Of a stretch of DNA of 64,000 bases, positions 1-64,000 are shown one piece after another. The position numbers and the translations under genes were made by a program. The DNA is from a virus. The notes beneath the pieces were generated by a model. That model was not told where the DNA came from. It worked only from the letters and a program-made list of their open reading frames with translations, and made no database searches. The stretch covers positions 1-64,000 of IMG/VR virus record IMGVR_UViG_3300045988_146982. One strand, written 5' to 3'. Each line of letters opens with the position of its first letter. Positions within the stretch are counted from its first letter, which is position 1.

Positions 1-65
1 CTGCATAAAAAAAACTGCATTTCTACGAATATATTTGAGCAAAATTGTATAGTAGTTTATTCACT

Positions 66-1298
66 ATGGCAACAATCAGATTAACAGTTTTAAATTCCAT
101 TAAGGAATCAAATGGGAAACTTCCGATTCTTATCTGTATTTCTCAAAAAAAAGACCGTGCATACATTAAAACAGAATTCTTACTTGATGATATTTCCGAA
201 TTTGAAGACGGGCGAGTTGTGTACAGAAAGGATGCCGGAATTATTAATAAACGCATACAGTTTGTATTCTCACAATATAAAGAGAAGTACGACTCTATTG
301 CAGATTTGGAATTCTTGTCAGCTTCACAAATCAAATATGTAATTACAGCAAAAGAACGCCCTCCTTACATATCATTCATTGAATATTGGAAAAAGAGGAT
401 AGCAGATTTTAGGAAAGATGGCAGGGAAAGCTATGCTAAAATGAACGAGGATACAATTAAACTGTTCATTAAAGCAGAAGGAGATATACCTATACCAGCT
501 ATAAATTATAAAATAGTAGAACATTTCAATAAATGGATGATTACGCATGAATATGCAGACGGAAATATAGGGATTAGACTAACCCATTTGAAAGCACGTA
601 TCAATGAACTTATAAGAGAAAGTGTATTAAAAGTAGAGGTACATCCCTTTGCATATACAAAAATTCCGTCTGCTACTCCAAAGGAATGTGACCTATCTAT
701 AGAAGAATTCAGGAAAATATTGAATGCTGATTTCACAGGGAAAGAATTAAATTTGGCAAGAGATATGTTCTTACTTTCATTTTATCTATGCGGGATTAAC
801 CTAAAGGATTTATTATCTGTGCACTTTGACAATTCTAATTATTTATCTTTTGAGAGGTCTAAGACTTCTCGCTCAAAACGTGGCGACAGCCGATTGACAA
901 TACCTATTCATGCAGTTGCTGCACAGATTATTGATAAATATCTCAAAAAAGGTAAGATTGATTTAGGATATTCTTTTTCTTACCAAAACTTGCAGAGATT
1001 CATAAACAGAGGAATGAAGAAAATGAGAAAATCCTTAGAGATAAATTCCACAGTTTGTTTCTATTCCGCCAGAAAAACCTTCGCCCAATTCGCCTCTGAA
1101 CTTGGTATCCCAGACGGAGTTATAGATTACTGCCTCGGGCATTCGGATAAAAGCAGAGGCGTAATCAGATACTACACAAAAGTCAAGCAGAAGCAAGCGG
1201 AAATAGCAATAAACAGGGTGATTGACTATGTAAACAATCCTGAGAAGTACAAGGATTACATAGAAATGAAAGCAGATATTATGATGATGAAAGGATAA
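66..1298 (+). CDS. int: tyrosine site-specific integrase
   Basis: ORF 45..1298; C-terminal ARKTFAQFASELGIP...LGHSDKSRGVIRYYTK (H-x-x-R plus catalytic Y region); likely start ATG 66 (MATIRL). Confidence 0.85.
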   Translation: MATIRLTVLNSIKESNGKLPILICISQKKDRAYIKTEFLLDDISEFEDGRVVYRKDAGIINKRIQFVFSQYKEKYDSIADLEFLSASQIKYVITAKERPPYISFIEYWKKRIADFRKDGRESYAKMNEDTIKLFIKAEGDIPIPAINYKIVEHFNKWMITHEYADGNIGIRLTHLKARINELIRESVLKVEVHPFAYTKIPSATPKECDLSIEEFRKILNADFTGKELNLARDMFLLSFYLCGINLKDLLSVHFDNSNYLSFERSKTSRSKRGDSRLTIPIHAVAAQIIDKYLKKGKIDLGYSFSYQNLQRFINRGMKKMRKSLEINSTVCFYSARKTFAQFASELGIPDGVIDYCLGHSDKSRGVIRYYTKVKQKQAEIAINRVIDYVNNPEKYKDYIEMKADIMMMKG

Positions 1299-1303
1299 GA
1301 AAT

Positions 1304-1326
1304 AAGGCAGCTTATTGGGCTGCCTT
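1304..1326 (+). terminator. stem-loop after integrase
   Basis: AAGGCAGC-7 nt loop-GCTGCCTT immediately after the stop codon; no strong T-run. Confidence 0.45.
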
Positions 1327-1343
1327 AGGTGCTATGTAAATAG

Positions 1344-1467
1344 AACTGTGTCAAACCTTTAGTTTATTATTTCTTAGTTTAATACTACTCTGAATTCATC
1401 TGATATTCAGATATTTATCCGAAAGTAAAATTTGAGATAATCAGACTTGTTAAGGATTGACACAGTT
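1344..1467. repeat. 11-bp perfect inverted repeat flanking ~100 bp AT-rich DNA (att/arm-site candidate)
   Basis: AACTGTGTCAA (1344-1354) and TTGACACAGTT (1457-1467); inner 7-bp IR TCTGAAT/ATTCAGA (1389-1395/1405-1411). Confidence 0.5.
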
Positions 1468-1471
1468 TAAA

Positions 1472-2068
1472 TTACGATCTCGCCTTAGGTTTTCTCTTTT
1501 GGGATTCATCATATCCTAATTGCCAAAAGTACATATCTACAATCCTCATTGGAGGATACTGCATGTTTCTATCAATCATCAATTGACACTCTTCTATATC
1601 TCTCACATGATTTTTTGCAAATTCATAGACAGAGCTAATGGTGGGTATAGACCCTTCTTTCAGTTTCCATCCATCTACAAAAAAACGGTCAAAAGCCGGA
1701 ATACATCCCAATGTACCCAACAAGACCTTCGTTTGCAGTGTTCTTGAAGCTTTTATAGCAATATTTTCATATCTATTTTTAACTTCATTCATAACCTCTT
1801 GTGCTTTATCTGCTTCAATTACGCAATCACGTCTTAAGGCTAATGGCTTTATATATTCTACTACTGGAATATGAATTTTATAATCTTTTTGTAGTAACTC
1901 AGTGGACCCCCTGTACATTCCCCAGCTAGCAAGATAGAAAGCCAAATGCAAAGCCAAATAGTCTATTGAATTATTAGGATTACCAAAGGCTTCATAACAA
2001 TGTTCCCATGACAGGTAGCGATGATTCTTATTGCATTTCGCAATATATTCTTTAACAATGTTTTTCAT
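1472..2068 (-). CDS. hypothetical protein (int-proximal cargo gene)
   Basis: ORF 1472..2089; probable start ATG 2068 (MKNIVKEY); no motif recognised. Confidence 0.6.
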   Translation of the reverse strand: MKNIVKEYIAKCNKNHRYLSWEHCYEAFGNPNNSIDYLALHLAFYLASWGMYRGSTELLQKDYKIHIPVVEYIKPLALRRDCVIEADKAQEVMNEVKNRYENIAIKASRTLQTKVLLGTLGCIPAFDRFFVDGWKLKEGSIPTISSVYEFAKNHVRDIEECQLMIDRNMQYPPMRIVDMYFWQLGYDESQKRKPKARS

Positions 2069-2149
2069 AAATACTTCATTTTGCAGCAAACATATAAAAA
2101 TGCCCCGACTTTCGCAAGCCGGAGCAGTCCAATTTATAGATTTAAAGTC

Positions 2150-2671
2150 TTATGATGAAGCTTGCCTGTTGCGCCAATGTTTTCGTACCACCAACGTGAC
2201 AACAAGCAAAACGGTTACACAAACACAGGCAAAACCTATTTGTTTAAGCAGCGTGGATTCTTTTTTCTCCTTTACCCCTTCAGTCTTGGTTTCCTCATGT
2301 TTGGTGGAAGTGGTTTCCTTGTCAGCTTTCACCTCCGTACTGTCTTCGGTTGCAGTTTCCTTCTTTTTATTCTTGCTGAAATCACCTTCCACATGTCCGT
2401 CAGCCAGTAACGGAGGTTCCCCGGTCAGGCGGTCAGGTGGTTTTCTTGTATCATAGATACGGAAATCAATCACATAGCTGCCATTAGTGGTTATCAACTC
2501 TCTTAAAGAAGTTGTAGAACCATGTACGATGTTGACCGATTCACGTGTACTATCCTTCAGTACAATCTCTGTGTCAGATTTAACAGCCTTATGCGAGCTG
2601 CCACACGATAGCAGCAGGAACAGACAACACATAAAGGAAACCGGCAATATATGCCGGCTTACCAAATTCAT
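2150..2671 (-). CDS. lipoprotein with C-terminal TM segment, unimolecular-spanin-like
   Basis: Lipobox LLLLSCGSS near N-terminus, C-terminal TM IGFACVCVTVLLVVTLVV; directly downstream of endolysin; start ATG 2671. Confidence 0.55.
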   Translation of the reverse strand: MNLVSRHILPVSFMCCLFLLLSCGSSHKAVKSDTEIVLKDSTRESVNIVHGSTTSLRELITTNGSYVIDFRIYDTRKPPDRLTGEPPLLADGHVEGDFSKNKKKETATEDSTEVKADKETTSTKHEETKTEGVKEKKESTLLKQIGFACVCVTVLLVVTLVVRKHWRNRQASS

Positions 2672-2675
2672 AACC

Positions 2676-3194
2676 CTAACCAACATAAGAGATATCATTT
2701 ATACGGTTCATCCACCCTCTCTTGAATTTGTTGTTCGCAGGACGCTTGCGGCATATATCCTCAATGAAGTCAAACCGTGCAATCTTAATCATGTCGAACA
2801 ACTCACGCGGGTTCTTGGCATTTACCGAAGCAATGGTCTTGGGACCTACAATGCCATCCTCCGTAACACCAAGCAGGCGTTGAGGAATCTTAATGCCATG
2901 AACACCGGATGCCCACACCCAGTCCACAAGAATATTTGCTACAGACTGATTCTGTATCAAATCAGCCTTCCATCTGTCCCAGTACATGGTCTTCAAGATT
3001 TCCGTCCATTCCTCTTTCGTGAGATTTTTCAATCTTTCAACTGTAGGCTTGGAATATCCTTTCTTTCGGCAATATGCCTCATAGGTTCCGATAGTCACAC
3101 CCATATTGGTAGCCCCTCCCAAATCGTCAGGGTCATTTACAAAACCGCCTTCCCACTTTAGGACAAACGGTGCAAGTTTTCTTACGTCAGCCAT
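2676..3194 (-). CDS. endolysin, GH108-type lysozyme with peptidoglycan-binding domain
   Basis: N-terminal [23 protein letters not shown] motif typical of Glyco_hydro_108; ~170 aa. Confidence 0.85.
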
Positions 3195-3579
3195 TCTTCT
3201 TTTCCTCCTTATCTTTAATTAATGTAGCTCTGCGTGGTGGAATACGACGGCCACATTCGCTGTCAGGCCTGTCACAACGGTTGTGCTCGGCATCTTTCAA
3301 TTGTAGTTCCAGCTCATGGCACTTATGAATCCATGTCAGCTTATCAGACTGTTCGTTACGAAGCTCAACGTATAACGCATCAATCTTGGCGTCACGCTGG
3401 GCGATACGTTCTTCCAGCCAATCAACCTGTTTACGCTCGTTCTCATCCTCCATTGAATCGGCGGACGCATCCTCCTTCCGCGCGTTCGTCTTGCGGTTTA
3501 CCCAGAACGTGACACCCCAGCGGACAGCCTCCAATCCCCCGAAAGCCCCGATTATAGCCAACCAGTCATTTAATTCCAT
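3187..3579 (-). CDS. membrane-anchored coiled-coil lysis-cassette protein (holin or i-spanin-like)
   Basis: N-terminal [24 protein letters not shown] followed by charged coiled coil; 8-nt overlap with endolysin start. Confidence 0.5.
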
Positions 3580-3707
3580 TCCGTCTATTGTTTATCTGAT
3601 TATAAATGTTATTTTTGCATGTGTTTTTCATAACCCAATAGACCTGGCGAGGTCGTTGCATAAGTTTTTCCCTGCTGTCCGAAAAGGCATGCAGGGATTT
3701 TTTTACA

Positions 3708-4220
3708 TTATAAACCTGCAACCAATATGGATGCATAAGTAGCTGACAACGCGGCTATCTCAATCCAAAACATCGGCTTGGTACGCAGGAAATCCGTTAT
3801 GATGCTGTCCGATACGTGGCGGGGCATCATCGCCAACGTATAAATAATGTAGACAAGCCATACCGTCAGGCACCACGGGCAATTACAGGCAACCCACAGC
3901 TGAGAGCCTGCGATACACAAGATAGCCCCGGCGGTATGCACCTTCCCTTCAAACTCATCCTTGAAGTTGGGGGCTGCACCAACCATCAGCATACCTATGC
4001 AGGACAAGAACGCCAAAAACTCGGTATCCGGTTTACTCACTTCCAAGATGGCAGGCATCAGCAGCCCGGCGGTAAGCCACGTCGTTACCATAAACCAATG
4101 CTTGTGTTCCAACTTATAGAACGTGGCACTGATGGAAGCAGGAACGCCCCCTTGTTTGACACATACCGCTGCCGTATAAGCAGCTATCACCAACATTGAT
4201 AAAATCACTAACCAAATCAT
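3708..4220 (-). CDS. multi-pass membrane protein (holin candidate)
   Basis: 170 aa with about 5 hydrophobic segments; first gene of the lysis cluster. Confidence 0.5.
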   Translation of the reverse strand: MIWLVILSMLVIAAYTAAVCVKQGGVPASISATFYKLEHKHWFMVTTWLTAGLLMPAILEVSKPDTEFLAFLSCIGMLMVGAAPNFKDEFEGKVHTAGAILCIAGSQLWVACNCPWCLTVWLVYIIYTLAMMPRHVSDSIITDFLRTKPMFWIEIAALSATYASILVAGL

Positions 4221-4232
4221 AACTTTTTATTT

Positions 4233-4859
4233 TTAAAGATTAAACACTAATTGTTCTGGATAACCCGCTGAATAGTCGAAGAACTTCACTTCCTCTGCTG
4301 TTTCCATTTGTTCGACCTGCGCCGCATGTTCGGCAGTTACATTATAGCATTGCAGGGCATACAGCTCCAACGCTGCAAGCATCTGCAATGCGGTATCTAC
4401 CGGAATAGTGTACTTCACTCCACCAAACCAAAGGTTGGTTTCCGGCTTTCCGGCATCTTTTTCTATGCCAATTGAATTGACCAGTCCGACACGGGTTGCT
4501 TTGTCCAGCCAAATACGATTACCGGCGAGCATGAACGAATTGACGGTCTCCGACCGGTCATAAGCAGCGATCTTGTTTAACATGAACTCTTTGAATACAG
4601 ACGTTTCATTACCGCCTGCAAACCCAAGAGCTTCAAATATAGTTTCCAATTCTTGGGTGGTCATTTCCTCATTCAATCCATACCCGTTTATTCGTTTCAC
4701 AAACTCATCGGCCGTCAGGTGTCCTGTCATTGTTGCCGTGTATGCTTCGTATCCGCCTTCAACCTCCCGGATACCAAAATTCACAGTGGTGTAGATTTGA
4801 TCCACCACTTTGTCAACCACCACTACCGATGGCTTCTCTTCATACTTTTTCTTCTCCAT
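4233..4859 (-). CDS. hypothetical protein downstream of DGR RT
   Basis: ORF 4233..4883; ATG 4859 (MEKKKYEE) avoids overlap with RT stop at 4867. Confidence 0.6.
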   Translation of the reverse strand: MEKKKYEEKPSVVVVDKVVDQIYTTVNFGIREVEGGYEAYTATMTGHLTADEFVKRINGYGLNEEMTTQELETIFEALGFAGGNETSVFKEFMLNKIAAYDRSETVNSFMLAGNRIWLDKATRVGLVNSIGIEKDAGKPETNLWFGGVKYTIPVDTALQMLAALELYALQCYNVTAEHAAQVEQMETAEEVKFFDYSAGYPEQLVFNL

Positions 4860-4866
4860 GATTGCG

Positions 4867-6306
4867 TTAATTTGGTAATACATAATTCAACTCTTTATAC
4901 ATTTTTCTATACCTCTTCCTGATACATACCTTTTCAAAATGACCTGATATGTAAAAGTATTTATAGAATCTGCTCCCGAAGAGCGATAATACCCATTTCC
5001 TGTGGCGGTAGGTCTTAAGCCCTTTGCAGAACCCAAGATAGCTATTCAGGACCGATTCGATGCGGGCGCAATCATTGGCGGTCAGCTCGGTTGTTTCAAT
5101 CATCCGGTTAAAGCCTGTGGCACGTTCCTTGAACCTTGCCAATGTGCGGTTGCTCAAATAACATCTTCCGGGCTTGATATACACGCCTACGAATAAAACC
5201 CCGTGCGACACAGGTTGCAGGTACCGCTTGTCCTTATGCAGCTTCAACAGCAATTTCCCGCCAAGAAATGCTTCAAGTTCCGGTATCACCCCCTGCAATG
5301 CTTTCAAGTCGTCGCATACCAACAGGAAATCGTCCACGAACCTCACATAATGGGAGTTCAACCGCCGTGTCTTCCATATTACATAACTGTCAAAGAAGGA
5401 CATGAGAAAATTGGCAAACAACTGCGTGGTCAGATTGCCTATCGGACCGCCTTTGCCCTCCCCGTTGCGAAGCAGGGATTTGTTTTCGGGCAACTGCCTC
5501 CACAAGGTCGTATCACCGTTGAACACGCAATCCTTTTCCGGGCTGTGCAATACAACCGCCCGTATCACCCTTAAAAGGATTTCCTTGTACCCGCCATGGT
5601 ATTTCCTTTTCGTGAAGCGCAGCAGCATGCCAAGCTGCAACACCCGGTCTATCGACATGAAGAACGAAACCAAATCGCCCTTGAACACCCATGCAGGTCT
5701 GCGGTAGCCGCAGGAAACAGCCTCCATGCCTTGCACAGCACTTAATACGGCTGTTCTGGTGCCGTAACCCTTACGGCAGTTATGTGACACGTTCCCCTGC
5801 GATTCGAACCGCTCTTCAAACAAAGGTTCAAGCCGCAGGCATATCCAATGGTGCACGATACGGTCACGGAAATTGGCAGCAAACACTTCCCTCAGTTTCG
5901 GGTATCTTACAAGAAAACAGGTGGATGTGGACGGTTTGTATGTGCCTGTCCACATCTCTACAGCCAAACAGACAATGTCTTCTTCGGCTATCTGCATATA
6001 CTCGACTGCCTGGCAGGAACTCATCTTCCCGCGTAAGCAGTCCTTATAAGCATCGATAACCGTATCCAGGAAACATTTGAAATCCGTTCCGTATGCTGCC
6101 ACCGCCCGCGCCCTATTACCGTTGTACTTGTTGTTGTTGCTAGTGTTGCCACTGGAGAAGTTCACATACCAACTGTTGTTGCGGCTGTTCTCGGTACTGG
6201 ACCAATACCACGAGGCGGAGACTTCTTGCGTATTTGCATCTTCGTTACTATGGCTTGCCACCATAGTAATACGCCCATTCAGAGGATTTCGCCGTACACT
6301 ATTCAT
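4867..6306 (-). CDS. DGR reverse transcriptase; the ORF includes the template repeat at its 5' end
   Basis: RT motifs GPIGNLTTQLFANFLMSFFD and RFVDDFLLV (YxDD-type); N-terminal AYKDCLRGK like DGR RTs; residues ~30-71 are TR-encoded. Confidence 0.9.
   Translation of the reverse strand: MNSVRRNPLNGRITMVASHSNEDANTQEVSASWYWSSTENSRNNSWYVNFSSGNTSNNNKYNGNRARAVAAYGTDFKCFLDTVIDAYKDCLRGKMSSCQAVEYMQIAEEDIVCLAVEMWTGTYKPSTSTCFLVRYPKLREVFAANFRDRIVHHWICLRLEPLFEERFESQGNVSHNCRKGYGTRTAVLSAVQGMEAVSCGYRRPAWVFKGDLVSFFMSIDRVLQLGMLLRFTKRKYHGGYKEILLRVIRAVVLHSPEKDCVFNGDTTLWRQLPENKSLLRNGEGKGGPIGNLTTQLFANFLMSFFDSYVIWKTRRLNSHYVRFVDDFLLVCDDLKALQGVIPELEAFLGGKLLLKLHKDKRYLQPVSHGVLFVGVYIKPGRCYLSNRTLARFKERATGFNRMIETTELTANDCARIESVLNSYLGFCKGLKTYRHRKWVLSLFGSRFYKYFYISGHFEKVCIRKRYRKMYKELNYVLPN
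6093..6220 (-). repeat. DGR template repeat (TR), 128 bp
   Basis: Aligns with 6832-6959 at offset 739: 116 identities, 12 mismatches, all at coding-strand adenines of this copy. Confidence 0.92.
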
Positions 6307-6767
6307 ACCTTCTCAGTATTAAAACCCTGACGGCTTGTGAAATCGCGCCATGCTGTCAACTGCGCAATCAATTTATCAGATTCGCTGCGGAGTTTGTTGC
6401 ACCTGTCTTTCGACAAGACACCGACACGCTCCAAAATCACAAAATAATTTCGGATAACAAACAGCAAAGACATTGCATTGCTGATGTACCAGCTCCGTTC
6501 TTCCCCTCTCGATTCGTTGGCAAGGGCAACCGATTTACCGACTTCCGACATATCGGAAATCATCAAATCGGTATACCGGCTCAGTTTTCGAGGGCAAGCC
6601 ATCATGATTTGCGCTATCGAAAACATCAGGTTGCTTGCCGCACGAAAGGCAGGAAGCTGGGCGGTCCCCCGTTTCTGTTTCTCTTTCGCGGCGTTGCTTC
6701 GGGCAATCTCTTCACCCGTAAGACAAACGCATTTTTGTTCCTTGTTTTCTGCTGTTTCCTGTTTCAT
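6303..6767 (-). CDS. avd: Avd-like DGR accessory variability determinant (helical-bundle candidate)
   Basis: Small basic helical ORF between target gene and TR/RT; stop TGA overlaps RT-ORF ATG (ATGA at 6303-6306). Confidence 0.65.
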   Translation of the reverse strand: MKQETAENKEQKCVCLTGEEIARSNAAKEKQKRGTAQLPAFRAASNLMFSIAQIMMACPRKLSRYTDLMISDMSEVGKSVALANESRGEERSWYISNAMSLLFVIRNYFVILERVGVLSKDRCNKLRSESDKLIAQLTAWRDFTSRQGFNTEKV

Positions 6768-6784
6768 ATTATAATCTGCTTCAA

Positions 6785-6808
6785 GGCACGCTCCAAAAGG
6801 AGCGCGCC
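6785..6808 (-). promoter_or_regulatory. hairpin with 4-nt loop just downstream of VR and the target stop
   Basis: GGCACGCTCC-AAAA-GGAGCGCGCC: 9-bp stem with one A.C mismatch, 7 nt past stop codon 6815-6817. Confidence 0.6.
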
Positions 6809-6814
6809 GAAAGG

Positions 6815-9800
6815 TTAAAGTTTAAAAGTGAATGCTGCCACCGCCCGCGCCCTATTACCGTAGCACTTGCCGTTGCCGCTAGTGTTGCCACTGGAGAAGC
6901 CCACATACCAACTGTTGCCGCGGCTGCCCTCGGTACTGGACCAATACCACGAGGCGGAGTGCAAGGCAAAAGGATTCGCACCGACATTGATATCCCTTAC
7001 CCGTTTCAGCATGTTTGCGAATAACGGCATCCGCGCTTCGCTTGACGGGTGTTCATCTGCATAGTCCGCTGTCGGGGCCGTGTTTATCTTGAAGCCACGG
7101 CTGCAATTGTGGAAATTGTAGATACGTGCCAATTCACCATTTGCCGGAAGATACCAATTGCCGCTGCGGTACTGCTCATGCACCGCTTCGGCTTTCGGCT
7201 CGTACAACCGGCACATATATGCTGCCGGATAATAGAACTGCCAGTACTTTTTTGCACCGGAATTGGAAGCAGCCAACTCTTTCATCGCCTTGTAAAGCTC
7301 TTCCATGGTTTCCGGCAATGGGACGTCCAGATAATTCAGCAGGATATGGTTGCAGTGCTCAATGATGATGTCCGTTTTCTCCTTCCCGTCAAAGTCATTG
7401 ACAGAACCTGATGTGAGTACGGCATATCCGTCATCCGTATCATCATCCAAGTAGTTATCTTCGTTGATGTAGTTGGAAGATGGTTTACCGTTATTTGGGT
7501 CGGTCGTTTGAGACAGCCCGGTGCTGTTTATATTCGGCATTGCGGTATCTGTCGCTGAAGCAATGCCGGCAGCATTCTGGATGGCATCCTCTATTTCCTG
7601 TGGAAATCCGTTGGTGGCGGAAGCCTCCGGGTACAATCCCCATGGCCAACTTACAACATTCGTATTTTCATCTACCATTATGATATCCTCGGCGGCATCT
7701 ATACGCAGTTCGTACTCGGTATCGCTCTTCTTTGTTCGCATAAATACCACGCCGGCGAGTGTCTTGCTAGGGTCATAGGCATCGTCAAATGTGCCGTCCG
7801 CGTAGGCGAAGTCCCCGATTTCGGGTATACGGTTGAAGAACCCGACCTGCTTGGTCTGTTTCATTACCCTGTTGTCCATCGTGGTTACTTCCACCGTCAC
7901 CGTGAATCTTTCCTTCAATGCCGCATCGCTCAATTTCTTTACATGAAGCACGCCGTTTACAGGATCGGTAAACCCGGCATAAAGCGAGGCTCCATCTTCG
8001 ATAGACCAGTTGACCGCAGCATGCCCGTCCACGATTTTCACGTTGTTGGCACTGGTAGGCAATACGCTGATATGGAATCCGGTGTATTCCCCAAGCGTGA
8101 AAATGTAGTTGTTGCCCTGTATGGATATGGAGTTGATGGCACGGACGGGATAACTGACATACAGCGGATTATCCGTGCTGTCAATATCCCCGTAGCGTCC
8201 TACCAGCTTCATTTTCTCGTCAAACGTGATATACCGGTCGCCAGATGCGTTCATCAGGGCTATGGACCCTGTCAGGACAGATTGTTTGTCACACAGGAAC
8301 ACAAGCATATCCGCCGTGACGGATTCCCATTCAACGGACTTGAACGTCACGCTGCTTAACTCTTCGGTCGCCCCGGTGTACAACTGCGCGGCGAATGCCC
8401 GGCTGTTGAACGCCCCGGCACCTTTCTGGTCGACGTAGACAGTTTGCAGGTTGCCTACGCCTTCGATTCCAGCCGTCTTCAATCCGGGCAGATCATCCAA
8501 ATGCAGCGCGGTCAACTTGGCGGGCAGCTCCAGGTTCTCCAGGCTTCCAGTCTTGGGAAGCGTCACGGTGGAAAGGGCGGTTCCCGACACACCAAGGCTT
8601 TCGGCACGTGTCAGCTTCGACAGGTCCAGTATACCGGCTAACGCTTCCACGCCGTTCAGGTTCAGGCGTTTCAGGTTTGGCGTGTTTATCTTAAAGCTGG
8701 AAGCGTTGAACTCGACAACCTTTATGCCTTCTTCACGTCCGGCGGAAAACTCCGTGAGCCGTTTTCCCGACAGGGCAAATTCCCCGGTCAACGGCTTGTC
8801 ACCCCAATTGCCGATGCTGCTGTAGCAGTCCGGTGCCAGGAGCGCGCAGGGTGTGTCGTTATCCGTTATAAATGATATGGTATAGTTTTCCCCGGCTTTG
8901 ACACGCTGCGGAAGTCCGTACGCTTTCCCGTCATTGTCAGCCCCAAAGCCCAATGACTGCCCGATAGCCACCGCCGGATAAATCCACATGAACGGACGCA
9001 GGTTAAAGGTATAAGTCGGCTGTTTGCCATCTTTTGTGTAGCGGCTGCGGAACGATATGGACTGCGAGCTTGCCACGCTGAAATCGCCATACGAACAGAA
9101 CGAGGAAAGATACACGGTACGCATCTTCAGGTACTGCATCTCACCTTGCAACTGGTCTCCGAGTGATTGCGAGATAGCCGATACGGAGGGTGGATTATAC
9201 AACCCTTCGTTTGCTTTTTGCTCTGCGTATTCGTAGAGTAGCCGTGCCGTCTCGTTATAGGCAACAGCCGGAAAATACTTTTGGATGCGGAAATAGAACT
9301 TCTCGAAACAGCCCATAGGGGAACCGCCTATTTTCGCCATTGCCGAAAATATCGCCTTCATGGTGGAGCGCAGCTCGGCAGGGAAAGCGAGTTCCATGAG
9401 GTTGTAGAACGTGTTCACTTCACCGTTCCAATAGTTCTTTCCGTTTGCGTTCAGGTCGTGTTCTTCCACATAATAGGGCTTGTCCTTGCGCCCGAGATTG
9501 TCGGTCAGGAAAATGGTATCCATGTCATCCTGGGCAAAACATATCAGGTGTGTCTTCGGGTCAAGGTATTGGTATGTGTTCTTTGCCCGGTTGTCACTGG
9601 CGGCAATCAGCTTCATCACCATCATTGTAAATCTGGCATCCGACAGGTTGTAATACTGTCCGATACCGGATTTGAACATTGCCACACGTGCGTTAATAAA
9701 CATCGCGTTCACCTCCTCCCATATCTGGTTCTGCACGGCTTCCGATTCATCGAACCCGGCAAGGTAATCGTTGAGCTGTGTGCGTAAGTTCAATTTCTCA

Positions 9801-12799
9801 TAACTGCCAACACCTGATTTGTTCACCCCGGCATCCACCCATGTGGAAGTAAGCCAGTCGTAACGGTACAGGTCGTACTGCTGCGCATCGCCTCCAGCCT
9901 TCGTCACCCAATACATCTTGTCTTTTTCAAGGTCTGCACCGGCAGCCTGTAGTTCGGCAAGTGTCCCCACAAACGCTTTCAGGCGGTTGGAACATTGATA
10001 TATGAAGTTATGTGCCGTTTGGAAATAACCAACCTGCTTTTCATTACCCAAATCAAAATCCCAAGACACAACCCCGTTATACTTCCATCCTTCCAATTCT
10101 CCCTCGTCGTCAATGGATGGCTCAACGTCTTCGTTCCACGGTACCTGGTGCAGCGTCAGTACGGCACCGTTGTCCGACCCTTCGATCATTAGGTAGTCGG
10201 GAAATACTTCTTTGTCATATCCGAATGTCGGCTTGTCGCCTTTTCCGGGTCCGAACGTTACCAAGCCGTAGAATACAGGTTCAGCCGATTCGTTTTCGCG
10301 GACAAACATCATGAACGGAAGTTGCTTGACGCATACACGGCATTTTTCATAACCACCCGTTTCCGTGATGGAATTACCACCAACCACTTCTTTCCACAAT
10401 TCGTGGTACAGGTCGCACGACCCTGCCTTGTGACTCTGCTGGGAGGAAGCCCAGTTCAGTTTCGCCACCAGCTTGGTGGCAGGCGGCACATCATCCGTCA
10501 ATTGGTAAGCCGCTCCACGGTCGGTTCCGTTTCCGTCAATCCAATTATAATCGCCAAAGCCGTACTGGTGGTTCCACAGGAAATATTTCTTTGATGACGA
10601 ACCCTGTCCTTTCACGCTCATTCCCTTAATCGTACCGGAGTGGGACGGGTCGCCTACAATATTAATCGTCAGGTCTCCTTTCTTCTTCGCCTGGTCAAGG
10701 ATATAAGGGAGTGAGCCGGTCCAGAGCATCGTGTTGTACTTCTGCGAAGCGCGCTCGTAGTTGATCAGGTTATTATACAATACGTCATTCTTGTCGCGGA
10801 ACGCAATCTTTTCGCTTACCTCCGTCATACTTGCCATATAATCCTGCCGTATGTCAGTGGCTGAAAGGGCTTTCTTATAGATGCGGATACCGTAGATATC
10901 CACATCAGAGGTTTCCGAGCCGATGCGGATACCGTGCGAGGTGAGCACCCCATTCACGCGCTGGATGAATTTGTCTGTTTCGGTATAGACGAACTCACGG
11001 TTGATGATTCCGTTGATGAACAGACGCACGTAACTGATACCATGCCCACCGAGGTTATAAATGATATTTACAGCCAGAAGGGTGCGGGTGTCCTCCTGGA
11101 ACATCACATCCTGGTCGGTGGGCGTACGGTGCCCAGTGGTCAGGAAGTACGCCTCTTGCGGACGGATTTCCAAGCCCAAGGGCAGTCCGTCGCTTGCGTA
11201 GGTGGAGCACATGCGGATAATCGGTTCTGCAAGGTCGGTCGCGTTGCGGGAAGCGTAGTCAATCTCAATGGTCAGTGAACTCTCCTGGGTCTGTCCGGTG
11301 GTTTCGGAATAGCTCTCGTAGTCAATATCCAGCGAGCATCCGGCAAGGACGCGCAGGCATTTGGCTCCGGCACTGTCAGTCTGCCATCCGTCCGTCAATA
11401 GTTCGAAGCCTTTCCATACGGACGGGACCTCCTCACCCGTTTCCTGGTTGACAATCCGCATCGGATTCTCCTCGGTGTTGGTGCGCTGTTTGGGGTTCAG
11501 CACGAAATCAGCCCCCTTGGTGGGAGAAAAGTTTTCGCTGTTGTCAATGGTGAAGAGAAGCTGCTGCCGCAGTTCCGTATCGCCGGAATAAAAGAGCATG
11601 CGCCCGTTCAGCGTGTCACCTGCGCCTTCTTCCGTTTCGACTTCGACCATCGCGCTCAGTTCATAGCGTGTGCGGTTGGCTGCCGCCGGAATGTCCTGCG
11701 TCAAATAGGCTTCTTGCAGCTTGCCATCCATCAGGCGAAATTGCACGGGCGTTGTTTCGGCTGATGGATTATAAACCGCCCACTCGAAAAACTTCACCGT
11801 ATTCCAGTTGGTCAGGTCACGCTGTATGCCGTTCAACGCCATCAATATGCCCGTTTCCCCTTCTTCGGCTACCATGATTTGCGAAACCAAATCATCGGTC
11901 TGCACTGACGAACCGCTGCTCAGGTAAGCTGTGACGGTATAGACGCCATGCTTCTTGGGGCTGTCAATCTCCAGAATATAGGGTGTTTCCGTATAGACGT
12001 TCGTACCGAGGGCACGGGTAAAGGTCCGGTCGTAGTCCTTACCGGTAACACGTACCGTAAGGTCTTTGGCAATGTTGCCGGTGACATAGTAAGACAATGG
12101 GATACGCTCGCCGTCAAAAGGATTTTCCCATGTGGCGGCAAAGTCAAGCGCAAGGCTTGTCACCGTGATGGAGTAACTGACGTATGTGGTTGACAGTTCC
12201 GTGGTCTCACCGCGGCAGATGATACGGACAGATTGCTGCCCGAGCGTCAGGTAATCGCCGATAGGGACTTCCACCCAGTCGGATGAATCAGCCGGGTAGG
12301 ATTCAATCTTCACCGTCCCTTTGGTGCTCCAGTTGCTTGCGCCTTCCACTTTGGTCTGTATCGTCAGTACGCCCATTTCGCCAGTATCGGTGGTCTGCTG
12401 CGTGGCAGGGTTGAATACCTGCGAGGTAAAACGGAGCTTGACACTCAATTTTCTTGATGTCGTGATGATGGTACGCTCCGAACCGTTCACAAGGTTCAGG
12501 ATATAGCTGGTTGCCGAACTCGATCCGTCGCCACTTGGCAAGGCAATATCAAACAGGACGTTCGTTGCGAATGCTTCCGGGTTGCTGTTCCATTCATTAT
12601 AACGTTCCTCATCGGCAAAGCCGCGAAGGTGGTAGTTCCCGTCTGTTTCCTTGTCCGTTGTCCGGGACAGATACCCGGCTTTGCTCTTGAACTGCTTTTT
12701 GATGAACTCTTCCACACGGGAACCTTTATACATTTCTGAAGACGTGCTCCACGGCACTTCTATGCTTTCAATCTCTTTATCCAGTTTTATCTTTGCCAT
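6815..12799 (-). CDS. 1994-aa tail fibre / receptor-binding protein, DGR target with C-terminal DUF1566-like (C-type-lectin-fold) variable domain
   Basis: C-terminus GNWYLPANGELARIY...SASWYWSSTEGSRGNSWYVGFSSGNTSGNGKCYGNRARAVAAFTFKL carries the VR; LRR-like segment mid-protein. Confidence 0.9.
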   Translation of the reverse strand: MAKIKLDKEIESIEVPWSTSSEMYKGSRVEEFIKKQFKSKAGYLSRTTDKETDGNYHLRGFADEERYNEWNSNPEAFATNVLFDIALPSGDGSSSATSYILNLVNGSERTIITTSRKLSVKLRFTSQVFNPATQQTTDTGEMGVLTIQTKVEGASNWSTKGTVKIESYPADSSDWVEVPIGDYLTLGQQSVRIICRGETTELSTTYVSYSITVTSLALDFAATWENPFDGERIPLSYYVTGNIAKDLTVRVTGKDYDRTFTRALGTNVYTETPYILEIDSPKKHGVYTVTAYLSSGSSVQTDDLVSQIMVAEEGETGILMALNGIQRDLTNWNTVKFFEWAVYNPSAETTPVQFRLMDGKLQEAYLTQDIPAAANRTRYELSAMVEVETEEGAGDTLNGRMLFYSGDTELRQQLLFTIDNSENFSPTKGADFVLNPKQRTNTEENPMRIVNQETGEEVPSVWKGFELLTDGWQTDSAGAKCLRVLAGCSLDIDYESYSETTGQTQESSLTIEIDYASRNATDLAEPIIRMCSTYASDGLPLGLEIRPQEAYFLTTGHRTPTDQDVMFQEDTRTLLAVNIIYNLGGHGISYVRLFINGIINREFVYTETDKFIQRVNGVLTSHGIRIGSETSDVDIYGIRIYKKALSATDIRQDYMASMTEVSEKIAFRDKNDVLYNNLINYERASQKYNTMLWTGSLPYILDQAKKKGDLTINIVGDPSHSGTIKGMSVKGQGSSSKKYFLWNHQYGFGDYNWIDGNGTDRGAAYQLTDDVPPATKLVAKLNWASSQQSHKAGSCDLYHELWKEVVGGNSITETGGYEKCRVCVKQLPFMMFVRENESAEPVFYGLVTFGPGKGDKPTFGYDKEVFPDYLMIEGSDNGAVLTLHQVPWNEDVEPSIDDEGELEGWKYNGVVSWDFDLGNEKQVGYFQTAHNFIYQCSNRLKAFVGTLAELQAAGADLEKDKMYWVTKAGGDAQQYDLYRYDWLTSTWVDAGVNKSGVGSYEKLNLRTQLNDYLAGFDESEAVQNQIWEEVNAMFINARVAMFKSGIGQYYNLSDARFTMMVMKLIAASDNRAKNTYQYLDPKTHLICFAQDDMDTIFLTDNLGRKDKPYYVEEHDLNANGKNYWNGEVNTFYNLMELAFPAELRSTMKAIFSAMAKIGGSPMGCFEKFYFRIQKYFPAVAYNETARLLYEYAEQKANEGLYNPPSVSAISQSLGDQLQGEMQYLKMRTVYLSSFCSYGDFSVASSQSISFRSRYTKDGKQPTYTFNLRPFMWIYPAVAIGQSLGFGADNDGKAYGLPQRVKAGENYTISFITDNDTPCALLAPDCYSSIGNWGDKPLTGEFALSGKRLTEFSAGREEGIKVVEFNASSFKINTPNLKRLNLNGVEALAGILDLSKLTRAESLGVSGTALSTVTLPKTGSLENLELPAKLTALHLDDLPGLKTAGIEGVGNLQTVYVDQKGAGAFNSRAFAAQLYTGATEELSSVTFKSVEWESVTADMLVFLCDKQSVLTGSIALMNASGDRYITFDEKMKLVGRYGDIDSTDNPLYVSYPVRAINSISIQGNNYIFTLGEYTGFHISVLPTSANNVKIVDGHAAVNWSIEDGASLYAGFTDPVNGVLHVKKLSDAALKERFTVTVEVTTMDNRVMKQTKQVGFFNRIPEIGDFAYADGTFDDAYDPSKTLAGVVFMRTKKSDTEYELRIDAAEDIIMVDENTNVVSWPWGLYPEASATNGFPQEIEDAIQNAAGIASATDTAMPNINSTGLSQTTDPNNGKPSSNYINEDNYLDDDTDDGYAVLTSGSVNDFDGKEKTDIIIEHCNHILLNYLDVPLPETMEELYKAMKELAASNSGAKKYWQFYYPAAYMCRLYEPKAEAVHEQYRSGNWYLPANGELARIYNFHNCSRGFKINTAPTADYADEHPSSEARMPLFANMLKRVRDINVGANPFALHSASWYWSSTEGSRGNSWYVGFSSGNTSGNGKCYGNRARAVAAFTFKL
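6832..6959 (-). repeat. DGR variable repeat (VR)
   Basis: Counterpart of the TR; GC-rich invariant 3' end (coding sense) GGGCGCGGGCGGTGGCAGCAT resembles an IMH. Confidence 0.92.
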
Positions 12800-12812
12800 A
12801 ATTCACATTGTT

Positions 12813-12992
12813 TTATTTGTTACCGTCCCAATACTCATCCCCGTCCCAAGGTTTGTCCCCGTCCCAATATCCGCTGCCGAAGCAGCTTCTTACAGCCATC
12901 CAAACAAGCCGTGCCCCTTTGTAGATGGCCGATACCGCCCGCCGGCCGTAGTAGATGACTAGCACCTCTTTTTCTTTCACCACGATTCCCAT
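12813..12992 (-). CDS. small protein with WDG repeats (59 aa, below the ORF-track cutoff)
   Basis: My translation: MGIVVKEKEVLVIYYGRRAVSAIYKGARLVWMAVRSCFGSGYWDGDKPWDGDEYWDGNK; fills the gap between flanking genes. Confidence 0.5.
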   Translation of the reverse strand: MGIVVKEKEVLVIYYGRRAVSAIYKGARLVWMAVRSCFGSGYWDGDKPWDGDEYWDGNK

Positions 12993-12995
12993 ACG

Positions 12996-13346
12996 CTATT
13001 CCTCCAATACGTAATACATGGTGTCCGGGTCTATGCGGTCACCAAGGTTTTCAAACTCGTTTTCTGTCAGCAGGACCGGGACGAAGCCGAACAGCTCCTT
13101 TCCCAGCTCGGATGCCGCCTCGGTCTTTTCCTCCGGAGTCATATCGCCCCATGCGGCAGCGCCTTTTTCAGCCATTATCATCCATGTGGCATCGTCTGTG
13201 CCCGGCGTTACGCCTTTGGTCTTGTCCTTGAGACACACGTAGGAGCTGCCCAAATGGAACACAAGGTCAAGCCGGTTGTATTCCTCTGGCTCTGCATATC
13301 GCCCGCGCGGGATGAAAGTCACCCTTCCCAATATTGTTTTTGCCAT
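12996..13346 (-). CDS. hypothetical tail-module protein
   Basis: 116-aa ORF tightly packed in the tail operon. Confidence 0.6.
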   Translation of the reverse strand: MAKTILGRVTFIPRGRYAEPEEYNRLDLVFHLGSSYVCLKDKTKGVTPGTDDATWMIMAEKGAAAWGDMTPEEKTEAASELGKELFGFVPVLLTENEFENLGDRIDPDTMYYVLEE

Positions 13347-13354
13347 ATCGCCTT

Positions 13355-14236
13355 TTATCCGTTAATTGTTAAACATAGTTCACCGTCATCCAACGTGAAA
13401 ACAGGACCGGTATATTTGTCAGGGGTGGTACAGACGAGTTCCCCCTTGGCTATGTCGATGTCGAAGGCGGCGAACATTATATCTCCGCGGGCGAAAGTGC
13501 CGGTGTCGCGGTATTCGCCGGTTTCTTCATCCCACACCCACCAGTTGCCGTTTCCCCCGATCTTCGCCGGGTTGTCGGCGTAGGCTTGTGCGCGATCCGC
13601 TTGATTTTGCGCAGCCGCAGCCGCTTCTTCCGCTTTCTTTGTGGATTCTTTAAATCCTTTCTCGCGGGCAGTTTCCGCTTCGGCACGTTTGTTCTCAAAC
13701 AATATGCGGTCGTTCTCCTGTCGTTTACGGATGTTTTCATTACCGATTCGTGCGTTTTCATTGCTGATGCGTGTTTGTTCATTGGACGACACCGTGCGGT
13801 CGGTATCCTCCAGCTTCGCGATCATCTCCGCAGCCGGGCGTTGCAATTCGGCAATCTCTTCGGGAGTAAAATCCTTCAGGTGGGGAATAAGCATGCGCAC
13901 CTCATCTTCGGTCAGGTCTTCGAAACGGAGCTTGATGTCGGCTATGTCAACCAAAAGCCGCCATGTGGTGTCGGGGTCGGGAATATACTTGTACTCAATG
14001 CCGGTCTCTGTTTTGCGGAATTCCGGCGTCTTGCCCTCTGCGACTACTCCGGTGCCGATGTCTCCCACCCACCATACGCCATCCCGGATGGAAGGTTTCA
14101 GGCTGTCAGACACCGCCGCCTTGAACAGCGCAACCGATATACGCCCGTTTACCCCGGAAGACAGGACCAGCAGTATGTTATCATTCCCGCCGACACCGGA
14201 CACAGGGGTAAAATCCTTTATGTCTATATCATTCAT
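13355..14236 (-). CDS. tail-fibre-associated coiled-coil protein
   Basis: ORF 13355..14248; ATG 14236 forms an ATGA overlap with the upstream stop; central E/R-rich coiled coil (NENARIGNENIRKRQEND). Confidence 0.6.
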   Translation of the reverse strand: MNDIDIKDFTPVSGVGGNDNILLVLSSGVNGRISVALFKAAVSDSLKPSIRDGVWWVGDIGTGVVAEGKTPEFRKTETGIEYKYIPDPDTTWRLLVDIADIKLRFEDLTEDEVRMLIPHLKDFTPEEIAELQRPAAEMIAKLEDTDRTVSSNEQTRISNENARIGNENIRKRQENDRILFENKRAEAETAREKGFKESTKKAEEAAAAAQNQADRAQAYADNPAKIGGNGNWWVWDEETGEYRDTGTFARGDIMFAAFDIDIAKGELVCTTPDKYTGPVFTLDDGELCLTING

Positions 14237-14523
14237 CCCTTGCGACATGGCGGTATCTGTTTATGTTTTCCGATATAATCCTTCATGGAATCGGCAAATA
14301 CTCCGGGGAACAGGTCTATGCTGCTTAATATGGTGTCCACTTCGGTATCGTCAAGCTCGGTTTCCCCGGTGGAGCGAAATATCTTCTCGGCAAGCACGTG
14401 CGCCGATATTCCGGGAATGTTCCTGTAGATGGAATCGGCATACTCTTCCGCTATGTCCCGCTCCACAACCATGTCCTTGCGTATGTTTGCATACATCGGG
14501 AATTTTCTAAAATTTATTTTCAT
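14233..14523 (-). CDS. hypothetical tail-module protein
   Basis: ORF 14233..14574; ATG 14523 (MKINF) lies just after the upstream stop at 14534. Confidence 0.55.
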   Translation of the reverse strand: MKINFRKFPMYANIRKDMVVERDIAEEYADSIYRNIPGISAHVLAEKIFRSTGETELDDTEVDTILSSIDLFPGVFADSMKDYIGKHKQIPPCRKG

Positions 14524-14533
14524 AATCTCTTTC

Positions 14534-17500
14534 TTAAATTGATAAATACATTTCATTCCAATAATATCCGTCATACATAAAGCCCCGGAAATGGTTGTCC
14601 TTGATCGATGTCGAACCGACCGGATTTCTGTTGTTGGCTTCCCGTATGGAACCGCTCATGGTTATATTCCCGGTATTGGCAGGCTTGATGAATACAATCT
14701 TCCCCTTCCACATGGTTGCGGAAGAAGGCAGGCTGACAGTAATCGAAGAAGTATTCTTACATACAATCAGATCATCGCTGCTTTTGACAGTATACGAGGA
14801 TGAAACCTCAATCGCATTAAGTGCCAATCCGTTTATCCGGACGAACTCTCCGCTTCGTGCAACAATTTCCGCGTTGCCTCTTGACTTCAACGCGTACCCG
14901 AAGCCGCCGGCGTTACATAGCAGCTCCAAGGCAATGGACAAATTACTGGAACCATAAGTGCTGAAACTTGCCGCCGTCCTGCCATCGGCACGGGCAGCCA
15001 AGAATGCGCTGCTTGAAGGGTCGTTCAGCCGGAGGAAGTTATATCCGCTGATCTCGAATTTAATGGAAGCATTGTTCCCGGATACCGACAAGGAATTATT
15101 CGAAATCGTAAACCCGCCGATAGTACCTTTACTCACATCAATTGACCCGTTGATTCCATCCAGCGTAAGCGTGCCGCTCTGCGACTGCATCTTCTGGCTC
15201 TTGAACATGAACCCGGCAATGTTGGCTCCGTCAATCAGGGCGGTATCCATCGCCACGAAGCTGAACTTGTTGGACTGTTCCCAATAAGAGGTGTTGGTGG
15301 GGGTGGCAGAACCGGAATATCCGTACGGCTTGACAATATAGGCATTGCCGTTATATATCACGATATCGCGGTATTCGCTGTTGTAAACATAAGTCTCGGA
15401 CGATTTGTATGTGCCGCGGTAGCGCGGCATGGAACCCGAAGGTCCGCGGTCGCCGGCAGGACCTTGCGGACCCTGTGGTCCGCGGTCCCCATCTTCTCCG
15501 TCCGATACTATCTGCGCATAAGCCACACACTCAATGTTGCTGAACGGTTTTGCCACAATCTTATAATACTTGTACGAAGAGGACACGGAGACCGTGAATG
15601 TGGTCGAATAGGAAGAACCGGTGGCATACTGCGACCATGATTCGTTATCGTTACTCCGGTATATGTACCATTGGGCGGACTCTGCCGCCTGGGTATTATT
15701 ACTGTTCTTGTAACAGGTGCAGACAAAAGATGAAGGGTCCAGTGAGCCTGTTATCTTCTGACCGATGGTCATTTGGGCAGGAGATATGCTATAATAGCAG
15801 GCGTCTTCACCGGGTTTGCCATCTTCGCCGTCATGCCCAGGCTGCCCGGGCTTCCCGTCCTCGCCGTTTGTCAACACGGGAATCGTTTCACGGTCTACAG
15901 GTTGTCCGTTGCAATAAAGGGAAAATGTAATGCTTGTGCCGGCAGACGTTACGGAGAGCGGACTTCCGATGGCGTAGGCAACCTCTTCCCCGTCATCAAT
16001 CTTACGCATCATGGCATAACCATCCGGCAGGACGGTTACACGTACAGGCGCATTCTTCCCGTCCGTCTTGCGGAGCACGCACGTAATGGAAGACACGGAA
16101 CACGAACCGTCCGAATTCTTTTTGATGGAGCTTTCAGAAGGGAGCAGGTCGTAAATGACAGCAGGGTCCCCGTCCGTCAGCTTCGTGATGCCGAACTGCA
16201 CCGGCTTGGAATATTGTTCACCGGCAAACGTGGCGTATGCCCGTACCGGGATGGTGATAACCCTGCTGCCGGGCACTGCCGGAATAGCGGTGACGGTAAT
16301 CACGCCTGTTTCCACATCTTTGGATACACTGACACCCTCAGACGCTTCCACTTCTATCCTGTCCAATCCAAGCCGGCGCGTGCCATACCACATGCTGACA
16401 ACAGTCGTGCAGGGCAGTCCGTTCAGCACGTTGCCATAGGTGTCGCAATGTACGGCGCACATTTCGTTTGACAGGTCCGCCGATATGATGTTCCATCCGT
16501 TTTGGTTGACATTGATGGTATAGGTTTTCAGGAATGATGCGTTTCCTTCGCAGTTCACTGTGATGCCGATGCTCATGCCGCCAAGGTCGGTCAGCCCATC
16601 CACAATGACAACCCCGTTCTCCACGTGCGCAGTGCAGCCGACAGGCTCGATTGACACCATGAACGCGCCGGCTTTCAAGGTTTCCGAGTAAACCAGTTCC
16701 TTTTCGCCCTTGAAAGCCTGCACGCGGGTGGAAAGGCGGAAGCCGGTCGCCACCACATTCTCTTCTCCGCCTATTACGTTCCTGCCGCCTGCGGTCACAT
16801 TCTGCACGGTCTTTGCCCCGTTGATGATATTGCCCTCTTCGTCCACCGTCACAACACCCTCGTAGCTGGACAGGTTGACGCTGTATGCAGTGAGCTGGTC
16901 CACCTGGTCGGGAGTGAACTGGATATGCACGCCGGTCATGTAACCGTTCTTCTGGAACGTCCCGTGACCGTGCATCTCCATGCCGCCGATGGTAGTGCCG
17001 TCCAGCAGCCCGGACTGGTACATGATATGTTTGTCGGGGTCAATCTGCCAGGTATCCACTCCCTCCAGGATACGCTTGTAGTAGCGGTTCTCGTAGGTGA
17101 TGGACTGACGCTCCTTGTCGGTAAAATTGCCGTAGGCGAAGAAGTTCATCCCGGGCATGGGGTGTACGCCGGTGCCCACTTGCAGGTTGTATTCGAAGCT
17201 CATCAGCCCGGCTTTGCTTTCAACAATCCGGGTGGGAGTAAAATATGAAGTGGCAAAGCCGGAGTATCCCATGAAGCCGTTCTTGTCGAACAGGGTCTGC
17301 TCTTCGTTGCTGCCTTCCAAATTGTGGAAGACGCCACGACAGATGTCGTTGACGTGCAGCGTTCCCCACTGGTCGTCCAGCAGGTCAAGCGTGGCAATGC
17401 GTTTTTCCCTGTCTACGGTCTTAATGGTACCGTAAGCAAATGTGTTTGCTTTGTCACCGGCTATCACATCAATGCAGTTGAATGTGATTTTGGGAACAAT

Positions 17501-19303
17501 CAGCTCTTCACGGGCAAGAATCCTGTCTATTTCAAGGATTGATTTCCCGTTTTCATCAAGCCACATGGAGGCGCCACGTCCGCCGAGCATGCCGGTAACG
17601 AACTTGCCGATACGCAAGCCTTTCATGAAAGTGATAATCCCTTGTACGACATCATCCTTTTTCTTACTGATGAACTCAGTGAGCGAGCGCAAAGCCGAGA
17701 ATGCATTATTGTCGGTAGCCGGTGTGGAATCATTTCTTTTAATCAGATAAACCCCACTGCCCCAACCGCCTGTATAAGTCTGACCTTTCAGGGTAAGAGA
17801 TTCTATCTTGCCTTCGAGGTCCCCTATACGCGAGTAGGCTGCCGTCTCCCCTACTGTATAAATCGGAGAATCATAAGGATAGTCAAGATTAAACTCGTAT
17901 CCGATAACCCTTGACTGCCTTCCGTTCTCAAAATAAGCCTTATTGATTAAGTTAACCTTCTGACCGATGCCGTAGAGATTGTGCACTCCGTCCTCACTGT
18001 ATGCGACATCCGACATCATCTTACAGTTATATGTAGAAGGGTCTATCTTGGATTTGGCTACAGCTTTCTCCGCTTCGGCTTTCAGCTCTTGTTCGGCGGC
18101 ACCCACAAGCCCCAGTTCGGTTATTTTCGTACTGTCCCAACCGGATAGAATATAAGTATCCCCATTCTCAGGAATAAGCACTCCGTCCGGAAGCGGTCTG
18201 CCGTAGTTCTCATTTCTGACTATTTCCCAAAGTTGTTCATTCTTATTGTCAGGGTCGAATGTCACAGCGAATTCCATACCATTCAACTTGCCGGATTGGA
18301 AAATGATTTTCAATTCCTCACCGGGAAGGATATAGTCCTTTGAGAAGGTAATGCCGGTATCCTTGAAGCGGTAGGCATTCCATTTTTCCTCGGTGGTTGT
18401 GCCGTCCTCATTCTCCACCTTGTCTGTCACCTCAATAGTTGTGACATCCGACATGGTGCCGACCCTTCGGGGATAGACTTCATCGAAGATAACCACTTGT
18501 TCAATGGCTTCCTCGGTAGTCATATCAGGATAAGCGTCTATGTACGGAGTTCCGTCGGGCAACATTAAGCGTTTTTGCACAACGCCGTTCAGCACTACAG
18601 TCTCATCAACGGGGCGGTAGTCAGATGGGATATTCTTTGTTGAGCCGAATGCATAGATTCGGGTGGCGTAGGTCGATTGGGAATCGGAACGTGACATCTC
18701 TACAACGTTCACCCCGATTTCAAAGTTAACCGCATCGCCAGACTCACAACGTCCGAAATGGATGATGTTTTCAGTCACCCAACATTCGCAATCCCATTTC
18801 TTCGCCATCTCAAAACAGGCGTCAAGGATGTTGATGTTGTCATAAGTCATCAGTAGCGCCTTATTCTCTACAGTGCTGTCAATGGAGAAAACAAAATCCT
18901 GACCTTTATACGCATAACCAAGAGCTTTCAAATTTCTAAGGACTATACCGGCTTGTACGTCAAGCGGGGCAGTCAGATTCCAGGACGCTTCCTGCCCGGA
19001 CACTTCGGGGGTATATTTAAAGATTTTGTTTTTCCATTTCCAGTAGTGGGCGTCAAGTCTTAATTCGTAATCGTAGCCTGCGTTATCGGTGTTGAATGCG
19101 GGCTTCTGCAAGTCGCACACCTCGAACAGCCCGAAGTCGCACTCCACGTATGAACCAAGTTTGAAATATATAGGATTTTCCAAGGAGAACTTTAACGTGA
19201 TGTGGTCCTCCTTCATCAGAGTGAACTTACGCTTGCAGCCTTCATTAACAGGAGTTGTAAGCAGGATAGCACCGGATATGTCTTTGATGTCGATTTGTTC
19301 CAT
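14534..19303 (-). CDS. large tail tip / host-specificity protein with collagen-like repeats
   Basis: About 1590 aa after the Dit-like gene; G-X-Y runs GEDGKPGQPGHDGEDGKPGED and GEDGDRGPQGPQGPAGDRGPSG (~15436-15502, ~15800-15866); start ATG 19303. Confidence 0.8.
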   Translation of the reverse strand: MEQIDIKDISGAILLTTPVNEGCKRKFTLMKEDHITLKFSLENPIYFKLGSYVECDFGLFEVCDLQKPAFNTDNAGYDYELRLDAHYWKWKNKIFKYTPEVSGQEASWNLTAPLDVQAGIVLRNLKALGYAYKGQDFVFSIDSTVENKALLMTYDNINILDACFEMAKKWDCECWVTENIIHFGRCESGDAVNFEIGVNVVEMSRSDSQSTYATRIYAFGSTKNIPSDYRPVDETVVLNGVVQKRLMLPDGTPYIDAYPDMTTEEAIEQVVIFDEVYPRRVGTMSDVTTIEVTDKVENEDGTTTEEKWNAYRFKDTGITFSKDYILPGEELKIIFQSGKLNGMEFAVTFDPDNKNEQLWEIVRNENYGRPLPDGVLIPENGDTYILSGWDSTKITELGLVGAAEQELKAEAEKAVAKSKIDPSTYNCKMMSDVAYSEDGVHNLYGIGQKVNLINKAYFENGRQSRVIGYEFNLDYPYDSPIYTVGETAAYSRIGDLEGKIESLTLKGQTYTGGWGSGVYLIKRNDSTPATDNNAFSALRSLTEFISKKKDDVVQGIITFMKGLRIGKFVTGMLGGRGASMWLDENGKSILEIDRILAREELIVPKITFNCIDVIAGDKANTFAYGTIKTVDREKRIATLDLLDDQWGTLHVNDICRGVFHNLEGSNEEQTLFDKNGFMGYSGFATSYFTPTRIVESKAGLMSFEYNLQVGTGVHPMPGMNFFAYGNFTDKERQSITYENRYYKRILEGVDTWQIDPDKHIMYQSGLLDGTTIGGMEMHGHGTFQKNGYMTGVHIQFTPDQVDQLTAYSVNLSSYEGVVTVDEEGNIINGAKTVQNVTAGGRNVIGGEENVVATGFRLSTRVQAFKGEKELVYSETLKAGAFMVSIEPVGCTAHVENGVVIVDGLTDLGGMSIGITVNCEGNASFLKTYTINVNQNGWNIISADLSNEMCAVHCDTYGNVLNGLPCTTVVSMWYGTRRLGLDRIEVEASEGVSVSKDVETGVITVTAIPAVPGSRVITIPVRAYATFAGEQYSKPVQFGITKLTDGDPAVIYDLLPSESSIKKNSDGSCSVSSITCVLRKTDGKNAPVRVTVLPDGYAMMRKIDDGEEVAYAIGSPLSVTSAGTSITFSLYCNGQPVDRETIPVLTNGEDGKPGQPGHDGEDGKPGEDACYYSISPAQMTIGQKITGSLDPSSFVCTCYKNSNNTQAAESAQWYIYRSNDNESWSQYATGSSYSTTFTVSVSSSYKYYKIVAKPFSNIECVAYAQIVSDGEDGDRGPQGPQGPAGDRGPSGSMPRYRGTYKSSETYVYNSEYRDIVIYNGNAYIVKPYGYSGSATPTNTSYWEQSNKFSFVAMDTALIDGANIAGFMFKSQKMQSQSGTLTLDGINGSIDVSKGTIGGFTISNNSLSVSGNNASIKFEISGYNFLRLNDPSSSAFLAARADGRTAASFSTYGSSNLSIALELLCNAGGFGYALKSRGNAEIVARSGEFVRINGLALNAIEVSSSYTVKSSDDLIVCKNTSSITVSLPSSATMWKGKIVFIKPANTGNITMSGSIREANNRNPVGSTSIKDNHFRGFMYDGYYWNEMYLSI

Positions 19304-19322
19304 GTCTTCAAAGTTCGGAGAT

Positions 19323-19352
19323 AAAAAAAAGAGTGCCCAATTTTGAGCACTC
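19323..19352 (-). terminator. intrinsic-terminator-like hairpin followed by T8 inside the tail operon
   Basis: Minus strand GAGTGC...GCACTC stem followed by TTTTTTTT, 20 nt upstream of ATG 19303. Confidence 0.55.
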
Positions 19353-19357
19353 ACATA

Positions 19358-19383
19358 CACGACAATAGAGCCAATGTCGTGAA
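19358..19383. promoter_or_regulatory. CACGACAAT-N-ATTGTCGTG family inverted repeat, copy a (imperfect)
   Basis: CACGACAAT agagcc AATGTCGTGAA. Confidence 0.5.
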
Positions 19384-19800
19384 TTAGGTTCTGTTTGCCG
19401 GATTCGGTTCGTTGAACTTGGCTGAAATTTTTCCAAAAGTTAGGTCTAAACTCTGTGCGTAAGTGATACTTTTGCCGAGATAAATCAGATGATAAATCTC
19501 GCTACTATTAGCCGGGACTTGAATATCAACCTTGCCTTTATAAAGCTCATCGAAGAAAGCTTTTTTCTTTGATTGATAATCGGACCGAGAACTACCCTCG
19601 ATAGCAAACGAAAGAGTTATTTCCCTTTCATCGACTTTAGGATTATTGATTATCACACGTTTTCCATGTTCCAACCGGGACTTATTTTCTATAAATTCTT
19701 TCATGGGTGATGATGCTCCAAGTACATCAAGAAAGCCCTCTCCCATTCTTACCCCCCATGTTGTGTAGGCGTCTTGGGTATTTATCAATAAATCTGACAT
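19384..19800 (-). CDS. distal-tail-like protein
   Basis: 138-aa ORF immediately downstream of the tape measure gene. Confidence 0.5.
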   Translation of the reverse strand: MSDLLINTQDAYTTWGVRMGEGFLDVLGASSPMKEFIENKSRLEHGKRVIINNPKVDEREITLSFAIEGSSRSDYQSKKKAFFDELYKGKVDIQVPANSSEIYHLIYLGKSITYAQSLDLTFGKISAKFNEPNPANRT

Positions 19801-19803
19801 AGT

Positions 19804-22800
19804 TTATAATTTAGATGTATTGTTTTTCACTTCTGCCATATCTTTCTGAATTTGAATGATTGGTTTTACAATAGCTCCTGTATTTTCCGAAATCTGTACC
19901 AATTCAAGATAAGATTGTGCTATCAAATCTCGCGTATCATCAGCGATATTCCTTGTTTCCGTATTTATGGAAAGTAGAGCATCTGCTTTTACTGTCAGTA
20001 GATTAAGTGATTGAGATTGAATAATATTCTGATTCTTTATCTCTTCTCCTGCAATCTGCAATGCTGTAAACCGCCCGTTCAACTCTTCGCCGGTATCTTG
20101 ACTCATTACCTGAAAGCCTTTGGATGAAGCTGACTGCGATGTTGATTCTTGCGAAATTTTATCATATCCGGTTGCTGCGGCAAGCTCGTCACGCAGTTTC
20201 ATGGCTTCTTCAATGTAGCCCATATACTCAGCATTCAGCGCATTTCTTTCGGATTCCGTCAAAGAACCATCCTCCATACCCTTTGCGAATTTCTCATACC
20301 ACTTCTTTAGCTTGTCCTGATAGAGTGCGCCTACCTGCTCGGAGAGCATAGCTCGCATGAAATATTCCGATATGTCTTCGGCAGCATCTTTGGATGATGC
20401 TTTCATATCCATTAAGGTATCTATAAAGTTACTGTACACACCATCGAATGTGGTTTGTGTAAGCTGCTCGTTTATCTGATTATGAATTTCCTCAATGCGT
20501 TCTTCCCCATCGATAATTTTATCAAGGTAATTTCTAACATCCTCATCTAATTTAGCCCAAAAAGTAGGTGCTTCCGATTTAAGTCTCTCCAATTGTTCGG
20601 TAGAAAGGTCAAACAGGCTTTCCATTCTTCCGGTTGAGATTTCTTTAAACCACTGTTCGTCATTAAGAGCTTTGCGCGCTTCTTCCCATCCCTGTTCGGA
20701 CATTCCCTTGCGAATTCGCACACCTATGGAGTGGGAACCGGCTGATGAACCTGCGTTCAGTCTTTCTTTACCAAGAATACGGTAACTCTCAATACTTTTT
20801 TCCGCCAATTCTAAGGCTTCCTCTCCTACCTTATTAGCTTCAGCCCCGTAAGATGTGTTGATGTATTCCAACTTTTTGTCTATCAGTTCATCCCAAATAT
20901 CGTTCAATAGGCTATATTGCTCTACCATCTCGTTATAATGGGAATAGTCTGCACCGAACAGACCGTCAAGGGCAGACACAACAGATGACATTCCACTGAC
21001 AGCACTCATGGCACCACCCACAATGTCACCGGACATAATTTGACCGACACCGGCGGCTGTAGTACCCAATCCCCCTAAAGCATCGGTAATTCCTGTTATA
21101 GCGGAATCGCTGGCACCGAATATATTGGCGATGTTAGTGCCGAACTCACCCAACGCAGGAGCAAAAGACGTTACGGCATTTCCTATATCGGTGATGCCTT
21201 GACCGACTTTCTTGGAATCGTTGCCACCCTTTTTTATGGCTTTTATCCCTTTCTCCAGGTCAGAGACGAAAGCCTGCCACGGTGATTTGCCTTTCAGCTC
21301 ATCCTTTAGCCCCCTGATTGCATCCGTTACATCCTTTATGGAGATTTCACCCTTTTCTATCTTTTCAATATCCTTATCAGTGAATCCGAGTGCTTTCAAT
21401 TCGTCAAGTGTAACATTCGTTCCGTCACTTTCCTTTGTACCAGACATGTACTTGACAAGTGTTTCATACTTGTCAATAATAGTCTGAATGGCGGATACCG
21501 ATTTATTGCCAGCGTCTTCAAAGAGGTCTGCCATTGCCTTTGCGGAGTGACCAAACTGTTCATCCAGTTGTTCTACAGCCTGATTCTTTTCGGCTACCTT
21601 GATAGCGTATTCAGGACTATCTGTGTGCAGCTTGGCTATCTCATCATCATACTTCTGCACAAGGTTTTTTCGTTTCTCTTGATAGTTGCCAAACTCGATG
21701 AAGTATTCCTGCCAAGCCTTTTTGTCGGATTCAAACTTTTCTTTATTCAAATCGGAAATTGATTTGTCACGCTTACTTTCTGCCTGCGAATATGAAAGGG
21801 AAATCTGTATAAATTGTTCCTGAGTAAGTTTTCCACCATTGGCTTTTGTCCATTCCTGTTCCTGCTTCCGAATAGCGTCCAGTTCTTTCTGATAGTCCAA
21901 GTCAATCTGAGCCAGTTTCTTTTCTGTTCCATCAGCCATGAGGTTGATTTCATCCTGCTGGTTCTTACGGCGGAGGGAGAGAAGTTGTTCGGCAAGCTGT
22001 TCTTGCTGCTTAAGTCGGTTTTCGGCTTCTTCTTGACGTCTTTTCCTTTCTTTTTCACCAATCTTTGAAGAATCTTCATTCGGGTTGAATATCAAATCAT
22101 TGACATCTATGTTTTGTGCTAATTCATTTTGAGATTTATTTAGCTCGTATATATCACGTCTAAGTTTAGCAATGCCTTCATCTATTTCTTCGACCTTACC
22201 CAAAGCTGCACCAACCATCATTTGTCGACCTGCATATATATCGGGATTTGCCTCTCTGTCTATTTTATTTCTTAATTCAATCTGTTTGTCAAGTTTTAGT
22301 TGCGCATTTTCTCTTTTAGCATATTCTTCTGTTATTTTAGCCTCATTTTCCAATATTTTTTTAGCATTCTCTGTCATTTTATCCTGTGCAGCCCTCGCAC
22401 GTGCAGATGCAATAATCGAAGAAGTAAGTCTTGCATAAGCGTCAGCTGCCTTTCCCGTTAGAATTTCTTCTTCTGAAAGATTTTTGAAGAAATCAGGATA
22501 TGATTTTTGTAGCTCATCAACAGCTTTTTTTCTTTCACGAATAGGCTTTGAAGCATTTTGAGTAGCTTTATATAATAATTCCAACTTTGTTATTTCAGAT
22601 TGAGCATTTTGAACTCCTTTTAATTGGACGTCATTTAGTTGTTGTTGAATATCAACAAGAGGTTTCATGACATTCTTAGCATTAAACAGCCCTGCAACCC
22701 AATCCACCGCCTTATCGCCATAAAGAGTAAGCAGTGTAATACCAACCGTTAATGCAGTCTGCCATGAGAATAAAGAAGAGGCAACCTGTTTCCACACCGG

Positions 22801-23796
22801 AGTAGCAGACTGCCCCGATTTTTTCAACAAATCATATTCGATACGTGCACGCTTAATTTCATCGGCTAAAATTGGAAGGTTGTTAGAAATGGCAGAAAAA
22901 AACACTTTCGGACCGTAAGCCAAAGAAGGAAGTTCGCGTCCTACTTGCTGGATAGACATACTAAGTCCGTTCCACTGCTTGCCATAATTACCAACATTGC
23001 GTTGGTGATTGCCTATTGTCGCATCAAGCTCCTTAATTTTTGCGTCAGCTTGATTAATGGAAGTAAGGAGTTCTTTTCCAAAAGGAGAATTACGCTCTTC
23101 TTCCGTCAGTTCACGATAAGCAATTCGCATCCTTGACAAAGACTGCGACAGCCCTTTCATAGAAGTGGAGGCAACATTATCCAACTTGACATTATTATTC
23201 AGAGTTTGCCGTATCTCTGCCAAAGCCTCTTTGTGCGTCAGCAAGGAATTGTTTAGCTGTTCAAGCCGTTTTTGTTGAGCAGAAGACAAGGAAGAATAAT
23301 CACCTTGTGACTTGTTGATTTTCTTGATTTCAACATTAATCAAACGGATAGCGTTCATTTCATCTATCATTCTCTTGACATTCTCTTCTCTTGTGCCAAG
23401 AATACCGTTTATCTCAGTTCTCAGGTCATCATAAGCCTTTGCTTGTGCTTGAATGCTTGCTGTTTCAGCTGTGTTTGTTTGTGTTGATGTATTTCCACTC
23501 TGTGTTGGAATCCCTGCTGGTTTAGAAACTTGTTCCTGCGCTTGAACAATCTTTTCAGTCGCCTTATTGATTCGGCTGGTTGAAAGCATGATTTTCGCTT
23601 CCGCTGCCGCTATTTTATCCACCAATACATCATATTGCCCAAGCAAAGAGGTAAGTTGTGATTGCAATCCTTTCGCTATATCAATATCCACTTTAATATT
23701 AATACCCATCAATGCTTTTTTGACATTTTCTATCTCGTTCTTCAGTTTGCGCAACTTCTGAACATCACTGTCTACATTTGAAATAATGCCTGCCAT
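19804..23796 (-). CDS. tail tape measure protein
   Basis: 1330 aa, long coiled coils and a Gly-rich hydrophobic central segment (GITDALGGLGTTAAGVGQIMSGDIVGGAMSAVSG). Confidence 0.9.
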   Translation of the reverse strand: MAGIISNVDSDVQKLRKLKNEIENVKKALMGINIKVDIDIAKGLQSQLTSLLGQYDVLVDKIAAAEAKIMLSTSRINKATEKIVQAQEQVSKPAGIPTQSGNTSTQTNTAETASIQAQAKAYDDLRTEINGILGTREENVKRMIDEMNAIRLINVEIKKINKSQGDYSSLSSAQQKRLEQLNNSLLTHKEALAEIRQTLNNNVKLDNVASTSMKGLSQSLSRMRIAYRELTEEERNSPFGKELLTSINQADAKIKELDATIGNHQRNVGNYGKQWNGLSMSIQQVGRELPSLAYGPKVFFSAISNNLPILADEIKRARIEYDLLKKSGQSATPVWKQVASSLFSWQTALTVGITLLTLYGDKAVDWVAGLFNAKNVMKPLVDIQQQLNDVQLKGVQNAQSEITKLELLYKATQNASKPIRERKKAVDELQKSYPDFFKNLSEEEILTGKAADAYARLTSSIIASARARAAQDKMTENAKKILENEAKITEEYAKRENAQLKLDKQIELRNKIDREANPDIYAGRQMMVGAALGKVEEIDEGIAKLRRDIYELNKSQNELAQNIDVNDLIFNPNEDSSKIGEKERKRRQEEAENRLKQQEQLAEQLLSLRRKNQQDEINLMADGTEKKLAQIDLDYQKELDAIRKQEQEWTKANGGKLTQEQFIQISLSYSQAESKRDKSISDLNKEKFESDKKAWQEYFIEFGNYQEKRKNLVQKYDDEIAKLHTDSPEYAIKVAEKNQAVEQLDEQFGHSAKAMADLFEDAGNKSVSAIQTIIDKYETLVKYMSGTKESDGTNVTLDELKALGFTDKDIEKIEKGEISIKDVTDAIRGLKDELKGKSPWQAFVSDLEKGIKAIKKGGNDSKKVGQGITDIGNAVTSFAPALGEFGTNIANIFGASDSAITGITDALGGLGTTAAGVGQIMSGDIVGGAMSAVSGMSSVVSALDGLFGADYSHYNEMVEQYSLLNDIWDELIDKKLEYINTSYGAEANKVGEEALELAEKSIESYRILGKERLNAGSSAGSHSIGVRIRKGMSEQGWEEARKALNDEQWFKEISTGRMESLFDLSTEQLERLKSEAPTFWAKLDEDVRNYLDKIIDGEERIEEIHNQINEQLTQTTFDGVYSNFIDTLMDMKASSKDAAEDISEYFMRAMLSEQVGALYQDKLKKWYEKFAKGMEDGSLTESERNALNAEYMGYIEEAMKLRDELAAATGYDKISQESTSQSASSKGFQVMSQDTGEELNGRFTALQIAGEEIKNQNIIQSQSLNLLTVKADALLSINTETRNIADDTRDLIAQSYLELVQISENTGAIVKPIIQIQKDMAEVKNNTSKL

Positions 23797-23798
23797 AT

Positions 23799-24194
23799 CT
23801 ATAATTTTTTTTCTATTTGTCTACCTGCATACAAGATACCATTAGTCATAATAACTTCAAACCCTTTACTTTCGACATAGCTTGCATAAGGCTGACCGTT
23901 AGCCAAATAAAGCCCATCCTTTGATTTTTCGGAATAAATCAGAAGATTCTCTGTATTTCTTACCGCTTCGGAATGAGAACCGTCTGATTCCACCCACATA
24001 TCTACTATTTTCCCATTACGGACAACACATCCCCCATTTGCATTATTCAAGTTGCCAGTCCTATTTTCATAAGTCTTGTTAATCTTCGCATTTCGGGTGG
24101 CGTCTCTCCCTATTTGAGAAAGGGTATTATAATATCTATCGTCTACACTTTCAAGTAACTCATCTAATCCAGATGTATCTCCTCTAAACTCCAT
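23799..24194 (-). CDS. HK97-gp10-like head-tail protein, paralog of 31771..32070
   Basis: Shares KDGL.L.N...YAS.VESKG..V....LYA with the 99-aa protein at 31771..32070. Confidence 0.55.
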   Translation of the reverse strand: MEFRGDTSGLDELLESVDDRYYNTLSQIGRDATRNAKINKTYENRTGNLNNANGGCVVRNGKIVDMWVESDGSHSEAVRNTENLLIYSEKSKDGLYLANGQPYASYVESKGFEVIMTNGILYAGRQIEKKL

Positions 24195-24260
24195 TATTTT
24201 TTCATTTGTGCTAAATTCGACAAATACAAGTTATCCAGCAATATTTCAAGTATTTGATAT

Positions 24261-24285
24261 GCGACAACGGAATAATTGTCGTGAA
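24261..24285. promoter_or_regulatory. CACGACAAT-N6-ATTGTCGTG family inverted repeat, copy d (imperfect left arm)
   Basis: GCGACAAC ggaata ATTGTCGTGAA, centred ~44 bp upstream of the -7 box at 24313. Confidence 0.5.
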
Positions 24286-24312
24286 ATAATTGGAAATGAT
24301 TGATTTTTGAGA

Positions 24313-24320
24313 TATTTTTG
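24313..24320 (+). promoter_or_regulatory. Bacteroides-type -7 promoter box TATTTTTG
   Basis: Matches TAnnTTTG, 30 nt upstream of ATG 24350. Confidence 0.55.
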
Positions 24321-24349
24321 CAAACGTTTAAGTTAATAAATGTACTGTC

Positions 24350-25240
24350 ATGAAAAATACACTGCTTCTGATATTGTCAATATTTGCTTTTTCAAGTTGC
24401 AATAAGTCATATAAATATGTGGAAACGGTTAAAGAAAAGTCATTATTCAGCAACTCTTACAATGAGAAGGAGGAGGAACCTAAGACGATAAGCTCAAAGA
24501 ATGATTCCCTTGCGTATTTAGAAGCATATCAAAAATTTTGCATTTCTCAAAAAGTTTATAAAGATATGACTAATCAAGGAATAGAGTTTGTTAATATTCC
24601 GATAAAATTCTCACTGTACAACTCAAACGGTGAAAAAGTAAATCCGTATATAAACCAATCAACCCTTGACAATATAAAAAATAATGTTATGTCTTTAGAT
24701 GATAACATTGGAAAAACAATATCGGACATAAAAAAAGAAAAACAAAATCCTATTGATTCTATAACAGTAAAAAAAATATCCTCTTTATTTACATTTAACA
24801 AGGACGAATTTGACCCACGTGAACTAACATGGATTAAACCAAAATCTGCTCCCCAATATACCAACCAGAATGGAATATATTGTTATTTTATGAAAGATAT
24901 TGATGGGGTATCAAACTTTAGACTCAGAATACAATATTATTCTGACGATTGGTTATTCATTCGCAAATATCAATTTTCTATTGACAATAAAGCTTATGAA
25001 TTTATCCCCAATAATGTAGAAACTGATTCAGGTAATGGAGGATATATATGGGAATGGTGTGATGAAAATATCCATTCCAATAATGACATTGAATTAATAA
25101 AGGCACTTTCTAATGCTAAAACTGCAAAAATAAAATTTATTGGAAGGCAATATCACGATATAAAAACCATATCACAAAAACAGATTAAAGGAATAAAAGA
25201 TGCCGTAAACTTATATCTCGCAATGGGAGGGAGTTTGTAA
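24350..25240 (+). CDS. lipoprotein (moron, opposite strand)
   Basis: Signal peptide plus lipobox MKNTLLLILSIFAFSSCNK; AT-rich; own promoter and terminator. Confidence 0.75.
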   Translation: MKNTLLLILSIFAFSSCNKSYKYVETVKEKSLFSNSYNEKEEEPKTISSKNDSLAYLEAYQKFCISQKVYKDMTNQGIEFVNIPIKFSLYNSNGEKVNPYINQSTLDNIKNNVMSLDDNIGKTISDIKKEKQNPIDSITVKKISSLFTFNKDEFDPRELTWIKPKSAPQYTNQNGIYCYFMKDIDGVSNFRLRIQYYSDDWLFIRKYQFSIDNKAYEFIPNNVETDSGNGGYIWEWCDENIHSNNDIELIKALSNAKTAKIKFIGRQYHDIKTISQKQIKGIKDAVNLYLAMGGSL

Positions 25241-25252
25241 TATTCATATTAA

Positions 25253-25278
25253 GCGCACCCCAACCTAATGAGGTGCGC
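25253..25278. terminator. stem-loop between convergent genes
   Basis: GCGCACC-12 nt-GGTGCGC between 24350..25240 (+) and 25287..26054 (-). Confidence 0.5.
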
Positions 25279-25286
25279 ATTATTAT

Positions 25287-26054
25287 TTAAGCAGCATCTT
25301 TACCTAAGAACTTCTCTACAAAGTAAATCTGCCCTTTGCCAGTAACTTTTGTAGTAGTAGTTACCAATACAGAACCATCCGGCTTAGTGATTGATGTTTT
25401 CTTCAATTCAAAAAGCCCCAATTTCATGGCTTTCTGTGTCGGTTGATTGTAGTAGTCACCTTTTTGGCAAAGGTAGCCGTTTTCACGCATCCAGCTAAAC
25501 AAACGGTTCTGACCGATATTCACTCCATTTTGTTGCAGTATCTTTGCTAATTCAGCAACCAAGCAAGAACGTTGAGAAGTTGAAACGGCATCGGCAAAAA
25601 GGACTTTAGGTGCATCTTTCTGAATCTTCTGTTCGGCTTCGATACGCTTCTGTTTTTCTTCTTTCAAGTTGGTTGCAAGCTGAATCAGAAAATCGGGTGA
25701 GGTCAAAGCCTTTTCAAGTGTATCGCTGGTCATGTATGCACCATGTTTGCGGATTGAGGGCAAAACTTCATCGCAAACCCAATCTTGGAACTTTTCGGCA
25801 TCCGGCAATTTAGATTTCATAGTTAAACGATAAACCTCGCTTTCCTTGCCGTACTTTATGTCTTGTACACCGCCATTTGTGGGGGTCGGCAAAATAACGA
25901 CCCCTTTACAGTGTTGATTTACAGCATCGGCAGGGCTGCTATACCCAAGGGCTTTTGCAACATCTGCCAAACAAAACAACGGTTCTTCATTCTCATTCAT
26001 AGCAATTCTTACTTTTCCGAACTGCTCATTTTGGAAAATCTGAATATTATTCAT
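25287..26054 (-). CDS. antirepressor (Bro-N domain plus KilAC-like C-terminal domain)
   Basis: N-terminal FQNEQFGKVRIAMNENEEPLFCLADVAKALGY is Bro-N-like; ORF 25287..26108, likely start ATG 26054. Confidence 0.75.
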   Translation of the reverse strand: MNNIQIFQNEQFGKVRIAMNENEEPLFCLADVAKALGYSSPADAVNQHCKGVVILPTPTNGGVQDIKYGKESEVYRLTMKSKLPDAEKFQDWVCDEVLPSIRKHGAYMTSDTLEKALTSPDFLIQLATNLKEEKQKRIEAEQKIQKDAPKVLFADAVSTSQRSCLVAELAKILQQNGVNIGQNRLFSWMRENGYLCQKGDYYNQPTQKAMKLGLFELKKTSITKPDGSVLVTTTTKVTGKGQIYFVEKFLGKDAA

Positions 26055-26212
26055 ACTTTTACACAGTTTTAAAAATTGAACCCCACCAAAGGACGCTCCT
26101 AACTTCATCCGATGGCGGGGTTTATACTTTTCAGCTGTTAGGATAGCTGCGTTATTTCTGTTTGCGAATTTACCACTAACCGATTGCGTGACCTAAAAAG
26201 TGTCGTGCGTAG

Positions 26213-26238
26213 TCACGGCAATCAATCTATTGTCGTAA
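26213..26238. promoter_or_regulatory. CACGACAAT-N6-ATTGTCGTG family inverted repeat, copy e (degenerate)
   Basis: TCACGGCAAT caatct ATTGTCGTAA upstream of the antirepressor gene. Confidence 0.4.
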
Positions 26239-26358
26239 ATTCGTTGCAAACTTATCTTATAATCGTGTGAAAGAAGAATTAGCGCCCATTGGGTTCGTGA
26301 CATCAAAGCTATTGTCACAAAATAATTGGCGGTTCTCTAATTCTATGCTGTTTCATAC

Positions 26359-26526
26359 TCATTTCTTTAATACTTCATCAATCATATTACGAAGTTCTTT
26401 TAATTCTTCTTCGGTCAATCCGTACACATTACCCAATGCAGAAGGTTTCTCTATTTTAAGAGCGTATTTTACCCCCCCCTGTTGCTTTTCTATTGGTATG
26501 ATACCGATACTAAATCGTTTACTCAT
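26359..26526 (-). CDS. small hypothetical protein (55 aa) containing a G8 tract
   Basis: My translation: MSKRFSIGIIPIEKQQGGVKYALKIEKPSALGNVYGLTEEELKELRNMIDEVLKK; C8 on the plus strand at 26472-26479. Confidence 0.45.
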   Translation of the reverse strand: MSKRFSIGIIPIEKQQGGVKYALKIEKPSALGNVYGLTEEELKELRNMIDEVLKK

Positions 26527-26618
26527 TTCTTGTTACTTTTAAGTTTATTACTATGTTTCTAATCTCTGATTTGGTAGCTTGATTTGGCGGTGGTCTGATA
26601 TTGAGGTTCATAATCGTG

Positions 26619-27107
26619 TTAATAAGCCATTGCATCATATACCACACTAAGTTTCTCGTAAAACTCTTGTTCTGCTTCTTTGCTCATTTTGGCTCTCATA
26701 AAGTCCCTACAAGCACGGACAAGTTTCACGAACAAAACCTTTTCAATCGGTTTATATGTTCTTATATCATTGATACCTAATGTAGCCGTTTTAACTCTTG
26801 GTATATAACTGTTGATGATACGGTAGTGACTGTTTTCTAATATCTTACCATTGGATTTAATACCGTTGAAATAGTATTTGCCTTTTACTTTTGCTATCCA
26901 ATCATTTATCAGAATATTTCGGAAGCGTTTTTCTTTATCGTCTTGAAAAGGATACACACTTCTATCACAATAGACTCTTGTAGCCGAAACAAGCTCTAAA
27001 AATACAACTTCATTAAATGGCATATAAGGTTGAAACTCTTTACATAATCTAATCAGTTGTAGTTGCTGCTTTATGTTCAATTTTTCAAAATACATTTTTG
27101 TATTCAT
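26619..27107 (-). CDS. hypothetical protein
   Basis: 162-aa ORF in the leftward operon of the island. Confidence 0.6.
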   Translation of the reverse strand: MNTKMYFEKLNIKQQLQLIRLCKEFQPYMPFNEVVFLELVSATRVYCDRSVYPFQDDKEKRFRNILINDWIAKVKGKYYFNGIKSNGKILENSHYRIINSYIPRVKTATLGINDIRTYKPIEKVLFVKLVRACRDFMRAKMSKEAEQEFYEKLSVVYDAMAY

Positions 27108-27120
27108 AATTTCTATATTT

Positions 27121-27192
27121 TATGTGTTTATACTATCTTTGTGACTAAATTCGTAGTGCGACATAATCGCATTATGTGTTTATACTATTTTG
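27121..27192. repeat. two copies of the ~20-nt operator-like repeat TATGTGTTTATACTAT(C)TTTG
   Basis: 27121-27141 and 27173-27192; further copies at 27812-27831 and 61206-61219. Confidence 0.7.
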
Positions 27193-27226
27193 AGCGCATT
27201 GCCTGTGAAGGTGGTGCGCTCTTTGC

Positions 27227-27466
27227 TTACCACTGTTTTACCTGTTCTTTCAATTCATCATATTTGCCGTTCATCAGCATTTCAACTTCACGATGAAAGT
27301 TTATATCAGTCAGACGAAACTCTACTAAAGCACGCTTGTACGCATCGCCCTTTTGATGAGTATTAATAAGGCGCATCATCTGTGTGCTATCCAAACCATA
27401 CTTGTTTTTGCGATTAAGGTTTGTAACCCTGCGTATATCGCTTTCTCTTAGTTCAATTGTTGCCAT
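27227..27466 (-). CDS. hypothetical protein
   Basis: ORF 27227..27505; ATG 27466 (MATIELRESD) follows the upstream stop at 27469. Confidence 0.55.
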   Translation of the reverse strand: MATIELRESDIRRVTNLNRKNKYGLDSTQMMRLINTHQKGDAYKRALVEFRLTDINFHREVEMLMNGKYDELKEQVKQW

Positions 27467-27468
27467 AA

Positions 27469-27798
27469 TCAAGCTATCTTTATAAGGTTGCACTTTTTGA
27501 AACATCTATACTCTTCTTTTTCAGTGTCCCAATACACTTGCAGATTATCATTCAGTTTTCTGCCTGTACCTTTCACCTCACCGATAAGATTCTCTTTGAG
27601 AGTGCCAAAGGCTTGACGTAACGTGCCGTCAGTCTTTTTGAAGTAGAACTCTACTATCTTCACTTTCATCTCACCTTTCAACTTCAAATTAGCCCATGCG
27701 CATTTTAACGCTTCACTCATTGAATAACCGTTCTTGCGAACAAACTGCCATGCTAAACTCATGACCTCTTTCATCTGACTTCTAAATTTTGTGCTCAT
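27469..27798 (-). CDS. conserved early protein, paralog of 60861..61187
   Basis: Roughly two thirds of residues look identical by eye to the 108-aa protein at 60861..61187 (EVMSLAWQFV.KNGY.MSEA.K.AWANLKLKGEMK.KIV.FYFKK.DG). Confidence 0.7.
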   Translation of the reverse strand: MSTKFRSQMKEVMSLAWQFVRKNGYSMSEALKCAWANLKLKGEMKVKIVEFYFKKTDGTLRQAFGTLKENLIGEVKGTGRKLNDNLQVYWDTEKEEYRCFKKCNLIKIA

Positions 27799-27811
27799 AC
27801 TACTTATGTTT

Positions 27812-27831
27812 TATGTGTTAATACTATTTTG
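27812..27831. repeat. operator-like repeat, copy 3
   Basis: TATGTGTTAATACTATTTTG in the 5' leader of 27469..27798. Confidence 0.6.
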
Positions 27832-27847
27832 TTGTACTTTCATGATG

Positions 27848-27855
27848 CAAACATA
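27848..27855 (-). promoter_or_regulatory. -7 promoter box TATGTTTG (minus strand)
   Basis: Matches TAnnTTTG ~50 nt upstream of ATG 27798. Confidence 0.55.
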
Positions 27856-27918
27856 CTACTTTAATAGTATAATCCAAAAAGAAAAGAACTATTTAATTAG
27901 TATATTAACCTTATTTAA

Positions 27919-27934
27919 TACTATTATAATAGTA
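27919..27934. promoter_or_regulatory. perfect 16-bp palindrome TACTATTATAATAGTA between divergent promoters (operator candidate)
   Basis: Between 27798 (-) and 27982 (+); the half-site TACTATT recurs in other early promoter regions. Confidence 0.55.
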
Positions 27935-27981
27935 CAATACACAAAGAGACGTACCTTTGTATAAAATTAAAGTACACGATT

Positions 27982-28260
27982 ATGAATCTAAGAATTACCG
28001 AACACTGCAAAATGCAAGGCATCACCTTACAGGAATTAGCTGATAAAATGGGGGTAGCCCGTTCGACATTAGCTAATACATTATCAAAAGGCAATCCTAC
28101 CATTGAAACCCTATCCAAAATAGCGGACGCTCTCGGAGTTGAAGTAACAGACCTATTTGAAAAATCTTCCGATGAAGTTATAGGAGTTGTCCGAATTGGA
28201 GATAGCACTCACGTTATCAATAGTAAGGAGGATATTAAGAAGTTAGCGGAAAAATTATAA
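27982..28260 (+). CDS. XRE/Cro-CI family HTH repressor
   Basis: ITLQELADKMGVARSTLANTLSKGNPTIETLSKIADALGVEVTDLF is a classic HTH_3 motif. Confidence 0.85.
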   Translation: MNLRITEHCKMQGITLQELADKMGVARSTLANTLSKGNPTIETLSKIADALGVEVTDLFEKSSDEVIGVVRIGDSTHVINSKEDIKKLAEKL

Positions 28261-28291
28261 ACTTAACTTAATAAAATAAGGAGGTAATACT

Positions 28292-28501
28292 ATGAGCGAA
28301 AAAAAATTCAAAGAATCTGATGTAGTAATAAATACACAAAATGGGAAGGAGTATTATATTACTCAGATAGAAAAAGTGTATGATGCAGATTTAAAACATT
28401 CAGTTCCTACGGGATATGCTGAATGCCGTCCTAATAATTTAGATGATAATCTGCCCGATTATAATAGATTCACTATTGACATTTTAGAACTAAAAAAATA
28501 A
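28292..28501 (+). CDS. hypothetical protein
   Basis: 69-aa ORF preceded by a strong SD, AAGGAGGT, 7 nt before the ATG. Confidence 0.55.
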   Translation: MSEKKFKESDVVINTQNGKEYYITQIEKVYDADLKHSVPTGYAECRPNNLDDNLPDYNRFTIDILELKK

Positions 28502-28505
28502 AAAT

Positions 28506-28709
28506 ATGGAAAAGAAATATATTATAAAAGGAGTTTTAAATTCTTCTGTGCTATCTTTAAACTCTTATGGAACATACTGCTTAACAAATATTTCAGATAT
28601 ATACCACGAGGCAGAAAAAATTAAATTCTTTGATTCAAAAGAAGATGCGGAAAGCTACATTCTACAAAATAAACTTTCCCCAGTCACCATATTGGAAATT
28701 TTCATATAA
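28506..28709 (+). CDS. hypothetical protein
   Basis: 67-aa ORF, followed by a terminator. Confidence 0.5.
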   Translation: MEKKYIIKGVLNSSVLSLNSYGTYCLTNISDIYHEAEKIKFFDSKEDAESYILQNKLSPVTILEIFI

Positions 28710-28713
28710 TAGT

Positions 28714-28735
28714 AAAGCCGGATTCCTCCGGCTTT
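28714..28735. terminator. stem-loop terminator
   Basis: AAAGCCGGA-ttcc-TCCGGCTTT right after stop 28709. Confidence 0.7.
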
Positions 28736-28744
28736 AACTTTACT

Positions 28745-28951
28745 TTACCCATTAGCATTTCCCATATAAGTCTTACGAGAAACCTGCTTATTCCAACTCG
28801 TTCCATTCTTGTTGAAATTTCCCAAGTACCGCCCTGTAATCCGATTCACAAGATTATTAGGATTACTTGCATCACTTCCATAACGTCTTTCTGCGATTCT
28901 ATTCGCTTGTCGGGCTATTTCCCAACCTGATTTAGTTTTTCTTCTTTTGAC
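28745..28951 (-). other. 68-codon stop-to-stop ORF without a canonical start; first sense codon is GTC
   Basis: My translation: VKRRKTKSGWEIARQANRIAERRYGSDASNPNNLVNRITGRYLGNFNKNGTSWNKQVSRKTYMGNANG; no ATG/GTG/TTG in the first 34 codons. Confidence 0.3.
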
Positions 28952-28996
28952 TCAGCTTTTAATTTCAAAAAGTTAAACAATATAATTTCGCCATAT

Positions 28997-29245
28997 CTAT
29001 TTCTTTTTCCTACGATTAGCCAATTCCTTACCACTGATTCTATTCACTTTCTGACCACCATATACTGCGTGTAATTTATCCCGTTGCATCATCAGCAGAT
29101 TCCGATAAGGGATAATCTCAAACACTTCTGTATAACTCAGATGCAACGTGTCAATCAAATGGGCTATCTGCCCGAAGAACGTTGTGTTTCCTACTGTTTC
29201 GGTTTTGCTGCCAGCATCGACACGTTCCTCATCGAGCTGACACAC
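28997..29245 (-). CDS. tail assembly chaperone, -1 frame extension (T part of a G/GT pair)
   Basis: -1 frame relative to 29191..29577, overlapping it by 55 nt; A-AAA-C slip site at ~29202-29207. Confidence 0.6.
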   Translation of the reverse strand: MCQLDEERVDAGSKTETVGNTTFFGQIAHLIDTLHLSYTEVFEIIPYRNLLMMQRDKLHAVYGGQKVNRISGKELANRRKKK

Positions 29246-29577
29246 TGAAAAGCCGAAATATCCATCATAGAGAAACAGACTTCCAAGGCATCTTTGACTT
29301 CTTCAAAAGTGCCGTTCTCCAATTCTTTGACCAAACTATCATTCCCGCAGATGAAGCATGAAATACCTTTCAGCATATCTTCAGTAGCTTCAGTAAGCTC
29401 TTTAATAGCCTCCATGATATTATCTCCTCGCAGGGCGATATTGGAAAAATGATGAATGGCACGACAGATAACTTTAATTGTAGGCGGTTTGATGGTATAA
29501 ACGATTCCACCTATCTCTACATTTTTAAAATCCAGCCCTAACAAGGCGTCAGAAACCGTTTTTGCTGCTTGATTCAT
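29191..29577 (-). CDS. tail assembly chaperone (G-like)
   Basis: 128-aa ORF directly downstream of the major tail protein. Confidence 0.65.
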   Translation of the reverse strand: MNQAAKTVSDALLGLDFKNVEIGGIVYTIKPPTIKVICRAIHHFSNIALRGDNIMEAIKELTEATEDMLKGISCFICGNDSLVKELENGTFEEVKDALEVCFSMMDISAFQCVSSMRNVSMLAAKPKQ

Positions 29578-29584
29578 ATTCTTA

Positions 29585-29617
29585 AACTAAAAGAGGGAAT
29601 GGCGCATATCCATTCCC
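29585..29617 (-). terminator. 8-bp-stem hairpin after the tail-protein extension (attenuator/terminator)
   Basis: GGGAATGG-7 nt-CCATTCCC, then CTCTTTTAG on the minus strand. Confidence 0.5.
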
Positions 29618-29624
29618 CCGGTTA

Positions 29625-29837
29625 TCACTCTTGTACTTTTACCAATGTTATCTCTTTTTTAAGAGTGGTATCAACTTCAGAAGGAGTGGTTTTAATATCT
29701 CCTGACTGAGTGACGTACCCCACTTTCGACACTTCATAGTGAACGGTAGCTCCAGCATTCACCTGCTTTGACTTGACCGTTACACCGTCCAGCTTTACGG
29801 TCGCATCGGAAGGAGTAGGTACAATGGTTACTATAGT
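29625..29837 (-). CDS. in-frame post-TGA extension of the major tail protein encoding a PEGA/Ig-like domain
   Basis: 70 sense codons in frame after TGA 29838-29840: TIVTIVPTPSDATVKLDGVTVKSKQVNAGATVHYEVSKVGYVTQSGDIKTTPSEVDTTLKKEITLVKVQE; no Met codon and no start near its 5' end. Confidence 0.55.
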   Translation of the reverse strand, partial: TIVTIVPTPSDATVKLDGVTVKSKQVNAGATVHYEVSKVGYVTQSGDIKTTPSEVDTTLKKEITLVKVQE

Positions 29838-30392
29838 TCATGCCTGCAAAGCTTTAATCTGCCCCTCTTCGTAGTTATACTCAGAAGAAACACCTTCAAT
29901 TCCCGGTTCCTGCACCAAGCCTTTTACAGCGATTGCAATTGCCTTATCCGTATTGGCTTCACGGGAAACAATACGGCATTTTGGGAAGATGAACCAGACA
30001 TCATCATCGGTCAGACAGAACAATGCTTTGTTGATAATAACTTTATCCAAAGCACGCTTCCAACCCACATCTTTAGATGTTGCCTGAATAACATCGCCAC
30101 CCATGAACGCTTTCTTTGTCTTCCAGTCATATTGTCCGATAGAGAAAGTGGGTGATACTTCTCCCGGCACATCATCGAAACGGTAATTCTTTCCCGTTAA
30201 TTGGTTCTTGTACCCAGTGACGGAGGCTTCCGTTTCCTCAATCTGCCACGTTTCCCCGTGTACATTCAAAACCTCATCTTTCGCTTTGATAGCGGCTTGA
30301 ATCAAAGTCTTTGCGATTTCGGGGGTAATGTCTGCCGTTACCTTATCAATATCGGCAAACAAGATTCTTTTTATTCCTACTGCTGAAATCAT
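29838..30392 (-). CDS. major tail protein (by position and size)
   Basis: 184 aa, between the connector genes and the chaperone pair. Confidence 0.55.
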   Translation of the reverse strand: MISAVGIKRILFADIDKVTADITPEIAKTLIQAAIKAKDEVLNVHGETWQIEETEASVTGYKNQLTGKNYRFDDVPGEVSPTFSIGQYDWKTKKAFMGGDVIQATSKDVGWKRALDKVIINKALFCLTDDDVWFIFPKCRIVSREANTDKAIAIAVKGLVQEPGIEGVSSEYNYEEGQIKALQA

Positions 30393-30396
30393 AATC

Positions 30397-30792
30397 CTAT
30401 AATTTTACATTTATTACTTTAAATAAAATTCTCACATTCACGTAATGGCATTTCAAAGCTGTATCCGCTTCCGTGCCAATTGATTCGATAGAGTAACGAT
30501 AGGTTGTACCGTCATAGGTACTTACTACATCATCAAGCAGCTTGCCAGCCTTTCTTTCAAGTTCGTTAAGCCGGATTGTGTTCGCTTCATTCTCGCTTAA
30601 ATTGGGTACACATAGATTCACTTCTGCGAAAGATTTCTTCCAATACTTTCCCGGCTGTTGTTTCTTCGTGTGGATGACAATCCTTTCGGACTTCAATTCA
30701 CCCGTCAACGTTTCACCATCAGGCACTATATCTATTCCGAAAGCCTTGCAGTCCCGATAGAGAATGTTTCCTATGTCGGTAGTTACTATCAT
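30397..30792 (-). CDS. tail terminator / tail completion-like protein
   Basis: ORF 30397..30807; ATG 30792 makes an ATGA overlap with the upstream stop. Confidence 0.45.
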   Translation of the reverse strand: MIVTTDIGNILYRDCKAFGIDIVPDGETLTGELKSERIVIHTKKQQPGKYWKKSFAEVNLCVPNLSENEANTIRLNELERKAGKLLDDVVSTYDGTTYRYSIESIGTEADTALKCHYVNVRILFKVINVKL

Positions 30793-31379
30793 TCCACAAT
30801 CTCCCAATCTTCTGCAAATACATCACTGATAGACGGAACCCATGAATCAGCGCGTCCGGTATTCTCGTTGTAGATAAGACACTGGCTTGTATAGTCAATA
30901 AATCCCTTACCTTTCAGAATAAGGTCTTTTGCCGATTGGGGAAGCGATTGCATCTTAGGGATGATGTCGCTTTCGATATGAGCTGGCACTTGTTTGAATA
31001 CCATCAAACCTTTACCGTTCCAACCACTTCTACGAACAGCCCCACCTTGTTTTAACACTTCGATAGCATCACCGAAGCACATTACGGATGAATCGTCGGC
31101 TTTATCGTATGTTTTCTCAAAGATATCCGGCTTACAAGGATAAAACTCACCGTTTACTCCCTTGATGATGTAATCGCCATAGCTTGCAAGCATTTTGCCT
31201 TCAAGTGTTTCGATGTACACTCCAAGATAAGGCTCGTTGGTGTTGCCATGCTCATCTATACCGAAATCGGGATTGTGTTTCGGTACGGGAGTTCCACCCA
31301 TGAAATCACATACAGCATCGAAATTATCTACTTTAAGCTGGACAGCTTCTATTACTACAGGTTTCTTTCTGTACTTCAT
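30789..31379 (-). CDS. two-domain protein: N-terminal small beta domain plus C-terminal DUF2829 (Tad2-like)
   Basis: C-terminal half FGDAIEVLKQGGAVRRSGWNGKGLMVF...SWVPSISDVFAEDWEIVE matches my memory of the DUF2829 signature. Confidence 0.55.
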   Translation of the reverse strand: MKYRKKPVVIEAVQLKVDNFDAVCDFMGGTPVPKHNPDFGIDEHGNTNEPYLGVYIETLEGKMLASYGDYIIKGVNGEFYPCKPDIFEKTYDKADDSSVMCFGDAIEVLKQGGAVRRSGWNGKGLMVFKQVPAHIESDIIPKMQSLPQSAKDLILKGKGFIDYTSQCLIYNENTGRADSWVPSISDVFAEDWEIVE

Positions 31380-31381
31380 AA

Positions 31382-31774
31382 TTATAAGGATTGAATACGT
31401 TTAGATAATACCGCCTGATACCGAAGCATCAAATCATATTGTTCTCTCAGCAACTCACGTTGATTTGGGTCGGTGACAATAGTTTCAAACTTATCGGTCA
31501 TAATAAATTCGTTCAGTTTATTACAGTGTTCAACCAATTCTCCATGCTCAATAGCTAAACGGTCCTTAAATGTATCAGCTACTTTGTATGCCTTTTCAAA
31601 CACATCTTTAGGAAGCCATGATTCAACACCATCATCATATTTGGTATGATAACCTTCGATGGACTGTTCTTCCTTTGACAATCTTTCACCCACTGCAATA
31701 AGGCAGTTTTTGTCAGCTTCGCCCATTGTCATAGGTTCTGCTTCAATCTGTTTTGTTCCAATGTACTTTTTCAT
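31382..31774 (-). CDS. hypothetical phage protein
   Basis: 130 aa; N-terminal MKKYIGTKQIEAEPMT...SWLPKDVFEKAY resembles a widespread phage family of unknown function. Confidence 0.55.
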   Translation of the reverse strand: MKKYIGTKQIEAEPMTMGEADKNCLIAVGERLSKEEQSIEGYHTKYDDGVESWLPKDVFEKAYKVADTFKDRLAIEHGELVEHCNKLNEFIMTDKFETIVTDPNQRELLREQYDLMLRYQAVLSKRIQSL

Positions 31775-32070
31775 TTTTCAAATTCTTCTTTTAATCGTTT
31801 CTCCGCATATAAAGCAGCACTACTCAAAACATCATACCCTTTAGATTCTACGAATGATGCGTATTCCGCTTCGTTTTTCAATGTCAAACCGTCTTTATCG
31901 ACATCGTAATCATTGGACGTTCTCAAAGTGAGTGTGTGGTCTTGATAATCGCCATGTTCCTCCGCGTACTTCACGGCTTCATCGCCTACATCAATCATCT
32001 TCTTTTCGACCTCCCATTCTCCTTCATCGAAAAAGGAGTCGACATCTGAGAAATCGAAATCTACATCCAT
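31771..32070 (-). CDS. HK97-gp10-like head-tail protein
   Basis: YASFVESKGYDV motif; paralog of 23799..24194. Confidence 0.55.
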   Translation of the reverse strand: MDVDFDFSDVDSFFDEGEWEVEKKMIDVGDEAVKYAEEHGDYQDHTLTLRTSNDYDVDKDGLTLKNEAEYASFVESKGYDVLSSAALYAEKRLKEEFEK

Positions 32071-32384
32071 AATTCCGAGTAGTTAAAGTAGTTTGTACTC
32101 TTTACCGTGTAGACTTCGCCTTGACCTCTTACGCCATCACCATCCATGCAACGTACTTCATCGCCAGCCTTGACAGTAATTCTTTTCTCACATACTACAT
32201 GATAGTTAGGGCGATATACTGAGCCGTTTTCTGACTTAAACTCCTTGGTCGTGTTGTCATCACAACGGCACTTACATACCTCCTGCCAGTATTCACCACC
32301 GGTACCGGGAATAGGTCTGCCAAACTCATCCTTATCCATCGGGGTGATAACTTTTACCTGCAATATGTGTGGAGCGAATATCAT
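32061..32384 (-). CDS. head closure / head-tail joining protein
   Basis: 107 aa, position in the connector cluster, overlapping neighbours. Confidence 0.45.
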   Translation of the reverse strand: MIFAPHILQVKVITPMDKDEFGRPIPGTGGEYWQEVCKCRCDDNTTKEFKSENGSVYRPNYHVVCEKRITVKAGDEVRCMDGDGVRGQGEVYTVKSTNYFNYSELWM

Positions 32385-32707
32385 AAGAAAGTCACTTTAG
32401 GTTTGTTACCCAGTTCGTCTTTCAAACCGTACTGTTTACACAGCCATGAGTACAATTTCATTAGGCTATCAACATGATTAGACCAAGACACAGAAAATCC
32501 GCTTTCGCTGACCGAAGATGGATTTTGTATCATCCACGGAATTTGCTTGGCACAAGCGACCTCTAATCTTGCCCTATTTTCCTCGGCAAAAGGTTCTTCG
32601 CCATCCAATCCCGTTCTTGAAAGTATATTTTCAACTACAAGATTAGACGGGGTGTTCTTATCAAATACGCTTAATACAAACTCCTTGTTACTCATGGCTG
32701 CTATCAT
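32381..32707 (-). CDS. head-tail adaptor-like protein
   Basis: 108 aa, ATGA-coupled to the next gene. Confidence 0.45.
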   Translation of the reverse strand: MIAAMSNKEFVLSVFDKNTPSNLVVENILSRTGLDGEEPFAEENRARLEVACAKQIPWMIQNPSSVSESGFSVSWSNHVDSLMKLYSWLCKQYGLKDELGNKPKVTFL

Positions 32708-33073
32708 TCAATATGGTGTAATCAGTTTACTATATGCGGTATAGCTATAATGCGTACAATGTTTAGATTTATAGATGTATCTGAACGGACATTTGGGAAC
32801 ATTAATTCGTACCCCTTGAATAGCTATTCCCTCTTTTATCAAACACATCATAGCCGGGTTATTTGCAACCAAAAACACGGGATGCGTCATGGTCAGTACA
32901 ACACAATCAGCCGGAGCCGTTTCCAAAGTGATAAACTGAATATCTGGTAAATCAACATCAACGGATAGATTCATATATTCACACTTGGGAGATTCCACAC
33001 TTGCTGCCTGCACGCTCAACGAAACCAAAGACATCATTAAAAAGCCACACATGGCAAAAATAAAATTCTTCAT
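32708..33073 (-). CDS. secreted protein (moron inside the head module)
   Basis: Signal peptide MKNFIFAMCGFLMMSLVSLSVQAAS. Confidence 0.6.
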   Translation of the reverse strand: MKNFIFAMCGFLMMSLVSLSVQAASVESPKCEYMNLSVDVDLPDIQFITLETAPADCVVLTMTHPVFLVANNPAMMCLIKEGIAIQGVRINVPKCPFRYIYKSKHCTHYSYTAYSKLITPY

Positions 33074-33130
33074 TTCTTTTCTGATTTATAAAATTAGACA
33101 ATGGAAGGGTAGAAGCGCTACCCTATCCTT

Positions 33131-33481
33131 TTACTCGATACCTAATGCTTCTTTCAGTTTGGCTGTTGATTCTTCATCCAGTTCTGAAACCTTAGACAAA
33201 AGAGTTTCCTCTTTCATATTGCCGGAAGCCTGTACGCCGATGGACTTCAAAGCATCAACCAAAGTCTTTTTCTCGAACTCTTTCTCAAAGAGGGAGATTT
33301 TCACCTCCTTCTTTTCTTCAGGTGCTTTCACTTCGGGAAGTTTTGCTTCAACCCGTTCAGCGAGTTTACGACTCTCCATATCCAGCACACGGGCTTCCTC
33401 ACCGACTTCAATCACTTCACCGGGAGTATAATACTTTCCGGTGAACTTGTCGCGGAAAACTGATATAACCTTTACTTTCAT
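33131..33481 (-). CDS. hypothetical head-associated protein with HeH/SAP-like C-terminus
   Basis: ORF 33131..33517; ATG 33481 (MKVKVISVF) follows the G8 tract after the capsid stop. Confidence 0.55.
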   Translation of the reverse strand: MKVKVISVFRDKFTGKYYTPGEVIEVGEEARVLDMESRKLAERVEAKLPEVKAPEEKKEVKISLFEKEFEKKTLVDALKSIGVQASGNMKEETLLSKVSELDEESTAKLKEALGIE

Positions 33482-33494
33482 ATCCTCCCCCCCC

Positions 33495-34616
33495 TTATGC
33501 TGATTGGATGGATGCAATTTCGCTCAAATCGAAATTGGTTATCAAATCTGGATTGGAAATCTGCGGAATCCACTCTGCCGTATATTCCATGTAGCGACCG
33601 TTTTTGTCACGGTAGTTGGAGATAAGCATCTGCCCCTCTGACGGGATATAAGTACGTCCTTGTACCGGGTCTGTCGCTTCATACGGGGTATGATGGCGCA
33701 TATAACCAATGTTGTCAGAAGGCAACAGAGTAATACGGTTATCCGCGTAAATCTGCACGTTTTTTCCCGTCTGGTCTTTCACATAGTCCTCCTTGATTTC
33801 GATGCGAGGCAGACCGATGCCGGTGAACACTTCGGAAGCCAAAGAAGAGGAAACCAATCCCGTACTCAACTTCATTTCGTTGCTGCCGAGAATCATCTTG
33901 TACTGCTCACCAAATTCAGATGAACCAAGAATAAGCTTGTTGAAAGATGCACGGGTCATTATCATCTTGGCATAAATGCCATAGTCCGGTGCCAAGGAAT
34001 GAAGTTTCTCTCTCAAATAAGAGATAAACATATTCTTTCCGTCCACAACCACATCTCCACTTTTCGGCTTGATAAAATTGAACGGAAGGGTAATCTCCAG
34101 CAGTTTATTATTGGTCTGACCGGAAGTGATTGCAGCGTCTTTGTTGTAAACGGTGGCTTCACCAAGCATCAACAGCGCACCGACAATAATATCCATACGC
34201 TTGTGGGCAGCAAGGGTAATCTGACGGTAGTCGTCTGCCAAGAAGTTTACAATCTCTTCCATTGCAGCCTTTTGGTCGGCTGGCTTAGCTGCATTGAACT
34301 TGTCAATCAAATCCTGCAATTCGGAAAGACGGTCAATAGACATCTGATAAGCATCACCCAAATAGGCAATCTCACCATATCCTGAACCGATATTCCTGCG
34401 TTCACGAATGGGTTTCTCTCCAAAACGTGAATTGATAGAGCCGGCCATAACTCCGGTTACAGAACCGATATAATCCTTGAACACACGAGTAGTTACTCTG
34501 CGGAAAGTAAGATACTGTTGCCAATAGATTGTGTCCTTGCGTGTCTGGTTCACACGTCTGATGATAGCGGAAACGATGTTCGCATCATCGAATAATGTTT
34601 GAATCGTTAAAAACAT
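33495..34616 (-). CDS. major capsid protein (lambda gpE-like by size and order)
   Basis: 373 aa following the scaffold and decoration-like genes. Confidence 0.7.
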   Translation of the reverse strand: MFLTIQTLFDDANIVSAIIRRVNQTRKDTIYWQQYLTFRRVTTRVFKDYIGSVTGVMAGSINSRFGEKPIRERRNIGSGYGEIAYLGDAYQMSIDRLSELQDLIDKFNAAKPADQKAAMEEIVNFLADDYRQITLAAHKRMDIIVGALLMLGEATVYNKDAAITSGQTNNKLLEITLPFNFIKPKSGDVVVDGKNMFISYLREKLHSLAPDYGIYAKMIMTRASFNKLILGSSEFGEQYKMILGSNEMKLSTGLVSSSLASEVFTGIGLPRIEIKEDYVKDQTGKNVQIYADNRITLLPSDNIGYMRHHTPYEATDPVQGRTYIPSEGQMLISNYRDKNGRYMEYTAEWIPQISNPDLITNFDLSEIASIQSA

Positions 34617-34627
34617 ATCCTACCTCC

Positions 34628-35224
34628 TTACTCGTTAAACTCAAACCATCCCTTCATGTTGGCTTTATCGTTCTCAGAGAACGGCATAACCAATTTTGAA
34701 GGTTCAATCTCTGCGGCTGTACGAAGCAATGAAACCAATGTGATTCCGTCCTCAACCTTTGTACGGTTAAACAGAGCCGAATTAGCTACATGCTTTTGTT
34801 TTAAACCATCAACTGCAACCGCATTGAATAATACGGCATCTTTGGCGATATTCTCACCAAAAGCAGCCTTAATAGTCAATACATCATAACCGGCATTAGA
34901 CTTATCAATTGCCGTTACTTCTGCACCTTTCTTACCGCTTCCGACAAACATACCCACATAAGCCAAAGAGTTCTTGGCTACTTTGATAGACAAAGCCTCT
35001 CCACCAGTGGTATAGGCTTCCGCAACTCTCACATTGATTACCGCATAAGCGAACTTGTTTTTCAAGTCCGCATAAATCGGTGTAAATCCGGGAAGAAAAC
35101 TTCCCACTACTAGGTTCTGCGTATCAAGTTTGAACGGACCACGTCTACGAATACCGGTCTGGACATCGTAGCGTTCCTCTTGCTCAACGGGCGGAACCAA
35201 GTCATACTTAAATCCTGCTGACAT
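34628..35224 (-). CDS. head decoration-like protein
   Basis: 198 aa between scaffold and capsid genes. Confidence 0.45.
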   Translation of the reverse strand: MSAGFKYDLVPPVEQEERYDVQTGIRRRGPFKLDTQNLVVGSFLPGFTPIYADLKNKFAYAVINVRVAEAYTTGGEALSIKVAKNSLAYVGMFVGSGKKGAEVTAIDKSNAGYDVLTIKAAFGENIAKDAVLFNAVAVDGLKQKHVANSALFNRTKVEDGITLVSLLRTAAEIEPSKLVMPFSENDKANMKGWFEFNE

Positions 35225-35226
35225 AA

Positions 35227-35862
35227 TTAATTCTTGTTTTGTTCAACAATAGTTTTCGTTCCCTCATCAATCATCTTGGCGATAGATTCAGATTCTTTCT
35301 CAATCTTCGCTTCCGCTGATTCGGGAGGGGTTACGCCTTTGAAGCCGTCATTTGCGAACTCCTGCTTCAAGTCCTTGAAGTATGCGTCCAAGTCCTCATC
35401 GTCCTTAATGGCGCATCGTTTGGCGTAGTTTTCGGGAATACCATACTCCTTTGCCTTTGCCAAAATCTGCTGGCTACGTGTTGCTTGAGCCTTTTCCGTT
35501 TCTAACTGTGTTAGCTTATCAGAAAGGTTCTTGTTGGAGTCAATTAAAGCTTGCGCCCATGCAGGCACATCGTCTTTATCCTCTTCCGTTTTGGTGGTTG
35601 TGGTAGTCTCGATTGGCTTACCGTCTTTAAGGTTATGCTTCTTCTCGTAGTTGGAAATTGCGGTCTTGGAAGCATCCCCAGCACGGAAATCACCATAAGA
35701 ATTAAGCACGTCCGAAAAACCGATACCCTCAACAATGGAGTTTACCTTTGTCTCGTCCGTTACACCCTCTGCCTTCTTAGTGGCAATTCGGGTTAAGATA
35801 GCAGTGTCCACCCCAGTAAACTTCTGTTGCAGCCCTGCCAAGATTTGTTCTAAGATTGTCAT
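35227..35862 (-). CDS. scaffolding protein
   Basis: Acidic coiled-coil protein; the track start 35892 is TTG, ATG 35862 (MTILEQ) is more likely. Confidence 0.6.
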   Translation of the reverse strand: MTILEQILAGLQQKFTGVDTAILTRIATKKAEGVTDETKVNSIVEGIGFSDVLNSYGDFRAGDASKTAISNYEKKHNLKDGKPIETTTTTKTEEDKDDVPAWAQALIDSNKNLSDKLTQLETEKAQATRSQQILAKAKEYGIPENYAKRCAIKDDEDLDAYFKDLKQEFANDGFKGVTPPESAEAKIEKESESIAKMIDEGTKTIVEQNKN

Positions 35863-35950
35863 ACCGTATGAATTATTAAATTTGAAATTCAATTTACGGA
35901 AGTAAAAATACCACCAATGCAGATGATTAGTAAATATTTAAGCTTCCCAT

Positions 35951-35976
35951 TCACGACAATGAATTGATTGTCGTGA
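35951..35976. promoter_or_regulatory. perfect inverted repeat TCACGACAAT-N6-ATTGTCGTGA, copy b
   Basis: 10-bp arms, 6-bp spacer gaattg; between the scaffold gene and the HNH-like gene. Confidence 0.7.
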
Positions 35977-36102
35977 ATACGGTATAAAAGTAAGGAGGAA
36001 ACAATTAAAGGGGAAATAATTAGGTTGTATAGCATTCACTAAGAAAAGGTTGTGAAGAAATCAATTTAAAATTCTATTTTTGCTGTAAAATAAAGTAACA
36101 GT

Positions 36103-36876
36103 ATGGACTATATAAATAAAGGAACTTGTATTTTTTGTGGTAAAGATGTAACTCAAACGACATTTAAAGAGAAGCCACATACTATGCCAAAAAGTTTAGG
36201 TAGCATAAATATTGGTGTTGATATTTGCGATGAATGCAATCACTATTTCGGTCAACCTGACGACTTTGTGTTTCCTAAACTTTGTATAGAAGTTTGTGTT
36301 AAAGAAATATTTGGACTATCAAAAGCCTTGCTTAACAGAGAAGATAATTCAGAAAGATTAAAGTCAATATATTTCGAATATTGGAAGTCAAAAAGAAAAA
36401 TAGTTCTCAAATCACATTTTAAGTTTAATGATAGATTTCTAACAACATTTGCAAGACAATTCAAGAGAGGAATATATGAAATGTTCCTTCAAGAATATCA
36501 TAAAATAACAGGTAATGGATTAGACAATCGATTTAATCAAATTAGGAGATTTGCACGTTATAATATTGGAGATATTCCTTTGTATTATTTAGTCAATAAT
36601 GGAGTTTACTTAATAGAAGAAAAATTTTCATCTCCTAAGTTTTCCTTTTCCGATTCACAATTTAATGATATAGAAACTTATGGATTTTATACATTAATAT
36701 TGTATGGACAATGGTTCTTTTTAGAAGTTACCCCAAGAGCTGAACTATCTCGTGAAATTTATTTAAAAATGCAATGTGAAAAAATGAATGTTGGCGGATT
36801 TGTATATAGAGATTTAATTGAAATAAAAAGAATTACGGATATAGATTTTAGCTTAAGAAGCTTGTTTGGAAGGTAA
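36103..36876 (+). CDS. HNH-endonuclease-like protein (HNH_5-type N-terminus)
   Basis: CIFCGK...KPHTMPKSLGS...CDECNHYFG resembles the C..C...EH.iP.slGg...C..CN motif; AT-rich, opposite strand. Confidence 0.5.
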   Translation: MDYINKGTCIFCGKDVTQTTFKEKPHTMPKSLGSINIGVDICDECNHYFGQPDDFVFPKLCIEVCVKEIFGLSKALLNREDNSERLKSIYFEYWKSKRKIVLKSHFKFNDRFLTTFARQFKRGIYEMFLQEYHKITGNGLDNRFNQIRRFARYNIGDIPLYYLVNNGVYLIEEKFSSPKFSFSDSQFNDIETYGFYTLILYGQWFFLEVTPRAELSREIYLKMQCEKMNVGGFVYRDLIEIKRITDIDFSLRSLFGR

Positions 36877-36938
36877 GTTATTTTAAGCGTGAAACCGAAT
36901 GAATCACGCCTAAAATATATCACGACAAAAACTTATAC

Positions 36939-37304
36939 TTATACACCTAACACTATATTAGCATCAATATTTAGCTTCCGGCTTATCTCACGAGCAACTT
37001 TTAAAGTAGGTTCACATTTACCGGATATATAATCACTTAGCCGTGATGGGCTGACACCAACCAACTTTGCAAGTGATTTTTGATTAAGCCCCATTTCGTA
37101 CATACGAAGTTTAAGAACATCCACAAGTGTTGGTTCTCCCAATGCAAAATGTTCTTCGGAATAATCAGCAACCAAATTAGAAAGAAGCTCCAATTCTATG
37201 CTATTTGGGTCATTCAAAGGAGTATCATCTTTCACTAATGGAAGAAGTTCCTCTACTCTTTTCACCGCCCATTCATATTGGGCTTGATTTTCTATCTTTG
37301 TCAT
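36939..37304 (-). CDS. higA: HigA-family antitoxin (XRE HTH)
   Basis: C-terminal HTH LNQKSLAKLVGVSPSRLSDYISGKCEPTLKVAREISRKL; directly downstream of higB. Confidence 0.8.
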   Translation of the reverse strand: MTKIENQAQYEWAVKRVEELLPLVKDDTPLNDPNSIELELLSNLVADYSEEHFALGEPTLVDVLKLRMYEMGLNQKSLAKLVGVSPSRLSDYISGKCEPTLKVAREISRKLNIDANIVLGV

Positions 37305-37308
37305 AATT

Positions 37309-37602
37309 CTAAATATTAGCGCAATCTATTTTATCATATTCTTTATGAGTACCAATAAAGCGAATATACACAAACTGAATAGTGAATTTAATCACTACTA
37401 CCAAACGATAGTTATTGCCTTTGATATTGAAAACATAGTGTTGATTACCTACATTATCAACGCTATTAAACGTTTTCTTAATATCGGCAAAACAGGTCCA
37501 CTTGCTTCTTTTCACAATGGTAGTCCATTCTTGCAAAGCGACCTTTGAATCGGGATGGTTCTCTGCATATTCTTTTAATGCTTGTTCGGTAAATATTCTC
37601 AT
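37309..37602 (-). CDS. higB: HigB-family mRNA-interferase toxin
   Basis: FNIKGNNYRLVVVIKF...VYIRFIGTHKEYDKI matches the HigB_toxin signature. Confidence 0.8.
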   Translation of the reverse strand: MRIFTEQALKEYAENHPDSKVALQEWTTIVKRSKWTCFADIKKTFNSVDNVGNQHYVFNIKGNNYRLVVVIKFTIQFVYIRFIGTHKEYDKIDCANI

Positions 37603-37687
37603 TGGTTACTCAATTATCGTGTGGCAAAAATACATATATAATTCTATAATTCAAAATTATATTCTAATATTTATAATTTAAAAGAGC

Positions 37688-37723
37688 AAAAAAAATAGCG
37701 GCAACTCTTTGAAGCCACCGCTA
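37688..37723 (-). terminator. intrinsic terminator after the portal gene
   Basis: Minus strand TAGCGGT...GCCGCTA stem followed by TTTTTTTT. Confidence 0.75.
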
Positions 37724-37768
37724 ACTATTTTTCTTATACTAAAACTATAAGTCCCGTAATTTTTCTAA

Positions 37769-39262
37769 CTAAGAGGCGTTTTTCTGTCCCTTATCTCCGA
37801 TTTGCTCATTCTTTGCTGCTTGTTCCTCTTTGATTTCTGCAAGTTCCTCTTCTACCCTATCAGCATTTCCGGCAAACATGATTCCCTCACGCGTTGACCA
37901 GATGCCACCACTGACAGCGGAAACGGCAGTAGTCACCTTATCATTCAAATCATCAATCATATATGGAACCAGTTCTGTATCTATGTCAATGGTCTGCGAT
38001 GCCTTGCTAAACTCGGTTGGATTGATAGAGCCTAAAGCGGAAACAATGAAATTTACTCTCCGCTGTAAAAACTCGCCGATAACCTCACCGTGATTTTCTA
38101 CCGCCATATGTGCACCCATGAACATAAAACGGAAAGCGGTTCCTGATGCTTTGCCTACCCCCTTCAACGTTTCAAAGGATATTCTTGGAGTGTTTGACAT
38201 ATCATAAGCCATATTGGTGAGTGTTTCTGCTTCAAAACGTACCGTATCCGGAACTTGGTTCCATGTCAGATATTGAGCATCCGCACCTTCACCTGTAAGT
38301 TTGACCATTCTATCCTTAACCTTACCCATGAAACCCTCTACATCTCCAATTAGCTTCAGCAATGGGAAGAAATGATAATCGATGCAATCAGCATAATTGG
38401 ATAACAGTTTTTCCAGCCGGACACGGAATGTCTTTATCTTCTTGCAATAAGGTTCTGGACGATAAGCATAGAGAACCGGTAGTTTTGGGAATCCATGAGC
38501 AAAAGGCGTTCTTTCTTCATACCCTTTAGACAAATCCCATTGATAAACCATTTTGTCCGTGATAGTCATAAAGCAGATGACCTCCGAATCATCCATGAGC
38601 TTCTTCTTGTACTCACGTGAGAAAGCAATCATTTTACCTTCGTCGTTAAAGAACGGGTATAGCTTATCACCTCTGAATGGAGACCATAACACGCTTTTCA
38701 GTTTCTTGGTGGGCTTGACCTTCCCCCCGAAAGAAGTCTTTATTTTCTTCCAAAACTTTGCCCAAAACGAATCATCATCGGTAACATACCAATATTCTGC
38801 CGCTTCCTGTTCGGAGAGCCAGGCACGGACAATCTTCTTGTTTTGATATTTGATTTTATTAGACTTGAATACAGCCTTTACCGCATCCAGCAGTTTTTTT
38901 TCATCATCATCGGTTGGAGTGCAATCCATAGACGGTTCTGTGCCGACCGTGAAAGCTGTTTGAATGTTCACTATATCTTGTTCCAATGGAATGGAAATAC
39001 GGTTCACCGGTTCAGTCTTATACTTTGCTTCGATTTCATAAGTCTTACCCGTTTTTTCATCGAAGTGCTTCTCTGCTTCTTTTTCAAGAACCTTTCTGTC
39101 CCGATATTTCTTTTTGTCAACCATGATTTCATGTCGTTCCGGATTCCAATCATCCCAAAGTTTGCAACGGTCGGGAAGTTCAGTCTTTCTACCTTTCTTC
39201 AGGTAGTTTATCTTCTGCCCGATGTCAGGCAATGCTAATATTTCTTCTAAATTCAATGGCAT
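37769..39262 (-). CDS. portal protein
   Basis: 497 aa immediately downstream of the large terminase. Confidence 0.75.
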   Translation of the reverse strand: MPLNLEEILALPDIGQKINYLKKGRKTELPDRCKLWDDWNPERHEIMVDKKKYRDRKVLEKEAEKHFDEKTGKTYEIEAKYKTEPVNRISIPLEQDIVNIQTAFTVGTEPSMDCTPTDDDEKKLLDAVKAVFKSNKIKYQNKKIVRAWLSEQEAAEYWYVTDDDSFWAKFWKKIKTSFGGKVKPTKKLKSVLWSPFRGDKLYPFFNDEGKMIAFSREYKKKLMDDSEVICFMTITDKMVYQWDLSKGYEERTPFAHGFPKLPVLYAYRPEPYCKKIKTFRVRLEKLLSNYADCIDYHFFPLLKLIGDVEGFMGKVKDRMVKLTGEGADAQYLTWNQVPDTVRFEAETLTNMAYDMSNTPRISFETLKGVGKASGTAFRFMFMGAHMAVENHGEVIGEFLQRRVNFIVSALGSINPTEFSKASQTIDIDTELVPYMIDDLNDKVTTAVSAVSGGIWSTREGIMFAGNADRVEEELAEIKEEQAAKNEQIGDKGQKNAS

Positions 39263-39273
39263 AGTTTATATTT

Positions 39274-40542
39274 TTAATGTGTGAATATTCCTGTTAAATC
39301 TTTCGGCTTCTGAATCTTACCAAGAAGCTCACCCAATACATAGTAACGTACAGCATCTATTCCGTGATTGTCATGGTCTTCCGGTTCGTTGATATAGTTC
39401 CCGTCCTTATCCTTTGCCCAAACATACTTTCTGAACTCGCTTTGCAAGTTGTACGAGCGTTTGGTTATATAAATCTCCATATCTTTCATTTTATCAATTC
39501 CGGCATTGATAGAGCCTGCACCTTTCTCTACGGCATATATCTTGATTCCTCCGTTGTGTATCTCTTGAATCAATCGAGGATCTGCGCTGTCAGCTATGAC
39601 TTTCAATCCCCACGGGCGAAGAGTCTTGATGATATCAGAAGAAAGCAATCCAGTACGGTAATCCACTTCATCCAAGTAAAGGGCGTTATCAACGATACCA
39701 CAACGAATGGAAGCAGACGGGTCATGCGTATAACCGAAGTCTTGCCCGAAAGCAACTTTCTTTGCCCAAGCCGGAAACTCGTCAACAATGCCCCACTTCT
39801 TGAACACAGCACCTTCCGCCACGTCTGCCCAACGGCCGATAACCACATGAGCATACTTTTCAGGATTACTCACCTTCATATCTTCCACCTCTTTCAGGAA
39901 CTCAGGAGAAAGGTTATCCAAGTTATCAAAATACGTAGTATGGATATGGAGCACATTCGGATGAGTGGAAATCTGAACCTGCACACCATCAATCTCTACC
40001 AGCTTGTGAGTTTTCTCAATGTATTTTTTGTAGATGAAGTGATTGGAATCGCACGGGTTCATAATGATGATAATCCGGTTCTGAATACCCTTCTTGCGAA
40101 TGGAGAGCATTATCTTGTCGAACTCATCTTCGTTTGTCCACTCTTCCGCTTCATCGCAGACGAAAGTCGTAATGCCTTGAATGGATTTCAGTTTTGCTGT
40201 CTGGTTCCCGGAAGAAGTCTTGATACCCCGGAACATGATACGGCTCTTAGTCATCTTATTGACTATGTCCGTCTTTGTGGTCTTGAAATATTTCGTGGTA
40301 CCGTCCAAATCTATCTTCTCCATCATTTCGGGGATGATAGACATACCGGCAGAAACCATCGTGTAACGGGTGTAAAGAATCTGATGCACAATCTTCTCTA
40401 CAGGAGTCATTTCAAAAGTCAACCGCTCAATAAAAGTAGAAGCATTGAAAGACTTTCCGCTACCACGCCCACCGGTGATAAGAATTATAAATTTTTCCTT
40501 ATCCTCATATAATGGATGGTAAATTTCTTGAGGTACTATCAT
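39274..40542 (-). CDS. terL: terminase large subunit
   Basis: Walker A ILITGGRGSGKS near the N-terminus; 422 aa; 4-nt overlap with the small subunit. Confidence 0.9.
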   Translation of the reverse strand: MIVPQEIYHPLYEDKEKFIILITGGRGSGKSFNASTFIERLTFEMTPVEKIVHQILYTRYTMVSAGMSIIPEMMEKIDLDGTTKYFKTTKTDIVNKMTKSRIMFRGIKTSSGNQTAKLKSIQGITTFVCDEAEEWTNEDEFDKIMLSIRKKGIQNRIIIIMNPCDSNHFIYKKYIEKTHKLVEIDGVQVQISTHPNVLHIHTTYFDNLDNLSPEFLKEVEDMKVSNPEKYAHVVIGRWADVAEGAVFKKWGIVDEFPAWAKKVAFGQDFGYTHDPSASIRCGIVDNALYLDEVDYRTGLLSSDIIKTLRPWGLKVIADSADPRLIQEIHNGGIKIYAVEKGAGSINAGIDKMKDMEIYITKRSYNLQSEFRKYVWAKDKDGNYINEPEDHDNHGIDAVRYYVLGELLGKIQKPKDLTGIFTH

Positions 40543-41054
40543 TTCAGCTTGTCTTTAATCCAGGAATCAATGTTGATGCCGTGCTCTATGTCTGTTGGAA
40601 TATCAGCATCTTCATCCTGCTTGCGTTCAATCTTTCTCCAATCTTCATCATGGTGGTACAGCCAAACGGACATTGCTTGCAAATTAGGAGCCAACTCGCT
40701 TTCGCTAACTTGTAATTCATCTTCGCCCGTCAAATTTCCCTCTGAATCACGGAGCTTTCTTACCACGGTGCTTTTGGTTTTTATGCCACCGAGAGCCATT
40801 GCAAGGAATTTAGCCCTTACAGTGGCATTGATTGTCGCGCGCCCACGCGCTAATACATCGGTTATCTCCGAATATTTTGACTTCATTTCGTAGAAGTATG
40901 TCGGATTCAATCCGAGTGCAAAAGCGATTTCTTTGTCCGTGAATCCCTTTTTAGCATACGTTTCTACCTGAGAAAGAAAGTCCTCGCTCTTGTAGTCGAA
41001 TTTTGGCTTTCTTCCTCCTGGATGTTTCTTATGTTGAGATTCACCATTGCTCAT
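40539..41054 (-). CDS. terS: terminase small subunit (HTH)
   Basis: 171 aa, basic N-terminus and HTH (GFTDKEIAFALGLNPTYFYEM), coupled to terL. Confidence 0.6.
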   Translation of the reverse strand: MSNGESQHKKHPGGRKPKFDYKSEDFLSQVETYAKKGFTDKEIAFALGLNPTYFYEMKSKYSEITDVLARGRATINATVRAKFLAMALGGIKTKSTVVRKLRDSEGNLTGEDELQVSESELAPNLQAMSVWLYHHDEDWRKIERKQDEDADIPTDIEHGINIDSWIKDKLK

Positions 41055-41055
41055 A

Positions 41056-41193
41056 TCATTTATTCTTTAATTTTCCGCATTTATCACATTGTTCGTAGCG
41101 AAAATCTAAATTCCCTTTCCAAACATAATGGTGAACGCAGAAGAAGTTCTGTTTTAAATATCGCTTTAACCAAAGGATAAAATCTCCAAACAT
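41056..41193 (-). CDS. small Cys/His protein (45 aa)
   Basis: My translation: MFGDFILWLKRYLKQNFFCVHHYVWKGNLDFRYEQCDKCGKLKNK; exactly fills the gap between parB-like and terS. Confidence 0.4.
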   Translation of the reverse strand: MFGDFILWLKRYLKQNFFCVHHYVWKGNLDFRYEQCDKCGKLKNK

Positions 41194-41195
41194 TT

Positions 41196-41945
41196 TTATT
41201 CAATTCTTTCTACTTGTTCATCGAATACTTCTCCCTTTATGAACTTCATATCAGGGTCATAACCGAACCTTTCGCAGAATGCGGCTTTAGCTTCATAGGT
41301 ATCAAAGGACAATATCACATAGGCATCCATGTTCTCGGCTTGCTTCTGTGCGTTTTCTTTCACCTGATGCTTGACCTCTTTCATGTGGGCAACCTTTTCG
41401 GCACGTTCCAACTGCTTGGCGGCTTTATCGGCTTCTTTCTGTTCGGAAACTGGGACCATCATATCAGACAAAGCATCCGCAATAGAGTTTTCCTCTTCGG
41501 TCTGCAAAAGATAGTCAACACCAATCATATTCAAGTCGGCATCAGTCAGTCCTGCATCTTTCCAGTCAATATCAGGAACAATACGGGCAAGAGCGTCAAA
41601 ATCCCATGTGCCTTGTGCATTCGGGTTGTTCATTAAAATATTCAACTCCTTTTCCTGCTGCTCGTTCACATCTATGACATCGACACGAATGCGGTAGTCG
41701 TTATCGGGAAACTTTTGCAATTCGTCCATGACAGACAAACGCTGGTGCCCGCTGACTACGGTAAGACCTGTACGCTTGTTCACGACAATTCCACCGACTA
41801 AACCAAACTTCTTGATGCCACGTTTCAGTGTCTTACGTGATTCATCGGAAAGTTTCCGGGGGTTATAATCTGCAAAGTGAATGGCAGAACGATTAAGTTC
41901 CATCGATTCACTCTTTATGTATTTTGACAATTCCATATCATCCAT
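41196..41945 (-). CDS. ParB N-terminal (sulfiredoxin-like) nuclease-domain protein
   Basis: VVSGHQRLSVM motif (GxxR box). Confidence 0.7.
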   Translation of the reverse strand: MDDMELSKYIKSESMELNRSAIHFADYNPRKLSDESRKTLKRGIKKFGLVGGIVVNKRTGLTVVSGHQRLSVMDELQKFPDNDYRIRVDVIDVNEQQEKELNILMNNPNAQGTWDFDALARIVPDIDWKDAGLTDADLNMIGVDYLLQTEEENSIADALSDMMVPVSEQKEADKAAKQLERAEKVAHMKEVKHQVKENAQKQAENMDAYVILSFDTYEAKAAFCERFGYDPDMKFIKGEVFDEQVERIE

Positions 41946-42156
41946 TAGTTAAACCCATATAAATTCTTCGAGATACTTTTCTTGCGCCATCTTGTTGTTT
42001 CCCCTCATTATACCCAAAGGTTCGTTCAATGTATCGAATATACTTTCTTGCCATAGAGTTTACTCTGTTCAGCCTATTACCCGTTAAAGTACGAGATAGT
42101 CTGTATCTTTGCTCTGCAATATCATCAATTGATTTTCTTCTGACTCGGCTTTCCTT

Positions 42157-42834
42157 CTATTGCTTTTGTTGATTATTATACTCCCAAAGCACCCTTTCAG
42201 CCATTGGGAAAACTTTGTAAATTCTCTGTAAATCTTGCGGGTAATTATTCTCCATCCAAAGCATACAATCAAGATTGAAACCTACTCCCGAACTGGCTTT
42301 CAATGAATATCGAACTGGTTCGGGTAATTTGTGCTGTCTCATATAAGCAAGAATGTCCTTTTGTGTCCAATCAGCCAAAGGATAAACCATACCGTTATTC
42401 TCGTAACCGTTTACCTCATACCCTTTCAGCATAAGCCTGCGGTTCATACCATCAGCTTTTTTCATGCCCAAGAATGTATAATAAACTCCATGAGTAAGCT
42501 GCATAGCCTTTACCACATCTGCCAACTTCAATAGCTTTACTTTCGGATTAGGCACGCAATACATACCTCCACGAAGAATATAAGTAAGATTCCAGTGAGG
42601 CACTTGCACAAACTCAATCTTTGGATATTTGACTTTAGTCCAGCCAATCCATCGGTTAATGTGCTCCAAATTCTTGACAAAGTACATGAACACACAAACA
42701 ATCCGGTCAAACTTCGGATAGATTAAATCAAGCAGAACAAGCGAATCTTTGCCAAGTGATAAAAACAGTAAAGCCTCATTCGATTTTACCCGAATGAGGT
42801 CTATATACCGGTTCGCTTGTTCTACCTTGCTCAT
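42157..42834 (-). CDS. PAPS-reductase-family (PP-loop ATPase) protein
   Basis: PP-loop-like LSLGKDSLVLLDL near the N-terminus. Confidence 0.65.
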   Translation of the reverse strand: MSKVEQANRYIDLIRVKSNEALLFLSLGKDSLVLLDLIYPKFDRIVCVFMYFVKNLEHINRWIGWTKVKYPKIEFVQVPHWNLTYILRGGMYCVPNPKVKLLKLADVVKAMQLTHGVYYTFLGMKKADGMNRRLMLKGYEVNGYENNGMVYPLADWTQKDILAYMRQHKLPEPVRYSLKASSGVGFNLDCMLWMENNYPQDLQRIYKVFPMAERVLWEYNNQQKQ

Positions 42835-43036
42835 AGCTAACCACCGCTTAAACCAAATGAAGTACGAAGGTCACTATAACGCTGTCTGCGTGACCCCAAC
42901 TGTGATGTACCAGCTTCACCGCCACGTCTGGCAACCAATCTACCACCAGCCCCGGCACCGTTCATATTTCTGCGAGGCCCGGCTACTCTGTTAATTCTTC
43001 TTGCGACTCTGCTTTCTAATTTTAAAAGTTGAACAA

Positions 43037-43426
43037 TTAGTCTATATGTTTCTCTAATATCTTACCCAAGGTATAATCCATTTGGGCTGCGAGATATTCT
43101 TCACCTTGATGTTCGTAAACGATATCATTACCGTTTTCATCTGTGAGAATTACTGCTTCTGCGTTCTTTACCTCTACAATGATATAAGGACGTTTACCTA
43201 TATATGCACCTGTCAGAAGCTTGATTGCATCGTACTTGATAGGCTTTAATTCTATTTCACCCTCTTCAGGCAGTTCTGCATCAGCCAGATATTCTTTACC
43301 GCCACATAGGTAAGTGATATACTTCTTAGCGTTGGTTGGTCTGATTTCACGGTATTCGTGGGTTTTCTTGCCTGCCAAGATTTCATCGAAATACTTCTGT
43401 TTGATGCTTAATGTAAGAATGTTCAT
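43037..43426 (-). CDS. ASCH (PUA-like) domain protein
   Basis: LSIKQKYFDEILAGKKTHEYREIR is a typical ASCH N-terminus. Confidence 0.65.
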   Translation of the reverse strand: MNILTLSIKQKYFDEILAGKKTHEYREIRPTNAKKYITYLCGGKEYLADAELPEEGEIELKPIKYDAIKLLTGAYIGKRPYIIVEVKNAEAVILTDENGNDIVYEHQGEEYLAAQMDYTLGKILEKHID

Positions 43427-43458
43427 AATCGTGTCAAATTTAAATTAATACTCAATAG

Positions 43459-43530
43459 TTGCGGGGGGCTGAATCGAACAACCGACCTTCACCAAGTCAA
43501 AGTGAAAAGCTACCACTGCTACACCCCGCG
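43459..43530 (-). tRNA. tRNA with initiator-type body and GAC (Val) anticodon
   Basis: CGCGGGG-TG-TAGC-AGTGGTA-GCTT-T-TCACT-TTGACTT-GGTGA-AGGTC-GGTTG-TTCGATT-CAGCC-CCCCGCA-A; C1.A72 mismatch, A11:T24. Confidence 0.65.
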
Positions 43531-43557
43531 ATAGTACCCCAAAGGTACTACCACAAC

Positions 43558-43565
43558 CAAAGATA
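43558..43565 (-). promoter_or_regulatory. -7 promoter box TATCTTTG (minus strand)
   Basis: Perfect TAnnTTTG ~28 nt upstream of the tRNA 5' end and ~39 nt from the centre of IR copy c. Confidence 0.6.
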
Positions 43566-43588
43566 ACGAAATATCTTCAATCGTTATA

Positions 43589-43612
43589 CACGACAATCGG
43601 CTTATTGTCGTG
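43589..43612. promoter_or_regulatory. perfect inverted repeat CACGACAAT-N6-ATTGTCGTG, copy c
   Basis: 9-bp arms, spacer cggctt; overlaps the stop of 43602..43808. Confidence 0.7.
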
Positions 43613-43808
43613 AACTAAGCCATTTGTCCCGTCTTTCTCTACACGCCTCTAAGGTAGGCGCACAACAAGCAAAGAATTCACCACTTTCAGTACGGTAGTC
43701 GTACTGGTACATTCTCACTCTTTTACCTCTCAACCTGGTGTTGTAGGTGGTGTAATTTTCTTTACCGGGTTGACATACGCTGCAACCGTTTACATTTATT
43801 GAGTTCAT
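43602..43808 (-). CDS. DUF3873-like small protein
   Basis: QYDYRTESGEFFACCAPTLEACRERRDKWL resembles Bacteroides DUF3873 proteins. Confidence 0.6.
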   Translation of the reverse strand: MNSINVNGCSVCQPGKENYTTYNTRLRGKRVRMYQYDYRTESGEFFACCAPTLEACRERRDKWLSSRQ

Positions 43809-43945
43809 AATTCAAGTAATTGTTTCGTTTTATCCACGTCTACAAAACTCGTCCACCCTGCTTTATGCAGTTTTATAGCTGCCTCTCTGATTGTGATTTT
43901 ACCACTCTTGACACTTTCTTTCAAAGATTCTAATACATTCTTCAT
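43805..43945 (-). CDS. small hypothetical protein (46 aa)
   Basis: My translation: MKNVLESLKESVKSGKITIREAAIKLHKAGWTSFVDVDKTKQLLEL; ATGA overlap with the next gene. Confidence 0.5.
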   Translation of the reverse strand: MKNVLESLKESVKSGKITIREAAIKLHKAGWTSFVDVDKTKQLLEL

Positions 43946-43947
43946 TC

Positions 43948-44148
43948 TTAATTCATTTTCACATTCAATCTTTCTTCACTCGTATAAGCCACTACAAGCC
44001 CTGTTTCATCATGCTGTATGGTGATGCACTTTTCACCCCTCTCTATAGTAGAGAAGTCATAAGGGGTTACCATCTTACCCAATACCTTGCCCAGTTGCTT
44101 CATCAGTGGGGCTTCAGGGCTGATAACTAAAACTAAATCTGCTTTCAT
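43948..44148 (-). CDS. hypothetical protein
   Basis: ORF 43948..44172; ATG 44148 carries the ACACGATTATG start context. Confidence 0.55.
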   Translation of the reverse strand: MKADLVLVISPEAPLMKQLGKVLGKMVTPYDFSTIERGEKCITIQHDETGLVVAYTSEERLNVKMN

Positions 44149-44184
44149 AATCGTGTATATTGTGGCAGCCATAAGGCTACCGGA

Positions 44185-44442
44185 TTAGAACTCAACCAAT
44201 ATCAATCTTTCTAAAGAACCTGATGCTTTCACCCACATATGATTATGTCCGAAACCATAATCGAAAAACAGTTTAAAATAAGGGTATCTTACTATTAAAG
44301 AGTTCATACAGCCTCTTAACTCGTCTTCTGACATACAAGAAGTTATTTCATTGATTATTTGAACGAAAAGATATAAAACTTCTGGTTCATTATTCAATAA
44401 CGGTTTTTCTATAACTGCTTTTAAAAATATATTTTCTTTCAT
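44185..44442 (-). CDS. hypothetical protein
   Basis: 85-aa ORF. Confidence 0.55.
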   Translation of the reverse strand: MKENIFLKAVIEKPLLNNEPEVLYLFVQIINEITSCMSEDELRGCMNSLIVRYPYFKLFFDYGFGHNHMWVKASGSLERLILVEF

Positions 44443-44484
44443 ATCCTTCTATATTGCGCAGGGCTTTCGCCCTGCTGGTTAAAC

Positions 44485-44664
44485 TCAGTTTATTTCGTAA
44501 TAAGGTTGCTCGCCTCTAATAACTCTCTTTGCATCTGCAATGCTATCATACAGCTTTGATTCGTCATTATCTATGATTACAAATTCTTGATGAAAGCCAT
44601 CTTCAAACACTGTTATTATGTGGCCTTTGTAACTTACTTCTCTGATGATATTCTTTGTTGTCAT
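44485..44664 (-). CDS. small hypothetical protein (59 aa)
   Basis: My translation: MTTKNIIREVSYKGHIITVFEDGFHQEFVIIDNDESKLYDSIADAKRVIRGEQPYYEIN; TACGATTATG start context. Confidence 0.5.
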   Translation of the reverse strand: MTTKNIIREVSYKGHIITVFEDGFHQEFVIIDNDESKLYDSIADAKRVIRGEQPYYEIN

Positions 44665-44799
44665 AATCGTATATCTTTTAATTGTTATTACTTCTTGTTT
44701 GATGATGCAAAAATAGTATTATTTATAATACAAAATACTATTTACACGTTAATAAATCATAAATTACAGTCTTATTTATAATACATACTAATAAATAAG

Positions 44800-44807
44800 T
44801 ATTTTTG
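44800..44807 (+). promoter_or_regulatory. -7 box TATTTTTG only 4 nt before ATG 44812 (leaderless transcript candidate)
   Basis: Perfect TAnnTTTG at 44800-44807; ATG at 44812. Confidence 0.5.
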
Positions 44808-44811
44808 CATC

Positions 44812-45039
44812 ATGGAAGCAAAAGGAGTAATACACTTAGAAATTAAGGCTACCGGATTGCATAGGTATTTCGGTTCGCCATCGGCTATGTATGACAACTA
44901 TACAAGCCAAGAATTAGGAATAGCTCGACAATCACTGCTGAATTATTGGCAGAAAACAGAAGAGCCCTATGAAAATGCTATTTGTATTATTAGAAGGGGA
45001 GAATTAGAACGAAAAACTAAATTAAAAAAGGAGGTATAA
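44812..45039 (+). CDS. hypothetical protein (opposite-strand moron)
   Basis: 75-aa ORF. Confidence 0.55.
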   Translation: MEAKGVIHLEIKATGLHRYFGSPSAMYDNYTSQELGIARQSLLNYWQKTEEPYENAICIIRRGELERKTKLKKEV

Positions 45040-45040
45040 T

Positions 45041-45226
45041 ATGGGATTATTTAGTGAAGAATTTGAAAAAGAAGAAAGAGATTTTTTAAAACAAACTAAT
45101 GGAAAAATTTCTCTTGAAGAGATTGCGCATATTCGTAAAAAATACGAGCATAATTTCAATTCAAATAGAGATAATTTTAACAAGTTTAAAAAGGAGGTTA
45201 TGAAAAAGATAAAGCCGGAGCAATAA
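45041..45226 (+). CDS. hypothetical protein
   Basis: 61-aa ORF preceded by the strong SD AAGGAGGT. Confidence 0.5.
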   Translation: MGLFSEEFEKEERDFLKQTNGKISLEEIAHIRKKYEHNFNSNRDNFNKFKKEVMKKIKPEQ

Positions 45227-45235
45227 ACTCCAGCT

Positions 45236-45673
45236 TCAATTGATTAGCCCTTTGAATCTTAACCGATTTACGATTTTGGTGTAAAGATACTCTATATCCC
45301 CGCTGAAATCCCCATAATTCTGATACAGAAACACGACATCAGCGCAGTTGTCGGAAATTGTACTCTTGGACTGAACCCCAAGTACCCTTGACATCTCTTC
45401 GCGTAACCCAGCTGTCATTTTCCCACCGGCAAGCGAACTTGGAGAAAACAGGTACAGGATAATGAAAATGAACTTTTTCCGCTGGGTAACACTGTCAATA
45501 TTCGGTGGACATCCTCTCTCATTCAGTAGCTCAACAAATATTTTATAGATATCCCTAATAAGGCTTTTATCTCTCAAAATCGGTGAAGCTAAGGTATTTT
45601 CTTCTTCTGAAAGTTCTGATTTCTCAATTCTAATTTTTTTAAGACGAATTATTTTGTTAAAATCCAGTGCCAT
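45236..45673 (-). CDS. hypothetical protein
   Basis: 145-aa ORF. Confidence 0.55.
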   Translation of the reverse strand: MALDFNKIIRLKKIRIEKSELSEEENTLASPILRDKSLIRDIYKIFVELLNERGCPPNIDSVTQRKKFIFIILYLFSPSSLAGGKMTAGLREEMSRVLGVQSKSTISDNCADVVFLYQNYGDFSGDIEYLYTKIVNRLRFKGLIN

Positions 45674-45735
45674 AACACGATTATTTTAAAAATAAATAGT
45701 ATATTTGCATCATAATCGTGTAAGAAAGAGCTGAT

Positions 45736-45984
45736 TCATGGTCGTGCGTGGGTTGGCTCTTTTTCATTCATGCTGACGAATGGTTTCTTTTCCAAATCAT
45801 AGCAGGTGATATATACCCGTTTTCCATTGACATCACATAGAGCAAGGGCATATCCTTTCTCTAGTATTTTAACCAGCTGATTATCGCAATAGACAGTACT
45901 TCCAACCGGAACTCTTATAAAATGACGTACTATCATTTGATTATCTTTAGCTTGTTGTACCAGTGTGAAGCGAAAGGAAACCAC
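45736..45984 (-). CDS. hypothetical protein
   Basis: 82-aa ORF. Confidence 0.5.
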   Translation of the reverse strand: MVSFRFTLVQQAKDNQMIVRHFIRVPVGSTVYCDNQLVKILEKGYALALCDVNGKRVYITCYDLEKKPFVSMNEKEPTHARP

Positions 45985-46055
45985 CCGATTAGGAATGACT
46001 CCCCGAAAATAGTTACTTTATATAGTTTGCTCATGGATTTTTCTTTTCAAGTATT

Positions 46056-46277
46056 TCAACACATTTTTTTTATCCCATAATCGAAACCCTGTTTATAGCC
46101 TTTAGCATATTCTCCGATGGTATATACCGCCATTGACAGAAAAAATAGAAGGATACCTACAGGCTTATACCAACCGAGAAGCGAGATGGAAAACGGTTTA
46201 AATGTAATTATTAGATCTCCAACCCATAATAGGGCGATAATACATATGATTGTAAATATAATTATTTTCATAATCAA
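46056..46277 (-). CDS. small two-TM membrane protein
   Basis: Two hydrophobic segments; ATGA-coupled to the upstream gene. Confidence 0.55.
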   Translation of the reverse strand: MIMKIIIFTIICIIALLWVGDLIITFKPFSISLLGWYKPVGILLFFLSMAVYTIGEYAKGYKQGFDYGIKKMC

Positions 46278-46861
46278 TATCTTTTTCCGTTCAACTTAGG
46301 TCTTAGTTCATTGTATCTCATCTTCTGCTCCACATGCCATATAAGGTCTATGTTCATATGCTTGGCAAGCCCGAAGATAGCCAATATCATACTATTTAAT
46401 TGATTTTCTAATAGACTGTCATATTCATACTCACACCTGATGGGAATTGTGGATATAGCGTATATACTCTCTGTAAAGGTTTCATCAGTGCAACTTCCCT
46501 CTGCATCGTACAACATATCTTCCGTAAAGTCCTCAATGTCTATCTTACGCAATCCGCACAAATCAAGCAAGCGAATAACGGCATCGCTTAGTTCGTCTGG
46601 AAGTGTATCTTTGATATATTTTTCAAAACAACATTTGAAATTGGCATCATCGTGCGGTTCTTCATTCTCATAAGAAGATTTAAAAGATTCTCTGTCGGCA
46701 CGTTTCCCTTTCCTATCTGCTTCCACAGCTTCCATAAGCTCGGAAATGACAAGGCAAAGGCAGTGTTCGTTACTCAGTTCTTTATCATGTAAACCGTGAT
46801 CACAAGCTGTCTTATAAGCACGGTCCCGCCATTTATTCAAATTAATATTATCCATAATCAT
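46274..46861 (-). CDS. MazG-like nucleotide pyrophosphohydrolase (tentative)
   Basis: LCLVISELMEAVEADRKGK resembles the MazG/all-alpha NTP-PPase E-x-x-E region. Confidence 0.35.
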   Translation of the reverse strand: MIMDNINLNKWRDRAYKTACDHGLHDKELSNEHCLCLVISELMEAVEADRKGKRADRESFKSSYENEEPHDDANFKCCFEKYIKDTLPDELSDAVIRLLDLCGLRKIDIEDFTEDMLYDAEGSCTDETFTESIYAISTIPIRCEYEYDSLLENQLNSMILAIFGLAKHMNIDLIWHVEQKMRYNELRPKLNGKRY

Positions 46862-47226
46862 ATCAGTTTTAATGCTTCCTGTAATCCTGCTTCAAGTGCT
46901 TCCTCGTAGGTATCCCATCCCCCTCCGTCGTTTGTTCCTTTATAAGTAGAACTGGCTATATGAGTTCCATTGTCAGCTTTAGATATTTCGTATCCATAGC
47001 CACAAGCACAGTTATATACACATATATGAATGTTTTTGATTTCACGTAGCCACTTCTGGACGATGGATTGCATTGGACGAGAATAGTATGCTTTAGGTAA
47101 ATTACTAGTTCGGATTATGATTTCCATTGTCAAGCCTTTATCGTTAATGATATATTTGCAATACTCATTAAAGCCTTTCTCTTTCAGCAGCTTCGCAGTC
47201 TCTAGTGTTACAAGTTCTTCGGTCAT
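46858..47226 (-). CDS. hypothetical protein
   Basis: 122-aa ORF, coupled. Confidence 0.55.
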   Translation of the reverse strand: MTEELVTLETAKLLKEKGFNEYCKYIINDKGLTMEIIIRTSNLPKAYYSRPMQSIVQKWLREIKNIHICVYNCACGYGYEISKADNGTHIASSTYKGTNDGGGWDTYEEALEAGLQEALKLI

Positions 47227-47228
47227 AG

Positions 47229-47444
47229 TTATTCCTCCTTCTCTATTTTTACTTTTCCGCGGTTAACAAAGCCATCACAGTTCATCAAAGCACAAAGACA
47301 GATGGCATATTCTTCCTTCTCCGACTTACTGCAAATGCGCAACAGTGAGCATTGGTTGCATGGGACATTTTCACTCACCATCTCATGCAACACTCCGTCT
47401 ATTATTATTCCGTTCTTTATGTCCATAATTAATCTCCTTTCCAC
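47229..47444 (-). CDS. small Cys-rich protein
   Basis: 71 aa with CNQC...C...CLC..NC pattern. Confidence 0.5.
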   Translation of the reverse strand: MERRLIMDIKNGIIIDGVLHEMVSENVPCNQCSLLRICSKSEKEEYAICLCALMNCDGFVNRGKVKIEKEE

Positions 47445-47640
47445 CTACCCTAGCAGCATATACATTGCTACTAGGCATAGGTAATAAATTGTTGTTTTAC
47501 TCATTTCTAATTTATTTTTGAATTAAAAGGCACGCCTCCGAAGAAATCCAAACTGTCACATTTAAAACTTTATCATAGGAAATGAAGAACGTACCCAGAT
47601 TATTACTATTTTTGCTTCGCCACATTTAAAACTTATTATT

Positions 47641-48396
47641 ATGAAAATTAGCGAAATCATTAGTGCTATGTCTACTGCTATTATTCCGATAGTAGCAAAA
47701 GGCACACCAGAAAGCATGATTTTTGCAGCTGGGGTGCAACCATTATTATCGACAGCTATTGATTCTATTCTTCTTGACATATTCCAAAAAGGTGTCACAA
47801 AGAAAGAAACAATAAGGTTAGGTATATCTTACATGTCAGCTGTAAATCAAGTTAATGAAAATATGAAGAATAACATTCCATTTAGGCAAGATGATATGTT
47901 TGTCTCTTCTAATATGAATTATTCAGATGCTAGCGATGTGATAGAAGCTACCATAAATAGTATCATGCTTGATTCGGAACATAAAAAATCTGAATTTTAT
48001 GGTTATTTTATTGCTAATTTAGGATTCTCTCCAGAAGTAGATTACACAAATGCTCTTTATATGCAAAATATTATTAAGCAACTATCTTTCAATCAACTAT
48101 GTATTATTAGGTACTTTCAAAGTTGCGCTATTTTAGATTTGTCTAACTGTACCAAATACATTGAGAATTCAGGAGATATAAAATCAATGGAAATATATTT
48201 TGGAATTAAAGAGCTCATTCGTCTTAATCTACTCAAAAGGCATCCTCCTTATACCCTAGGAGTTGACATGCAGAACCATTCATTAAATGTTAACGGACAA
48301 TTAATTTGTAAGATGTTGAGTTTGCATAAAATTGATATTGATAGCATAAACGCAGTTGATAATATTTTCAAAAAAATGGGTGTAAAAAAACTTTAG
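47641..48396 (+). CDS. Abi-alpha/DUF4393-like abortive-infection candidate
   Basis: AT-rich opposite-strand gene; SIMLDSEHKKSEFYGYFIANL...IIKQLSFNQLCIIRYF resembles the Abi_alpha core as I recall it. Confidence 0.45.
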   Translation: MKISEIISAMSTAIIPIVAKGTPESMIFAAGVQPLLSTAIDSILLDIFQKGVTKKETIRLGISYMSAVNQVNENMKNNIPFRQDDMFVSSNMNYSDASDVIEATINSIMLDSEHKKSEFYGYFIANLGFSPEVDYTNALYMQNIIKQLSFNQLCIIRYFQSCAILDLSNCTKYIENSGDIKSMEIYFGIKELIRLNLLKRHPPYTLGVDMQNHSLNVNGQLICKMLSLHKIDIDSINAVDNIFKKMGVKKL

Positions 48397-48506
48397 ATTA
48401 TATCCAAATATTCTAGGATACTATTTTCTGTGCAGGAGAATACAGTCCCATCCGGTGGACTAACAATATATTCTTCTGGATAAACTTTATCTTCATTTCA
48501 GTTCCG

Positions 48507-49001
48507 TTATACGTTAATTGGTAGTTTCATAAAACACATCCATATTGTTTTGCTCTGCCTTCCGGTAGTATGCCCAAATAAAGGTTTGAACGGGATAACA
48601 GACAAAACTTCCGCAGCTTTTATCTCACTCTCGTTCCATTTGAATACAAGCGTGCCGTTAGGCTTCAAGACGCGCATACACTCAGTAAATCCATCGTGTA
48701 TGAGTGACTGCCAGTCTTTCGGTAGTTTCCCGTACTTCTTAGCCATCCATGAGGTTTCACCAAGTGTTTTCAGATGAGGTGGGTCAAATACTACCATGTA
48801 AAAAGAATTGTCCTCAAACGGCAAGTTGGTAAAATCGGCTATTATATCCGGTTTTATCTCTATGGTTCTGATTTTACCCCTGTCATTGGCTGTTACTATC
48901 TCCGATCTCTTATCAACGAATAAGGCAAGAGGATTATGTTTGTTAAACCAAAACATTCTACTGCCACAGCAGGCATCTAATATAAGTTTTCCATTTTCCA
49001 T
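48507..49001 (-). CDS. amino-group DNA methyltransferase (N6-A or N4-C), orphan
   Basis: SAM motif LILDACCGSR and catalytic FDPPH. Confidence 0.7.
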   Translation of the reverse strand: MENGKLILDACCGSRMFWFNKHNPLALFVDKRSEIVTANDRGKIRTIEIKPDIIADFTNLPFEDNSFYMVVFDPPHLKTLGETSWMAKKYGKLPKDWQSLIHDGFTECMRVLKPNGTLVFKWNESEIKAAEVLSVIPFKPLFGHTTGRQSKTIWMCFMKLPINV

Positions 49002-50734
49002 TAAGCTATTTCTTTTGATTTCTTCAATCTCAACTTTCTCAATACTTTACAAAGTGCTTCAGTATTTTTTCTAGCTTGTGTAACCTCCACCGCATTCCCG
49101 ATAAATTTCTTTTGGTCAGCTTGTGTGCCTATTAAAACATAATCTTCAGGGAATCCCATAATCTTTTTGAGTTCCGGAATGCGAAGCATCCGCATTTTAA
49201 TATCCACTATGCCATACAGTGCCATGAACTCCTTTATCTTCACGATCATAGGACTATCATTGTCGTAGATTTCAATCGCTAGCCGTCCGCTTTCTGTTGC
49301 TACCAGATAGGGCGGCATCTTATCCATTCGTGCTATCAGGGTGAAGCAGGGGTTATCAACGGAGCTGCCAGCGCTGTTGAACTGTGGATTCATCAGATAA
49401 TGCCATTTCCGGTTTGCGGTTATTGTCTGTGCCGGTTCCTCTATGTTGCTACCAATATTTGAGAAAGAAGTATTCATAATCCAAGGCTTGCATGTTATAA
49501 GTTTTTGCTTGGGATTGGTTAAAATTGCCGGACAAATATTGTCAATACTTGTATGTTGTCCTCCACCGGAATACTCATTGGCGATAAACCTTGGAGTTAC
49601 TAATGATAATTTGTCTTTTGTTGTAACTGTCGCAGACGGCTCGTTTACCGAATGATTATGTCCATTTCCATAATAAGCAGAGACAAAAACATGGTGGTCT
49701 TTGCAGGTGATTGCACCTGCCGGTTCTTCTACGGACACATTCTTGCTTTCGGGATGTCCGCTGAACTGTTTGGAGAGAAAACTTACCTGTACCTTTGCAA
49801 AGCGGTTTTCAGTAGTCAACACTCCGCATGGTTCATCAACTGATTTGCATGTGTCTTGAGGGCGAACCGTATTGTAACGGGAAAGGAAAGCATCCTTTCC
49901 TCCGGCTACAAACTTGATAAGTCCAGCATAGATACGTTCAAGCGTTTTCTCTGCAAGAGGCTTTTCCCTGAAGATGGTAGTTCCTTCATCAGAGAAATCA
50001 AGCACATCCTTTACCGGCTTCCACTTCTCCAGCCGCGAAAACATATCTTGCCTACCACCCTTACAGTGGGTCGGTTCAGGGAATACTATCGGCAAACTCT
50101 TTTTAGCAAAGATGCCGAAGAAGCGTTTTCTTGTGGTATAGGCGCCGAAGTCGGCAGCATTCAGGATACGGTGTTCAAAGTTGTAACCATATTTTTTCAC
50201 GTTGCGTACCCACTTCTGATAAAGTCTTCCTTTATCCATGCTGATAGGTTTCCCATTCTCATCCATATCTCCCCATGACATAAACTCTTCTACATTTTCA
50301 ATCTGAATGTAATCAGGGTCTATAACATCAATATAACGGAAGAGATGTTCTGCCAACGTTCGGCTGTCGGCATCTCTCGGCTGACCGCCTTTGGCTTTCG
50401 AGAAGTTAGTACACTCCAAAGAGGCATGAAGCATTATCATGGCATCAGAGTATAGCTGGCGGATACGTTCTACAATAGTGCTTATCGGGGAAAGTTCCAG
50501 TGTACGGATATCCTCAATAAAGTGAAGTGCATCTGGGATATTGGCATCATGTGAAAGGATGGCATTCTTGTCATGGTTCACACAACAAACAACCTTTGCA
50601 CATTTATTTCCATCCAATCGTGCTTCTTCCACACCTTCGGATAAGCCACCGGCGCCACAAAAGAGATCAATAACAAATAGTTCTATATCGGACAGACCTT
50701 CAATGGATTTTAAGATATCTTTCTGCGATTTCAT
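49001..50734 (-). CDS. DNA cytosine-5 methyltransferase, orphan
   Basis: Motif I VIDLFCGAGGLSEG, motif VI IQIENVEEF, motif X FIGNAVEV; catalytic Cys context SLECTNFS is atypical. Confidence 0.8.
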   Translation of the reverse strand: MKSQKDILKSIEGLSDIELFVIDLFCGAGGLSEGVEEARLDGNKCAKVVCCVNHDKNAILSHDANIPDALHFIEDIRTLELSPISTIVERIRQLYSDAMIMLHASLECTNFSKAKGGQPRDADSRTLAEHLFRYIDVIDPDYIQIENVEEFMSWGDMDENGKPISMDKGRLYQKWVRNVKKYGYNFEHRILNAADFGAYTTRKRFFGIFAKKSLPIVFPEPTHCKGGRQDMFSRLEKWKPVKDVLDFSDEGTTIFREKPLAEKTLERIYAGLIKFVAGGKDAFLSRYNTVRPQDTCKSVDEPCGVLTTENRFAKVQVSFLSKQFSGHPESKNVSVEEPAGAITCKDHHVFVSAYYGNGHNHSVNEPSATVTTKDKLSLVTPRFIANEYSGGGQHTSIDNICPAILTNPKQKLITCKPWIMNTSFSNIGSNIEEPAQTITANRKWHYLMNPQFNSAGSSVDNPCFTLIARMDKMPPYLVATESGRLAIEIYDNDSPMIVKIKEFMALYGIVDIKMRMLRIPELKKIMGFPEDYVLIGTQADQKKFIGNAVEVTQARKNTEALCKVLRKLRLKKSKEIA

Positions 50735-51123
50735 AACTTCTCCTTTTTAAACAGGTGGCTGAACGCATTATCCAAATCCAAGTCTAGATTCAGTTTGGAC
50801 GGGAAAGATTTAATGTATTCGTACATCTTATAAGCGAGGTTGTCATCATCACCGCATCTGTCAATCAGTGTGAGCAACATGGCGTTCACCATGTCAGAAT
50901 CATTGCCGAAGTTTTCCTGAGTGGATTCGCTGCAATGATTCACATCACTTTTCAATCTCTTTATCGCGGCTATGGCTGTGTTGAAGTTTCTTTTTGAATC
51001 GTGTCTGAGTTCAAAGCCTTCCTTCTTGTATTGCTGCTGCATTTCTAGAAGGTTGGTTTCTAAAACGTCCGTGAGGACAAATACGATATTGGTTACCGTA
51101 TTAAGTTTGTCTGTTCCTTGCAT
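50731..51123 (-). CDS. hypothetical protein
   Basis: 130-aa ORF, 4-nt overlap with the methyltransferase gene. Confidence 0.55.
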   Translation of the reverse strand: MQGTDKLNTVTNIVFVLTDVLETNLLEMQQQYKKEGFELRHDSKRNFNTAIAAIKRLKSDVNHCSESTQENFGNDSDMVNAMLLTLIDRCGDDDNLAYKMYEYIKSFPSKLNLDLDLDNAFSHLFKKEKL

Positions 51124-51314
51124 GATCGTGTATTTTTATTTCTAATTTGAATGAATCCCCTTCGTTCTGTTTCTTCTAACAGTGGAAAGTCTTCATTCTT
51201 GATTTCACATTCTGTTTCGTAGTTCACGGAAGTATAACTTGGGATATTGAACTTTTTCCGGATTCTTACGATAACATCCGGATTTCTTGTTACCCAGTAA
51301 ACGGTTATTCTCAT
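51093..51314 (-). CDS. hypothetical protein
   Basis: 73-aa ORF. Confidence 0.45.
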   Translation of the reverse strand: MRITVYWVTRNPDVIVRIRKKFNIPSYTSVNYETECEIKNEDFPLLEETERRGFIQIRNKNTRSCKEQTNLIR

Positions 51315-52126
51315 GGTGATATCAGCATTTTTCTAGCTTCCTCATCTCCTGCATCAGCACGGTGCTTGATTTCAATGTACTCAGCATAAGAGATTCTGTT
51401 ATTTCCACGCTCCTCTATCTCTTTTTCACGTTGGTTTCTGTATCGTTCACGCTCTTTCCGTTCAATATCTTTCCGACGTTCAGAAACGTAGTCCAGCATC
51501 GCACTTGTTATTTTCAATGGATCTATTGAACCGTAGAACCGCCCATACTTCCCTGACTTAAACCGTGCTATGAAAAAACAGATTTCAGCGGCATTTATAT
51601 AATAATACTCCGAAAGGAATATCTCCGATAGTTCAGAAAGTTGCTCTTTCGCTATCTTGGTTGAAACTTCTGCAAAGTCATTCAATGAGCCAAATTGTAT
51701 CTTTAGCCATTCTATCGGTGTTTCATCCCCATAAGTAGAAGACAATAGCCCTAAACTCGGAATGCTGTCATTCAACGCCAGTTCTGAATGGGTTGCATTA
51801 CATCTGACAAGTTTGAACTGCAAATCAGGGTTGTAATCAAAAATGAATTGTGCAGGATCGGGATATTTATTCAATAACGCCCTCTGCTTCAAGTTCCTTT
51901 CTCTTTTTTGCGGCAGCTTCTCTAACGGTTGTAGCGACTGCAAGAACTGAATCACGTTTTCGCTGCTCGCTATCCTGTTGATTTTTACTAAGTCTTGTCC
52001 CATTATAGTTTCCTTCCAATATTTTAGTAAAGTTTGCTTGTTTGAAAATCCAATCAAAGTCGCATTTCCAATTGCGGTCATTAGCTCCAAGTAGGAACGG
52101 GGATTGAAGAATGAGATTGAAAACAC
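51311..52126 (-). CDS. hypothetical replication-module protein (true start unresolved)
   Basis: 271-aa ORF whose first ~87 codons overlap the upstream gene in another frame. Confidence 0.5.
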   Translation of the reverse strand: MFSISFFNPRSYLELMTAIGNATLIGFSNKQTLLKYWKETIMGQDLVKINRIASSENVIQFLQSLQPLEKLPQKRERNLKQRALLNKYPDPAQFIFDYNPDLQFKLVRCNATHSELALNDSIPSLGLLSSTYGDETPIEWLKIQFGSLNDFAEVSTKIAKEQLSELSEIFLSEYYYINAAEICFFIARFKSGKYGRFYGSIDPLKITSAMLDYVSERRKDIERKERERYRNQREKEIEERGNNRISYAEYIEIKHRADAGDEEARKMLISP

Positions 52127-52868
52127 TCCTCACTGACTCTTTCCCATATTGGGCTATCCTGGCTTTTACAGCCTTTTTTCTCACATCAGTCATTGATCTT
52201 ATCTGCTGGAGTCTGTCTTTGAATGTGGTATTATAGTATTCCATCAATCCGCTGTAATCAATCTTTTCAGAGGGGGAGGGCGAAGAAAGCTTGTCTTTCT
52301 TTGATACTCCGTCAGGAGTATTTTCTTTCTTTTGATGTAGAGATATATCTATATACTCTCTTTCTTCTTTCTTTGTATTTGTGCCCTCTGTGTGCCCTGA
52401 TTTTTGTAAAAGTTCAGATTGCGGTAGATTGTTGTTCATGGACTGTGCCCCAAGTTGTGCCCATTCGTGTCTTAATTCATTGATTTCCTTTTCAATACCT
52501 GTGCCCTTACCTGTGCCCTTGGTTGTGCCCATTGGATTATATTCTTCATATTTACATAAGGTTATAAGGTTCATTCCTTGATTGCACTCAACAGTTATCA
52601 TACCTTTCTTTCTAAGATGCACAAGAAAGGAACGCACCTTCTTTTCAGACCATTTCCAACGCTGTGACAGAAATCTTATGGATGCAGGATATTGACCTCT
52701 TGAATAAGAGATTTCTCGACCTCCGATACTCTCCTTTCGGGGCGTTGCCTCAAATCGTGCAGACTGAATTAAGTCTAACCACGCTTCGCAACTGCTAAAA
52801 GTACGGGCTTCATTCCACATTTCATTCGAGAAAAACCTGCGGCTTAGCCTCAAAAATCCTTCGTCCAT
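51867..52868 (-). CDS. replication initiator/organizer (winged-helix N-terminus, Phg_2220_C-like C-terminus)
   Basis: C-terminal WKCDFDWIFKQANFTKILEGNY resembles the conserved phage C-terminus of DnaD-like proteins. Confidence 0.55.
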   Translation of the reverse strand: MDEGFLRLSRRFFSNEMWNEARTFSSCEAWLDLIQSARFEATPRKESIGGREISYSRGQYPASIRFLSQRWKWSEKKVRSFLVHLRKKGMITVECNQGMNLITLCKYEEYNPMGTTKGTGKGTGIEKEINELRHEWAQLGAQSMNNNLPQSELLQKSGHTEGTNTKKEEREYIDISLHQKKENTPDGVSKKDKLSSPSPSEKIDYSGLMEYYNTTFKDRLQQIRSMTDVRKKAVKARIAQYGKESVRSVFNLILQSPFLLGANDRNWKCDFDWIFKQANFTKILEGNYNGTRLSKNQQDSEQRKRDSVLAVATTVREAAAKKRKELEAEGVIE

Positions 52869-52872
52869 AGTC

Positions 52873-54045
52873 TTAGAATCTCACGTTAGTTAATTGCCTT
52901 CCGTTAGAAAATACAGCCCACTTACCATTACCGCTATCAAACAATCGTAAATCCGACACCTCTCCGAAACGTTTGATGTTACCGCATAAATCCACAATCC
53001 ATCCACATTCTTTAGAAGGATGCGGGCGGATGGCACGACCGACTATCTGATACCACATGGCAAGTGACATTGTAGGACGTGCCATAACGACCGTATCAAG
53101 TTCCGGATAGTCAAAGCCAGTCGTAAGTACACCCACATTAGCTACTACCGGAATTTCACCAGCTTTGAACGCCTCAAGAATATGTTCACGTTCTTTCTTA
53201 GGAGTATCACCTGAAACGATAGCGCAACCGGGTATTGACATCGTTAACCGTTCCGCTTCTTTCAAAAAACGGGTAAAGACCAAAATACCCTTCCGTTTTC
53301 CTCCGGCTTTGGGATTCATCAGTCTTTGGACGATATGAACGAGATAACTGTAAAAGTCTATCCGCTCATATTCTCTTTGGACTGACTTGTCTGTGTAATC
53401 AGCGCCAGTGGTATTTACTTTTAAGTTAAGTTCATTCCACCCTGAAGGATTCATTGAATAGTAATCCAGCTTCGCCAAGTAGCCCATATCTAATAGGGTT
53501 GACACCTGTACATGATAAATGACCTCTGAAAAGACATGAGGTTTTGTCCGAGTGATGAATTTCAGCATAGAACCAAAGTCACGGCTGGAACTTAAACGAT
53601 ACGGTGTAGCTGTCAGTCCAAGAACCTTACACTTCACCGCATCAAAAAAATCTTTGTACATACCCTCTTTAGGGTTAACAAGGTGGCATTCGTCCACGAT
53701 GATGTTCTTGAAGTGGGTGAACAGTTCGGGATGATTCTTCACACTGCCGATGGTGGCGAATGTTATCCGGCTTATTTCTTTAGAGTTAAAGGATGCAGAA
53801 TAGATGCTGCAATCAAGAATACCGTATGAACAGAGTTTCTTGAAATTCTGTTCGAGTATTTCCTTCGAGGGCTGGAACACCAAGGTATGACCGTCAAGCC
53901 TTGCGGCTATATCCGCTATGATAAGCGACTTTCCGCTGCCCGTAGGTAACACCATAATGGCATTTGTTTTCTTCGCCTTGTTATTGAAGAAAGAAACGGC
54001 AGCATCAGAGGCTTTCTGTTGGTAATCTCGTAATACATAACTCAT
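52873..54045 (-). CDS. SF2 DEAD/DEAH-box helicase
   Basis: Walker A VLPTGSGKS and DECH box IIVDECHLV. Confidence 0.8.
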   Translation of the reverse strand: MSYVLRDYQQKASDAAVSFFNNKAKKTNAIMVLPTGSGKSLIIADIAARLDGHTLVFQPSKEILEQNFKKLCSYGILDCSIYSASFNSKEISRITFATIGSVKNHPELFTHFKNIIVDECHLVNPKEGMYKDFFDAVKCKVLGLTATPYRLSSSRDFGSMLKFITRTKPHVFSEVIYHVQVSTLLDMGYLAKLDYYSMNPSGWNELNLKVNTTGADYTDKSVQREYERIDFYSYLVHIVQRLMNPKAGGKRKGILVFTRFLKEAERLTMSIPGCAIVSGDTPKKEREHILEAFKAGEIPVVANVGVLTTGFDYPELDTVVMARPTMSLAMWYQIVGRAIRPHPSKECGWIVDLCGNIKRFGEVSDLRLFDSGNGKWAVFSNGRQLTNVRF

Positions 54046-54521
54046 AGCCCTTTCTCCTTTCGTAACTTCTTATTAAGTGCTTTGTAATACTTGATTAGCT
54101 GTTCGTACTCAAAATCAGTCATTTTGGAAGTGCTGGCAACTTTGACTTTCAGCAAATCAAACTTCTGTTGACCGATTTTACCAATTAGATTCACCCGATA
54201 GCCTTCCAAATGGTCGGCTTTGAACCTGTTGCAGTGCCGGCATTCGGCATGGCAATTATTCTCATCAAACCGTGTTGCCAAATGTGTACGACTGAAATAG
54301 TGCCCGCAGTCTGCTTGTGTAAACGGCTTTATCTGCCCGCACGAGATACATCTAAAATACCCGTTTGGCATTGCATCACGAAGCCGGATAAAAAGGGAAA
54401 ACTCCTTGTCGAGCTTAGCTTTCAAATCCGGCTTCTTCTTTACTGTTACCCCTGCTTTATCAAACAGAGGTAAAGGCTTGTTTTTCTTCTTAGCCTTTGT
54501 TCGTTTTATGTAGTACGGCAT
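54042..54521 (-). CDS. ninG: NinG-like recombination protein
   Basis: FSLFIRLRDA...CISCG...CGHYFSR...NCHAECRHCN matches the lambda NinG family pattern. Confidence 0.75.
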   Translation of the reverse strand: MPYYIKRTKAKKKNKPLPLFDKAGVTVKKKPDLKAKLDKEFSLFIRLRDAMPNGYFRCISCGQIKPFTQADCGHYFSRTHLATRFDENNCHAECRHCNRFKADHLEGYRVNLIGKIGQQKFDLLKVKVASTSKMTDFEYEQLIKYYKALNKKLRKEKGL

Positions 54522-54524
54522 TGT

Positions 54525-54935
54525 CTATTTGTCCAATTGTTCCATCAAGTACCTTGTCTCTTGAACGACGGCTTGTTTATCCCAGTCATATTCATTGTCT
54601 CCATAATGGAATGTGTCAAACCCGAATATCCACCAGTCATCACCAACTTCTGTATTGTCGGTGATAAATTCTACATCGTCCAATATAGGATTCCTTTTAC
54701 CGACATACTTGGGATTATATTTTCTTTTGCTTCCAAAAGATTCTTCACCGTTTATTGCTGGTTCAGAAAATGTGATGCCCCCATGTACGTCTATATCCTC
54801 AATATCAAAATAAGACATCCCATGATATTTGTTCACAGGGGGAACAGCCACATATCCGTTATGCGTTCCATACTCTACCATAGTGGACTTAAACCATTTG
54901 TTTGATTTTATAAATGCTACTGCTTTATTTTCCAT
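54525..54935 (-). CDS. hypothetical protein
   Basis: 136-aa ORF (VHGGITF...WWIFGFDTFHYGD motif, function unknown). Confidence 0.55.
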   Translation of the reverse strand: MENKAVAFIKSNKWFKSTMVEYGTHNGYVAVPPVNKYHGMSYFDIEDIDVHGGITFSEPAINGEESFGSKRKYNPKYVGKRNPILDDVEFITDNTEVGDDWWIFGFDTFHYGDNEYDWDKQAVVQETRYLMEQLDK

Positions 54936-54941
54936 AGTTTT

Positions 54942-55397
54942 TTATTTAAATCCCCATTCTTTCATGTAGTCAATGCTTTCAGGAAATCCCTCTACTGATT
55001 TAGGACTAAGGAATATTTTCTCACTCTTCAATGAAGTACCTCCCCAAACAGTAGCAGGGCATTCTTCATATTCTTCTTTAGAAACTTCACTTACATTAAA
55101 ATGGGGTTGGAAGCCATATCCCATTACGCTTTCCCCTAAGTAAGTACCAAACTTCTTTAAAGCCCATTGAAATGCAATATCTTTATATAGGCAATGTTTA
55201 GAAAACACAGCCACATATATTTTATGAGAGAAATTTCCTGTTTCTGTTAAGTCAGGATTACATCTGATACAGAAATACTTAATACGTGAAAGTATTTCTT
55301 CAACAAACCTTTCATACTTCTCACAATCTTCTTTTGTCAAGAACTCTTTTCCATCATTTGCGATGTAAACAGTCTTAGTAATTTCTTTTGTTTCCAT
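54942..55397 (-). CDS. hypothetical protein
   Basis: 151-aa ORF. Confidence 0.55.
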   Translation of the reverse strand: METKEITKTVYIANDGKEFLTKEDCEKYERFVEEILSRIKYFCIRCNPDLTETGNFSHKIYVAVFSKHCLYKDIAFQWALKKFGTYLGESVMGYGFQPHFNVSEVSKEEYEECPATVWGGTSLKSEKIFLSPKSVEGFPESIDYMKEWGFK

Positions 55398-55484
55398 GTT
55401 TTTTTATTAAAGCCCCGAAGCGTATTCTCCGGGGCACAACCATTATTACTAACCCGTGCCATTTATGTGTGGCTCACATTTATG

Positions 55485-55602
55485 TGGTGGTAGCAAGATT
55501 CGAACCTGCATGATAGGTGTTTTGATTGAAAATCCATATCCTCCCATTTACGAACCTATCTCGAAAGTCTACATAGCGTCTACACCCTTCCGCCATACCA
55601 CC
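55485..55602 (-). ncRNA. 118-nt tRNA-like gene (Leu-like D arm, canonical T arm, oversized central region)
   Basis: GGTGGTA-TG-GCGGAAGGGTGTAGACGC...GCAGG-TTCGAAT-CTTGC-TACCACC-A; perfect 7-bp acceptor, ~66 nt between the D and T arms. Confidence 0.5.
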
Positions 55603-55650
55603 ATGTTCGCCCGCCCTATCTTCACAGACCGAGCAGGCAGATTGACAAAG

Positions 55651-56511
55651 TTATTCCATATAAGCCATTGAAAACTCTTTCGGAATAAACCGCCCGACCG
55701 GGATAGGTTTAGCAGATTCAATGGCTGTATGGATTTCCCTCTTTCTGAACTCATGTCCCTTTTCTTTGGCTTGTATCTCACATTCTTCCTCTTTGTTTTT
55801 GAGATAGTGGGTAATAAGCATCATCGCTCTGTCAACGTTGAAGGTGTTCACGACAAAAGTCTGAACTCTTTCGTCTTCATTCTCCCCTTCCGTGAATGTG
55901 ATTTTCGTCTCAATCTGATAGAATTTCTTTTCATTGGGCTTGGAATCTCCCTCTTCTTCATCTTCTTCCGTTACAGAATCGTTTAAAAGGAATGTATCTT
56001 TTAATTCTTCGAGGGTGGCATCATCTATCTTGCGTTCTTTCAAATTGTCAGTAAGAATCACGCAAGAATCGAATTCCTTGACCATTGTCAAGGTGAATCC
56101 GAACATATAGTTTAGTTCGATGTAATCTTTCAAGATACTACAAGAATTCTCCAATCCGGTGGCATACAGCAGGAACTTATGTTTCTTGTCCCCTATTTGT
56201 GCCTGTGCAAGATAGGGATATAAGAATTTGTTCTCGTTCTCGAATGCCAAGCGGTTCTGGTTGCTGACTTCCACTTCCTTGATGCCGTCAGCTTCCATAC
56301 TGAAACGAATTTTCGCCAAAATGTCTTGGTCTATCAGCGTGCCACGGTCAAAAAGAATCTCATTCCGTTCGATGGTTACTGTTTCACCTGTATCTTCATC
56401 AATGAAAGACTCCTCCCATGTTTTGAGGACACGTTTTGCAAGGTACATGTTGAGCATCTTTTTCGGGTCAGATGTCACATACCTGATTTCTGTTTTTCTT
56501 GTTTCTATCAT
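55651..56511 (-). CDS. hypothetical protein
   Basis: 286-aa acidic ORF. Confidence 0.6.
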   Translation of the reverse strand: MIETRKTEIRYVTSDPKKMLNMYLAKRVLKTWEESFIDEDTGETVTIERNEILFDRGTLIDQDILAKIRFSMEADGIKEVEVSNQNRLAFENENKFLYPYLAQAQIGDKKHKFLLYATGLENSCSILKDYIELNYMFGFTLTMVKEFDSCVILTDNLKERKIDDATLEELKDTFLLNDSVTEEDEEEGDSKPNEKKFYQIETKITFTEGENEDERVQTFVVNTFNVDRAMMLITHYLKNKEEECEIQAKEKGHEFRKREIHTAIESAKPIPVGRFIPKEFSMAYME

Positions 56512-56513
56512 AA

Positions 56514-56951
56514 CTAAATAAATTCTTGATTTCTTTGTATTTCCTGCTGGGCGTATATCAGCATTTGATGTTCATTTGCAGCCGGCAGATAGATCCCTGC
56601 CACTGATGCACTCCAGTTACGAAAACGGTCAATACTCAAAGTCATTTCACCTGTTGTCAGCTCGGCAGAACTTCTTAAGTAAGTTACTTCCTTACCTTTC
56701 TTGTTGACCGTCTTTCTCTCAAACAAATCACGGTTGCAAGTCCTCTTATAAAAATCAATTTTTGCTTCGTCGAGACTGCAACCGTACTCACTACCGAAAT
56801 ACCCTAAAAGAAGATGCAAGTAGCTGTTTTGGGCAAGCGTGCGGTTAGGTAGTTTCTTTTTCACTTCCACCACCGCACGCTCACTAAACAGCTTGTTTAC
56901 ATACTCCTTGAACTTGGGTATTTGATATTCATTTTTCAAGTCGAACAACAT
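56514..56951 (-). CDS. NinB/Orf-like recombination mediator (tentative)
   Basis: RTLAQNSYLHLLLGYF resembles the NinB R-S-x-x-Q-N motif. Confidence 0.4.
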   Translation of the reverse strand: MLFDLKNEYQIPKFKEYVNKLFSERAVVEVKKKLPNRTLAQNSYLHLLLGYFGSEYGCSLDEAKIDFYKRTCNRDLFERKTVNKKGKEVTYLRSSAELTTGEMTLSIDRFRNWSASVAGIYLPAANEHQMLIYAQQEIQRNQEFI

Positions 56952-56954
56952 ACG

Positions 56955-57395
56955 CTAAAATGGTAGTGCATCATTATTCCCCTGTGATGGTGGGAAATTC
57001 TGCGGATGTTGCTGATAGGTCGGTTGTAAAGAAGATTGTGCCACTGGCTGCTGAATTGGCACAGATGGTTGCTGTGTCAGCTTTGGTTCAATTCGATAGG
57101 GTTGAACACGAGTGAAGATTTGCTCCACACCGTCCTTGTTACGGTATCTCGTACCTTGCACATCAAAAGAGATAGTGACTATTTGCCCGATTTGGTATCT
57201 GTCAAGCTCAGCGCATCTGTCACCAATGAACTCCAACATAGGGGTGTTCTCAAAACCACGCTCACCTGTATAAGGGTCAAAGCGTGTACAATCTATTACA
57301 ATACCTCTCTTTATAATAGTCTTGGTGCCGTCTTTAGAAGGTATCTGTTGCGAAGGATAGATGTAAATAATCTTTCCTGTTAATGTATTTGCCAT
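56955..57395 (-). CDS. ssb: single-stranded DNA-binding protein (DUF3127-like OB fold)
   Basis: OB-like N-terminal domain, Q/P-rich linker and SSB-type C-terminal tip NDALPF. Confidence 0.6.
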   Translation of the reverse strand: MANTLTGKIIYIYPSQQIPSKDGTKTIIKRGIVIDCTRFDPYTGERGFENTPMLEFIGDRCAELDRYQIGQIVTISFDVQGTRYRNKDGVEQIFTRVQPYRIEPKLTQQPSVPIQQPVAQSSLQPTYQQHPQNFPPSQGNNDALPF

Positions 57396-57397
57396 AA

Positions 57398-58018
57398 TTA
57401 TTTAGTATAAAAGTCTTTAATCTGCTGAAATATGAAACCTCTCTCTCTTATTTTAGAGATAGCTTTTTCGTCACGAGTGATTCTTACTTTACAATACTCA
57501 TTGGACTTGATTACCCTATTCCAATTATAATCATCATCATAGGATGTGACAGAGAGAAAAACAAGATTGCAACTTTCCAGCCTTGTACAGTAAAGTTGTT
57601 CCTGCACTTGGTTGTAGTAAGACTTGTGTTTCTTCTTTACATAATCAACAAGGGAATTATTGTCATGCTTGATAGGTTCAATAAATTCAAGATAATCAGA
57701 AAACGCAAGAGTTTTCAGCTCATCGAAATCTACGAGTTTCCCCTTTTCGATTTTTGCGAAATCCAAACTACACTTAAACACATCCATTTCCTCTGACTTC
57801 ACGACATATTGCGTGAAATAATTATCAGGCAATGTAAGAAGGTATCTGTTCTCAAGAATAGCACCTGTACGTAGAGCGTCTATTGGACTTGCATAAGCGT
57901 TATAATTAGGTTTTACACCGCTGACAAAACGCTGCATTAATGATGAATGGGACTTGGTTTCTTTCCCACTCATCAAAGCGTGGACATCACCACTGCCAAT
58001 GTACATTGTTTCTATCAT
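57398..58018 (-). CDS. YqaJ-like PD-(D/E)XK recombination exonuclease
   Basis: SLDFAKI...VDFDELKT (D...D/E-x-K) and YYNQVQEQLY; coupled to ERF. Confidence 0.6.
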   Translation of the reverse strand: MIETMYIGSGDVHALMSGKETKSHSSLMQRFVSGVKPNYNAYASPIDALRTGAILENRYLLTLPDNYFTQYVVKSEEMDVFKCSLDFAKIEKGKLVDFDELKTLAFSDYLEFIEPIKHDNNSLVDYVKKKHKSYYNQVQEQLYCTRLESCNLVFLSVTSYDDDYNWNRVIKSNEYCKVRITRDEKAISKIRERGFIFQQIKDFYTK

Positions 58019-58635
58019 ATCTTACCTTTCTTTTTTAGGTTATTGTAAGCCATCTTAAACTGCTCAACATTCATATCGTCCGAGCTTCCTACATTGAAAT
58101 AAGAAAGGATATTTTGTGTAAATGCGTTGTCAAGCATCATATAGTTTACAACGGCATTCTTGATTTCATCGACTGTTATAGGTGTTTGTTCCTTTGATTT
58201 ATTCTCATCAGGGTCTTCACCTGTTGCAATCTTGTAAGCGTTCAGAAGGGCATATTTTCTCGCATAAGTCGAAGCTTTACCAAACCCCTTGTCACCGGGG
58301 TCAAGTCCACGACCAAAACTTTCAACATCTACAAACTCCTCAGTCTTTTCAAGATTGATGATACGGAGCGTCATTTTCACTATGTCCATGTATTGTATGG
58401 ATTCACCCCCACCTTCTTTCATCACCTTAATAATTTCTGATTTTACGAGTTCCTGCCTGATAGGGATACTGACAAGCCCGAATTTCGTTTCGGCTGTCTT
58501 AACTTCAAGAGTAACATCAATATCCTGCACCGCTTTATAAGCATAATTTCCTTTGCCCACGGTCATGTTTTTTTCGATATTCTTTATTTCGTTGGAAACA
58601 GCCTGTATCTTCTGATACAAATTCAGTTCACTCAT
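58015..58635 (-). CDS. ERF-family single-strand annealing protein
   Basis: LYQKIQAVSNEIKNIEKN...YAYKAV and GKASTYARKYALLNAYKI match the ERF pattern. Confidence 0.7.
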   Translation of the reverse strand: MSELNLYQKIQAVSNEIKNIEKNMTVGKGNYAYKAVQDIDVTLEVKTAETKFGLVSIPIRQELVKSEIIKVMKEGGGESIQYMDIVKMTLRIINLEKTEEFVDVESFGRGLDPGDKGFGKASTYARKYALLNAYKIATGEDPDENKSKEQTPITVDEIKNAVVNYMMLDNAFTQNILSYFNVGSSDDMNVEQFKMAYNNLKKKGKI

Positions 58636-58657
58636 ATCGTAAAATTTAAAGGGTTAA

Positions 58658-58885
58658 TTATATTCTTTGTTCTTTAGAATCAATAGCATAAAGAAGCACA
58701 TCACAAGCATTGATAGCATAAGGAGACATCCGTGTAGTACCCATTTTTTCGGCTCGTATTTTCTTTTCTGCTATCAGCTTTTCAAGTCTGTAACGACCAC
58801 CGACAAACTCTTTTGCCTGTTCTTTATTGAGAGAAACTCTGCTACCTATTCGATAGAGAGTATTCAGCTTAGTCTCTGCATTCAT
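58658..58885 (-). CDS. hypothetical protein
   Basis: 75-aa ORF, 4-nt overlap with the upstream gene. Confidence 0.5.
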   Translation of the reverse strand: MNAETKLNTLYRIGSRVSLNKEQAKEFVGGRYRLEKLIAEKKIRAEKMGTTRMSPYAINACDVLLYAIDSKEQRI

Positions 58886-59244
58886 TCCGTCCTCCTTATT
58901 CTTTCAATTCGTCCTACTCTTGTTTCTCTTCCTCTTCTCATCTCGCCCTGTTCGTGATAAAGCGATAGAGAAAATACACACAATAAGCAACATGCAACAG
59001 ACGCACGAACAGTCGGTGAAAAATCCATTGTAAGTTTCACACCAGCTATTCGTTCGTAAAGCATGGTAGCAAGTTCTCTTCCATTTCTTACATGAAGAAT
59101 TTCAAAAGCCTTCTGCAACTGGTTGTTTATCGTACTCACAGCCCTGCATTTCAAATCGGCTATCTCCTTCTTCTCATACCCTTGTGCATACATTCGTGCC
59201 GTAATCTCGCATTCAGGTGTAAGTTCGTTAAAAACTCTCTTCAT
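58882..59244 (-). CDS. LuxR/GerE-type HTH regulator with C-terminal hydrophobic segment
   Basis: YEKKEIADLKCRAVSTINNQLQKAFEILHV is HTH-like; start ATG 59244 has the ACACGATTATG context. Confidence 0.55.
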   Translation of the reverse strand: MKRVFNELTPECEITARMYAQGYEKKEIADLKCRAVSTINNQLQKAFEILHVRNGRELATMLYERIAGVKLTMDFSPTVRASVACCLLCVFSLSLYHEQGEMRRGRETRVGRIERIRRTE

Positions 59245-59263
59245 AATCGTGTAAGACGGCTGA

Positions 59264-59491
59264 TTAATAATTGCGGACAACCTCAATATATCCGGCTTCC
59301 CTGTTAGTGTCCACCGAATACAAAGTTTGCTCCTTGTCTATTATCCGGTCAATCCTTGCCAGCCTGTTAAGGTCAGCGGTACACCTGCGAAGCTGTCCAG
59401 CAAGCCTGTCGCTAAAGTCAAAACTGATTCTGTCATTCTTCTTTTTCAGCTTTTTCTTGATTTCTGTCCTTTCTTTCAGTTCTTTTGCCAT
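59264..59491 (-). CDS. hypothetical basic protein
   Basis: 75-aa ORF. Confidence 0.5.
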   Translation of the reverse strand: MAKELKERTEIKKKLKKKNDRISFDFSDRLAGQLRRCTADLNRLARIDRIIDKEQTLYSVDTNREAGYIEVVRNY

Positions 59492-59517
59492 AAAAATAAA
59501 ATTTAATTAATGATTCG

Positions 59518-59599
59518 TGGATGGTAAGGGAATCGACCCCCTCTCAATCATGCCAATTGGTTGCGCAACACGAAGCTCTAACCGATAAGCTAACCATCC
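59518..59599 (-). ncRNA. 82-nt tRNA-like gene with no foldable anticodon arm
   Basis: GGATGGT-TA-GCTT-ATCGGTTA-GAGC-[32 nt]-AGGGG-GTCGATT-CCCTT-ACCATCC-A. Confidence 0.5.
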
Positions 59600-59674
59600 T
59601 TTTTTTTAAAAAAAGGTGCACTATCCTCACGGACGGCACACCCAGTACAAACAAAAAAAATAAAACACGAATAT

Positions 59675-59860
59675 CTAATCTATTATCAGAACAATGCTTT
59701 TAACCGCATTCTTGAAATGTTCAAACTTCTGTTGCAAATCACTCCAAGATTTATACCATGCTTTTTTTTCTTCAGCTAATTTCTCGTTAGCCTCTTCCAG
59801 TTCTTGCACACGCCTTACTAAATCTTCTTGCGTCATGCCTCTTAATTCTTCCACTGTCAT
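59675..59860 (-). CDS. small coiled-coil protein (61 aa)
   Basis: ORF 59675..59971; ATG 59860 (MTVEELRG) has the TACGATTATG context; the upstream part of the ORF is the tRNA-like gene. Confidence 0.55.
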   Translation of the reverse strand: MTVEELRGMTQEDLVRRVQELEEANEKLAEEKKAWYKSWSDLQQKFEHFKNAVKSIVLIID

Positions 59861-59882
59861 AATCGTATAATTTAAAGTGTAG

Positions 59883-59991
59883 TCCGAAAGGCAGGAATCG
59901 AACCTGCTTCTTGTGGGGTAATGAGACCTATATATATAAAGAATATGATTATTATTAAATACCACATACATTCCAATAATGCTACTTTCGG
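59883..59991 (-). ncRNA. 109-nt tRNA-like gene with a 45-nt AT-rich insert in the anticodon loop
   Basis: CCGAAAG-TA-GCAT-TATTGGA-ATGT-A-TGTGG-[45 nt incl. CTCATTA]-CCACA-AGAA-GCAGG-TTCGATT-CCTGC-CTTTCGG-A. Confidence 0.55.
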
Positions 59992-60063
59992 ATGATTACT
60001 GCCCGGCTGGTTTGCATGGCTATTGTGCACTTATACCCATGCGCCTTGTGCCGGATTATAGGA

Positions 60064-60252
60064 CTACCTTTTAGCGGTCTGTTTAAGTTCTCTATAAGTT
60101 ATCCTCATGAGCGACACACACCCTACACATATAACACTCATTATAGTGATAGAGAATATTTTCATAGGACTGTAAGTAGTAATAGCCCCGTAAAGCATAC
60201 CGACAGCACATATACTAACCAATATAGATAAAACGAATTGGATTGTTTTCAT
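60064..60252 (-). CDS. small two-TM membrane protein
   Basis: 62 aa, two hydrophobic segments; TACGATTATG context. Confidence 0.55.
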   Translation of the reverse strand: MKTIQFVLSILVSICAVGMLYGAITTYSPMKIFSITIMSVICVGCVSLMRITYRELKQTAKR

Positions 60253-60603
60253 AATCGTATAAATTTAAATAAGTACCTGTACCCTAATCGAATAGCAGAA
60301 CCTTATTTCAGTTCAGTACAGGCTATATTGTCGAAAACAGTACGGACGCCTAACCCGTATGCTCACTGCTCAAAGACGATTCTTTGCGGTGTTTTCTATT
60401 AATTGTTAAACATTGCACAGCTCACAAGCCCCAACTTGCTTATGTGCGTTCGTTATCTTTGGTTGGCAAAAACGGCTTATGACTTACACCGTAATTGCTT
60501 TTACAGAATTTCAAAGAACTAATCAATAGTACCCTACCCGATTCTCGCTATCGGTTGCCGTTCAATCCGTCCGTAGGGCTGTCGTGCGTTGCATAATCGT
60601 GTA
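60253..60603 (-). ncRNA. 351-nt ORF-free structured region in the early operon (ncRNA or origin candidate)
   Basis: No ORF over 10 codons behind its ACACGATTATG; nested stems CCCTAC...[CCGAT-7 nt-ATCGG]...GTAGGG at 60532-60578. Confidence 0.35.
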
Positions 60604-60855
60604 TTATGCGTATCGGCTGATACCTTGTACCCGGCATAGAGCATCGTAATCCATGCCATCATCTTCACAAGTTTCAAAACCTTTTAAGGCATCTTCCAAA
60701 CTGTCTATCTCATCCGTTATCAACTGGATAACTTCTTTTTTGCTATCAGCATTGAACATCAGGCAAACAGTCCTTTCATCGTTGTTATGGGCTGCCTCTA
60801 AATCTTTATAGAGGCCATCCAACTGCTGGTTAATCGTGTAAGCATTCATATCCAT
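60604..60855 (-). CDS. hypothetical acidic protein
   Basis: 83-aa ORF. Confidence 0.55.
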   Translation of the reverse strand: MDMNAYTINQQLDGLYKDLEAAHNNDERTVCLMFNADSKKEVIQLITDEIDSLEDALKGFETCEDDGMDYDALCRVQGISRYA

Positions 60856-60860
60856 ATCTT

Positions 60861-61187
60861 TTATGCGATTGACATCAGATTAGCTTTTTTGAAGCATCTG
60901 AATTCTTGGCGTTCAGTATCATAGTAAGTCTGGACGGTATCATTCTTCTTTCTATTATCAGTACCAGTGATGGCAGGCATCAGCTTTTCATTTAGTGTAC
61001 CGTATGCCTCACGAACAGAACCGTCCACTTTTTTGAAGTAGAACTTCACTATCTTCTTCTTCATCTCACCTTTCAGTTTCAAATTAGCCCAAGCGACCTT
61101 CATTGCTTCGCTCATGGTGTAGCCATTACGCTTAACGAACTGCCAAGCAAGGCTCATTACTTCGTGTAAAAATTCTCTTGTTCTCAT
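60861..61187 (-). CDS. conserved early protein, paralog of 27469..27798
   Basis: First gene of the leftward early operon; see the paralog entry. Confidence 0.7.
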   Translation of the reverse strand: MRTREFLHEVMSLAWQFVKRNGYTMSEAMKVAWANLKLKGEMKKKIVKFYFKKVDGSVREAYGTLNEKLMPAITGTDNRKKNDTVQTYYDTERQEFRCFKKANLMSIA

Positions 61188-61205
61188 AATCGTGTATTTT
61201 AATAT

Positions 61206-61219
61206 GTTTATACTATTTG
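61206..61219. repeat. operator-like repeat, copy 4 (core TGTTTATACTATTT)
   Basis: Exact 14-mer shared with 27178-27191, in the 5' leader of 60861..61187. Confidence 0.6.
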
Positions 61220-61267
61220 AAATCTGAATTAATCTTCGTTTCTTTGTATCAGTTTAATTTGATAATG

Positions 61268-61275
61268 CAAAGATA
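61268..61275 (-). promoter_or_regulatory. -7 promoter box TATCTTTG (early leftward promoter)
   Basis: Perfect TAnnTTTG ~80 nt upstream of ATG 61187. Confidence 0.6.
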
Positions 61276-61281
61276 CTACTA

Positions 61282-61313
61282 TTTTTCAGTAAAAAGAATC
61301 TAATACTGAAAAA
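61282..61313. promoter_or_regulatory. 10-bp perfect inverted repeat abutting the early promoter (operator candidate)
   Basis: TTTTTCAGTA-12 nt-TACTGAAAAA immediately upstream of the -7 box. Confidence 0.5.
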
Positions 61314-61367
61314 CGGTAGTAAAACAACATTATTTAACTATAAAAGCAGGTTATACCTTATTATAAT

Positions 61368-61946
61368 ATGAAGAAAGAAGACAGAAATAGAAATTGGATA
61401 GCGTGGATAGCACTTGGATTAAGTGTTATTGCGATAGTAATAAGTATTATCGCAATATGCATTTCGTGCCCTCATATACCCGAATTAGGATTTGATTATC
61501 AAGGAATAATAATAGGCGTATTGTCTTTACTGGTAACAATTTTACTGGGATGGCAAATATACAGCGCTATCTATATTAAAGATTCTTTAAGAAAAGAGGT
61601 TTTAAAATCCTCTGCTGAAATGGTTTTACTTGCGAAAAACACTTTGCTTAAATCTCAATTGAACACACTATACGGTTTACACGAAGGCGCTTTGAGGAAT
61701 GGTGATATAAATTATATAATGTCCACACTTGATATTATGATGGACATAGCTATTCAGTTAAAAGACAAAGAAATAGCAGACAGAATTATTTCTAAGATTC
61801 CAAACCTATGGAGTTTATTAACAAAAATGGATTTAATGAAAACTGAAAAGAATAAGTATAACGAACTAAAACAGAGAATAAAGGAATTTTCCACAATAAC
61901 AGAGAATGCTTTTGATATATACGAAAAAACAAACTCTATTGATTAA
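61368..61946 (+). CDS. two-TM membrane protein (superinfection-exclusion candidate)
   Basis: N-terminal TMs WIAWIALGLSVIAIVISIIAICI and IIIGVLSLLVTILLGWQIY; sits in the immunity region. Confidence 0.6.
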   Translation: MKKEDRNRNWIAWIALGLSVIAIVISIIAICISCPHIPELGFDYQGIIIGVLSLLVTILLGWQIYSAIYIKDSLRKEVLKSSAEMVLLAKNTLLKSQLNTLYGLHEGALRNGDINYIMSTLDIMMDIAIQLKDKEIADRIISKIPNLWSLLTKMDLMKTEKNKYNELKQRIKEFSTITENAFDIYEKTNSID

Positions 61947-62114
61947 TAAGTTCTTTGTATAGCAAATCAACTTCTTTATCTCTTTCAGATATACGTTTAT
62001 TATAATAATCGATAGTAGGGGTAATAGCTATCTTTATCCCCTCTATATAAAGAGAAATTATGTTTTTGACGATAATGGAATTTATCATATTATTAAGTAA
62101 AGCGACCAACTCCA

Positions 62115-62195
62115 AAGTTGCGGTTTGAAGTTAAGTCGCCTATATAGTCCCTTACGGGAATAGTTAAACAAATTAGTTGAAATCATCCGCAACTT
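62115..62195. promoter_or_regulatory. 9-bp inverted repeat AAGTTGCGG / CCGCAACTT upstream of the repressor gene
   Basis: 62115-62123 and 62187-62195. Confidence 0.4.
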
Positions 62196-62242
62196 GATTC
62201 CGACACAAATATACTGAAAGATAACAGTAAAATCCAAAAAAG

Positions 62243-62902
62243 ATGAGCACAAAAGAAAGATTTGTTGAATATTTAAAAATCAAAGGGATTGGGCAAACCG
62301 CTTTTGAAGAATCAGCGGGTTTATCTCGTGGAGCCATTGCCAAAAAAACGGGCTTTAATGCAGATTCAATAGAAAAGATAGCGTCTGCTTGCCCTGACCT
62401 TAATATAAATTGGTTAATAACTGGAATTGGCAACATGACAATTAATACCAATTCGTCAATCACTGAAACTCCAACCACGAATAAAGATATTAAAATACTT
62501 GATATACGTGTATGCGCAGGACATGGAATTGGATTTGACGGAAATGAAAACAAGGTTATTGGATATGTGAATATACCAGAATTTACTGGATGCTATGGAA
62601 TAACCGTATATGGTGATTCTATGTACGATATGTATATGTCGGGAGATACAATCTTTGTCCGTGAAATAAAAGACAAACGAAACATAGACAATGGACAGCC
62701 GTATGTGATTATAACAAAAGAAGACAGACTTCTTAAAATGATTCATATCGACTATGAGCGAAAAAAAACAATATTGTCTTCCTACAACAATATAGCTAAT
62801 CCAGATGGGAAAAGAAAATATCCCGATATGGAAATTGACATAGATAATGATGTAATTCATTTATACAAGGTTGTAGGTAAATTAGCGAGAACGCAAATGT
62901 AG
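62243..62902 (+). CDS. cI: CI/LexA-like prophage repressor (HTH plus S24 peptidase domain)
   Basis: N-terminal HTH GIGQTAFEESAGLSRGAIAKK; C-terminal ITVYGDSMYDMYMSGDTIFV (G-D-S-M nucleophile) and LLKM lysine region. Confidence 0.85.
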   Translation: MSTKERFVEYLKIKGIGQTAFEESAGLSRGAIAKKTGFNADSIEKIASACPDLNINWLITGIGNMTINTNSSITETPTTNKDIKILDIRVCAGHGIGFDGNENKVIGYVNIPEFTGCYGITVYGDSMYDMYMSGDTIFVREIKDKRNIDNGQPYVIITKEDRLLKMIHIDYERKKTILSSYNNIANPDGKRKYPDMEIDIDNDVIHLYKVVGKLARTQM

Positions 62903-62928
62903 TTACAATAATAATACTATGAAATTCA

Positions 62929-64000
62929 ATCAATACCTTTGGAATCTATACAAGAACTCCCCTTCCGGGAAAGTTGTCATATCCAGCTTTTCAGACAGAA
63001 AGGAATGGATAGACGAGGAGCAGCTTTTAGAACGCTATAACCCAAGTATCAAAGACAATTTCAACAAAGAAATTATATGCGAAATACTGGAAGATTTTTG
63101 GTGCTATAAAGTTTCCGATTTTGAAGGTATAGAATATCCGTCACTTGATGAAGCTAGTAGTATATATGAAGGTATTATCTCTACCGGACTACGGATAGAG
63201 AATGAAGAAGTATTAAAGATAGGAGATTTCAACTTGATGCTTGAATACATCCCATTCCTCTCAATGGAGTTAAACTACCTATTTGGTGAATATTTCTTTC
63301 CATATTTGTACATTGACAGATTCTATGAACTCAAAAAGTTAGCTGACTATTTTGAAATAGAATTGCCGCCAATTCCCAAGAAGCCCGATTACAAAAATAG
63401 GTGCATGTATTATTGGGAACTATGCAAAGTGTTCTACTATTTCAGAATGGAAAACAACTTGACACCCGATGAATTGAGCGCATTTATGTATGATTATGTG
63501 CCAAACCTTCTGAATACGGAAGAAAAAGGAGTTATTCCGAAACCATCACAAGCATGGTTTATCGGTGGATTAATAAGAGGATATGGTGAACATTGGACTA
63601 CCGGATTTTGGCAAACCAATCAAGAAACTAAGAAAGGAGATATTCTTGTTCATTACGAGACATCACCTATAAGCGCAATTACTTGTTTGTGGATAGCACA
63701 AACCGATGGTGTTATCGACCCGTTCTTCCACTATTACAGCAACACTTATATAAGTAACAGAATAGCCATTCCTCACATCACATTAAAAGAGCTTCGGGAA
63801 GATGAACACTTCTCCAGCCACCCGCTCATAAGAAAGAACTTTCAAGGAGTGAACGGATGGTCAATGAGTAGCGAGGATTATTCAGAACTCCTGCGAATGA
63901 TAAAGGCAAAAGGATTTGATATAGACACCCTGCCGAAGCTATATACTCCTACACTACCCAAGAATGTAAGTATAGAAAAAGAAAGAGATGTGGAACTACA
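62929..64000 (+). CDS. EVE/PUA-like domain protein, 3' end beyond the window (modification-sensing defence candidate)
   Basis: Open from ATG 62929 to the window end (my translation); KKGDILVHYETSPISAITCLWIAQTDGVIDPF...IPHITLKELREDEHFSSHPLIRKNFQGVNGWSMSSEDYSELLRMI is EVE-like. Confidence 0.45.

Follow-up and report, generated by a model that had tools for sequence, protein, structure and literature searches.

The question raised by this locus is whether a pair of 128-bp repeats beside a reverse transcriptase (RT) gene, in a 64,000-nucleotide stretch of viral DNA (the window; positions 1 to 64,000 of IMG/VR record IMGVR_UViG_3300045988_146982), belongs to a working diversity-generating retroelement (DGR), and what such an element would diversify. 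The best overall explanation, in which we have high confidence, is a functional DGR of a temperate Bacteroidales siphovirus-like prophage that recodes the C-terminal ~40 aa of a 1994-aa target protein. The window derives from a gut Bacteroidales prophage; the genes around the DGR encode an integrase, terminase, portal, major head protein, tape measure and a 1608-aa tail-tip protein, and the phage backbone resembles BS-TP2. All parts of the DGR (target, VR, avd-like gene, TR and RT) have the minus strand as their coding strand. An earlier reading made from the letters of this DNA (the sequence-only reading) had described a complete DGR with a 1994-aa target at 4867 to 12799. The ORF coordinates are right, with the target at 6815 to 12799 (1994 aa), the avd-like gene at 6303 to 6767 (154 aa) and the RT at 4867 to 6306 (479 aa); a DUF4376 gene follows the RT. 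As a kind of DGR the element is ordinary for gut phages, but its TR is located within the RT ORF and is adjoined by an uncatalogued RNA hairpin.

A repeat search and a base-by-base comparison reproduced the repeat pair as originally described, with the TR at 6093 to 6220 and the VR at 6832 to 6959, 128 bp each at an offset of 739, with 116 identities and the 12 mismatches at exactly the positions listed before (6123, 6125, 6131, 6132, 6137, 6138, 6161, 6162, 6179, 6180, 6188 and 6189). Each mismatch falls on a plus-strand T of the TR, which is an adenine on the coding strand, and the adenine specificity claimed for the pair therefore holds: 12 of the 36 TR adenines differ compared to 0 of the 92 other bases (hypergeometric P = 5.3e-8 for mismatches confined to TR adenines). 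The repeat homology ends abruptly on both sides. The substitutions comprise eleven A>G and a single A>T, a stronger bias than random misincorporation predicts (A>G accounts for 69% in the family overall), which could reflect either selection for Gly or a preference of the RT. The translations of the VR and TR agree with the peptides quoted in the sequence-only reading, and from TR to VR five AAC codons became GGC, one TAC became TGC and one AAC became TAC. The Asn codons of the TR comprise 10 AAC and one AAT, and the theoretical repertoire encoded via the TR is 9e19 peptides. The VR, the only one in the 64-kb window, spans target codons 1947 to 1988 of 1994 plus one flanking base per end, after which the target ORF keeps five codons (FTFKL) before its stop.

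Two sequence features at the VR are similar to known target-site signals. The 3' end of the VR (6832 to 6853, minus strand) is GC-rich and adenine-poor (AGGGCGCGGGCGGTGGCAGCAT), is the same in the TR at 6093 to 6114, and resembles an IMH (initiation-of-mutagenic-homing) sequence; these 22 nt were unmutated in every allele, and the adenines at TR positions 107, 124 and 127 were invariant. Located 23 nt downstream of the VR, a putative hairpin (6785 to 6808, minus strand) with a 10-bp GC-rich stem (GGCGCGCUCC / GGAGCGUGCC) and a UUUU loop resembles the target-site hairpin of BPP-1. An equivalent GC-rich hairpin of 8-11 bp, usually with a 4-nt loop, is found 20-35 nt past each VR in all lineages, the stem sequences varying by lineage, and the second VRs of two relatives (L007 and L008) also have a downstream hairpin.

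The closest solved structure to the RT is that of the BPP-1 DGR RT (bRT; 8ub7_A, E=1.3e-24), and the runners-up among the structures, a group II intron RT and a retron RT, match much less well; in addition, the protein matches phrog_1423 (RT) at 7e-64. Of the two RT motifs reported earlier, the FVDD box is present and aligns to YMDD, whereas the motif called SQ-type is actually TQ (IGNLTTQLFAN, aligned to bRT IGSLTSQLFAN). Equivalents of bRT R74, I181 and Q187 are retained, and judging from the alignment the RT keeps the catalytic and fidelity-associated residues of bRT. The avd-like gene (6303 to 6767, minus strand) adjoins every related RT, and its 154-aa product is modelled as a four-helix bundle with a basic N-terminal extension (AF2, pLDDT 79). 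Foldseek matched this model to 2gsc, 2rld, 8ub7_B-E and 4dwl at TM 0.85-0.89, and superposition on 4dwl and the 8ub7 Avd chains gave an rmsd of 1.5-1.9 A. Searched alone, the protein had no match in Pfam (none even at E<=10), NCBIfam, PHROG or PDB sequences and did not reach the gathering thresholds of Pfam bAvd (PF22296) or 23S_rRNA_IVP (PF05635); the profile of its family matches the S23-IVP protein 2gsc (E=1e-3), and 2 of 12 relatives have weak Pfam bAvd matches. The protein is an Avd-like accessory protein, a family assignment made from the predicted fold alone. Together, the bRT-like RT, the modelled Avd fold, the adenine-only TR/VR differences, the GC-rich, adenine-poor 3' end of the VR, the hairpin past it and the gene order support the DGR interpretation that had been put forward.

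The sequence-only reading had proposed a population test of whether VR variation is confined to TR-adenine positions. The test was run on public contigs, VR heterogeneity being compared between assemblies and not in read pile-ups of one population, and eight near-identical assemblies, with flanks 95-99.9% identical, yielded eight distinct VR alleles. Samples that contain this phage include IMG 3300045988, ERZ773142 and ERZ791810. The mutable TR adenines, about 23 in number, fall at positions 26-105 of the repeat. Across these alleles, 88 of 91 mismatches between the VR and its cognate TR are at TR adenines (binomial P=1.5e-44). The TRs of two assemblies (L005 and L006) differ at non-adenine sites, and at these sites each VR agrees with its own TR. 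Between another two assemblies, L002 and L004, 13 of the 128 VR positions are different, compared to a single one of the 7,805 nt outside the VR; that one lies in the 5,840 nt of target, and the 1,965 nt of avd-TR-RT are identical. This near-identity outside a divergent VR implies very recent retrohoming. The same cassette with adenine-biased VRs occurs in all 24 relatives and in the isolated phage BS-TP1, within a clade of Bacteroidales-phage DGRs that comprises at least 40 contigs, BS-TP1 included, with RT identity down to ~47%.

The adenine-site turnover of the VR, together with an intact RT in all assemblies, indicates that the element is evidently active rather than a fossil. A fossil DGR, in which the TR/VR pair and the genes are relics of a diversification that has ended, would be compatible with the single sequence present in the window and with the low in vitro expression reported for many Bacteroides DGRs (bioRxiv 10.1101/2024.11.15.621889). 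However, in all the near-identical assemblies the RT, Avd and TR are intact and hardly vary, yet each assembly has its own VR allele, and the 13-nt VR difference between L002 and L004 contrasts with 1 nt elsewhere; relic status is therefore very improbable. The sequence-only reading had held that a lack of A-site heterogeneity combined with an inactivated RT would argue for a fossil, and what was found is adenine-restricted VR variation and intact RTs. A still smaller probability attaches to an ordinary duplication or gene-conversion tract of the 3' end of the gene, unrelated to reverse transcription, an explanation that is effectively refuted. Direct repeats of this size do occur in phage tail genes, and the TR and VR are translated in the same frame, but such a process is at odds with 12 of 12 mismatches affecting a single type of base in just one of the copies (P=5e-8), with the same preference in the 88 of 91 mismatches over the alleles and in 25 related loci, and with a repeat that lies invariably between an Avd-fold gene and a DGR-type RT.

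What the DGR diversifies is the tip of the target (6815 to 12799, minus strand), the last large gene of the tail module. The C-terminal ~110 aa of this protein resemble, at the level of sequence profiles, the DUF1566/Lcl_C type of DGR variable domain: the Pfam Lcl_C/DUF1566 match is 28.2 bits, under the 34.9 cut-off, homologues of the target carry PF07603, and a C-terminal profile matches 8q4e (3e-7) and the Bacteroides pilin 4eps (6e-4). A literature look-up on PDB 8q4e (HbP1) returned nothing relevant, and an AlphaFold model of the last 194 aa (22-sequence alignment) had a pLDDT of 48, too poor for a fold search. DGR targets typically have the VR at the C terminus of a C-type-lectin-fold (or Ig) domain; this VR has the expected position, and weak sequence matches favour a C-type-lectin/DUF1566 fold for the tip. 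The N-terminal 1880 aa had no match in Pfam, PDB or named PHROGs, and scanning the target in four pieces against Pfam gave no credible domain, CotH included. The protein as a whole matches phrog_24896, a PHROG without a named function, at 2e-129 and shares 32% identity along its full length with BS-TP1 gp27, a protein also encoded upstream of a DGR. The target had been described as a 1994-aa tail fibre; the length is correct, while the tail-fibre label derives from gene position alone. The gene is at the distal end of this module, preceded by the tape measure, the 1608-aa tail-tip-like protein and two small genes, and from this placement we infer a receptor-binding role.

Less probably, the same DGR mechanism serves another purpose, the target being a decoration protein or, as has been proposed for Hankyphage, an accessory adhesin that binds mucus glycans or other surfaces. 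The target had no match to tail-fibre domains or structures, tail-fibre and collagen-like matches are found in the separate upstream 1608-aa protein, and the large C-type-lectin target of Hankyphage has been discussed as a mucus adhesin (PMC6199706). Weighing against this purpose are the location of the target gene at the distal end of the tail module, the BS-TP1 homologue, which follows genes annotated as baseplate hub and tail fiber, and BPP-1, the sole experimentally defined phage DGR, in which the target is annotated as the receptor-binding protein.

For a DGR that diversifies a receptor-binding tip, the sequence of events can be outlined by analogy with BPP-1. The target, avd-like gene, TR and RT, all on the minus strand, probably form a single operon. 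The RT and a pentamer-forming Avd-type protein would copy the TR RNA to cDNA, misincorporating opposite template adenines, and the cDNA would be substituted for the VR, at the 3' terminus of the gene for the 1994-aa target, with the 3' homology, adenine-poor and GC-rich, and the hairpin downstream as guides. Up to 23 codons of a DUF1566/Lcl_C-type C-terminal ligand-binding domain would be recoded in this way, ~1e20 peptides being possible, and what the virion binds would probably change.

The sequence-only reading had called the gene order target-VR, avd-like, TR, RT canonical. The order does match that of BPP-1, but the TR lies within the RT ORF, with no spacer and with a structured RNA upstream. 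The RT ORF (4867 to 6306, minus strand; 479 aa) begins with an ATG that overlaps the avd stop (ATGA). Residues 1-29 are a leader that contains the RNA element, residues 30-72 are encoded by the TR (6093 to 6220, in frame as approximately codons 30-72), and homology to bRT begins at residue 81 (nt 6066 downward). The in-frame position of the TR inside the RT ORF, rather than between genes, holds throughout the clade. Over 485 leader codons from 13 lineages, the RT leader frame has 0 stops compared to 34 and 35 in the other two frames, and no conserved alternative RT start was found after the TR. Two candidate starts were rejected. M95 is absent in L015, L017 and L025, and its use would remove the conserved AYxDCxxGK (aligned to bRT residues 21-29); a GTG located in the TR lacks conservation as well. 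This comparative evidence argues that the TR/RT-ORF overlap is translated, and the predicted N-terminal peptides of the RT include NPLNGR in residues 1-72 and the TR-encoded SWYVNFSSGNTSNNNK.

A conserved structured RNA element (6219 to 6280, minus strand), supported by covariation, directly precedes the TR and is likewise part of the RT reading frame. Its stems are P1 (6269-6274 with 6228-6233) and P2 (6261-6267 with 6247-6253), its loop sequence is ACGAAGAUGCAA, and its conserved 13-nt 3' internal loop is AACGAAGAUGCAA, which reads UACGAAG... in most relatives. Pairing is maintained in 96.6% of cells compared to <=45% for slid controls, with compensatory changes at 8 of the 13 pairs. The covariance model of the element matches each DGR locus once, with no match elsewhere in 510 kb and no match in BPP-1; the element was also found in 17 further viral contigs, an RT following in 15 of the 15 with enough downstream sequence. 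It had no match in Rfam, the sole Rfam match in a scan of 4000-8000 at E<=1, Chlorobi-RRM, being attributed to chance. Downstream of the TR, only 27 nt separate its end (6093) from the first bRT-homologous codon (6066), and a BPP-1-type non-coding spacer (~100-140 nt, with conserved stem-loops) is not present directly after the TR. For the 140 nt that follow the TR, RNAalifold predicted 0 conserved pairs among 11 lineages, and synonymous-site conservation drops to the RT-body baseline directly after the TR. With neither such a spacer nor a conserved structure past the TR, the priming step of BPP-1 is not simply transferable to this clade. A template:primer duplex between the element loop GAUGCA and the TR 3' end GCAGCAU, considered by eye, was discarded, as it amounts to only 4 bp in the main groups and L015, L017 and L025 have no consistent register. 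Tentatively, and at somewhat less than even confidence, we suggest that the clade may use a rearranged DGR RNA in which the structured RNA lies 5' of the TR and both are translated, forming the first 75-125 residues of the RT. The upstream stem-loop might then act as an RT-Avd docking or cDNA-stop element, replacing the BPP-1 spacer. The latter, with its Avd-binding stem-loop and cis-primer, docks RT-Avd, halts cDNA synthesis and furnishes the primer.

Comparison with known systems places the element close to several of them. BPP-1 (mtd-VR, avd, TR, Sp, brt) shares not only the order target-VR, avd, TR, RT but also a homologous RT with the common IG.LT[ST]QLFAN motif and D-D catalytic box, the Avd fold, a TR/VR pair of ~130 bp at the 3' end of the target, adenine-only mutagenesis, the GC-rich 3' end and the hairpin past the VR. 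However, the BPP-1 TR is non-coding and begins directly after the avd stop, with a 144-nt Sp before brt; Sp wraps the RT and supplies the primer (bioRxiv 10.1101/2023.10.23.563531). In the window, the TR is in the RT ORF and the conserved stem-loop is upstream of the TR with none downstream, the target has 1994 aa and a DUF1566-type tip compared to the 381 aa of BPP-1 Mtd, and the RT motif is TQ rather than SQ. The cassette of the Bacteroides phage BS-TP1 (PQ571274; gp27 target, gp26 four-helix-bundle protein, gp25 RT, gp24 DUF4376) has the same gene order as the window, down to DUF4376 after the RT, as well as a TR in frame within the annotated 493-aa RT, an adenine-biased VR and the upstream RNA element (69 bits). 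Its proteins are nevertheless distant, the relationship having been found by protein-level search only, the Avd-like proteins of the two phages lack BLASTP similarity, and the 112-kb BS-TP1 has another phage backbone. Hankyphage and other Bacteroides prophage DGRs (Benler 2018, PMC6199706; Macadangdang 2024, bioRxiv 10.1101/2024.11.15.621889) are similar in belonging to temperate gut Bacteroidales phages, in having the VR at the extreme C terminus of a ~2000-aa protein with a lectin-type tip, and in the small Avd-like ORF adjoining the RT, but the DGR module of the window has no nucleotide similarity to any phage record (megablast against 50,697 phage records). An overlap between the TR and the 5' end of the RT ORF is also found in the structural 'group 3' of DiGReF, in which the TR overlaps the annotated RT ORF (Schillinger 2012, PMC3521204); there the overlap is only an annotation class, whereas in the window it comes with comparative evidence of translation and a structured RNA.

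The DGR described here is a further well-documented, evidently active case; many DGRs are already known from gut Bacteroidales phages. Annotation can profit from it, and it offers a natural example of hypervariation at a receptor tip, with ~1e20 possible variants on a ~2000-aa tail-module protein; the compact RNA motif can flag DGRs of this clade in metagenomes. BPP-1 is the only DGR whose RNA mechanics are understood, and those mechanics depend on a spacer RNA downstream of the TR, which this abundant gut-phage clade lacks. The clade is therefore a testable system for the generality of the BPP-1 priming and termination mechanism, as well as for the sharing of a DGR template between translation and reverse transcription. 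If the rearranged DGR RNA is real, a single RNA stretch would serve as mRNA, protein-binding scaffold and mutagenesis template, the RT would bear a peptide copy of the unmutated variable domain, and ribosome transit and template use would either compete or be coupled in cis.

A repeat finder returned one long direct repeat within positions 4000-14000, a pair of 128-nt copies (6093-6220 and 6832-6959) that are 91% identical and whose homology stops abruptly at either end. Base-by-base comparison of the template repeat (TR, 6093-6220) with the variable repeat (VR) gave 12 mismatches, each at a plus-strand T of the TR copy and so at an adenine when the coding (minus) strand is read; mismatches occurred at 12 of the 36 TR adenines and at none of the 92 other bases (hypergeometric P=5.3e-8). 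The sequence-only reading had listed this pair, the 12 mismatch coordinates and the TR- and VR-encoded peptides; all were reproduced, the peptides by translation, and its repeat observation is confirmed in full. The window VR, at the 3' end of the target (a 1994-aa gene, 6815-12799, minus strand), carries 11 A>G changes and one A>T (in the target frame, five N>G, one Y>C and one N>Y), and no second VR was found across the 64 kb. In two related contigs with approximately 80% RT identity, L007 and L008, the RT is followed after 9-11 kb by an additional VR, which lies on the opposite strand (13256-13384 and 20852-20982, respectively, both minus), with 14-15 mismatches to the same TR, at adenines only, and the same downstream hairpin; the window phage has one VR.

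The reverse transcriptase (RT) ORF (4867-6306, minus) matched a PHROG reverse-transcriptase family (7e-64), and its nearest relative among all PDB sequences was bRT, the RT of the reference diversity-generating retroelement (DGR) of Bordetella phage BPP-1 (8ub7_A, E=1.3e-24), with group II intron and retron RTs giving far weaker matches. In the alignment with bRT, GGPIGNLTTQLFAN stands opposite GIPIGSLTSQLFAN and RFVDDFLLV opposite RYMDDIVVL; the motif previously described as SQ-type is thus present and aligned to that of bRT, but it is a TQ variant. Positions equivalent to bRT R74 and I181, reportedly linked to adenine infidelity by Handa et al. (NAR 2021), are conserved. The nearest genomic relative of the RT is in a Parabacteroides MAG (80% identity). 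The adjoining 154-aa ORF (6303-6767, minus) had no Pfam, NCBIfam, PHROG or PDB sequence matches, even at E<=10; it is conserved beside every related RT, and a profile of 12 relatives matched the S23-IVP-family protein 2gsc over its full length (E=1e-3). Its AlphaFold model (pLDDT 79; helices 37-57, 60-84, 88-115 and 120-153) has 2gsc, 2rld, the 8ub7 Avd chains and BPP-1 Avd (4dwl) among its top-ranked structural matches (target-normalised TM 0.85-0.89, rmsd 1.2-2.0 Å). As modelled, the protein is an Avd fold with an additional basic N-terminal segment, which supports the avd-like label given to it earlier.

The last 194 aa of the target scored 28.2 bits against Pfam Lcl_C (formerly DUF1566), below the 34.9 cut-off, while target homologues in databases bear PF07603. 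A target-tip profile built from 22 sequences matched 8q4e (3e-7) and, at 6e-4, the pilin 4eps of Bacteroides in its C-terminal domain, and the AlphaFold model of the tip was unusable (pLDDT 48); a lectin fold is plausible. The last 22 nt of both VR and TR (AGGGCGCGGGCGGTGGCAGCAT) are GC-rich and invariant across alleles. A hairpin with a 10-bp GC-rich stem and a UUUU loop (6785-6808, minus) lies 23 nt past the VR, and an equivalent with a different stem sequence follows every related VR, the additional ones of L007 and L008 among them. It matches the target hairpin reportedly described in BPP-1 by Guo et al. 2011.

Whether the element is active or a fossil is addressed by its population. The same phage was recovered from public viral and metagenomic contigs by an RT-protein scan and a VR-flank pattern scan, and eight independent assemblies (L001-L006, L028 and L029), with flanks 95-99.9% identical, carried eight different VR alleles. 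Compared with their own TRs, 88 of 91 VR mismatches were at adenines (binomial P=1.5e-44; 61 A>G, 22 A>T and 5 A>C). Between two of the assemblies, L002 and L004, the VR shows 13 differences in 128 nt, against 1 in the remaining 5,840 nt of the target and none in the 1,965 nt of avd, TR and RT. Where TRs are variant at non-adenine positions (L005, L006 and L029), the VR bears the bases of its own TR, and therefore information flows from TR to VR. Mutated sites fall within repeat positions 26-105; the end adenines (15, 23, 107, 124 and 127) were never changed. All eight assemblies have an intact RT ORF; for L028 and L029 this was judged from their colinearity with the window at 98.5-99.2% identity. 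The population test proposed in the sequence-only reading, as run on assemblies, thus found VR heterogeneity at adenines with intact RTs; this is strong evidence against a fossil element. The same cassette, its VRs adenine-biased, occurs in all 24 remoter relatives and in the isolated Bacteroides phage BS-TP1. At TR adenines the replacing base is strongly skewed towards G (11 of 12 changes in the window, 61 of 88 over the eight alleles), and AAC>GGC (Asn>Gly) double changes are frequent among VR alleles; the skew could come from selection or from an RT misincorporation preference.

In BPP-1 the TR is non-coding and starts directly behind the avd stop, and a 144-nt spacer separates it from brt, whereas the window has no spacer, a TR within the RT ORF and a structured RNA 5' of the TR. 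The ATG of the RT ORF overlaps the avd stop (ATGA, 6303-6306), the TR spans codons ~30-72, and homology to bRT residue 16 onward begins 8 codons (27 nt) after it. Every relative (L001-L025 and L036-L059), including those with RT identity as low as ~47%, keeps the TR in the RT frame, and a conserved Met lies between -14 and +25 nt relative to the avd stop. The leader (ATG to TR) differs in length between lineages and its frame stays open: over 485 codons in 13 lineages it contains no stop, against 34 and 35 for the two alternative frames. The peptide motif NPLNGR[FI]T upstream of the TR is, like a Met, conserved in most relatives, and no start codon downstream of the TR is conserved among them. 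M95 was rejected as the RT start, being missing in three relatives (L015, L017 and L025); its use would remove the conserved AYxDCxxGK motif. On this comparative evidence the TR appears to be translated, and the in-frame TR, ATGA overlap, conserved Met and motif, and stop-free leader together argue that an N-terminal extension encoded by the TR is probably part of the RT. Such overlap is listed as DiGReF "group 3" (PMC3521204), of which no analysis was found in the literature.

Synonymous conservation is 0.75-0.86 in the leader versus 0.55-0.60 in the RT body, i.e., synonymous variation is suppressed in the leader. A conserved RNA stem-loop, supported by covariation, is located here (6219-6280, minus; helices P1 and P2, loop ACGAAGAUGCAA), ending 7 nt before the TR. 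The outer helix P1 is GCGUAU/AUACGC in the window and covaries in other lineages (GCGAUU/AAUCGC, GCGGUU/AACCGC, GCGGCU/AGCCGC, GGGGCU/AGCCCC and GGGCAU/AUGCCC), the apical insert of the inner helix P2 varies and can reach ~65 nt, and the conserved 3' internal loop is UACGAAGAUGCAA (AACGAAG... in the window). In the seed alignment 97% of cells are paired versus at most 39% with partners slid, and 8 of 13 pairs show compensatory double changes (16 distinct sequences). The covariance model matched exactly once per DGR locus and nowhere else in 510 kb or in BPP-1, and Rfam 15 gave no match to the stem-loop. A 17-base motif scan of IMG/VR yielded 17 further contigs, all with the full element; in each of those with enough sequence, an AAC-rich TR and an RT of 47-56% identity follow closely. 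The BPP-1 spacer RNA envelops the RT, binds Avd, forms a stop duplex and provides the primer, and 207 of 278 DGRs are reported to have putative spacer equivalents on the downstream side of the TR (bioRxiv 10.1101/2023.10.23.563531). RNAalifold predicted no conserved pairing in the 140 nt after the window TR. The upstream element may take over at least some spacer roles, which would include RT-Avd docking and a barrier ending cDNA synthesis at the TR 5' edge; no convincing candidate for template:primer pairing was identified.

The window is a temperate tailed phage with terminase, portal, major head protein and replication genes. A tyrosine-type integrase at its left end (45-1298, plus), an Ant-like anti-repressor (25287-26108, minus), a tRNA-Val(GAC) (43458-43530, minus) and a large DNA methyltransferase (49001-50734, minus) are consistent with this lifestyle. 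Metagenome contigs of 167 and 202 kb match the phage and suggest integrated copies. The tape-measure gene (19804-23796) is followed by a 1608-aa protein gene (14534-19360, minus; weak Prophage_tail, collagen-repeat and tail-fibre PHROG matches), two small ORFs and the target. It is this position that supports the earlier "tail fibre" label for the target as a possible one; the 1608-aa protein is itself a candidate tail-tip or primary fibre protein, so the target may have a different role. A 216-aa ORF with a weak DUF4376 match (4233-4883, minus) overlaps the RT stop by 17 nt, and since BS-TP1 has a DUF4376 gene at the same place after its RT, it may be a conserved neighbour of the cassette. 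Over 44% of the queried 24 kb, the half that holds the head and replication genes matches Bacteroides phage BS-TP2 at 92% identity, but the tail/DGR module had no nucleotide matches in phage records. The G+C of this module (2000-18000) is 45-53% versus 34-43% elsewhere in the window. The arrangement looks mosaic, as if the DGR module had been exchanged horizontally.

The locus thus shows the features that define a DGR: an RT of the DGR clade, a TR/VR pair with adenine-specific differences, a VR at the target 3' end, an accessory protein with the Avd fold, 3' target signals and diversification across the population. The original DGR call was correct. It is well known that temperate gut Bacteroidales phages carry DGRs aimed at the C-terminal tip of ~2000-aa proteins (PMC6199706; bioRxiv 10.1101/2024.11.15.621889), and the cassette as a whole has a distant homologue in BS-TP1; this is therefore a DGR of a known kind. 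What might surprise a DGR specialist is confined to the apparently translated TR, the uncatalogued RNA element and priming without a BPP-1-type spacer.

Follow-up and report, generated by a model that had tools for sequence, protein, structure and literature searches.

Can the template repeat (TR) of a DGR be translated as part of the reverse transcriptase (RT) gene beside it, and if so, what is such a reading frame for? To our knowledge, the mechanism of DGRs has been worked out almost entirely in the Bordetella phage BPP-1. There, in the order mtd-VR/avd/TR/Sp/brt, the TR and a 140-nt Sp are non-coding between avd and brt, and Sp envelops bRT and primes cDNA synthesis. The premise of the first-pass annotation, that textbook TRs lie in non-coding RNA between avd and RT, is right for this phage (10.1101/2023.10.23.563531). 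The cassette described here, from a window comprising the 64,000 nucleotides at positions 1 to 64,000 of the IMG/VR virus record IMGVR_UViG_3300045988_146982, differs in that it has no non-coding spacer: an RT ORF that begins at the avd stop spans the leader, the TR and everything downstream, and a conserved RNA element precedes the TR. No non-coding TR with flanking RNA thus separates the avd stop from the RT start, a deviation from the BPP-1-type layout that is conserved in the clade.

The 'group 3' class of DiGReF (Schillinger et al. 2012, PMC3521204) already includes TRs that overlap annotated RT ORFs at the 5' end, and the present cassette, with its TR at approximately codons 29-72, belongs to the 5' case of that group. 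The DiGReF paper classifies annotations only, without a test of frame conservation, start codons, RNA structure or translation (PMC3521204), and beyond this class a literature search found no analysis of a translated TR. The locus represents a genuine and conserved variation on a known system, with an overlap that was catalogued in 2012 and not analysed. What is new is a stem-loop, supported by sequence covariation, in the leader upstream of the TR.

Architecture and activity of the cassette

The features of the cassette are collected in Table 1. As the first-pass annotation had it, the 479-codon ORF opens with an ATG that overlaps the stop of the avd-like gene as ATGA, and the RT frame runs through the TR in the phase in which the VR is translated within the 1994-aa target ORF; both observations hold on re-examination.

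Table 1. Features of the DGR cassette in window coordinates
Feature	Position	Strand	Details
RT ORF	4867..6306	minus	479 codons/479 aa, ATG 6306-6304
RT ORF parts	leader codons 1-28; TR-encoded codons ~29-72; RT body from codon ~73	minus	
ATGA stop/start overlap of avd and RT ORF	6303..6306	minus	ATG 6306-6304 over TGA 6305-6303
TR	6091..6220	minus	130 nt, 37 adenines, read in RT frame
GTG codon 69, near TR 3' end	6100..6102	minus	candidate alternative start, giving canonical-length RT
Leader RNA element inside RT ORF	6228..6274	minus	folds, with covariation
Outer 7-bp stem	6274-6268 paired with 6234-6228	minus	
Inner hairpin	6267-6247	minus	
Conserved 12-nt internal loop	6246-6235	minus	AACGAAGAUGCA
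Avd-like accessory gene	6303..6767	minus	154 aa, TGA 6305-6303
GC-rich inverted repeat	6785..6808	minus	10-bp stem, 4-nt loop, 22 nt downstream of VR; candidate target-recognition hairpin
VR	6830..6959	minus	3' end of 1994-aa target gene (ORF 12799..6815)

Much of this cassette is familiar from BPP-1. The order target-VR, Avd, TR, RT is the same, and the RT finds its best PDB match, both by sequence (E 1.3e-24) and by Foldseek (E 1e-16, TM 0.80 on target), in the Bordetella DGR enzyme bRT 8ub7, which places it in the DGR clade; the segment PIGNLTTQLFAN aligns opposite PIGSLTSQLFAN of bRT. Pfam assigns RVT_1 to residues 138-375 of the ORF and Lcl_C to residues 26-69. The accessory ORF has no direct match in Pfam or PHROG and is identified as Avd-type by profile-profile comparison: a profile of this ORF and its relatives matches that of syntenic ORFs hitting Pfam bAvd PF22296 (hhalign 95.7%, E 1e-8) and also PDB 2gsc (E 0.005), a 128-aa protein deposited as uncharacterised. 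In both systems, moreover, there is structured RNA upstream of the TR, which in BPP-1 is the 3' segment of avd, an essential segment that pairs with Sp. A possible further parallel is a candidate hairpin downstream of the VR. Phage DGR hairpins have a stem of 7-10 bp, a 4-nt loop (GRNA) and a position 4-34 bp past the VR (PMC3240598); the loop here is TTTT/AAAA, not GRNA.

As in BPP-1, the differences between TR and VR are adenine-specific: the two repeats differ at 13 positions over 130 nt, every one of them a TR adenine. The VR falls within the final ~45 codons of the target ORF, whose C-terminus resembles Lcl_C (PF07603, E 8.5e-5, with a score under the Pfam gathering cut-off). Phages with 94-99% identical RTs carry TRs that differ from the window's TR at 1-5 positions and VRs whose differences sit mostly at TR-adenine positions. 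This sequence record shows recent activity of the DGR and is evidence of ongoing mutagenic retrohoming, and since VRs have diversified at TR adenines among near-identical phages, the arrangement evidently gives a working RT.

Conservation of the open frame

A single window says little about whether such a frame is meaningful. A TR is stop-free in its VR frame by necessity, gene callers favour long ORFs, and at one locus an in-phase open frame would, on a rough estimate, arise by chance in a few per cent of cases (the product of 1/3 for the frame, ~0.13 for a leader of 28 codons with no stop, and the placement of the ATG). The long ORF could on these grounds be an accident or an artefact of annotation, in which a TR that is open by construction falls in phase with the RT by coincidence. 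Comparative data across lineages remove this doubt. Among lineages dereplicated at 85%, the VR frame of the TR coincides with the RT frame and is free of stops from a point ahead of the TR through to the RT in 25 of the 26 with at least 47% RT identity, and the same arrangement recurs in 12 of the 22 at 30-43%; the lineages are phylogenetically related, so these counts overstate their independence. The distance of an in-frame ATG from the avd stop is between -46 and +31 nt, and in many lineages the two overlap as ATGA (L001-L010, L012, L017, L019, L021, L031, L072 and L076). The comparison proposed in the first-pass annotation, of the open frame and the junction across homologous DGRs, has thus come out in favour of conservation for both the frame across the TR and a start at or adjoining the avd stop. 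With dozens of diverged lineages keeping the frame, indels that preserve it and an ATG at the avd stop, an accidental ORF is very improbable.

The long form is also widespread among public proteins. A TR-type peptide lies inside the RT protein in 110 of the best 120 protein clusters (52-99% identity, mostly 456-566 aa), and the long-form entries include proteins that NCBI names 'reverse transcriptase' and one of 493 aa from the cultured Bacteroides phage BS-TP1; the long ORF is annotated in GenBank record PQ571274. Megablast of the cassette against GenBank phages returned nothing, and the relatives were found by tblastn only.

A structured RNA inside the reading frame

The leader between the avd stop and the TR holds an RNA element in which an outer stem encloses an inner hairpin and a conserved internal loop. 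Covariation supports the fold: 97.7% of cells are paired, compared with ~24-41% in slid controls, and the stem has six pairs with double changes and a score of 0.437 against 0.120 in shuffles, none of 500 of which reached it. A scan of positions 5800-6900 against Rfam matched no family.

The inner hairpin offers a record of selection on the frame. Delimited by RNA anchors, and hence independently of the ORFs, it measures 12, 15, 18, 21, 24, 27, 30, 72 or 81 nt, and its length is divisible by 3 in all 24 lineages; stops inside it number 0 in frame 0, 7 in frame +1 and 15 in frame +2. A hairpin that varies so much in length yet is always a multiple of 3 indicates that the reading frame through the leader is under selection, as judged from these alignments. 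This anchored test replaces a count of stops in the three frames of the entire leader (0/92/77), which was set aside as partly circular, the leader having been defined from the first ATG after a stop. Most matches of a 15-mer motif scan of IMG/VR were due to chance, and only 12 contained the complete element; in the lineages that the scan added, all hairpins are divisible by 3 and, where the contig allowed, ORFs of 450-483 codons run into the RT.

The element is conserved outside coding sequence as well. A non-coding sister clade keeps the AAUGGGC...ACU-hairpin-AGU element, with compensatory stem changes, in intergenic sequence. Its representative L041, a Bacteroidales phage DGR with ~40% RT identity, has a homologous RT, Avd and Lcl_C-type VR and, immediately before the TR, the same leader topology (AAUGGGC, compensatory changes in the outer stem, ACU-hairpin-AGU). 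It differs in that its avd ends 251 nt ahead of the RT, which leaves leader and TR intergenic, and in that its 394-aa RT starts at an ATG of its own, 41 nt past the TR. Downstream of the TR, no conserved Sp-like structure emerged in the first ~150 nt, where RNAalifold gave no consensus and the aligned segments no covariation. Pairing of the internal loop or the TR 3' end with the RT 5' coding region, in the manner of Sp or cPRT-Stop, was considered and set aside, the RNAduplex matches being scattered and several of them falling on conserved FRDR codons.

Where translation of the RT begins

The first-pass annotation held that no start codon is available between the end of the TR and the conserved AYKDC motif. 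For codons 72-86 this stands: ATG, GTG and TTG are all absent, the only near candidates being codon 80 (CTG) and codon 84 (ATC), and the first ATG after the TR is codon 95 (6024-6022). What it overlooked are two in-frame GTGs within the TR, at codon 48 (6165-6163) and codon 69, the latter starting 9 nt ahead of the final base (6094) of unbroken TR/VR identity. Across 24 lineages, an in-frame ATG from the TR end to the AYxDC motif or RT body occurs in none. These sequences are best read as having the TR translated within the RT ORF, because the open frame is conserved, no ATG follows the TR and the frame is kept over nine hairpin lengths.

The codon-69 GTG raises an objection to this reading, namely that the functional RT starts internally, here at GTG 6102-6100 and in other lineages at a post-TR GTG, so that the upstream frame adds little or nothing to the active enzyme. 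Such a start would give an RT of canonical length, since bRT residue 1 (Met1) pairs with approximately residue 66 of the RT ORF, and its N-terminus would match that of bRT, whose residue 16 corresponds to residue 81. A GTG lies 11-20 codons ahead of the RT motif in about 22 of the 24 lineages, one subclade uses GTG for the Val of 'VPxxF' in all members seen, the RTs of sister clades begin 10-18 residues ahead of the motif, and the residues that an internal start would dispense with are predicted to be disordered. However, the codon homologous to Val69 is GTG in 14 of 25 lineages, GTC in nine, GTT in one and absent in one, so that with 11 of the 25 lacking a GTG there, no single GTG position is conserved. 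A suitable GTG is absent altogether from two lineages (L027 and L110), the GTG69 surroundings are GC-rich, and with two or three Val codons on offer a GTG would be expected by chance in an estimated three-quarters of lineages. An internal start leaves the stop-free upstream frame, the hairpin lengths in multiples of 3 and the ATG at the avd stop unexplained. We therefore regard it as unlikely, while a GTG start could give a shorter isoform or even the main product. On the sequence evidence, ATG 6306 is presumably the start that is used.

The N-terminal extension

Initiation at ATG 6306 would give the RT an extension of ~72 residues, which the first-pass annotation took to be a copy of the target's lectin-fold tip that the enzyme appears to need and that might act in cis. 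Neither suggestion fares well. AlphaFold gives residues 1-72 pLDDT values in the 30s (all below 50) and begins the fold at residue 74 (H74-91), and the extension is probably disordered on this model. In one lineage (L028), leader and TR form a separate 113-aa ORF, ATGA-coupled to avd, which ends 8 nt ahead of the RT's own ATG; this layout fits a relay of ribosomes. Sister RTs of ~394 aa do with a non-coding TR, and the in-frame GTG at the TR 3' end likewise speaks against a need for the copy.

A functional peptide would nevertheless account for some features of the extension, if its NPLNGR-type motif, the lectin-tip copy or both tethered the RT to Avd, RNA or target, or autoregulated it. Across 67 proteins, residues G11 and R12 never vary and N10 and T14 hardly do, changes in the codons for Pro and Leu of NPLNGR are chiefly synonymous, and Avd is contacted by the N-terminal subdomain of bRT (10.1101/2023.10.23.563531). 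Most of this conservation, however, is RNA-level. The codon for Arg and those after it covary with the 3' strand of the RNA stem, third positions are fixed for Asn, Gly and Thr, and the 'SYEDA' block varies non-synonymously (D/V/G) with its third positions fixed. Third-position variation in NPLNGR, at one time taken as clean evidence of selection on the peptide, was accordingly withdrawn, given this covariation and the RNA-style conservation of 'SYEDA'. The same RNA element has been kept in a clade that has it between genes, and RNA structure explains most of the conserved positions of the extension, which speaks against a role in cis. The pLDDT of ~30, the detachment of the peptide from the RT in L028 and the fact that the target's VR determines the TR-encoded part add to these objections and make a functional peptide quite improbable. 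We infer that the extension is a passenger, a tail whose sequence is set by RNA structure and TR/VR rather than by any function of the peptide.

A proposed ribosome relay, and perhaps a switch

The available data are compatible with a model, which we consider more probable than its competitors, in which an active DGR of a Bacteroidales phage has extended its RT frame upstream over the whole avd-RT interval, with ribosomes relayed from avd. Specifically, ribosomes finishing avd would restart at the overlapping ATG 6306, read the structured leader element, then the TR and finally the RT body, yielding an RT with a ~72-residue, probably disordered N-terminal tail. The selected feature would then be the uninterrupted frame, which delivers ribosomes to an RT body without an ATG of its own. 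Initiation in Bacteroidota is not known to depend on Shine-Dalgarno sequences and is sensitive to RNA structure, and it is on this background that coupling to avd would be the reason for the arrangement.

With the RT frame running through both RNA structure and TR, one stretch of RNA has to be message and template at once. A given RNA molecule is probably contested between translation and templating, a competition suggestive of autoregulation. A more tentative proposal, which we rate as rather doubtful, is that each transcript chooses between two fates: mRNA, when ribosomes arriving from avd melt the leader stem-loop and TR, or RNP template, when RT-Avd clamps them. Binding of RT-Avd to its own 5' coding sequence would in turn provide built-in negative feedback on the making of RT and a switch from translation to cDNA synthesis. 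The group II intron protein LtrA binds its own initiation region at domain IVa. The analogy, which extends to the negative-feedback reading only, is that the RNA partner may overlap the start of the RT's own coding sequence, so that protein binding and translation could exclude each other. In a bolder variant, the leader or lectin-tip peptide would itself take part in the switch. If true, a switch between translation and templating would add a form of regulation that the BPP-1 paradigm lacks.

A large clade of DGRs in Bacteroidales phages of the human gut and rumen thus embeds a leader element and TR in the RT ORF under selection, and places three constraints on the same nucleotides: RNA structure, cDNA template for the ligand-binding tip of the target, and open reading frame. 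The RNA accessory elements of this clade, an upstream stem-loop with no obvious Sp, also depart from the paradigm. DGR-finding pipelines may mis-handle its members if they drop cases in which TR and RT overlap or presuppose a TR between genes. The cultured BS-TP1 has the same layout, which makes the arrangement experimentally testable.

Anatomy and activity of the element

The window carries a diversity-generating retroelement (DGR) in which, on the minus strand, a target ORF with the variable repeat (VR) is followed by a hairpin, a 154-aa ORF and a 479-codon reverse transcriptase (RT) ORF. Template repeat (TR) and VR differ at 13 positions, 13 of 13 at TR adenines, and the TR is read within the RT ORF in the frame that the VR has in the target. 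The RT start codon overlaps the stop codon of the 154-aa ORF, and codons 72-86, from the end of the TR to the conserved N-terminal motif AYKDC, contain no ATG, GTG or TTG, all of which confirms the first-pass annotation. The first downstream ATG is codon 95. That annotation's start-codon survey nevertheless overlooked two in-frame GTG codons inside the TR, codon 48 and codon 69 (6102-6100), the latter starting 9 nt ahead of the final base (6094) of unbroken TR/VR identity.

Features of the DGR and its downstream region
Feature	Position	Strand	Details
Target ORF	12799..6815	-	1994 aa; VR = last ~45 codons
VR	6959..6830	-	within 3' end of target ORF
GC-rich hairpin	6808-6785	-	between target ORF and 154-aa ORF
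Avd-like ORF	6767..6303	-	154 aa; stop TGA 6305-6303
RT ORF	6306..4867	-	479 codons; start ATG 6306-6304
Outer stem, leader fold	6274-6268 with 6234-6228	-	7 bp, GCGUAUU with AAUACGC
Inner hairpin, leader fold	6267-6247	-	variable length, closed by ACU...AGU
3' internal loop, leader fold	6246-6235	-	12 nt, conserved (U/A)ACGA(A/U)GNUGCA
TR	6220..6091	-	130 nt, 37 adenines
216-aa ORF	4233-4883	-	overlaps RT 3' end by 17 nt
Endolysin	2676-3194	-	GH108 + PG_binding_3; downstream of DGR

The RT body matches Pfam RVT_1, and its closest solved relative, in sequence and fold alike, is the RT of the Bordetella phage BPP-1 DGR (bRT; PDB 8ub7). Residues 81-248 align with bRT 16-171, which places bRT Met1 near residue 66. 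Neither Pfam nor PHROG gives a direct match to the 154-aa ORF; a profile built from this ORF and its relatives finds both syntenic ORFs with bAvd hits in Pfam (95.7% probability, E 1e-8) and PDB 2gsc, a 128-aa protein deposited as uncharacterised, and these profile matches justify the putative label "Avd-like". Among phages with 94-99% identical RTs, VR differences fall mostly at TR-adenine positions, while the TRs show only 1-5 differences from that of the window, and on this pattern of variation the element is judged active.

At 22 nt past the VR, where DGR target-recognition hairpins are located, a GC-rich inverted repeat could form a 10-bp stem closed by a 4-nt loop; this loop is TTTT/AAAA, whereas a GRNA loop has been described for phage DGR hairpins (PMC3240598).

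Conservation of the open frame

Database comparison indicates that a TR within the RT reading frame is conserved among close relatives. Specifically, a TR-type peptide (N..NNNNK.N) lies inside the RT protein in 110 of the best 120 protein clusters, which share 52-99% identity at 93-100% query coverage and are almost all 456-566 aa long. A total of 113 related loci were fetched and dereplicated at 85% RT identity, and among the 26 lineages with at least 47% RT identity and a detectable TR/VR pair, the open frame across the TR and the ATG at the avd stop proposed for the window are kept in 25: the VR frame of the TR is the RT frame, already open ahead of the TR, with an in-frame ATG that forms an ATGA overlap in many lineages and otherwise lies -46 to +31 nt from the avd stop. 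An in-frame ATG between TR end and RT motif occurs in none of 24 lineages. At 30-43% identity, 12 lineages are in frame and open, 8 are out of frame and 2 are in frame with an intervening stop. The cultured Bacteroides phage BS-TP1 (PQ571274) has the same layout as the window, and GenBank annotates its RT as 493 aa with the TR included and a 14-nt overlap with a "four helix bundle protein" gene.

In two very distant loci of GC-rich sequence (L076 and L074, ~30% RT identity), the RT frame likewise encodes a TR-like peptide; in L076 avd and RT overlap by ATGA and the TR is confirmed in the RT frame, and L074 gave no detectable TR/VR pair. As such, the layout may extend beyond Bacteroidales.

A structured leader under frame selection

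The leader (codons 1-28, upstream of the TR) folds into a structure common to related leaders, with an outer 7-bp stem, an inner hairpin and a 3' internal loop. When the two anchor segments are aligned across 22 lineages, 97.7% of cells form standard pairs against 24-41% with the partner slid, 6 pairs are changed on both sides against a shuffle mean of 3.0 (a single pair is seen as GC, AU, UA and CG), and the covariation score of 0.437, against 0.120 in shuffles, is reached by 0 of 500 shuffles. The element matches no Rfam family. In the encoded motif NPLNGR(F/L/I)T, the Arg and following codons covary with the 3' strand of the stem and the Asn, Gly and Thr codons have fixed third positions, while a "SYEDA" block varies non-synonymously (D/V/G), again with fixed third positions. 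The element, with compensatory stem changes, also occurs in the clade with textbook layout, where it is intergenic. Owing to the stem covariation, the fixed third positions and this intergenic copy, most of the leader's sequence conservation can be assigned to RNA; the Pro and Leu codons alone hint, ambiguously, at peptide selection.

The reading frame, in turn, is under selection. The inner hairpin, bounded by RNA anchors independently of ORF calls, measures 12, 15, 18, 21, 24, 27, 30, 72 or 81 nt and is divisible by 3 in 24 of 24 lineages; these nine lengths require eight or more changes, each of which kept the frame, for which the naive probability is (1/3)^8, a figure that lineage relatedness makes less extreme. 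Read in the leader frame, the hairpins are free of stops, whereas the two other frames have 7 and 15 (probability of zero at off-frame density, ~1e-5). A scan of IMG/VR by the RNA loop motif alone recovered 12 complete elements, new lineages included, all with hairpins divisible by 3 and with ORFs of 450-483 codons running into the RT where the contig allowed. RNA structure by itself offers no cause for multiples of three, whereas ribosomes reading through the leader would.

Ribosome passage, passenger peptide or internal start

These data are most readily explained by a model in which ribosomes terminating at avd would start again at ATG 6306, open up the leader and TR and produce an N-terminally extended RT, an arrangement probably explained by an RT body that has no start of its own and lies behind structured GC-rich RNA. 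The earlier suggestion that the RT appears to need a copy of the target's lectin tip is not supported. In an AlphaFold2 model from a 67-sequence alignment (mean pLDDT 83.5), no secondary structure is predicted for residues 1-72, whose pLDDT is in the 30s, the predicted fold begins with helix 74-91, and the alignment to bRT likewise suggests that the RT body starts directly after the TR; the tail would most simply be a tolerated passenger. Moreover, the sole close lineage with an unfused RT (L028, IMGVR_UViG_3300035520_001173, 3633-3983; 51% RT identity) retains the RNA motif and a separate 113-aa ORF that overlaps avd by ATGA, reads leader and TR and stops 8 nt short of a separate ATG for the RT. 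Translation over leader and TR is thus kept even with its product outside the RT, and this single lineage, in which an ORF like the window's seems to be naturally "split", is suggestive of selection for ribosome passage, as a coupling relay, rather than for the peptide.

Could the functional RT instead initiate internally, at GTG codon 69 or at a post-TR GTG in other lineages? A start at codon 69 would give a bRT-like N-terminus, and most lineages have some GTG 11-20 codons ahead of the motif, although one is expected by chance in most lineages given that this stretch includes two or three codons for Val. The post-TR "VPxxF" Val is GTG in all members seen of one subclade, but only 14 of 25 lineages use GTG for the TR-end Val and two lack any suitable GTG. 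As an internal start also leaves the frame conservation and the multiple-of-3 hairpins unexplained, we consider this main rival rather unlikely as the source of the functional RT, while long and short isoforms could both be present. In the "VPxxF" subclade (L016, L017, L019, L020, L022, L023, L084, L086, L091) the Val lies 4-6 codons past the TR and most members encode the TR-end Val by GTC or GTT; the GTG may have been kept as an alternative start or by a constraint on the RNA. As an addition to reinitiation, RT-Avd binding to leader and TR might compete with translation of the same RNA, creating feedback and a message/template switch, a speculative and rather unlikely extension.

Relation to known systems and exceptional loci

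In BPP-1, the TR is followed by a 140-nt non-coding spacer that wraps bRT, primes cDNA synthesis and base-pairs with a 3' segment of avd (10.1101/2023.10.23.563531), whereas the window's post-TR sequence encodes the RT N-terminus; no conserved structure and no convincing pairing with leader loop or TR end was found there. Schillinger et al. 2012 (PMC3521204) listed cases in which annotated RT ORFs overlap the TR at their 5' end as "group 3", did not analyse this overlap and concluded that the arrangement is irrelevant. Large DGR surveys and a Bacteroides DGR study do not discuss the overlap, and a 2024 pipeline paper that encountered TR/RT overlap in three atypically long repeats regarded it as at odds with the definition of a DGR and equipped its tool with a filter for overlaps. 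The searchable literature yielded no description of the conserved frame, of the leader RNA element or of the L028-type split.

The out-of-frame clade is a clean textbook layout: in L041, the avd stop lies 251 nt ahead of the RT, the TR is intergenic and the 394-aa RT has its own ATG 41 nt past the TR. Its intergenic leader element (L041:3738-3988; relatives L061, L064, L067, L077, L097 and L109) has AAUGGGC, an outer stem of 5 bp that shows compensatory changes, and ACUAUC-loop-AUAGU. Since the element is also intergenic in this non-coding-TR clade, it is judged to predate the ORF that overlaps it in the window's clade. In another locus (L038:3140-4001, IMGVR_UViG_3300029592_000184), an open frame extends 287 codons upstream of the RT and joins a diversified VR-like peptide (YVYMSYGSVFTFDKTYAG...) directly to post-TR sequence, with no TR/VR pair and no avd between them; this looks like a dead DGR in which VR x TR recombination deleted avd and TR and fused the target to the RT.

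The surroundings of the DGR are phage-like, with a GH108 endolysin and relatives on IMG/VR viral contigs and in Bacteroidales MAGs (Parabacteroides, Bacteroidaceae, Prevotella, Paludibacteraceae). The 216-aa ORF has no Pfam match; the gene at the corresponding post-RT position in BS-TP1 is annotated as a DUF4376 domain protein. Two small ORFs without Pfam matches precede the endolysin (region 2676-4220, minus strand), that at 3708-4220 looking hydrophobic by eye, and this gene set is consistent with a phage lysis module, in a phage or a prophage.

What the first reader, a model, noticed from the sequence alone, without database searches (positions are those of the whole stretch)
29625..29840. 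PEGA/Ig-like domain encoded in frame directly behind the TGA stop of the major tail protein
I walked the codons individually. After TGA (29838-29840), 70 sense codons continue in the same frame to TGA 29625-29627. They encode TIVTIVPTPSDATVKLDGVTVKSKQVNAGATVHYEVSKVGYVTQSGDIKTTPSEVDTTLKKEITLVKVQE, a PEGA/Ig-like beta-sandwich pattern (P.dA.V.lDG...G....Y.VSK.GY). The stretch has no Met and no usable start near its 5' end. The next gene starts only at 29577, and the strong hairpin follows this extension (29595-29617) rather than the TGA. Ig-like decorations on tail tube proteins are usually added by programmed frameshifting. Here the geometry instead implies UGA readthrough, giving a minor long isoform. 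Other TGA codons in the phage are clearly real stops (ATGA junctions), so this is not genome-wide recoding.
Basis: partly seen in the sequence, partly recalled or inferred. Interest (0 to 1): 0.7.

Follow-up and report, generated by a model that had tools for sequence, protein, structure and literature searches.

The report
Leaky stop adds tail decoration domain
In this common human-gut Bacteroides phage, the tail-tube gene ends in a conserved TGA stop followed in frame by a start-less, selection-constrained surface domain, so some ribosomes most likely read through the stop; this route is well known in the RNA phage Qβ but I found no report of it for a tailed DNA phage.

Summary
A 184-codon ORF (30392..29841, minus strand) ends at TGA 29840..29838. 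Seventy sense codons follow in frame to TGA-TAA, and there is no start codon near their 5' end.

The stretch is a real domain. It matches Pfam PF25641 (E 3.6e-14) and the crAss001 head-fibre protein gp29.

The upstream protein has a tail-tube fold and sits in the tail-tube position.

Comparative evidence favours programmed UGA readthrough:
- All 176 domain-bearing relatives tabulated, from three tube lineages 27-45% identical to each other, have TGA with the domain in frame 0. Two further lineages looked at singly show the same layout.
- The junction is always NNA-TGA-ACN.
- Protein-level constraint starts at the first codon after TGA. Codon +1 is always Thr and codon +3 always Val, each with several synonymous codons.
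- The extension's dN/dS is 0.11-0.24.
- No start codon is conserved.
- Close relatives without the domain end in TAA (58 of 68).

Rare natural variants carry TGG or TTA in place of TGA, so a constitutive fusion exists in natural populations. I found no suppressor tRNA, no conserved RNA structure and no genome-wide recoding. No protein-level data exist.

I rate it a new variant of a known kind, and it is testable in the cultured phage BS-TP2.

The parts
29841..30392 (-). Major tail (tube) protein gene, 184 codons (20.4 kDa short form)
   Evidence: ORF. It matches phrog_14600. An AlphaFold model of it matches the chain-J subunits of mycobacteriophage Bxb1, which appear in both the connector and the tail-tip maps, and a chain of the phage Douge connector, at prob 0.91-0.99. 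Tail tubes of Milano, Mu and YSD1 follow lower in the list at low probability. In BS-TP2 the gene order is major head protein, connector genes, a DUF3168-like protein, this gene, a chaperone-like gene, then tape measure.
29835..29843 (-). Recoding site GCA-TGA-ACT; the leaky stop is 29840..29838
   Evidence: TGA is present in 176 of 176 domain-bearing loci tabulated and in 119 of 119 pattern matches. Across 30 distinct haplotypes the -1 codon is always NNA (GCA, GTA or ACA) and the +1 codon is always ACN. L389 has AAA-TGA-ACT. Rare variants carry TGG or TTA at this codon.
29628..29837 (-). 70-codon extension encoding an HFD-like (PF25641) beta-sandwich domain. The readthrough product is 255 aa (28.0 kDa if Trp is inserted)
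   Evidence: Pfam hit at E 3.6e-14. Match to crAss001 gp29 at E 1.5e-8. AlphaFold models it as an all-beta domain starting at residue 183. dN/dS is 0.11-0.24. No conserved start codon. Masses.
29622..29627 (-). Tandem stops TGA-TAA that end the extension
29593..29619 (-). Terminator-like hairpin followed by a T-run. It lies after the extension and before the next gene
   Evidence: 10-pair stem with 6 G-C pairs, then TTTTAGTTTA. In L088 the extension is likewise followed by a G+C-rich inverted repeat and a T-run, read by eye from the sequence and not scanned.
29191..29577 (-). Next gene: 128-aa tail-assembly-chaperone-like protein. It is context only and not part of the recoded unit
   Evidence: It matches phrog_13669. 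A -1 frame ORF overlaps it and runs to 28997.

Best explanation
The gene at 30392..29841 encodes the tail-tube subunit of a temperate Bacteroides/Phocaeicola siphophage that is 96.7% identical in DNA over this region to the cultured phage BS-TP2.

Most ribosomes terminate at UGA 29840..29838 and release the 184-aa tube protein. A minority decode that UGA with a near-cognate tRNA, most likely tRNA-Trp, and continue for 70 more codons. The result is a 255-aa isoform in which an HFD-like beta-sandwich domain hangs from the C-terminus of the tube subunit.

Both isoforms would co-assemble, giving a tail tube decorated below full occupancy. The likely role is weak binding to glycans, either host capsule or surface polysaccharide or gut mucus.

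The signal appears to be only the short context (N)NA-UGA-ACN.

Shown here: the domain is real, it is in frame, it has no conserved start, it is under purifying selection from the first codon after the stop, and it is always paired with TGA.

Inferred: that readthrough is the decoding event, which amino acid is inserted, how efficient it is, and what the domain does.
For: 1. The domain is real. Pfam PF25641 matches at E 3.6e-14 and crAss001 head-fibre protein gp29 at E 1.5e-8.

2. The upstream gene is a tail-tube protein, by fold and by gene order.

3. The layout is deeply conserved. The three tube lineages A, B and C are 27-45% identical to each other, and a further two divergent loci (L388, L389) show the same layout. 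All have NNA-TGA-ACN followed by the domain in frame 0. That holds for 176 of 176 loci, 119 of 119 pattern hits with TGA exactly 8 codons before the PSDATVKLDG motif, and L388/L389. L388 carries two tandem domains.

4. Coding constraint starts immediately after TGA. Codon +1 is always Thr (ACT, ACA or ACC) and codon +3 is always Val (all four GTN codons).

5. The extension's dN/dS is 0.11-0.24, while dS reaches 0.37-1.8.

6. No ATG, GTG or TTG is conserved in the first 13 codons. Sporadic ones occur at positions 3, 4, 6 and 8, and further on at 14 and 16.

7. Relatives without the domain end in TAA 58, TAG 1 and TGA 9, and those nine TGA are backed up by a TAG three codons later. Within lineage B, alleles with and without the domain share the same tube sequence up to ...EEVK. 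They then read EA-TGA-domain, or three other residues (such as QGA or AGA) followed by TAA.

8. Natural TGG (Trp) variants from four samples and TTA (Leu) variants from three sequencing runs show that the fused protein occurs in natural phage populations.

9. The terminator-like hairpin lies after the extension, so the extension belongs to the tube transcription unit.

10. The +4 base is A. By my recollection this is a weak RF2 termination context in E. coli and is also the context of the Qbeta leaky stop (UGA ACA); I did not check either point here.
Against: - There is no protein-level evidence. The BS-TP2 paper reports no proteomics or recoding.
- No stimulatory RNA structure was found. The consensus fold energy is -3 kcal/mol and the single-sequence z-score is -0.31. 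Efficiency would rest on a short context that has never been characterised in Bacteroides.
- The TGA, the -1 A and the extension probably move together as one homologous cassette. The many loci are therefore not independent observations. From the 3 of 20 third positions that never vary, I judge roughly 15% of synonymous sites in this region to be invariant, so TGA retention alone is only modestly significant.
- The invariant A-TGA also forms an ATG that overlaps the stop, so part of that conservation could have another cause.
- NCBI's pipeline annotates the stretch in Phocaeicola genomes as a separate 66-aa protein with an unusual start; the position corresponds to the ATT at codon 5.
- Constitutive TGG and TTA variants exist, so the stop is not indispensable.
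Confidence: 0.75

Rival explanations
1. The 70 codons are a separate small gene. Its 66-70 aa HFD-like product would be translated on its own from a non-canonical or sporadic start (ATT at codon 5 in this lineage, GTG or ATG in some relatives), perhaps by termination-reinitiation after the tube gene.
For: NCBI annotation calls a 66-aa 'HFD-like domain-containing protein' that starts at the position of the ATT codon, on 87 contigs. Gene callers used a GTG three codons after the TGA in L088. crAss001 gp29 is a free-standing protein with this domain.
Against: - No start codon is conserved. ATT occurs only in lineage A. The GTG at +3 is GTA, GTT or GTC in most haplotypes, while the Val it encodes is invariant.
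- Thr at +1 and Val at +3 are under protein-level constraint upstream of every proposed start.
- Independent initiation would not require frame 0, a fixed 8-codon spacing or an exclusive TGA, yet all three hold in every locus examined.
- The residues right after the TGA align with the strand that opens the domain in gp29, and the AlphaFold model has a strand spanning residues 183-190.
Confidence: 0.1
2. The TGA is a recent nonsense mutation, or a sequencing error, in what was an ordinary tube-domain fusion gene. On this view the extension is a decaying remnant.
For: Fused 255-aa versions with TGG exist. Three of the 119 pattern-matched loci show a shortened open frame of 22-61 codons.
Against: - TGA is present in about 300 independently assembled loci, including an isolate genome.
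- TGA is shared by lineages whose extensions differ at dS>1, so it is ancestral.
- The extension's dN/dS within TGA-bearing lineages is 0.11-0.17 for lineages B and C, and 0.39 within the shallow window lineage.
- The frame is never broken by indels.
Confidence: 0.03
3. The conserved A-TGA is an ATGA start/stop overlap. Ribosomes would initiate at that ATG, one base before the stop and in another frame, and reach the extension by a +1 frameshift.
For: ATGAAC is invariant in all 14 aligned representatives. Several database proteins (P0121, P0122, P0124, P0126, P0288) start 'MNYS...' from this ATG and then join the extension frame, on contigs that presumably carry indels.
Against: - The ORF from that ATG is not conserved. 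It reads 'MN-stop' in many lineage-B phages (ATG AAC TGA) and has unrelated lengths elsewhere (read from the sequences).
- No conserved shift-prone site exists.
- Synonymous variation at codons +1 and +3 fits frame 0 and would change the amino acid in the ATG frame.
Confidence: 0.03
4. The UGA is decoded by a dedicated system: selenocysteine insertion, a phage or host suppressor tRNA, or a TGA-reassigned genetic code.
For: Some gut phages, including crAss-like phages of Bacteroidales, reassign stop codons (PMC7886860, PMC9523058).
Against: - In the window, TGA terminates 18 of 69 long ORFs, often in ATGA overlaps or followed by a second stop.
- The only tRNA in the window is tRNA-Val(GAC). The first 50 kb of BS-TP2 has tRNA-Val and tRNA-Arg.
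- No conserved hairpin lies 3' of the UGA, so there is no SECIS-like element.
- Rfam gives no hit.
- The natural sense variants are Trp and Leu, not Cys.
Confidence: 0.03

Closest known systems
Qbeta (Leviviridae) A1 readthrough protein
   Same: A virion structural protein whose UGA stop is occasionally read as Trp, at about 1 in 15 (PMC8067240). This gives a minor C-terminally extended isoform that co-assembles with the major form. No dedicated tRNA is involved. By my recollection the Qbeta context is also UGA followed by ACA.
   Different: Qbeta is a ssRNA phage of E. coli, the protein is the coat protein, and the extension is a different fold that is essential for infectivity. Here the phage is a dsDNA siphophage of Bacteroidales, the protein is the tail tube, the extension is an HFD-like domain, and it is dispensable in close relatives.
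SPP1 gp17.1*, the Listeria phage A118/A500/PSA long tail proteins and Lactobacillus phage A2 (major tail or head proteins extended by programmed frameshifting)
   Same: A major tail protein made in two forms, the longer one carrying a C-terminal Ig-like or FN3 domain displayed on the tube. In SPP1 the short-to-long ratio is 3:1 and the domain is not needed for infectivity (PMC8718954, PMC5009743).
   Different: Those extensions lie in the +1 or -1 frame and need a shift site. Here the extension is in frame 0 behind a stop, so the recoding event is readthrough. Neither review mentions readthrough for such extensions.
Lambda gpV and T5 pb6 (tube proteins with a constitutive in-frame C-terminal Ig-like domain)
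   Same: A tail-tube fold with a C-terminal Ig-like domain projecting outward. The rare TGG and TTA variants found here have exactly this architecture.
   Different: Those proteins have no stop codon between the domains, so every subunit is decorated. They use Big_2 domains, not PF25641.
crAss001 head fibre dimer protein gp29 (PDB 7qof/8ckb; founding member of PF25641)
   Same: A homologous domain on the virion surface of another Bacteroides phage.
   Different: gp29 is a free-standing 122-aa capsid fibre protein. It is not attached to the tail tube and is not recoded.
Stop-codon reassignment in gut phages (crAss-like TAG-to-Gln; TGA-recoded phages)
   Same: In-frame stop codons within structural genes of phages that infect Bacteroidales.
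   Different: Reassignment is genome-wide and is usually accompanied by suppressor tRNAs. Here a single site is involved, TGA is otherwise a normal stop, and there is no suppressor tRNA.

Membership tests
Programmed stop-codon readthrough (Qbeta A1 type) | A downstream ORF continues in the same frame directly after the stop and has no start codon of its own | tested here: met
   The extension is in frame 0 in all 176 tabulated loci and all 119 pattern hits, and no start codon is conserved.
Programmed stop-codon readthrough (Qbeta A1 type) | The extension is under protein-level purifying selection, starting at the stop codon | tested here: met
   dN/dS is 0.11-0.24. Codons +1 (Thr) and +3 (Val) are invariant at the amino-acid level while using 3 and 4 synonymous codons.
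Programmed stop-codon readthrough (Qbeta A1 type) | The identity of the stop codon and its immediate context are conserved | tested here: met
   NNA-TGA-ACN in 30 of 30 haplotypes of the full-length domain. 17 loci with the shorter extension have TGA-GCT. Relatives without the domain mostly use TAA.
Programmed stop-codon readthrough (Qbeta A1 type) | The extended isoform is detected as a protein, and the residue inserted at the stop is identified | not testable with these tools
   No proteomic data are available. The BS-TP2 paper contains none.
Frameshift-extended major tail proteins (SPP1 gp17.1* type) | The upstream gene is the major tail or tube protein | tested here: met
   Foldseek matches to Bxb1 and Douge chains at prob 0.91-0.99. 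Gene order.
Frameshift-extended major tail proteins (SPP1 gp17.1* type) | The extension lies in the +1 or -1 frame and is reached through a slippery site | tested here: not met
   The extension is in frame 0. The site works like these systems in outcome but is not a member by mechanism.
Pfam PF25641 Head_fiber_dimeric (HFD-like) domain | Score above the Pfam gathering threshold | tested here: met
   52.8 bits against a cut-off of 30, E 3.6e-14, covering profile positions 5-53 of 61. Match to gp29 in the PDB.
   The Pfam scan at E<=1 returned only PF25641.
Genome-wide TGA reassignment or suppressor-tRNA recoding | In-frame TGA in many genes, and/or a suppressor tRNA gene | tested here: not met
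   TGA ends 18 of 69 long ORFs normally. There is no suppressor tRNA.
Bacterial selenocysteine insertion | A SECIS hairpin immediately 3' of the UGA | tested here: not met
   No conserved structure, z-score -0.31, and no Rfam hit.
Independent small gene (the 66-aa protein of NCBI annotation) | A conserved initiation codon at the 5' end of the coding constraint | tested here: not met
   ATT occurs only in lineage A, and the constraint begins four codons upstream of it.

The most novel reading that the evidence does not exclude
A conserved 'leaky-TGA plus HFD-like domain' cassette, apparently exchanged between lineages, gives Bacteroidales siphophages a partly decorated tail tube through programmed UGA readthrough. 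This would be the first such recoding event described for a tailed dsDNA phage. It would also be a third route for adding Ig-like decorations, alongside in-frame fusion and frameshifting. It relies only on a short NNA-UGA-ACN context read by the host's own tRNA.
Probability: 0.7. Interest if true: 0.75.

Novelty: new variant of a known kind. Interest (0 to 1): 0.7.

Why it matters
Two-isoform structural proteins are a classic way for phages to set the ratio of decorated to plain subunits. In tailed phages the reviews I read attribute this to frameshifting, and readthrough is a textbook case only for the RNA phage Qbeta.

If this site is confirmed, several things follow:

- Stop-codon readthrough would be shown to serve the same purpose in dsDNA phages.
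- It would give a natural, compact readthrough context for Bacteroides, a phylum whose translation signals are atypical and poorly mapped.
- It would expose a systematic annotation error. The domain is left unannotated in BS-TP2 and is annotated in Phocaeicola genomes as a 66-aa protein with an unusual start.
- The phage family is very common in the human gut. BS-TP2 was detected in 33.5% of 930 Chinese viromes (PMC12694917).
- The domain is a candidate adhesin for glycans or mucus.
- BS-TP2 and its host are in culture, so the prediction can be tested directly.

Tried and rejected
- **RNA stimulator or SECIS-like element 3' of the TGA.** RNAalifold on 14 diverse junctions gave -3 kcal/mol with no convincing covariation. 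The single-sequence fold has z = -0.31. Rfam gave no hit.
- **Suppressor tRNA.** None found.
- **Genome-wide recoding.** Rejected from stop-codon usage in the window.
- **Sequence-based naming of the 184-aa protein.** Pfam, NCBIfam and the PDB (single sequence and profile) gave nothing for it; the only PDB match was to the extension. PHROGs gave only families of unknown function.
- **Fold search with the two-domain model.** Inconclusive; the best hit was T5 pb6 at E 0.08. BFVD hits named tail proteins only weakly. The tube-only model gave the clear answer.
- **A second copy of the domain in the window,** for example in the head-fibre gene. None found. The head-fibre gene 34628..35224 matches PF11133 only.
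- **ATGA-overlap start plus frameshift.** Rejected because that ORF is not conserved (sequences; codon table).
- **The 'W' at position 185 in database proteins as a code-4 gene-calling artefact.** This is true for at least one cluster member: P0283 ends '...QEW', so its terminal TGA was translated. The 255-aa members I checked do carry TGG in the DNA.
- **Literature.** Searches for readthrough in tailed-phage tail or Ig-like extensions found no precedent. The library lacks most subscription-journal papers, so an earlier report cannot be excluded.
Full report
**1. The observation**

On the minus strand, an ATG-started ORF of 184 codons (30392..29841) ends at TGA 29840..29838. The same frame then stays open for 70 codons (29837..29628) and closes with TGA-TAA (29627..29622).

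The only ATG/GTG/TTG-started ORF listed inside the stretch begins at the GTG at 29762 (codon 26). The next gene begins at 29577. A terminator-like hairpin (10-pair stem, then a T-run) lies at 29619..29593, after the extension.

An open run of 70 codons has about a 2% chance at this composition, so that alone proves little. The stretch is, however, a bona fide domain. It matches Pfam PF25641 'Head fiber dimeric protein-like domain' at E 3.6e-14 and 52.8 bits against a cut-off of 30. It also aligns with the solved crAss001 head-fibre protein gp29 (7qof/8ckb) at E 1.5e-8. PEGA was not matched. The domain is common as a tandem repeat in large proteins.

**2. What the upstream gene is**

Sequence libraries do not name the 184-aa protein. 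An AlphaFold model of it (pTM 0.73) matches the chain-J subunits that appear in both the connector and the tail-tip maps of mycobacteriophage Bxb1, and a chain of the phage Douge connector, at probability 0.91-0.99. Tail-tube proteins of Milano, Mu and YSD1 and Hcp follow lower in the list at low probability.

The region is 96.7% identical to the cultured temperate Bacteroides salyersiae phage BS-TP2. In BS-TP2 the gene order is major head protein, connector genes, a DUF3168-like protein, this 'tail protein', a chaperone-like gene and then the tape measure. I accept it as the major tail (tube) protein. In BS-TP2 the 259-nt stretch behind the TGA is unannotated, yet it is open in the same way.

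**3. Comparative test**

This is the decisive part.

*Close relatives.* Eighty IMG/VR contigs with 98-100% identical tube proteins, plus BS-TP2, all have TGA and 68-70 open codons.

*Relatives without the domain.* Tube proteins 77-92% identical lack the extension altogether. They end in TAA, with only 55-70 nt to the next gene.

*Other lineages with the domain.* The domain reappears behind two much more distant tube-protein lineages, B and C (45% and 27-30% identical to the window protein). These occur in many gut viral contigs and in prophages of Paraprevotella clara, P. xylaniphila, a Prevotella species and an uncultured Bacteroides.

*Counts across fetched loci.*
- 176 of 176 domain-bearing loci have TGA as the tube stop with the domain in frame 0.
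- An independent DNA-pattern scan gave 119 of 119 matches with TGA exactly eight codons before the PSDATVKLDG motif.
- Two further divergent loci show the same layout. L388 has GCA-TGA-ACT followed by two tandem domains, and L389 has AAA-TGA-ACT.
- Loci without the domain use TAA 58 times, TAG once and TGA nine times. Those nine TGA are followed by a TAG three codons later.
- In lineage B, alleles with and without the domain share the same tube sequence up to ...EEVK. They then read either EA-TGA-domain or three other residues (such as QGA or AGA) followed by TAA.

**4. Is the extension translated, and from where?**

Between lineages the extension's synonymous divergence is saturated (dS 1.2-1.8), while dN/dS is 0.16-0.24. 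Within lineages B and C, dN/dS is 0.11-0.17 at dS 0.37-0.66.

A codon-by-codon table over 30 distinct junction haplotypes shows:
- The -1 codon is always NNA (GCA, GTA or ACA).
- TGA is invariant.
- Codon +1 is always Thr, encoded by ACT, ACA or ACC.
- Codon +3 is always Val, encoded by all four GTN codons.

Protein-level constraint therefore starts at the first codon after the stop.

No ATG, GTG or TTG is conserved in the first 13 codons. Sporadic ones occur at positions 3, 4, 6 and 8, and further on at 14 and 16, in different sublineages. The residues after the stop align with the strand that opens the domain in gp29, and in the AlphaFold model of a natural fused protein a strand spans residues 183-190.

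These facts fit continuation of translation through the TGA. They do not fit independent initiation, which would constrain neither the frame, nor the 8-codon spacing, nor the stop codon's identity.

**5. Sense-codon relatives**

The protein database holds a 255-aa fused form (P0001). I read the DNA. Contigs from four samples carry TGG (Trp), and contigs from three sequencing runs carry TTA (Leu), at the stop position. At least one 'W' in that protein cluster is instead a code-4 gene-calling artefact (P0283 ends ...QEW).

These variants are rare: the fused cluster has 79 mixed members, against 2,874 for the 184-aa cluster. They are single-step derivatives inside the shallow window lineage. They show that a fully decorated tube occurs in nature and that Trp is acceptable at position 185. 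They do not make TGA a recent mutation, because TGA is shared by all the deep lineages.

**6. Mechanistic details tested**

- The window holds only tRNA-Val(GAC); the first 50 kb of BS-TP2 holds tRNA-Val and tRNA-Arg. Neither has a suppressor tRNA.
- TGA terminates 18 of 69 long ORFs in the window, so the code is standard.
- No conserved RNA structure follows the stop and Rfam finds nothing. This argues against a SECIS element or a hairpin stimulator.
- The signal therefore seems limited to NNA-UGA-ACN. From my own recollection, not tested here, A at +4 is a weak RF2 context in E. coli and Qbeta's leaky stop reads UGA-ACA.
- Of the TGA-terminated ORFs in the window, 4 of 18 have a second stop immediately behind, against 2 of 51 for TAA and TAG (Fisher p = 0.036). 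The extension itself ends TGA-TAA. This is a weak hint that UGA is generally somewhat leaky in this host.

**7. Rivals**

- *Separate small gene, as in NCBI's 66-aa annotation.* Disfavoured by the points in section 4. Confidence about 0.1.
- *Recent nonsense mutation or sequencing error.* Contradicted by sections 3 and 4. About 0.03.
- *ATGA overlap start plus +1 frameshift.* It would explain the invariant A-TGA. However, the ORF from that ATG is 'MN-stop' in many lineage-B phages, is unconserved elsewhere, and there is no shift site. About 0.03.
- *Selenocysteine, suppressor tRNA or reassigned code.* No supporting feature was found. About 0.03.

**8. Caveats**

The extension, the TGA and the junction are probably one homologous cassette that recombines between tube genes. 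The hundreds of loci therefore amount to a handful of independent observations. From the 3 of 20 third positions that never vary, I judge about 15% of synonymous sites in this region to be invariant, so TGA retention alone is only modestly significant. The strength of the case lies in the combination of a fixed frame, no start codon, constraint from codon +1, and the TGA-versus-TAA contrast on near-identical backgrounds. No protein data exist.

**9. Comparison with what is known**

In outcome this works like SPP1 gp17.1* and the long tail proteins of the Listeria and Lactobacillus phages: a minor tube isoform carrying an Ig-like domain. Those use +1 or -1 frameshifting (PMC8718954, PMC5009743), a defining feature that is not met here. 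In mechanism it works like Qbeta A1, where UGA is read as Trp about 1 time in 15 (PMC8067240), but in a dsDNA siphophage, on the tail, and with a different domain.

Six full-text searches, plus reading two reviews and the frameshift-prediction paper PMC10885494, found no description of readthrough-added decorations in tailed phages. The library is incomplete.

**10. Verdict**

The finding is real. It is a new variant of a known kind, and it can be tested directly in a cultured and highly prevalent gut phage (PMC12694917). Interest 0.7.

Noticed in passing
window 30789..31379 (-) and 31382..31774 (-): A Tad2-like (Thoeris anti-defence 2, PF11195, E 1e-18) protein and a crAss001_48/'Sequestin' (PF21825, E 3e-15) protein sit inside the head-tail connector module. 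In relatives L382, L386 and L387 the two are fused into one 237-aa gene, and L385 has only a 166-aa Tad2-like gene. This looks like a variable anti-defence slot among structural genes.
   Followed up: partly
window 29577..28997 (-), candidate slip site near 29205..29197: The 128-aa chaperone-like ORF is overlapped at its 3' end by a -1 frame ORF (82 aa, running to 28997). GCA GCA AAA CCG ('A AAA C') is a possible -1 slippery site, which resembles the usual G/GT tail-chaperone frameshift.
   Followed up: partly
window about 23800..28990: About 5 kb lies between the tail-chaperone genes and the next large minus-strand ORF (23796..19804, 1330 aa). It includes plus-strand genes such as an HTH protein at 27982..28260. 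In BS-TP2 the tape-measure gene starts 147 nt after the chaperone. L085-L088 also carry cargo at this position, for example HicA in L088.
   Followed up: no
window, whole (for example 30789, 40539, 58015 and 58957): Four of 18 TGA-terminated long ORFs have a second stop codon immediately after (TGA-TAG three times, TGA-TAA once). The figure for TAA- and TAG-terminated ORFs is 2 of 51 (Fisher p = 0.036). This may be a signature of generally leaky UGA in this host-phage system.
   Followed up: partly
L222, L223, L248, L250, L256, L258-L260 and others (28 lineage-C loci): A shorter 50-52 codon, Ser/Thr-rich extension follows TGA in frame. It shares only the first half (…KSKRVNAG..VNY) with the HFD-like domain and ends ...ETLSIL. 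The frame stays open across rather divergent subtypes, and the +1 codon is ACT or GCT. It may be a degenerate derivative or a different kind of readthrough tail.
   Followed up: partly
L388:72-1055 and L389:292-1050: Two further tube lineages show the same device. L388 has a 189-aa tube protein, then GCA-TGA-ACT, then two tandem HFD-like domains. L389 has a 179-aa tube protein, then AAA-TGA-ACT, then one domain. Gene callers started both extension ORFs at an internal GTG.
   Followed up: yes
window 43458..43530 (-): A tRNA-Val(GAC) gene lies inside the phage region. BS-TP2 has the same tRNA plus a tRNA-Arg(GCG).
   Followed up: no
window 34628..35224 (-): A head-fibre protein gene (PF11133, E 7.6e-31) lies just upstream of the 373-aa ORF (33495..34616) at the position of the major head protein gene in BS-TP2. 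It does not contain the PF25641 domain, so the tail extension is the only copy in the window.
   Followed up: yes
database proteins P0279 and P0280 (NCBI, Phocaeicola vulgatus and others) and P0121-P0126: Public annotation of this stretch is inconsistent. It appears as a 66-aa 'HFD-like domain-containing protein' whose first residue sits at the ATT codon, as 45-71 aa fragments from internal or out-of-frame starts, and it is left unannotated in BS-TP2.
   Followed up: yes
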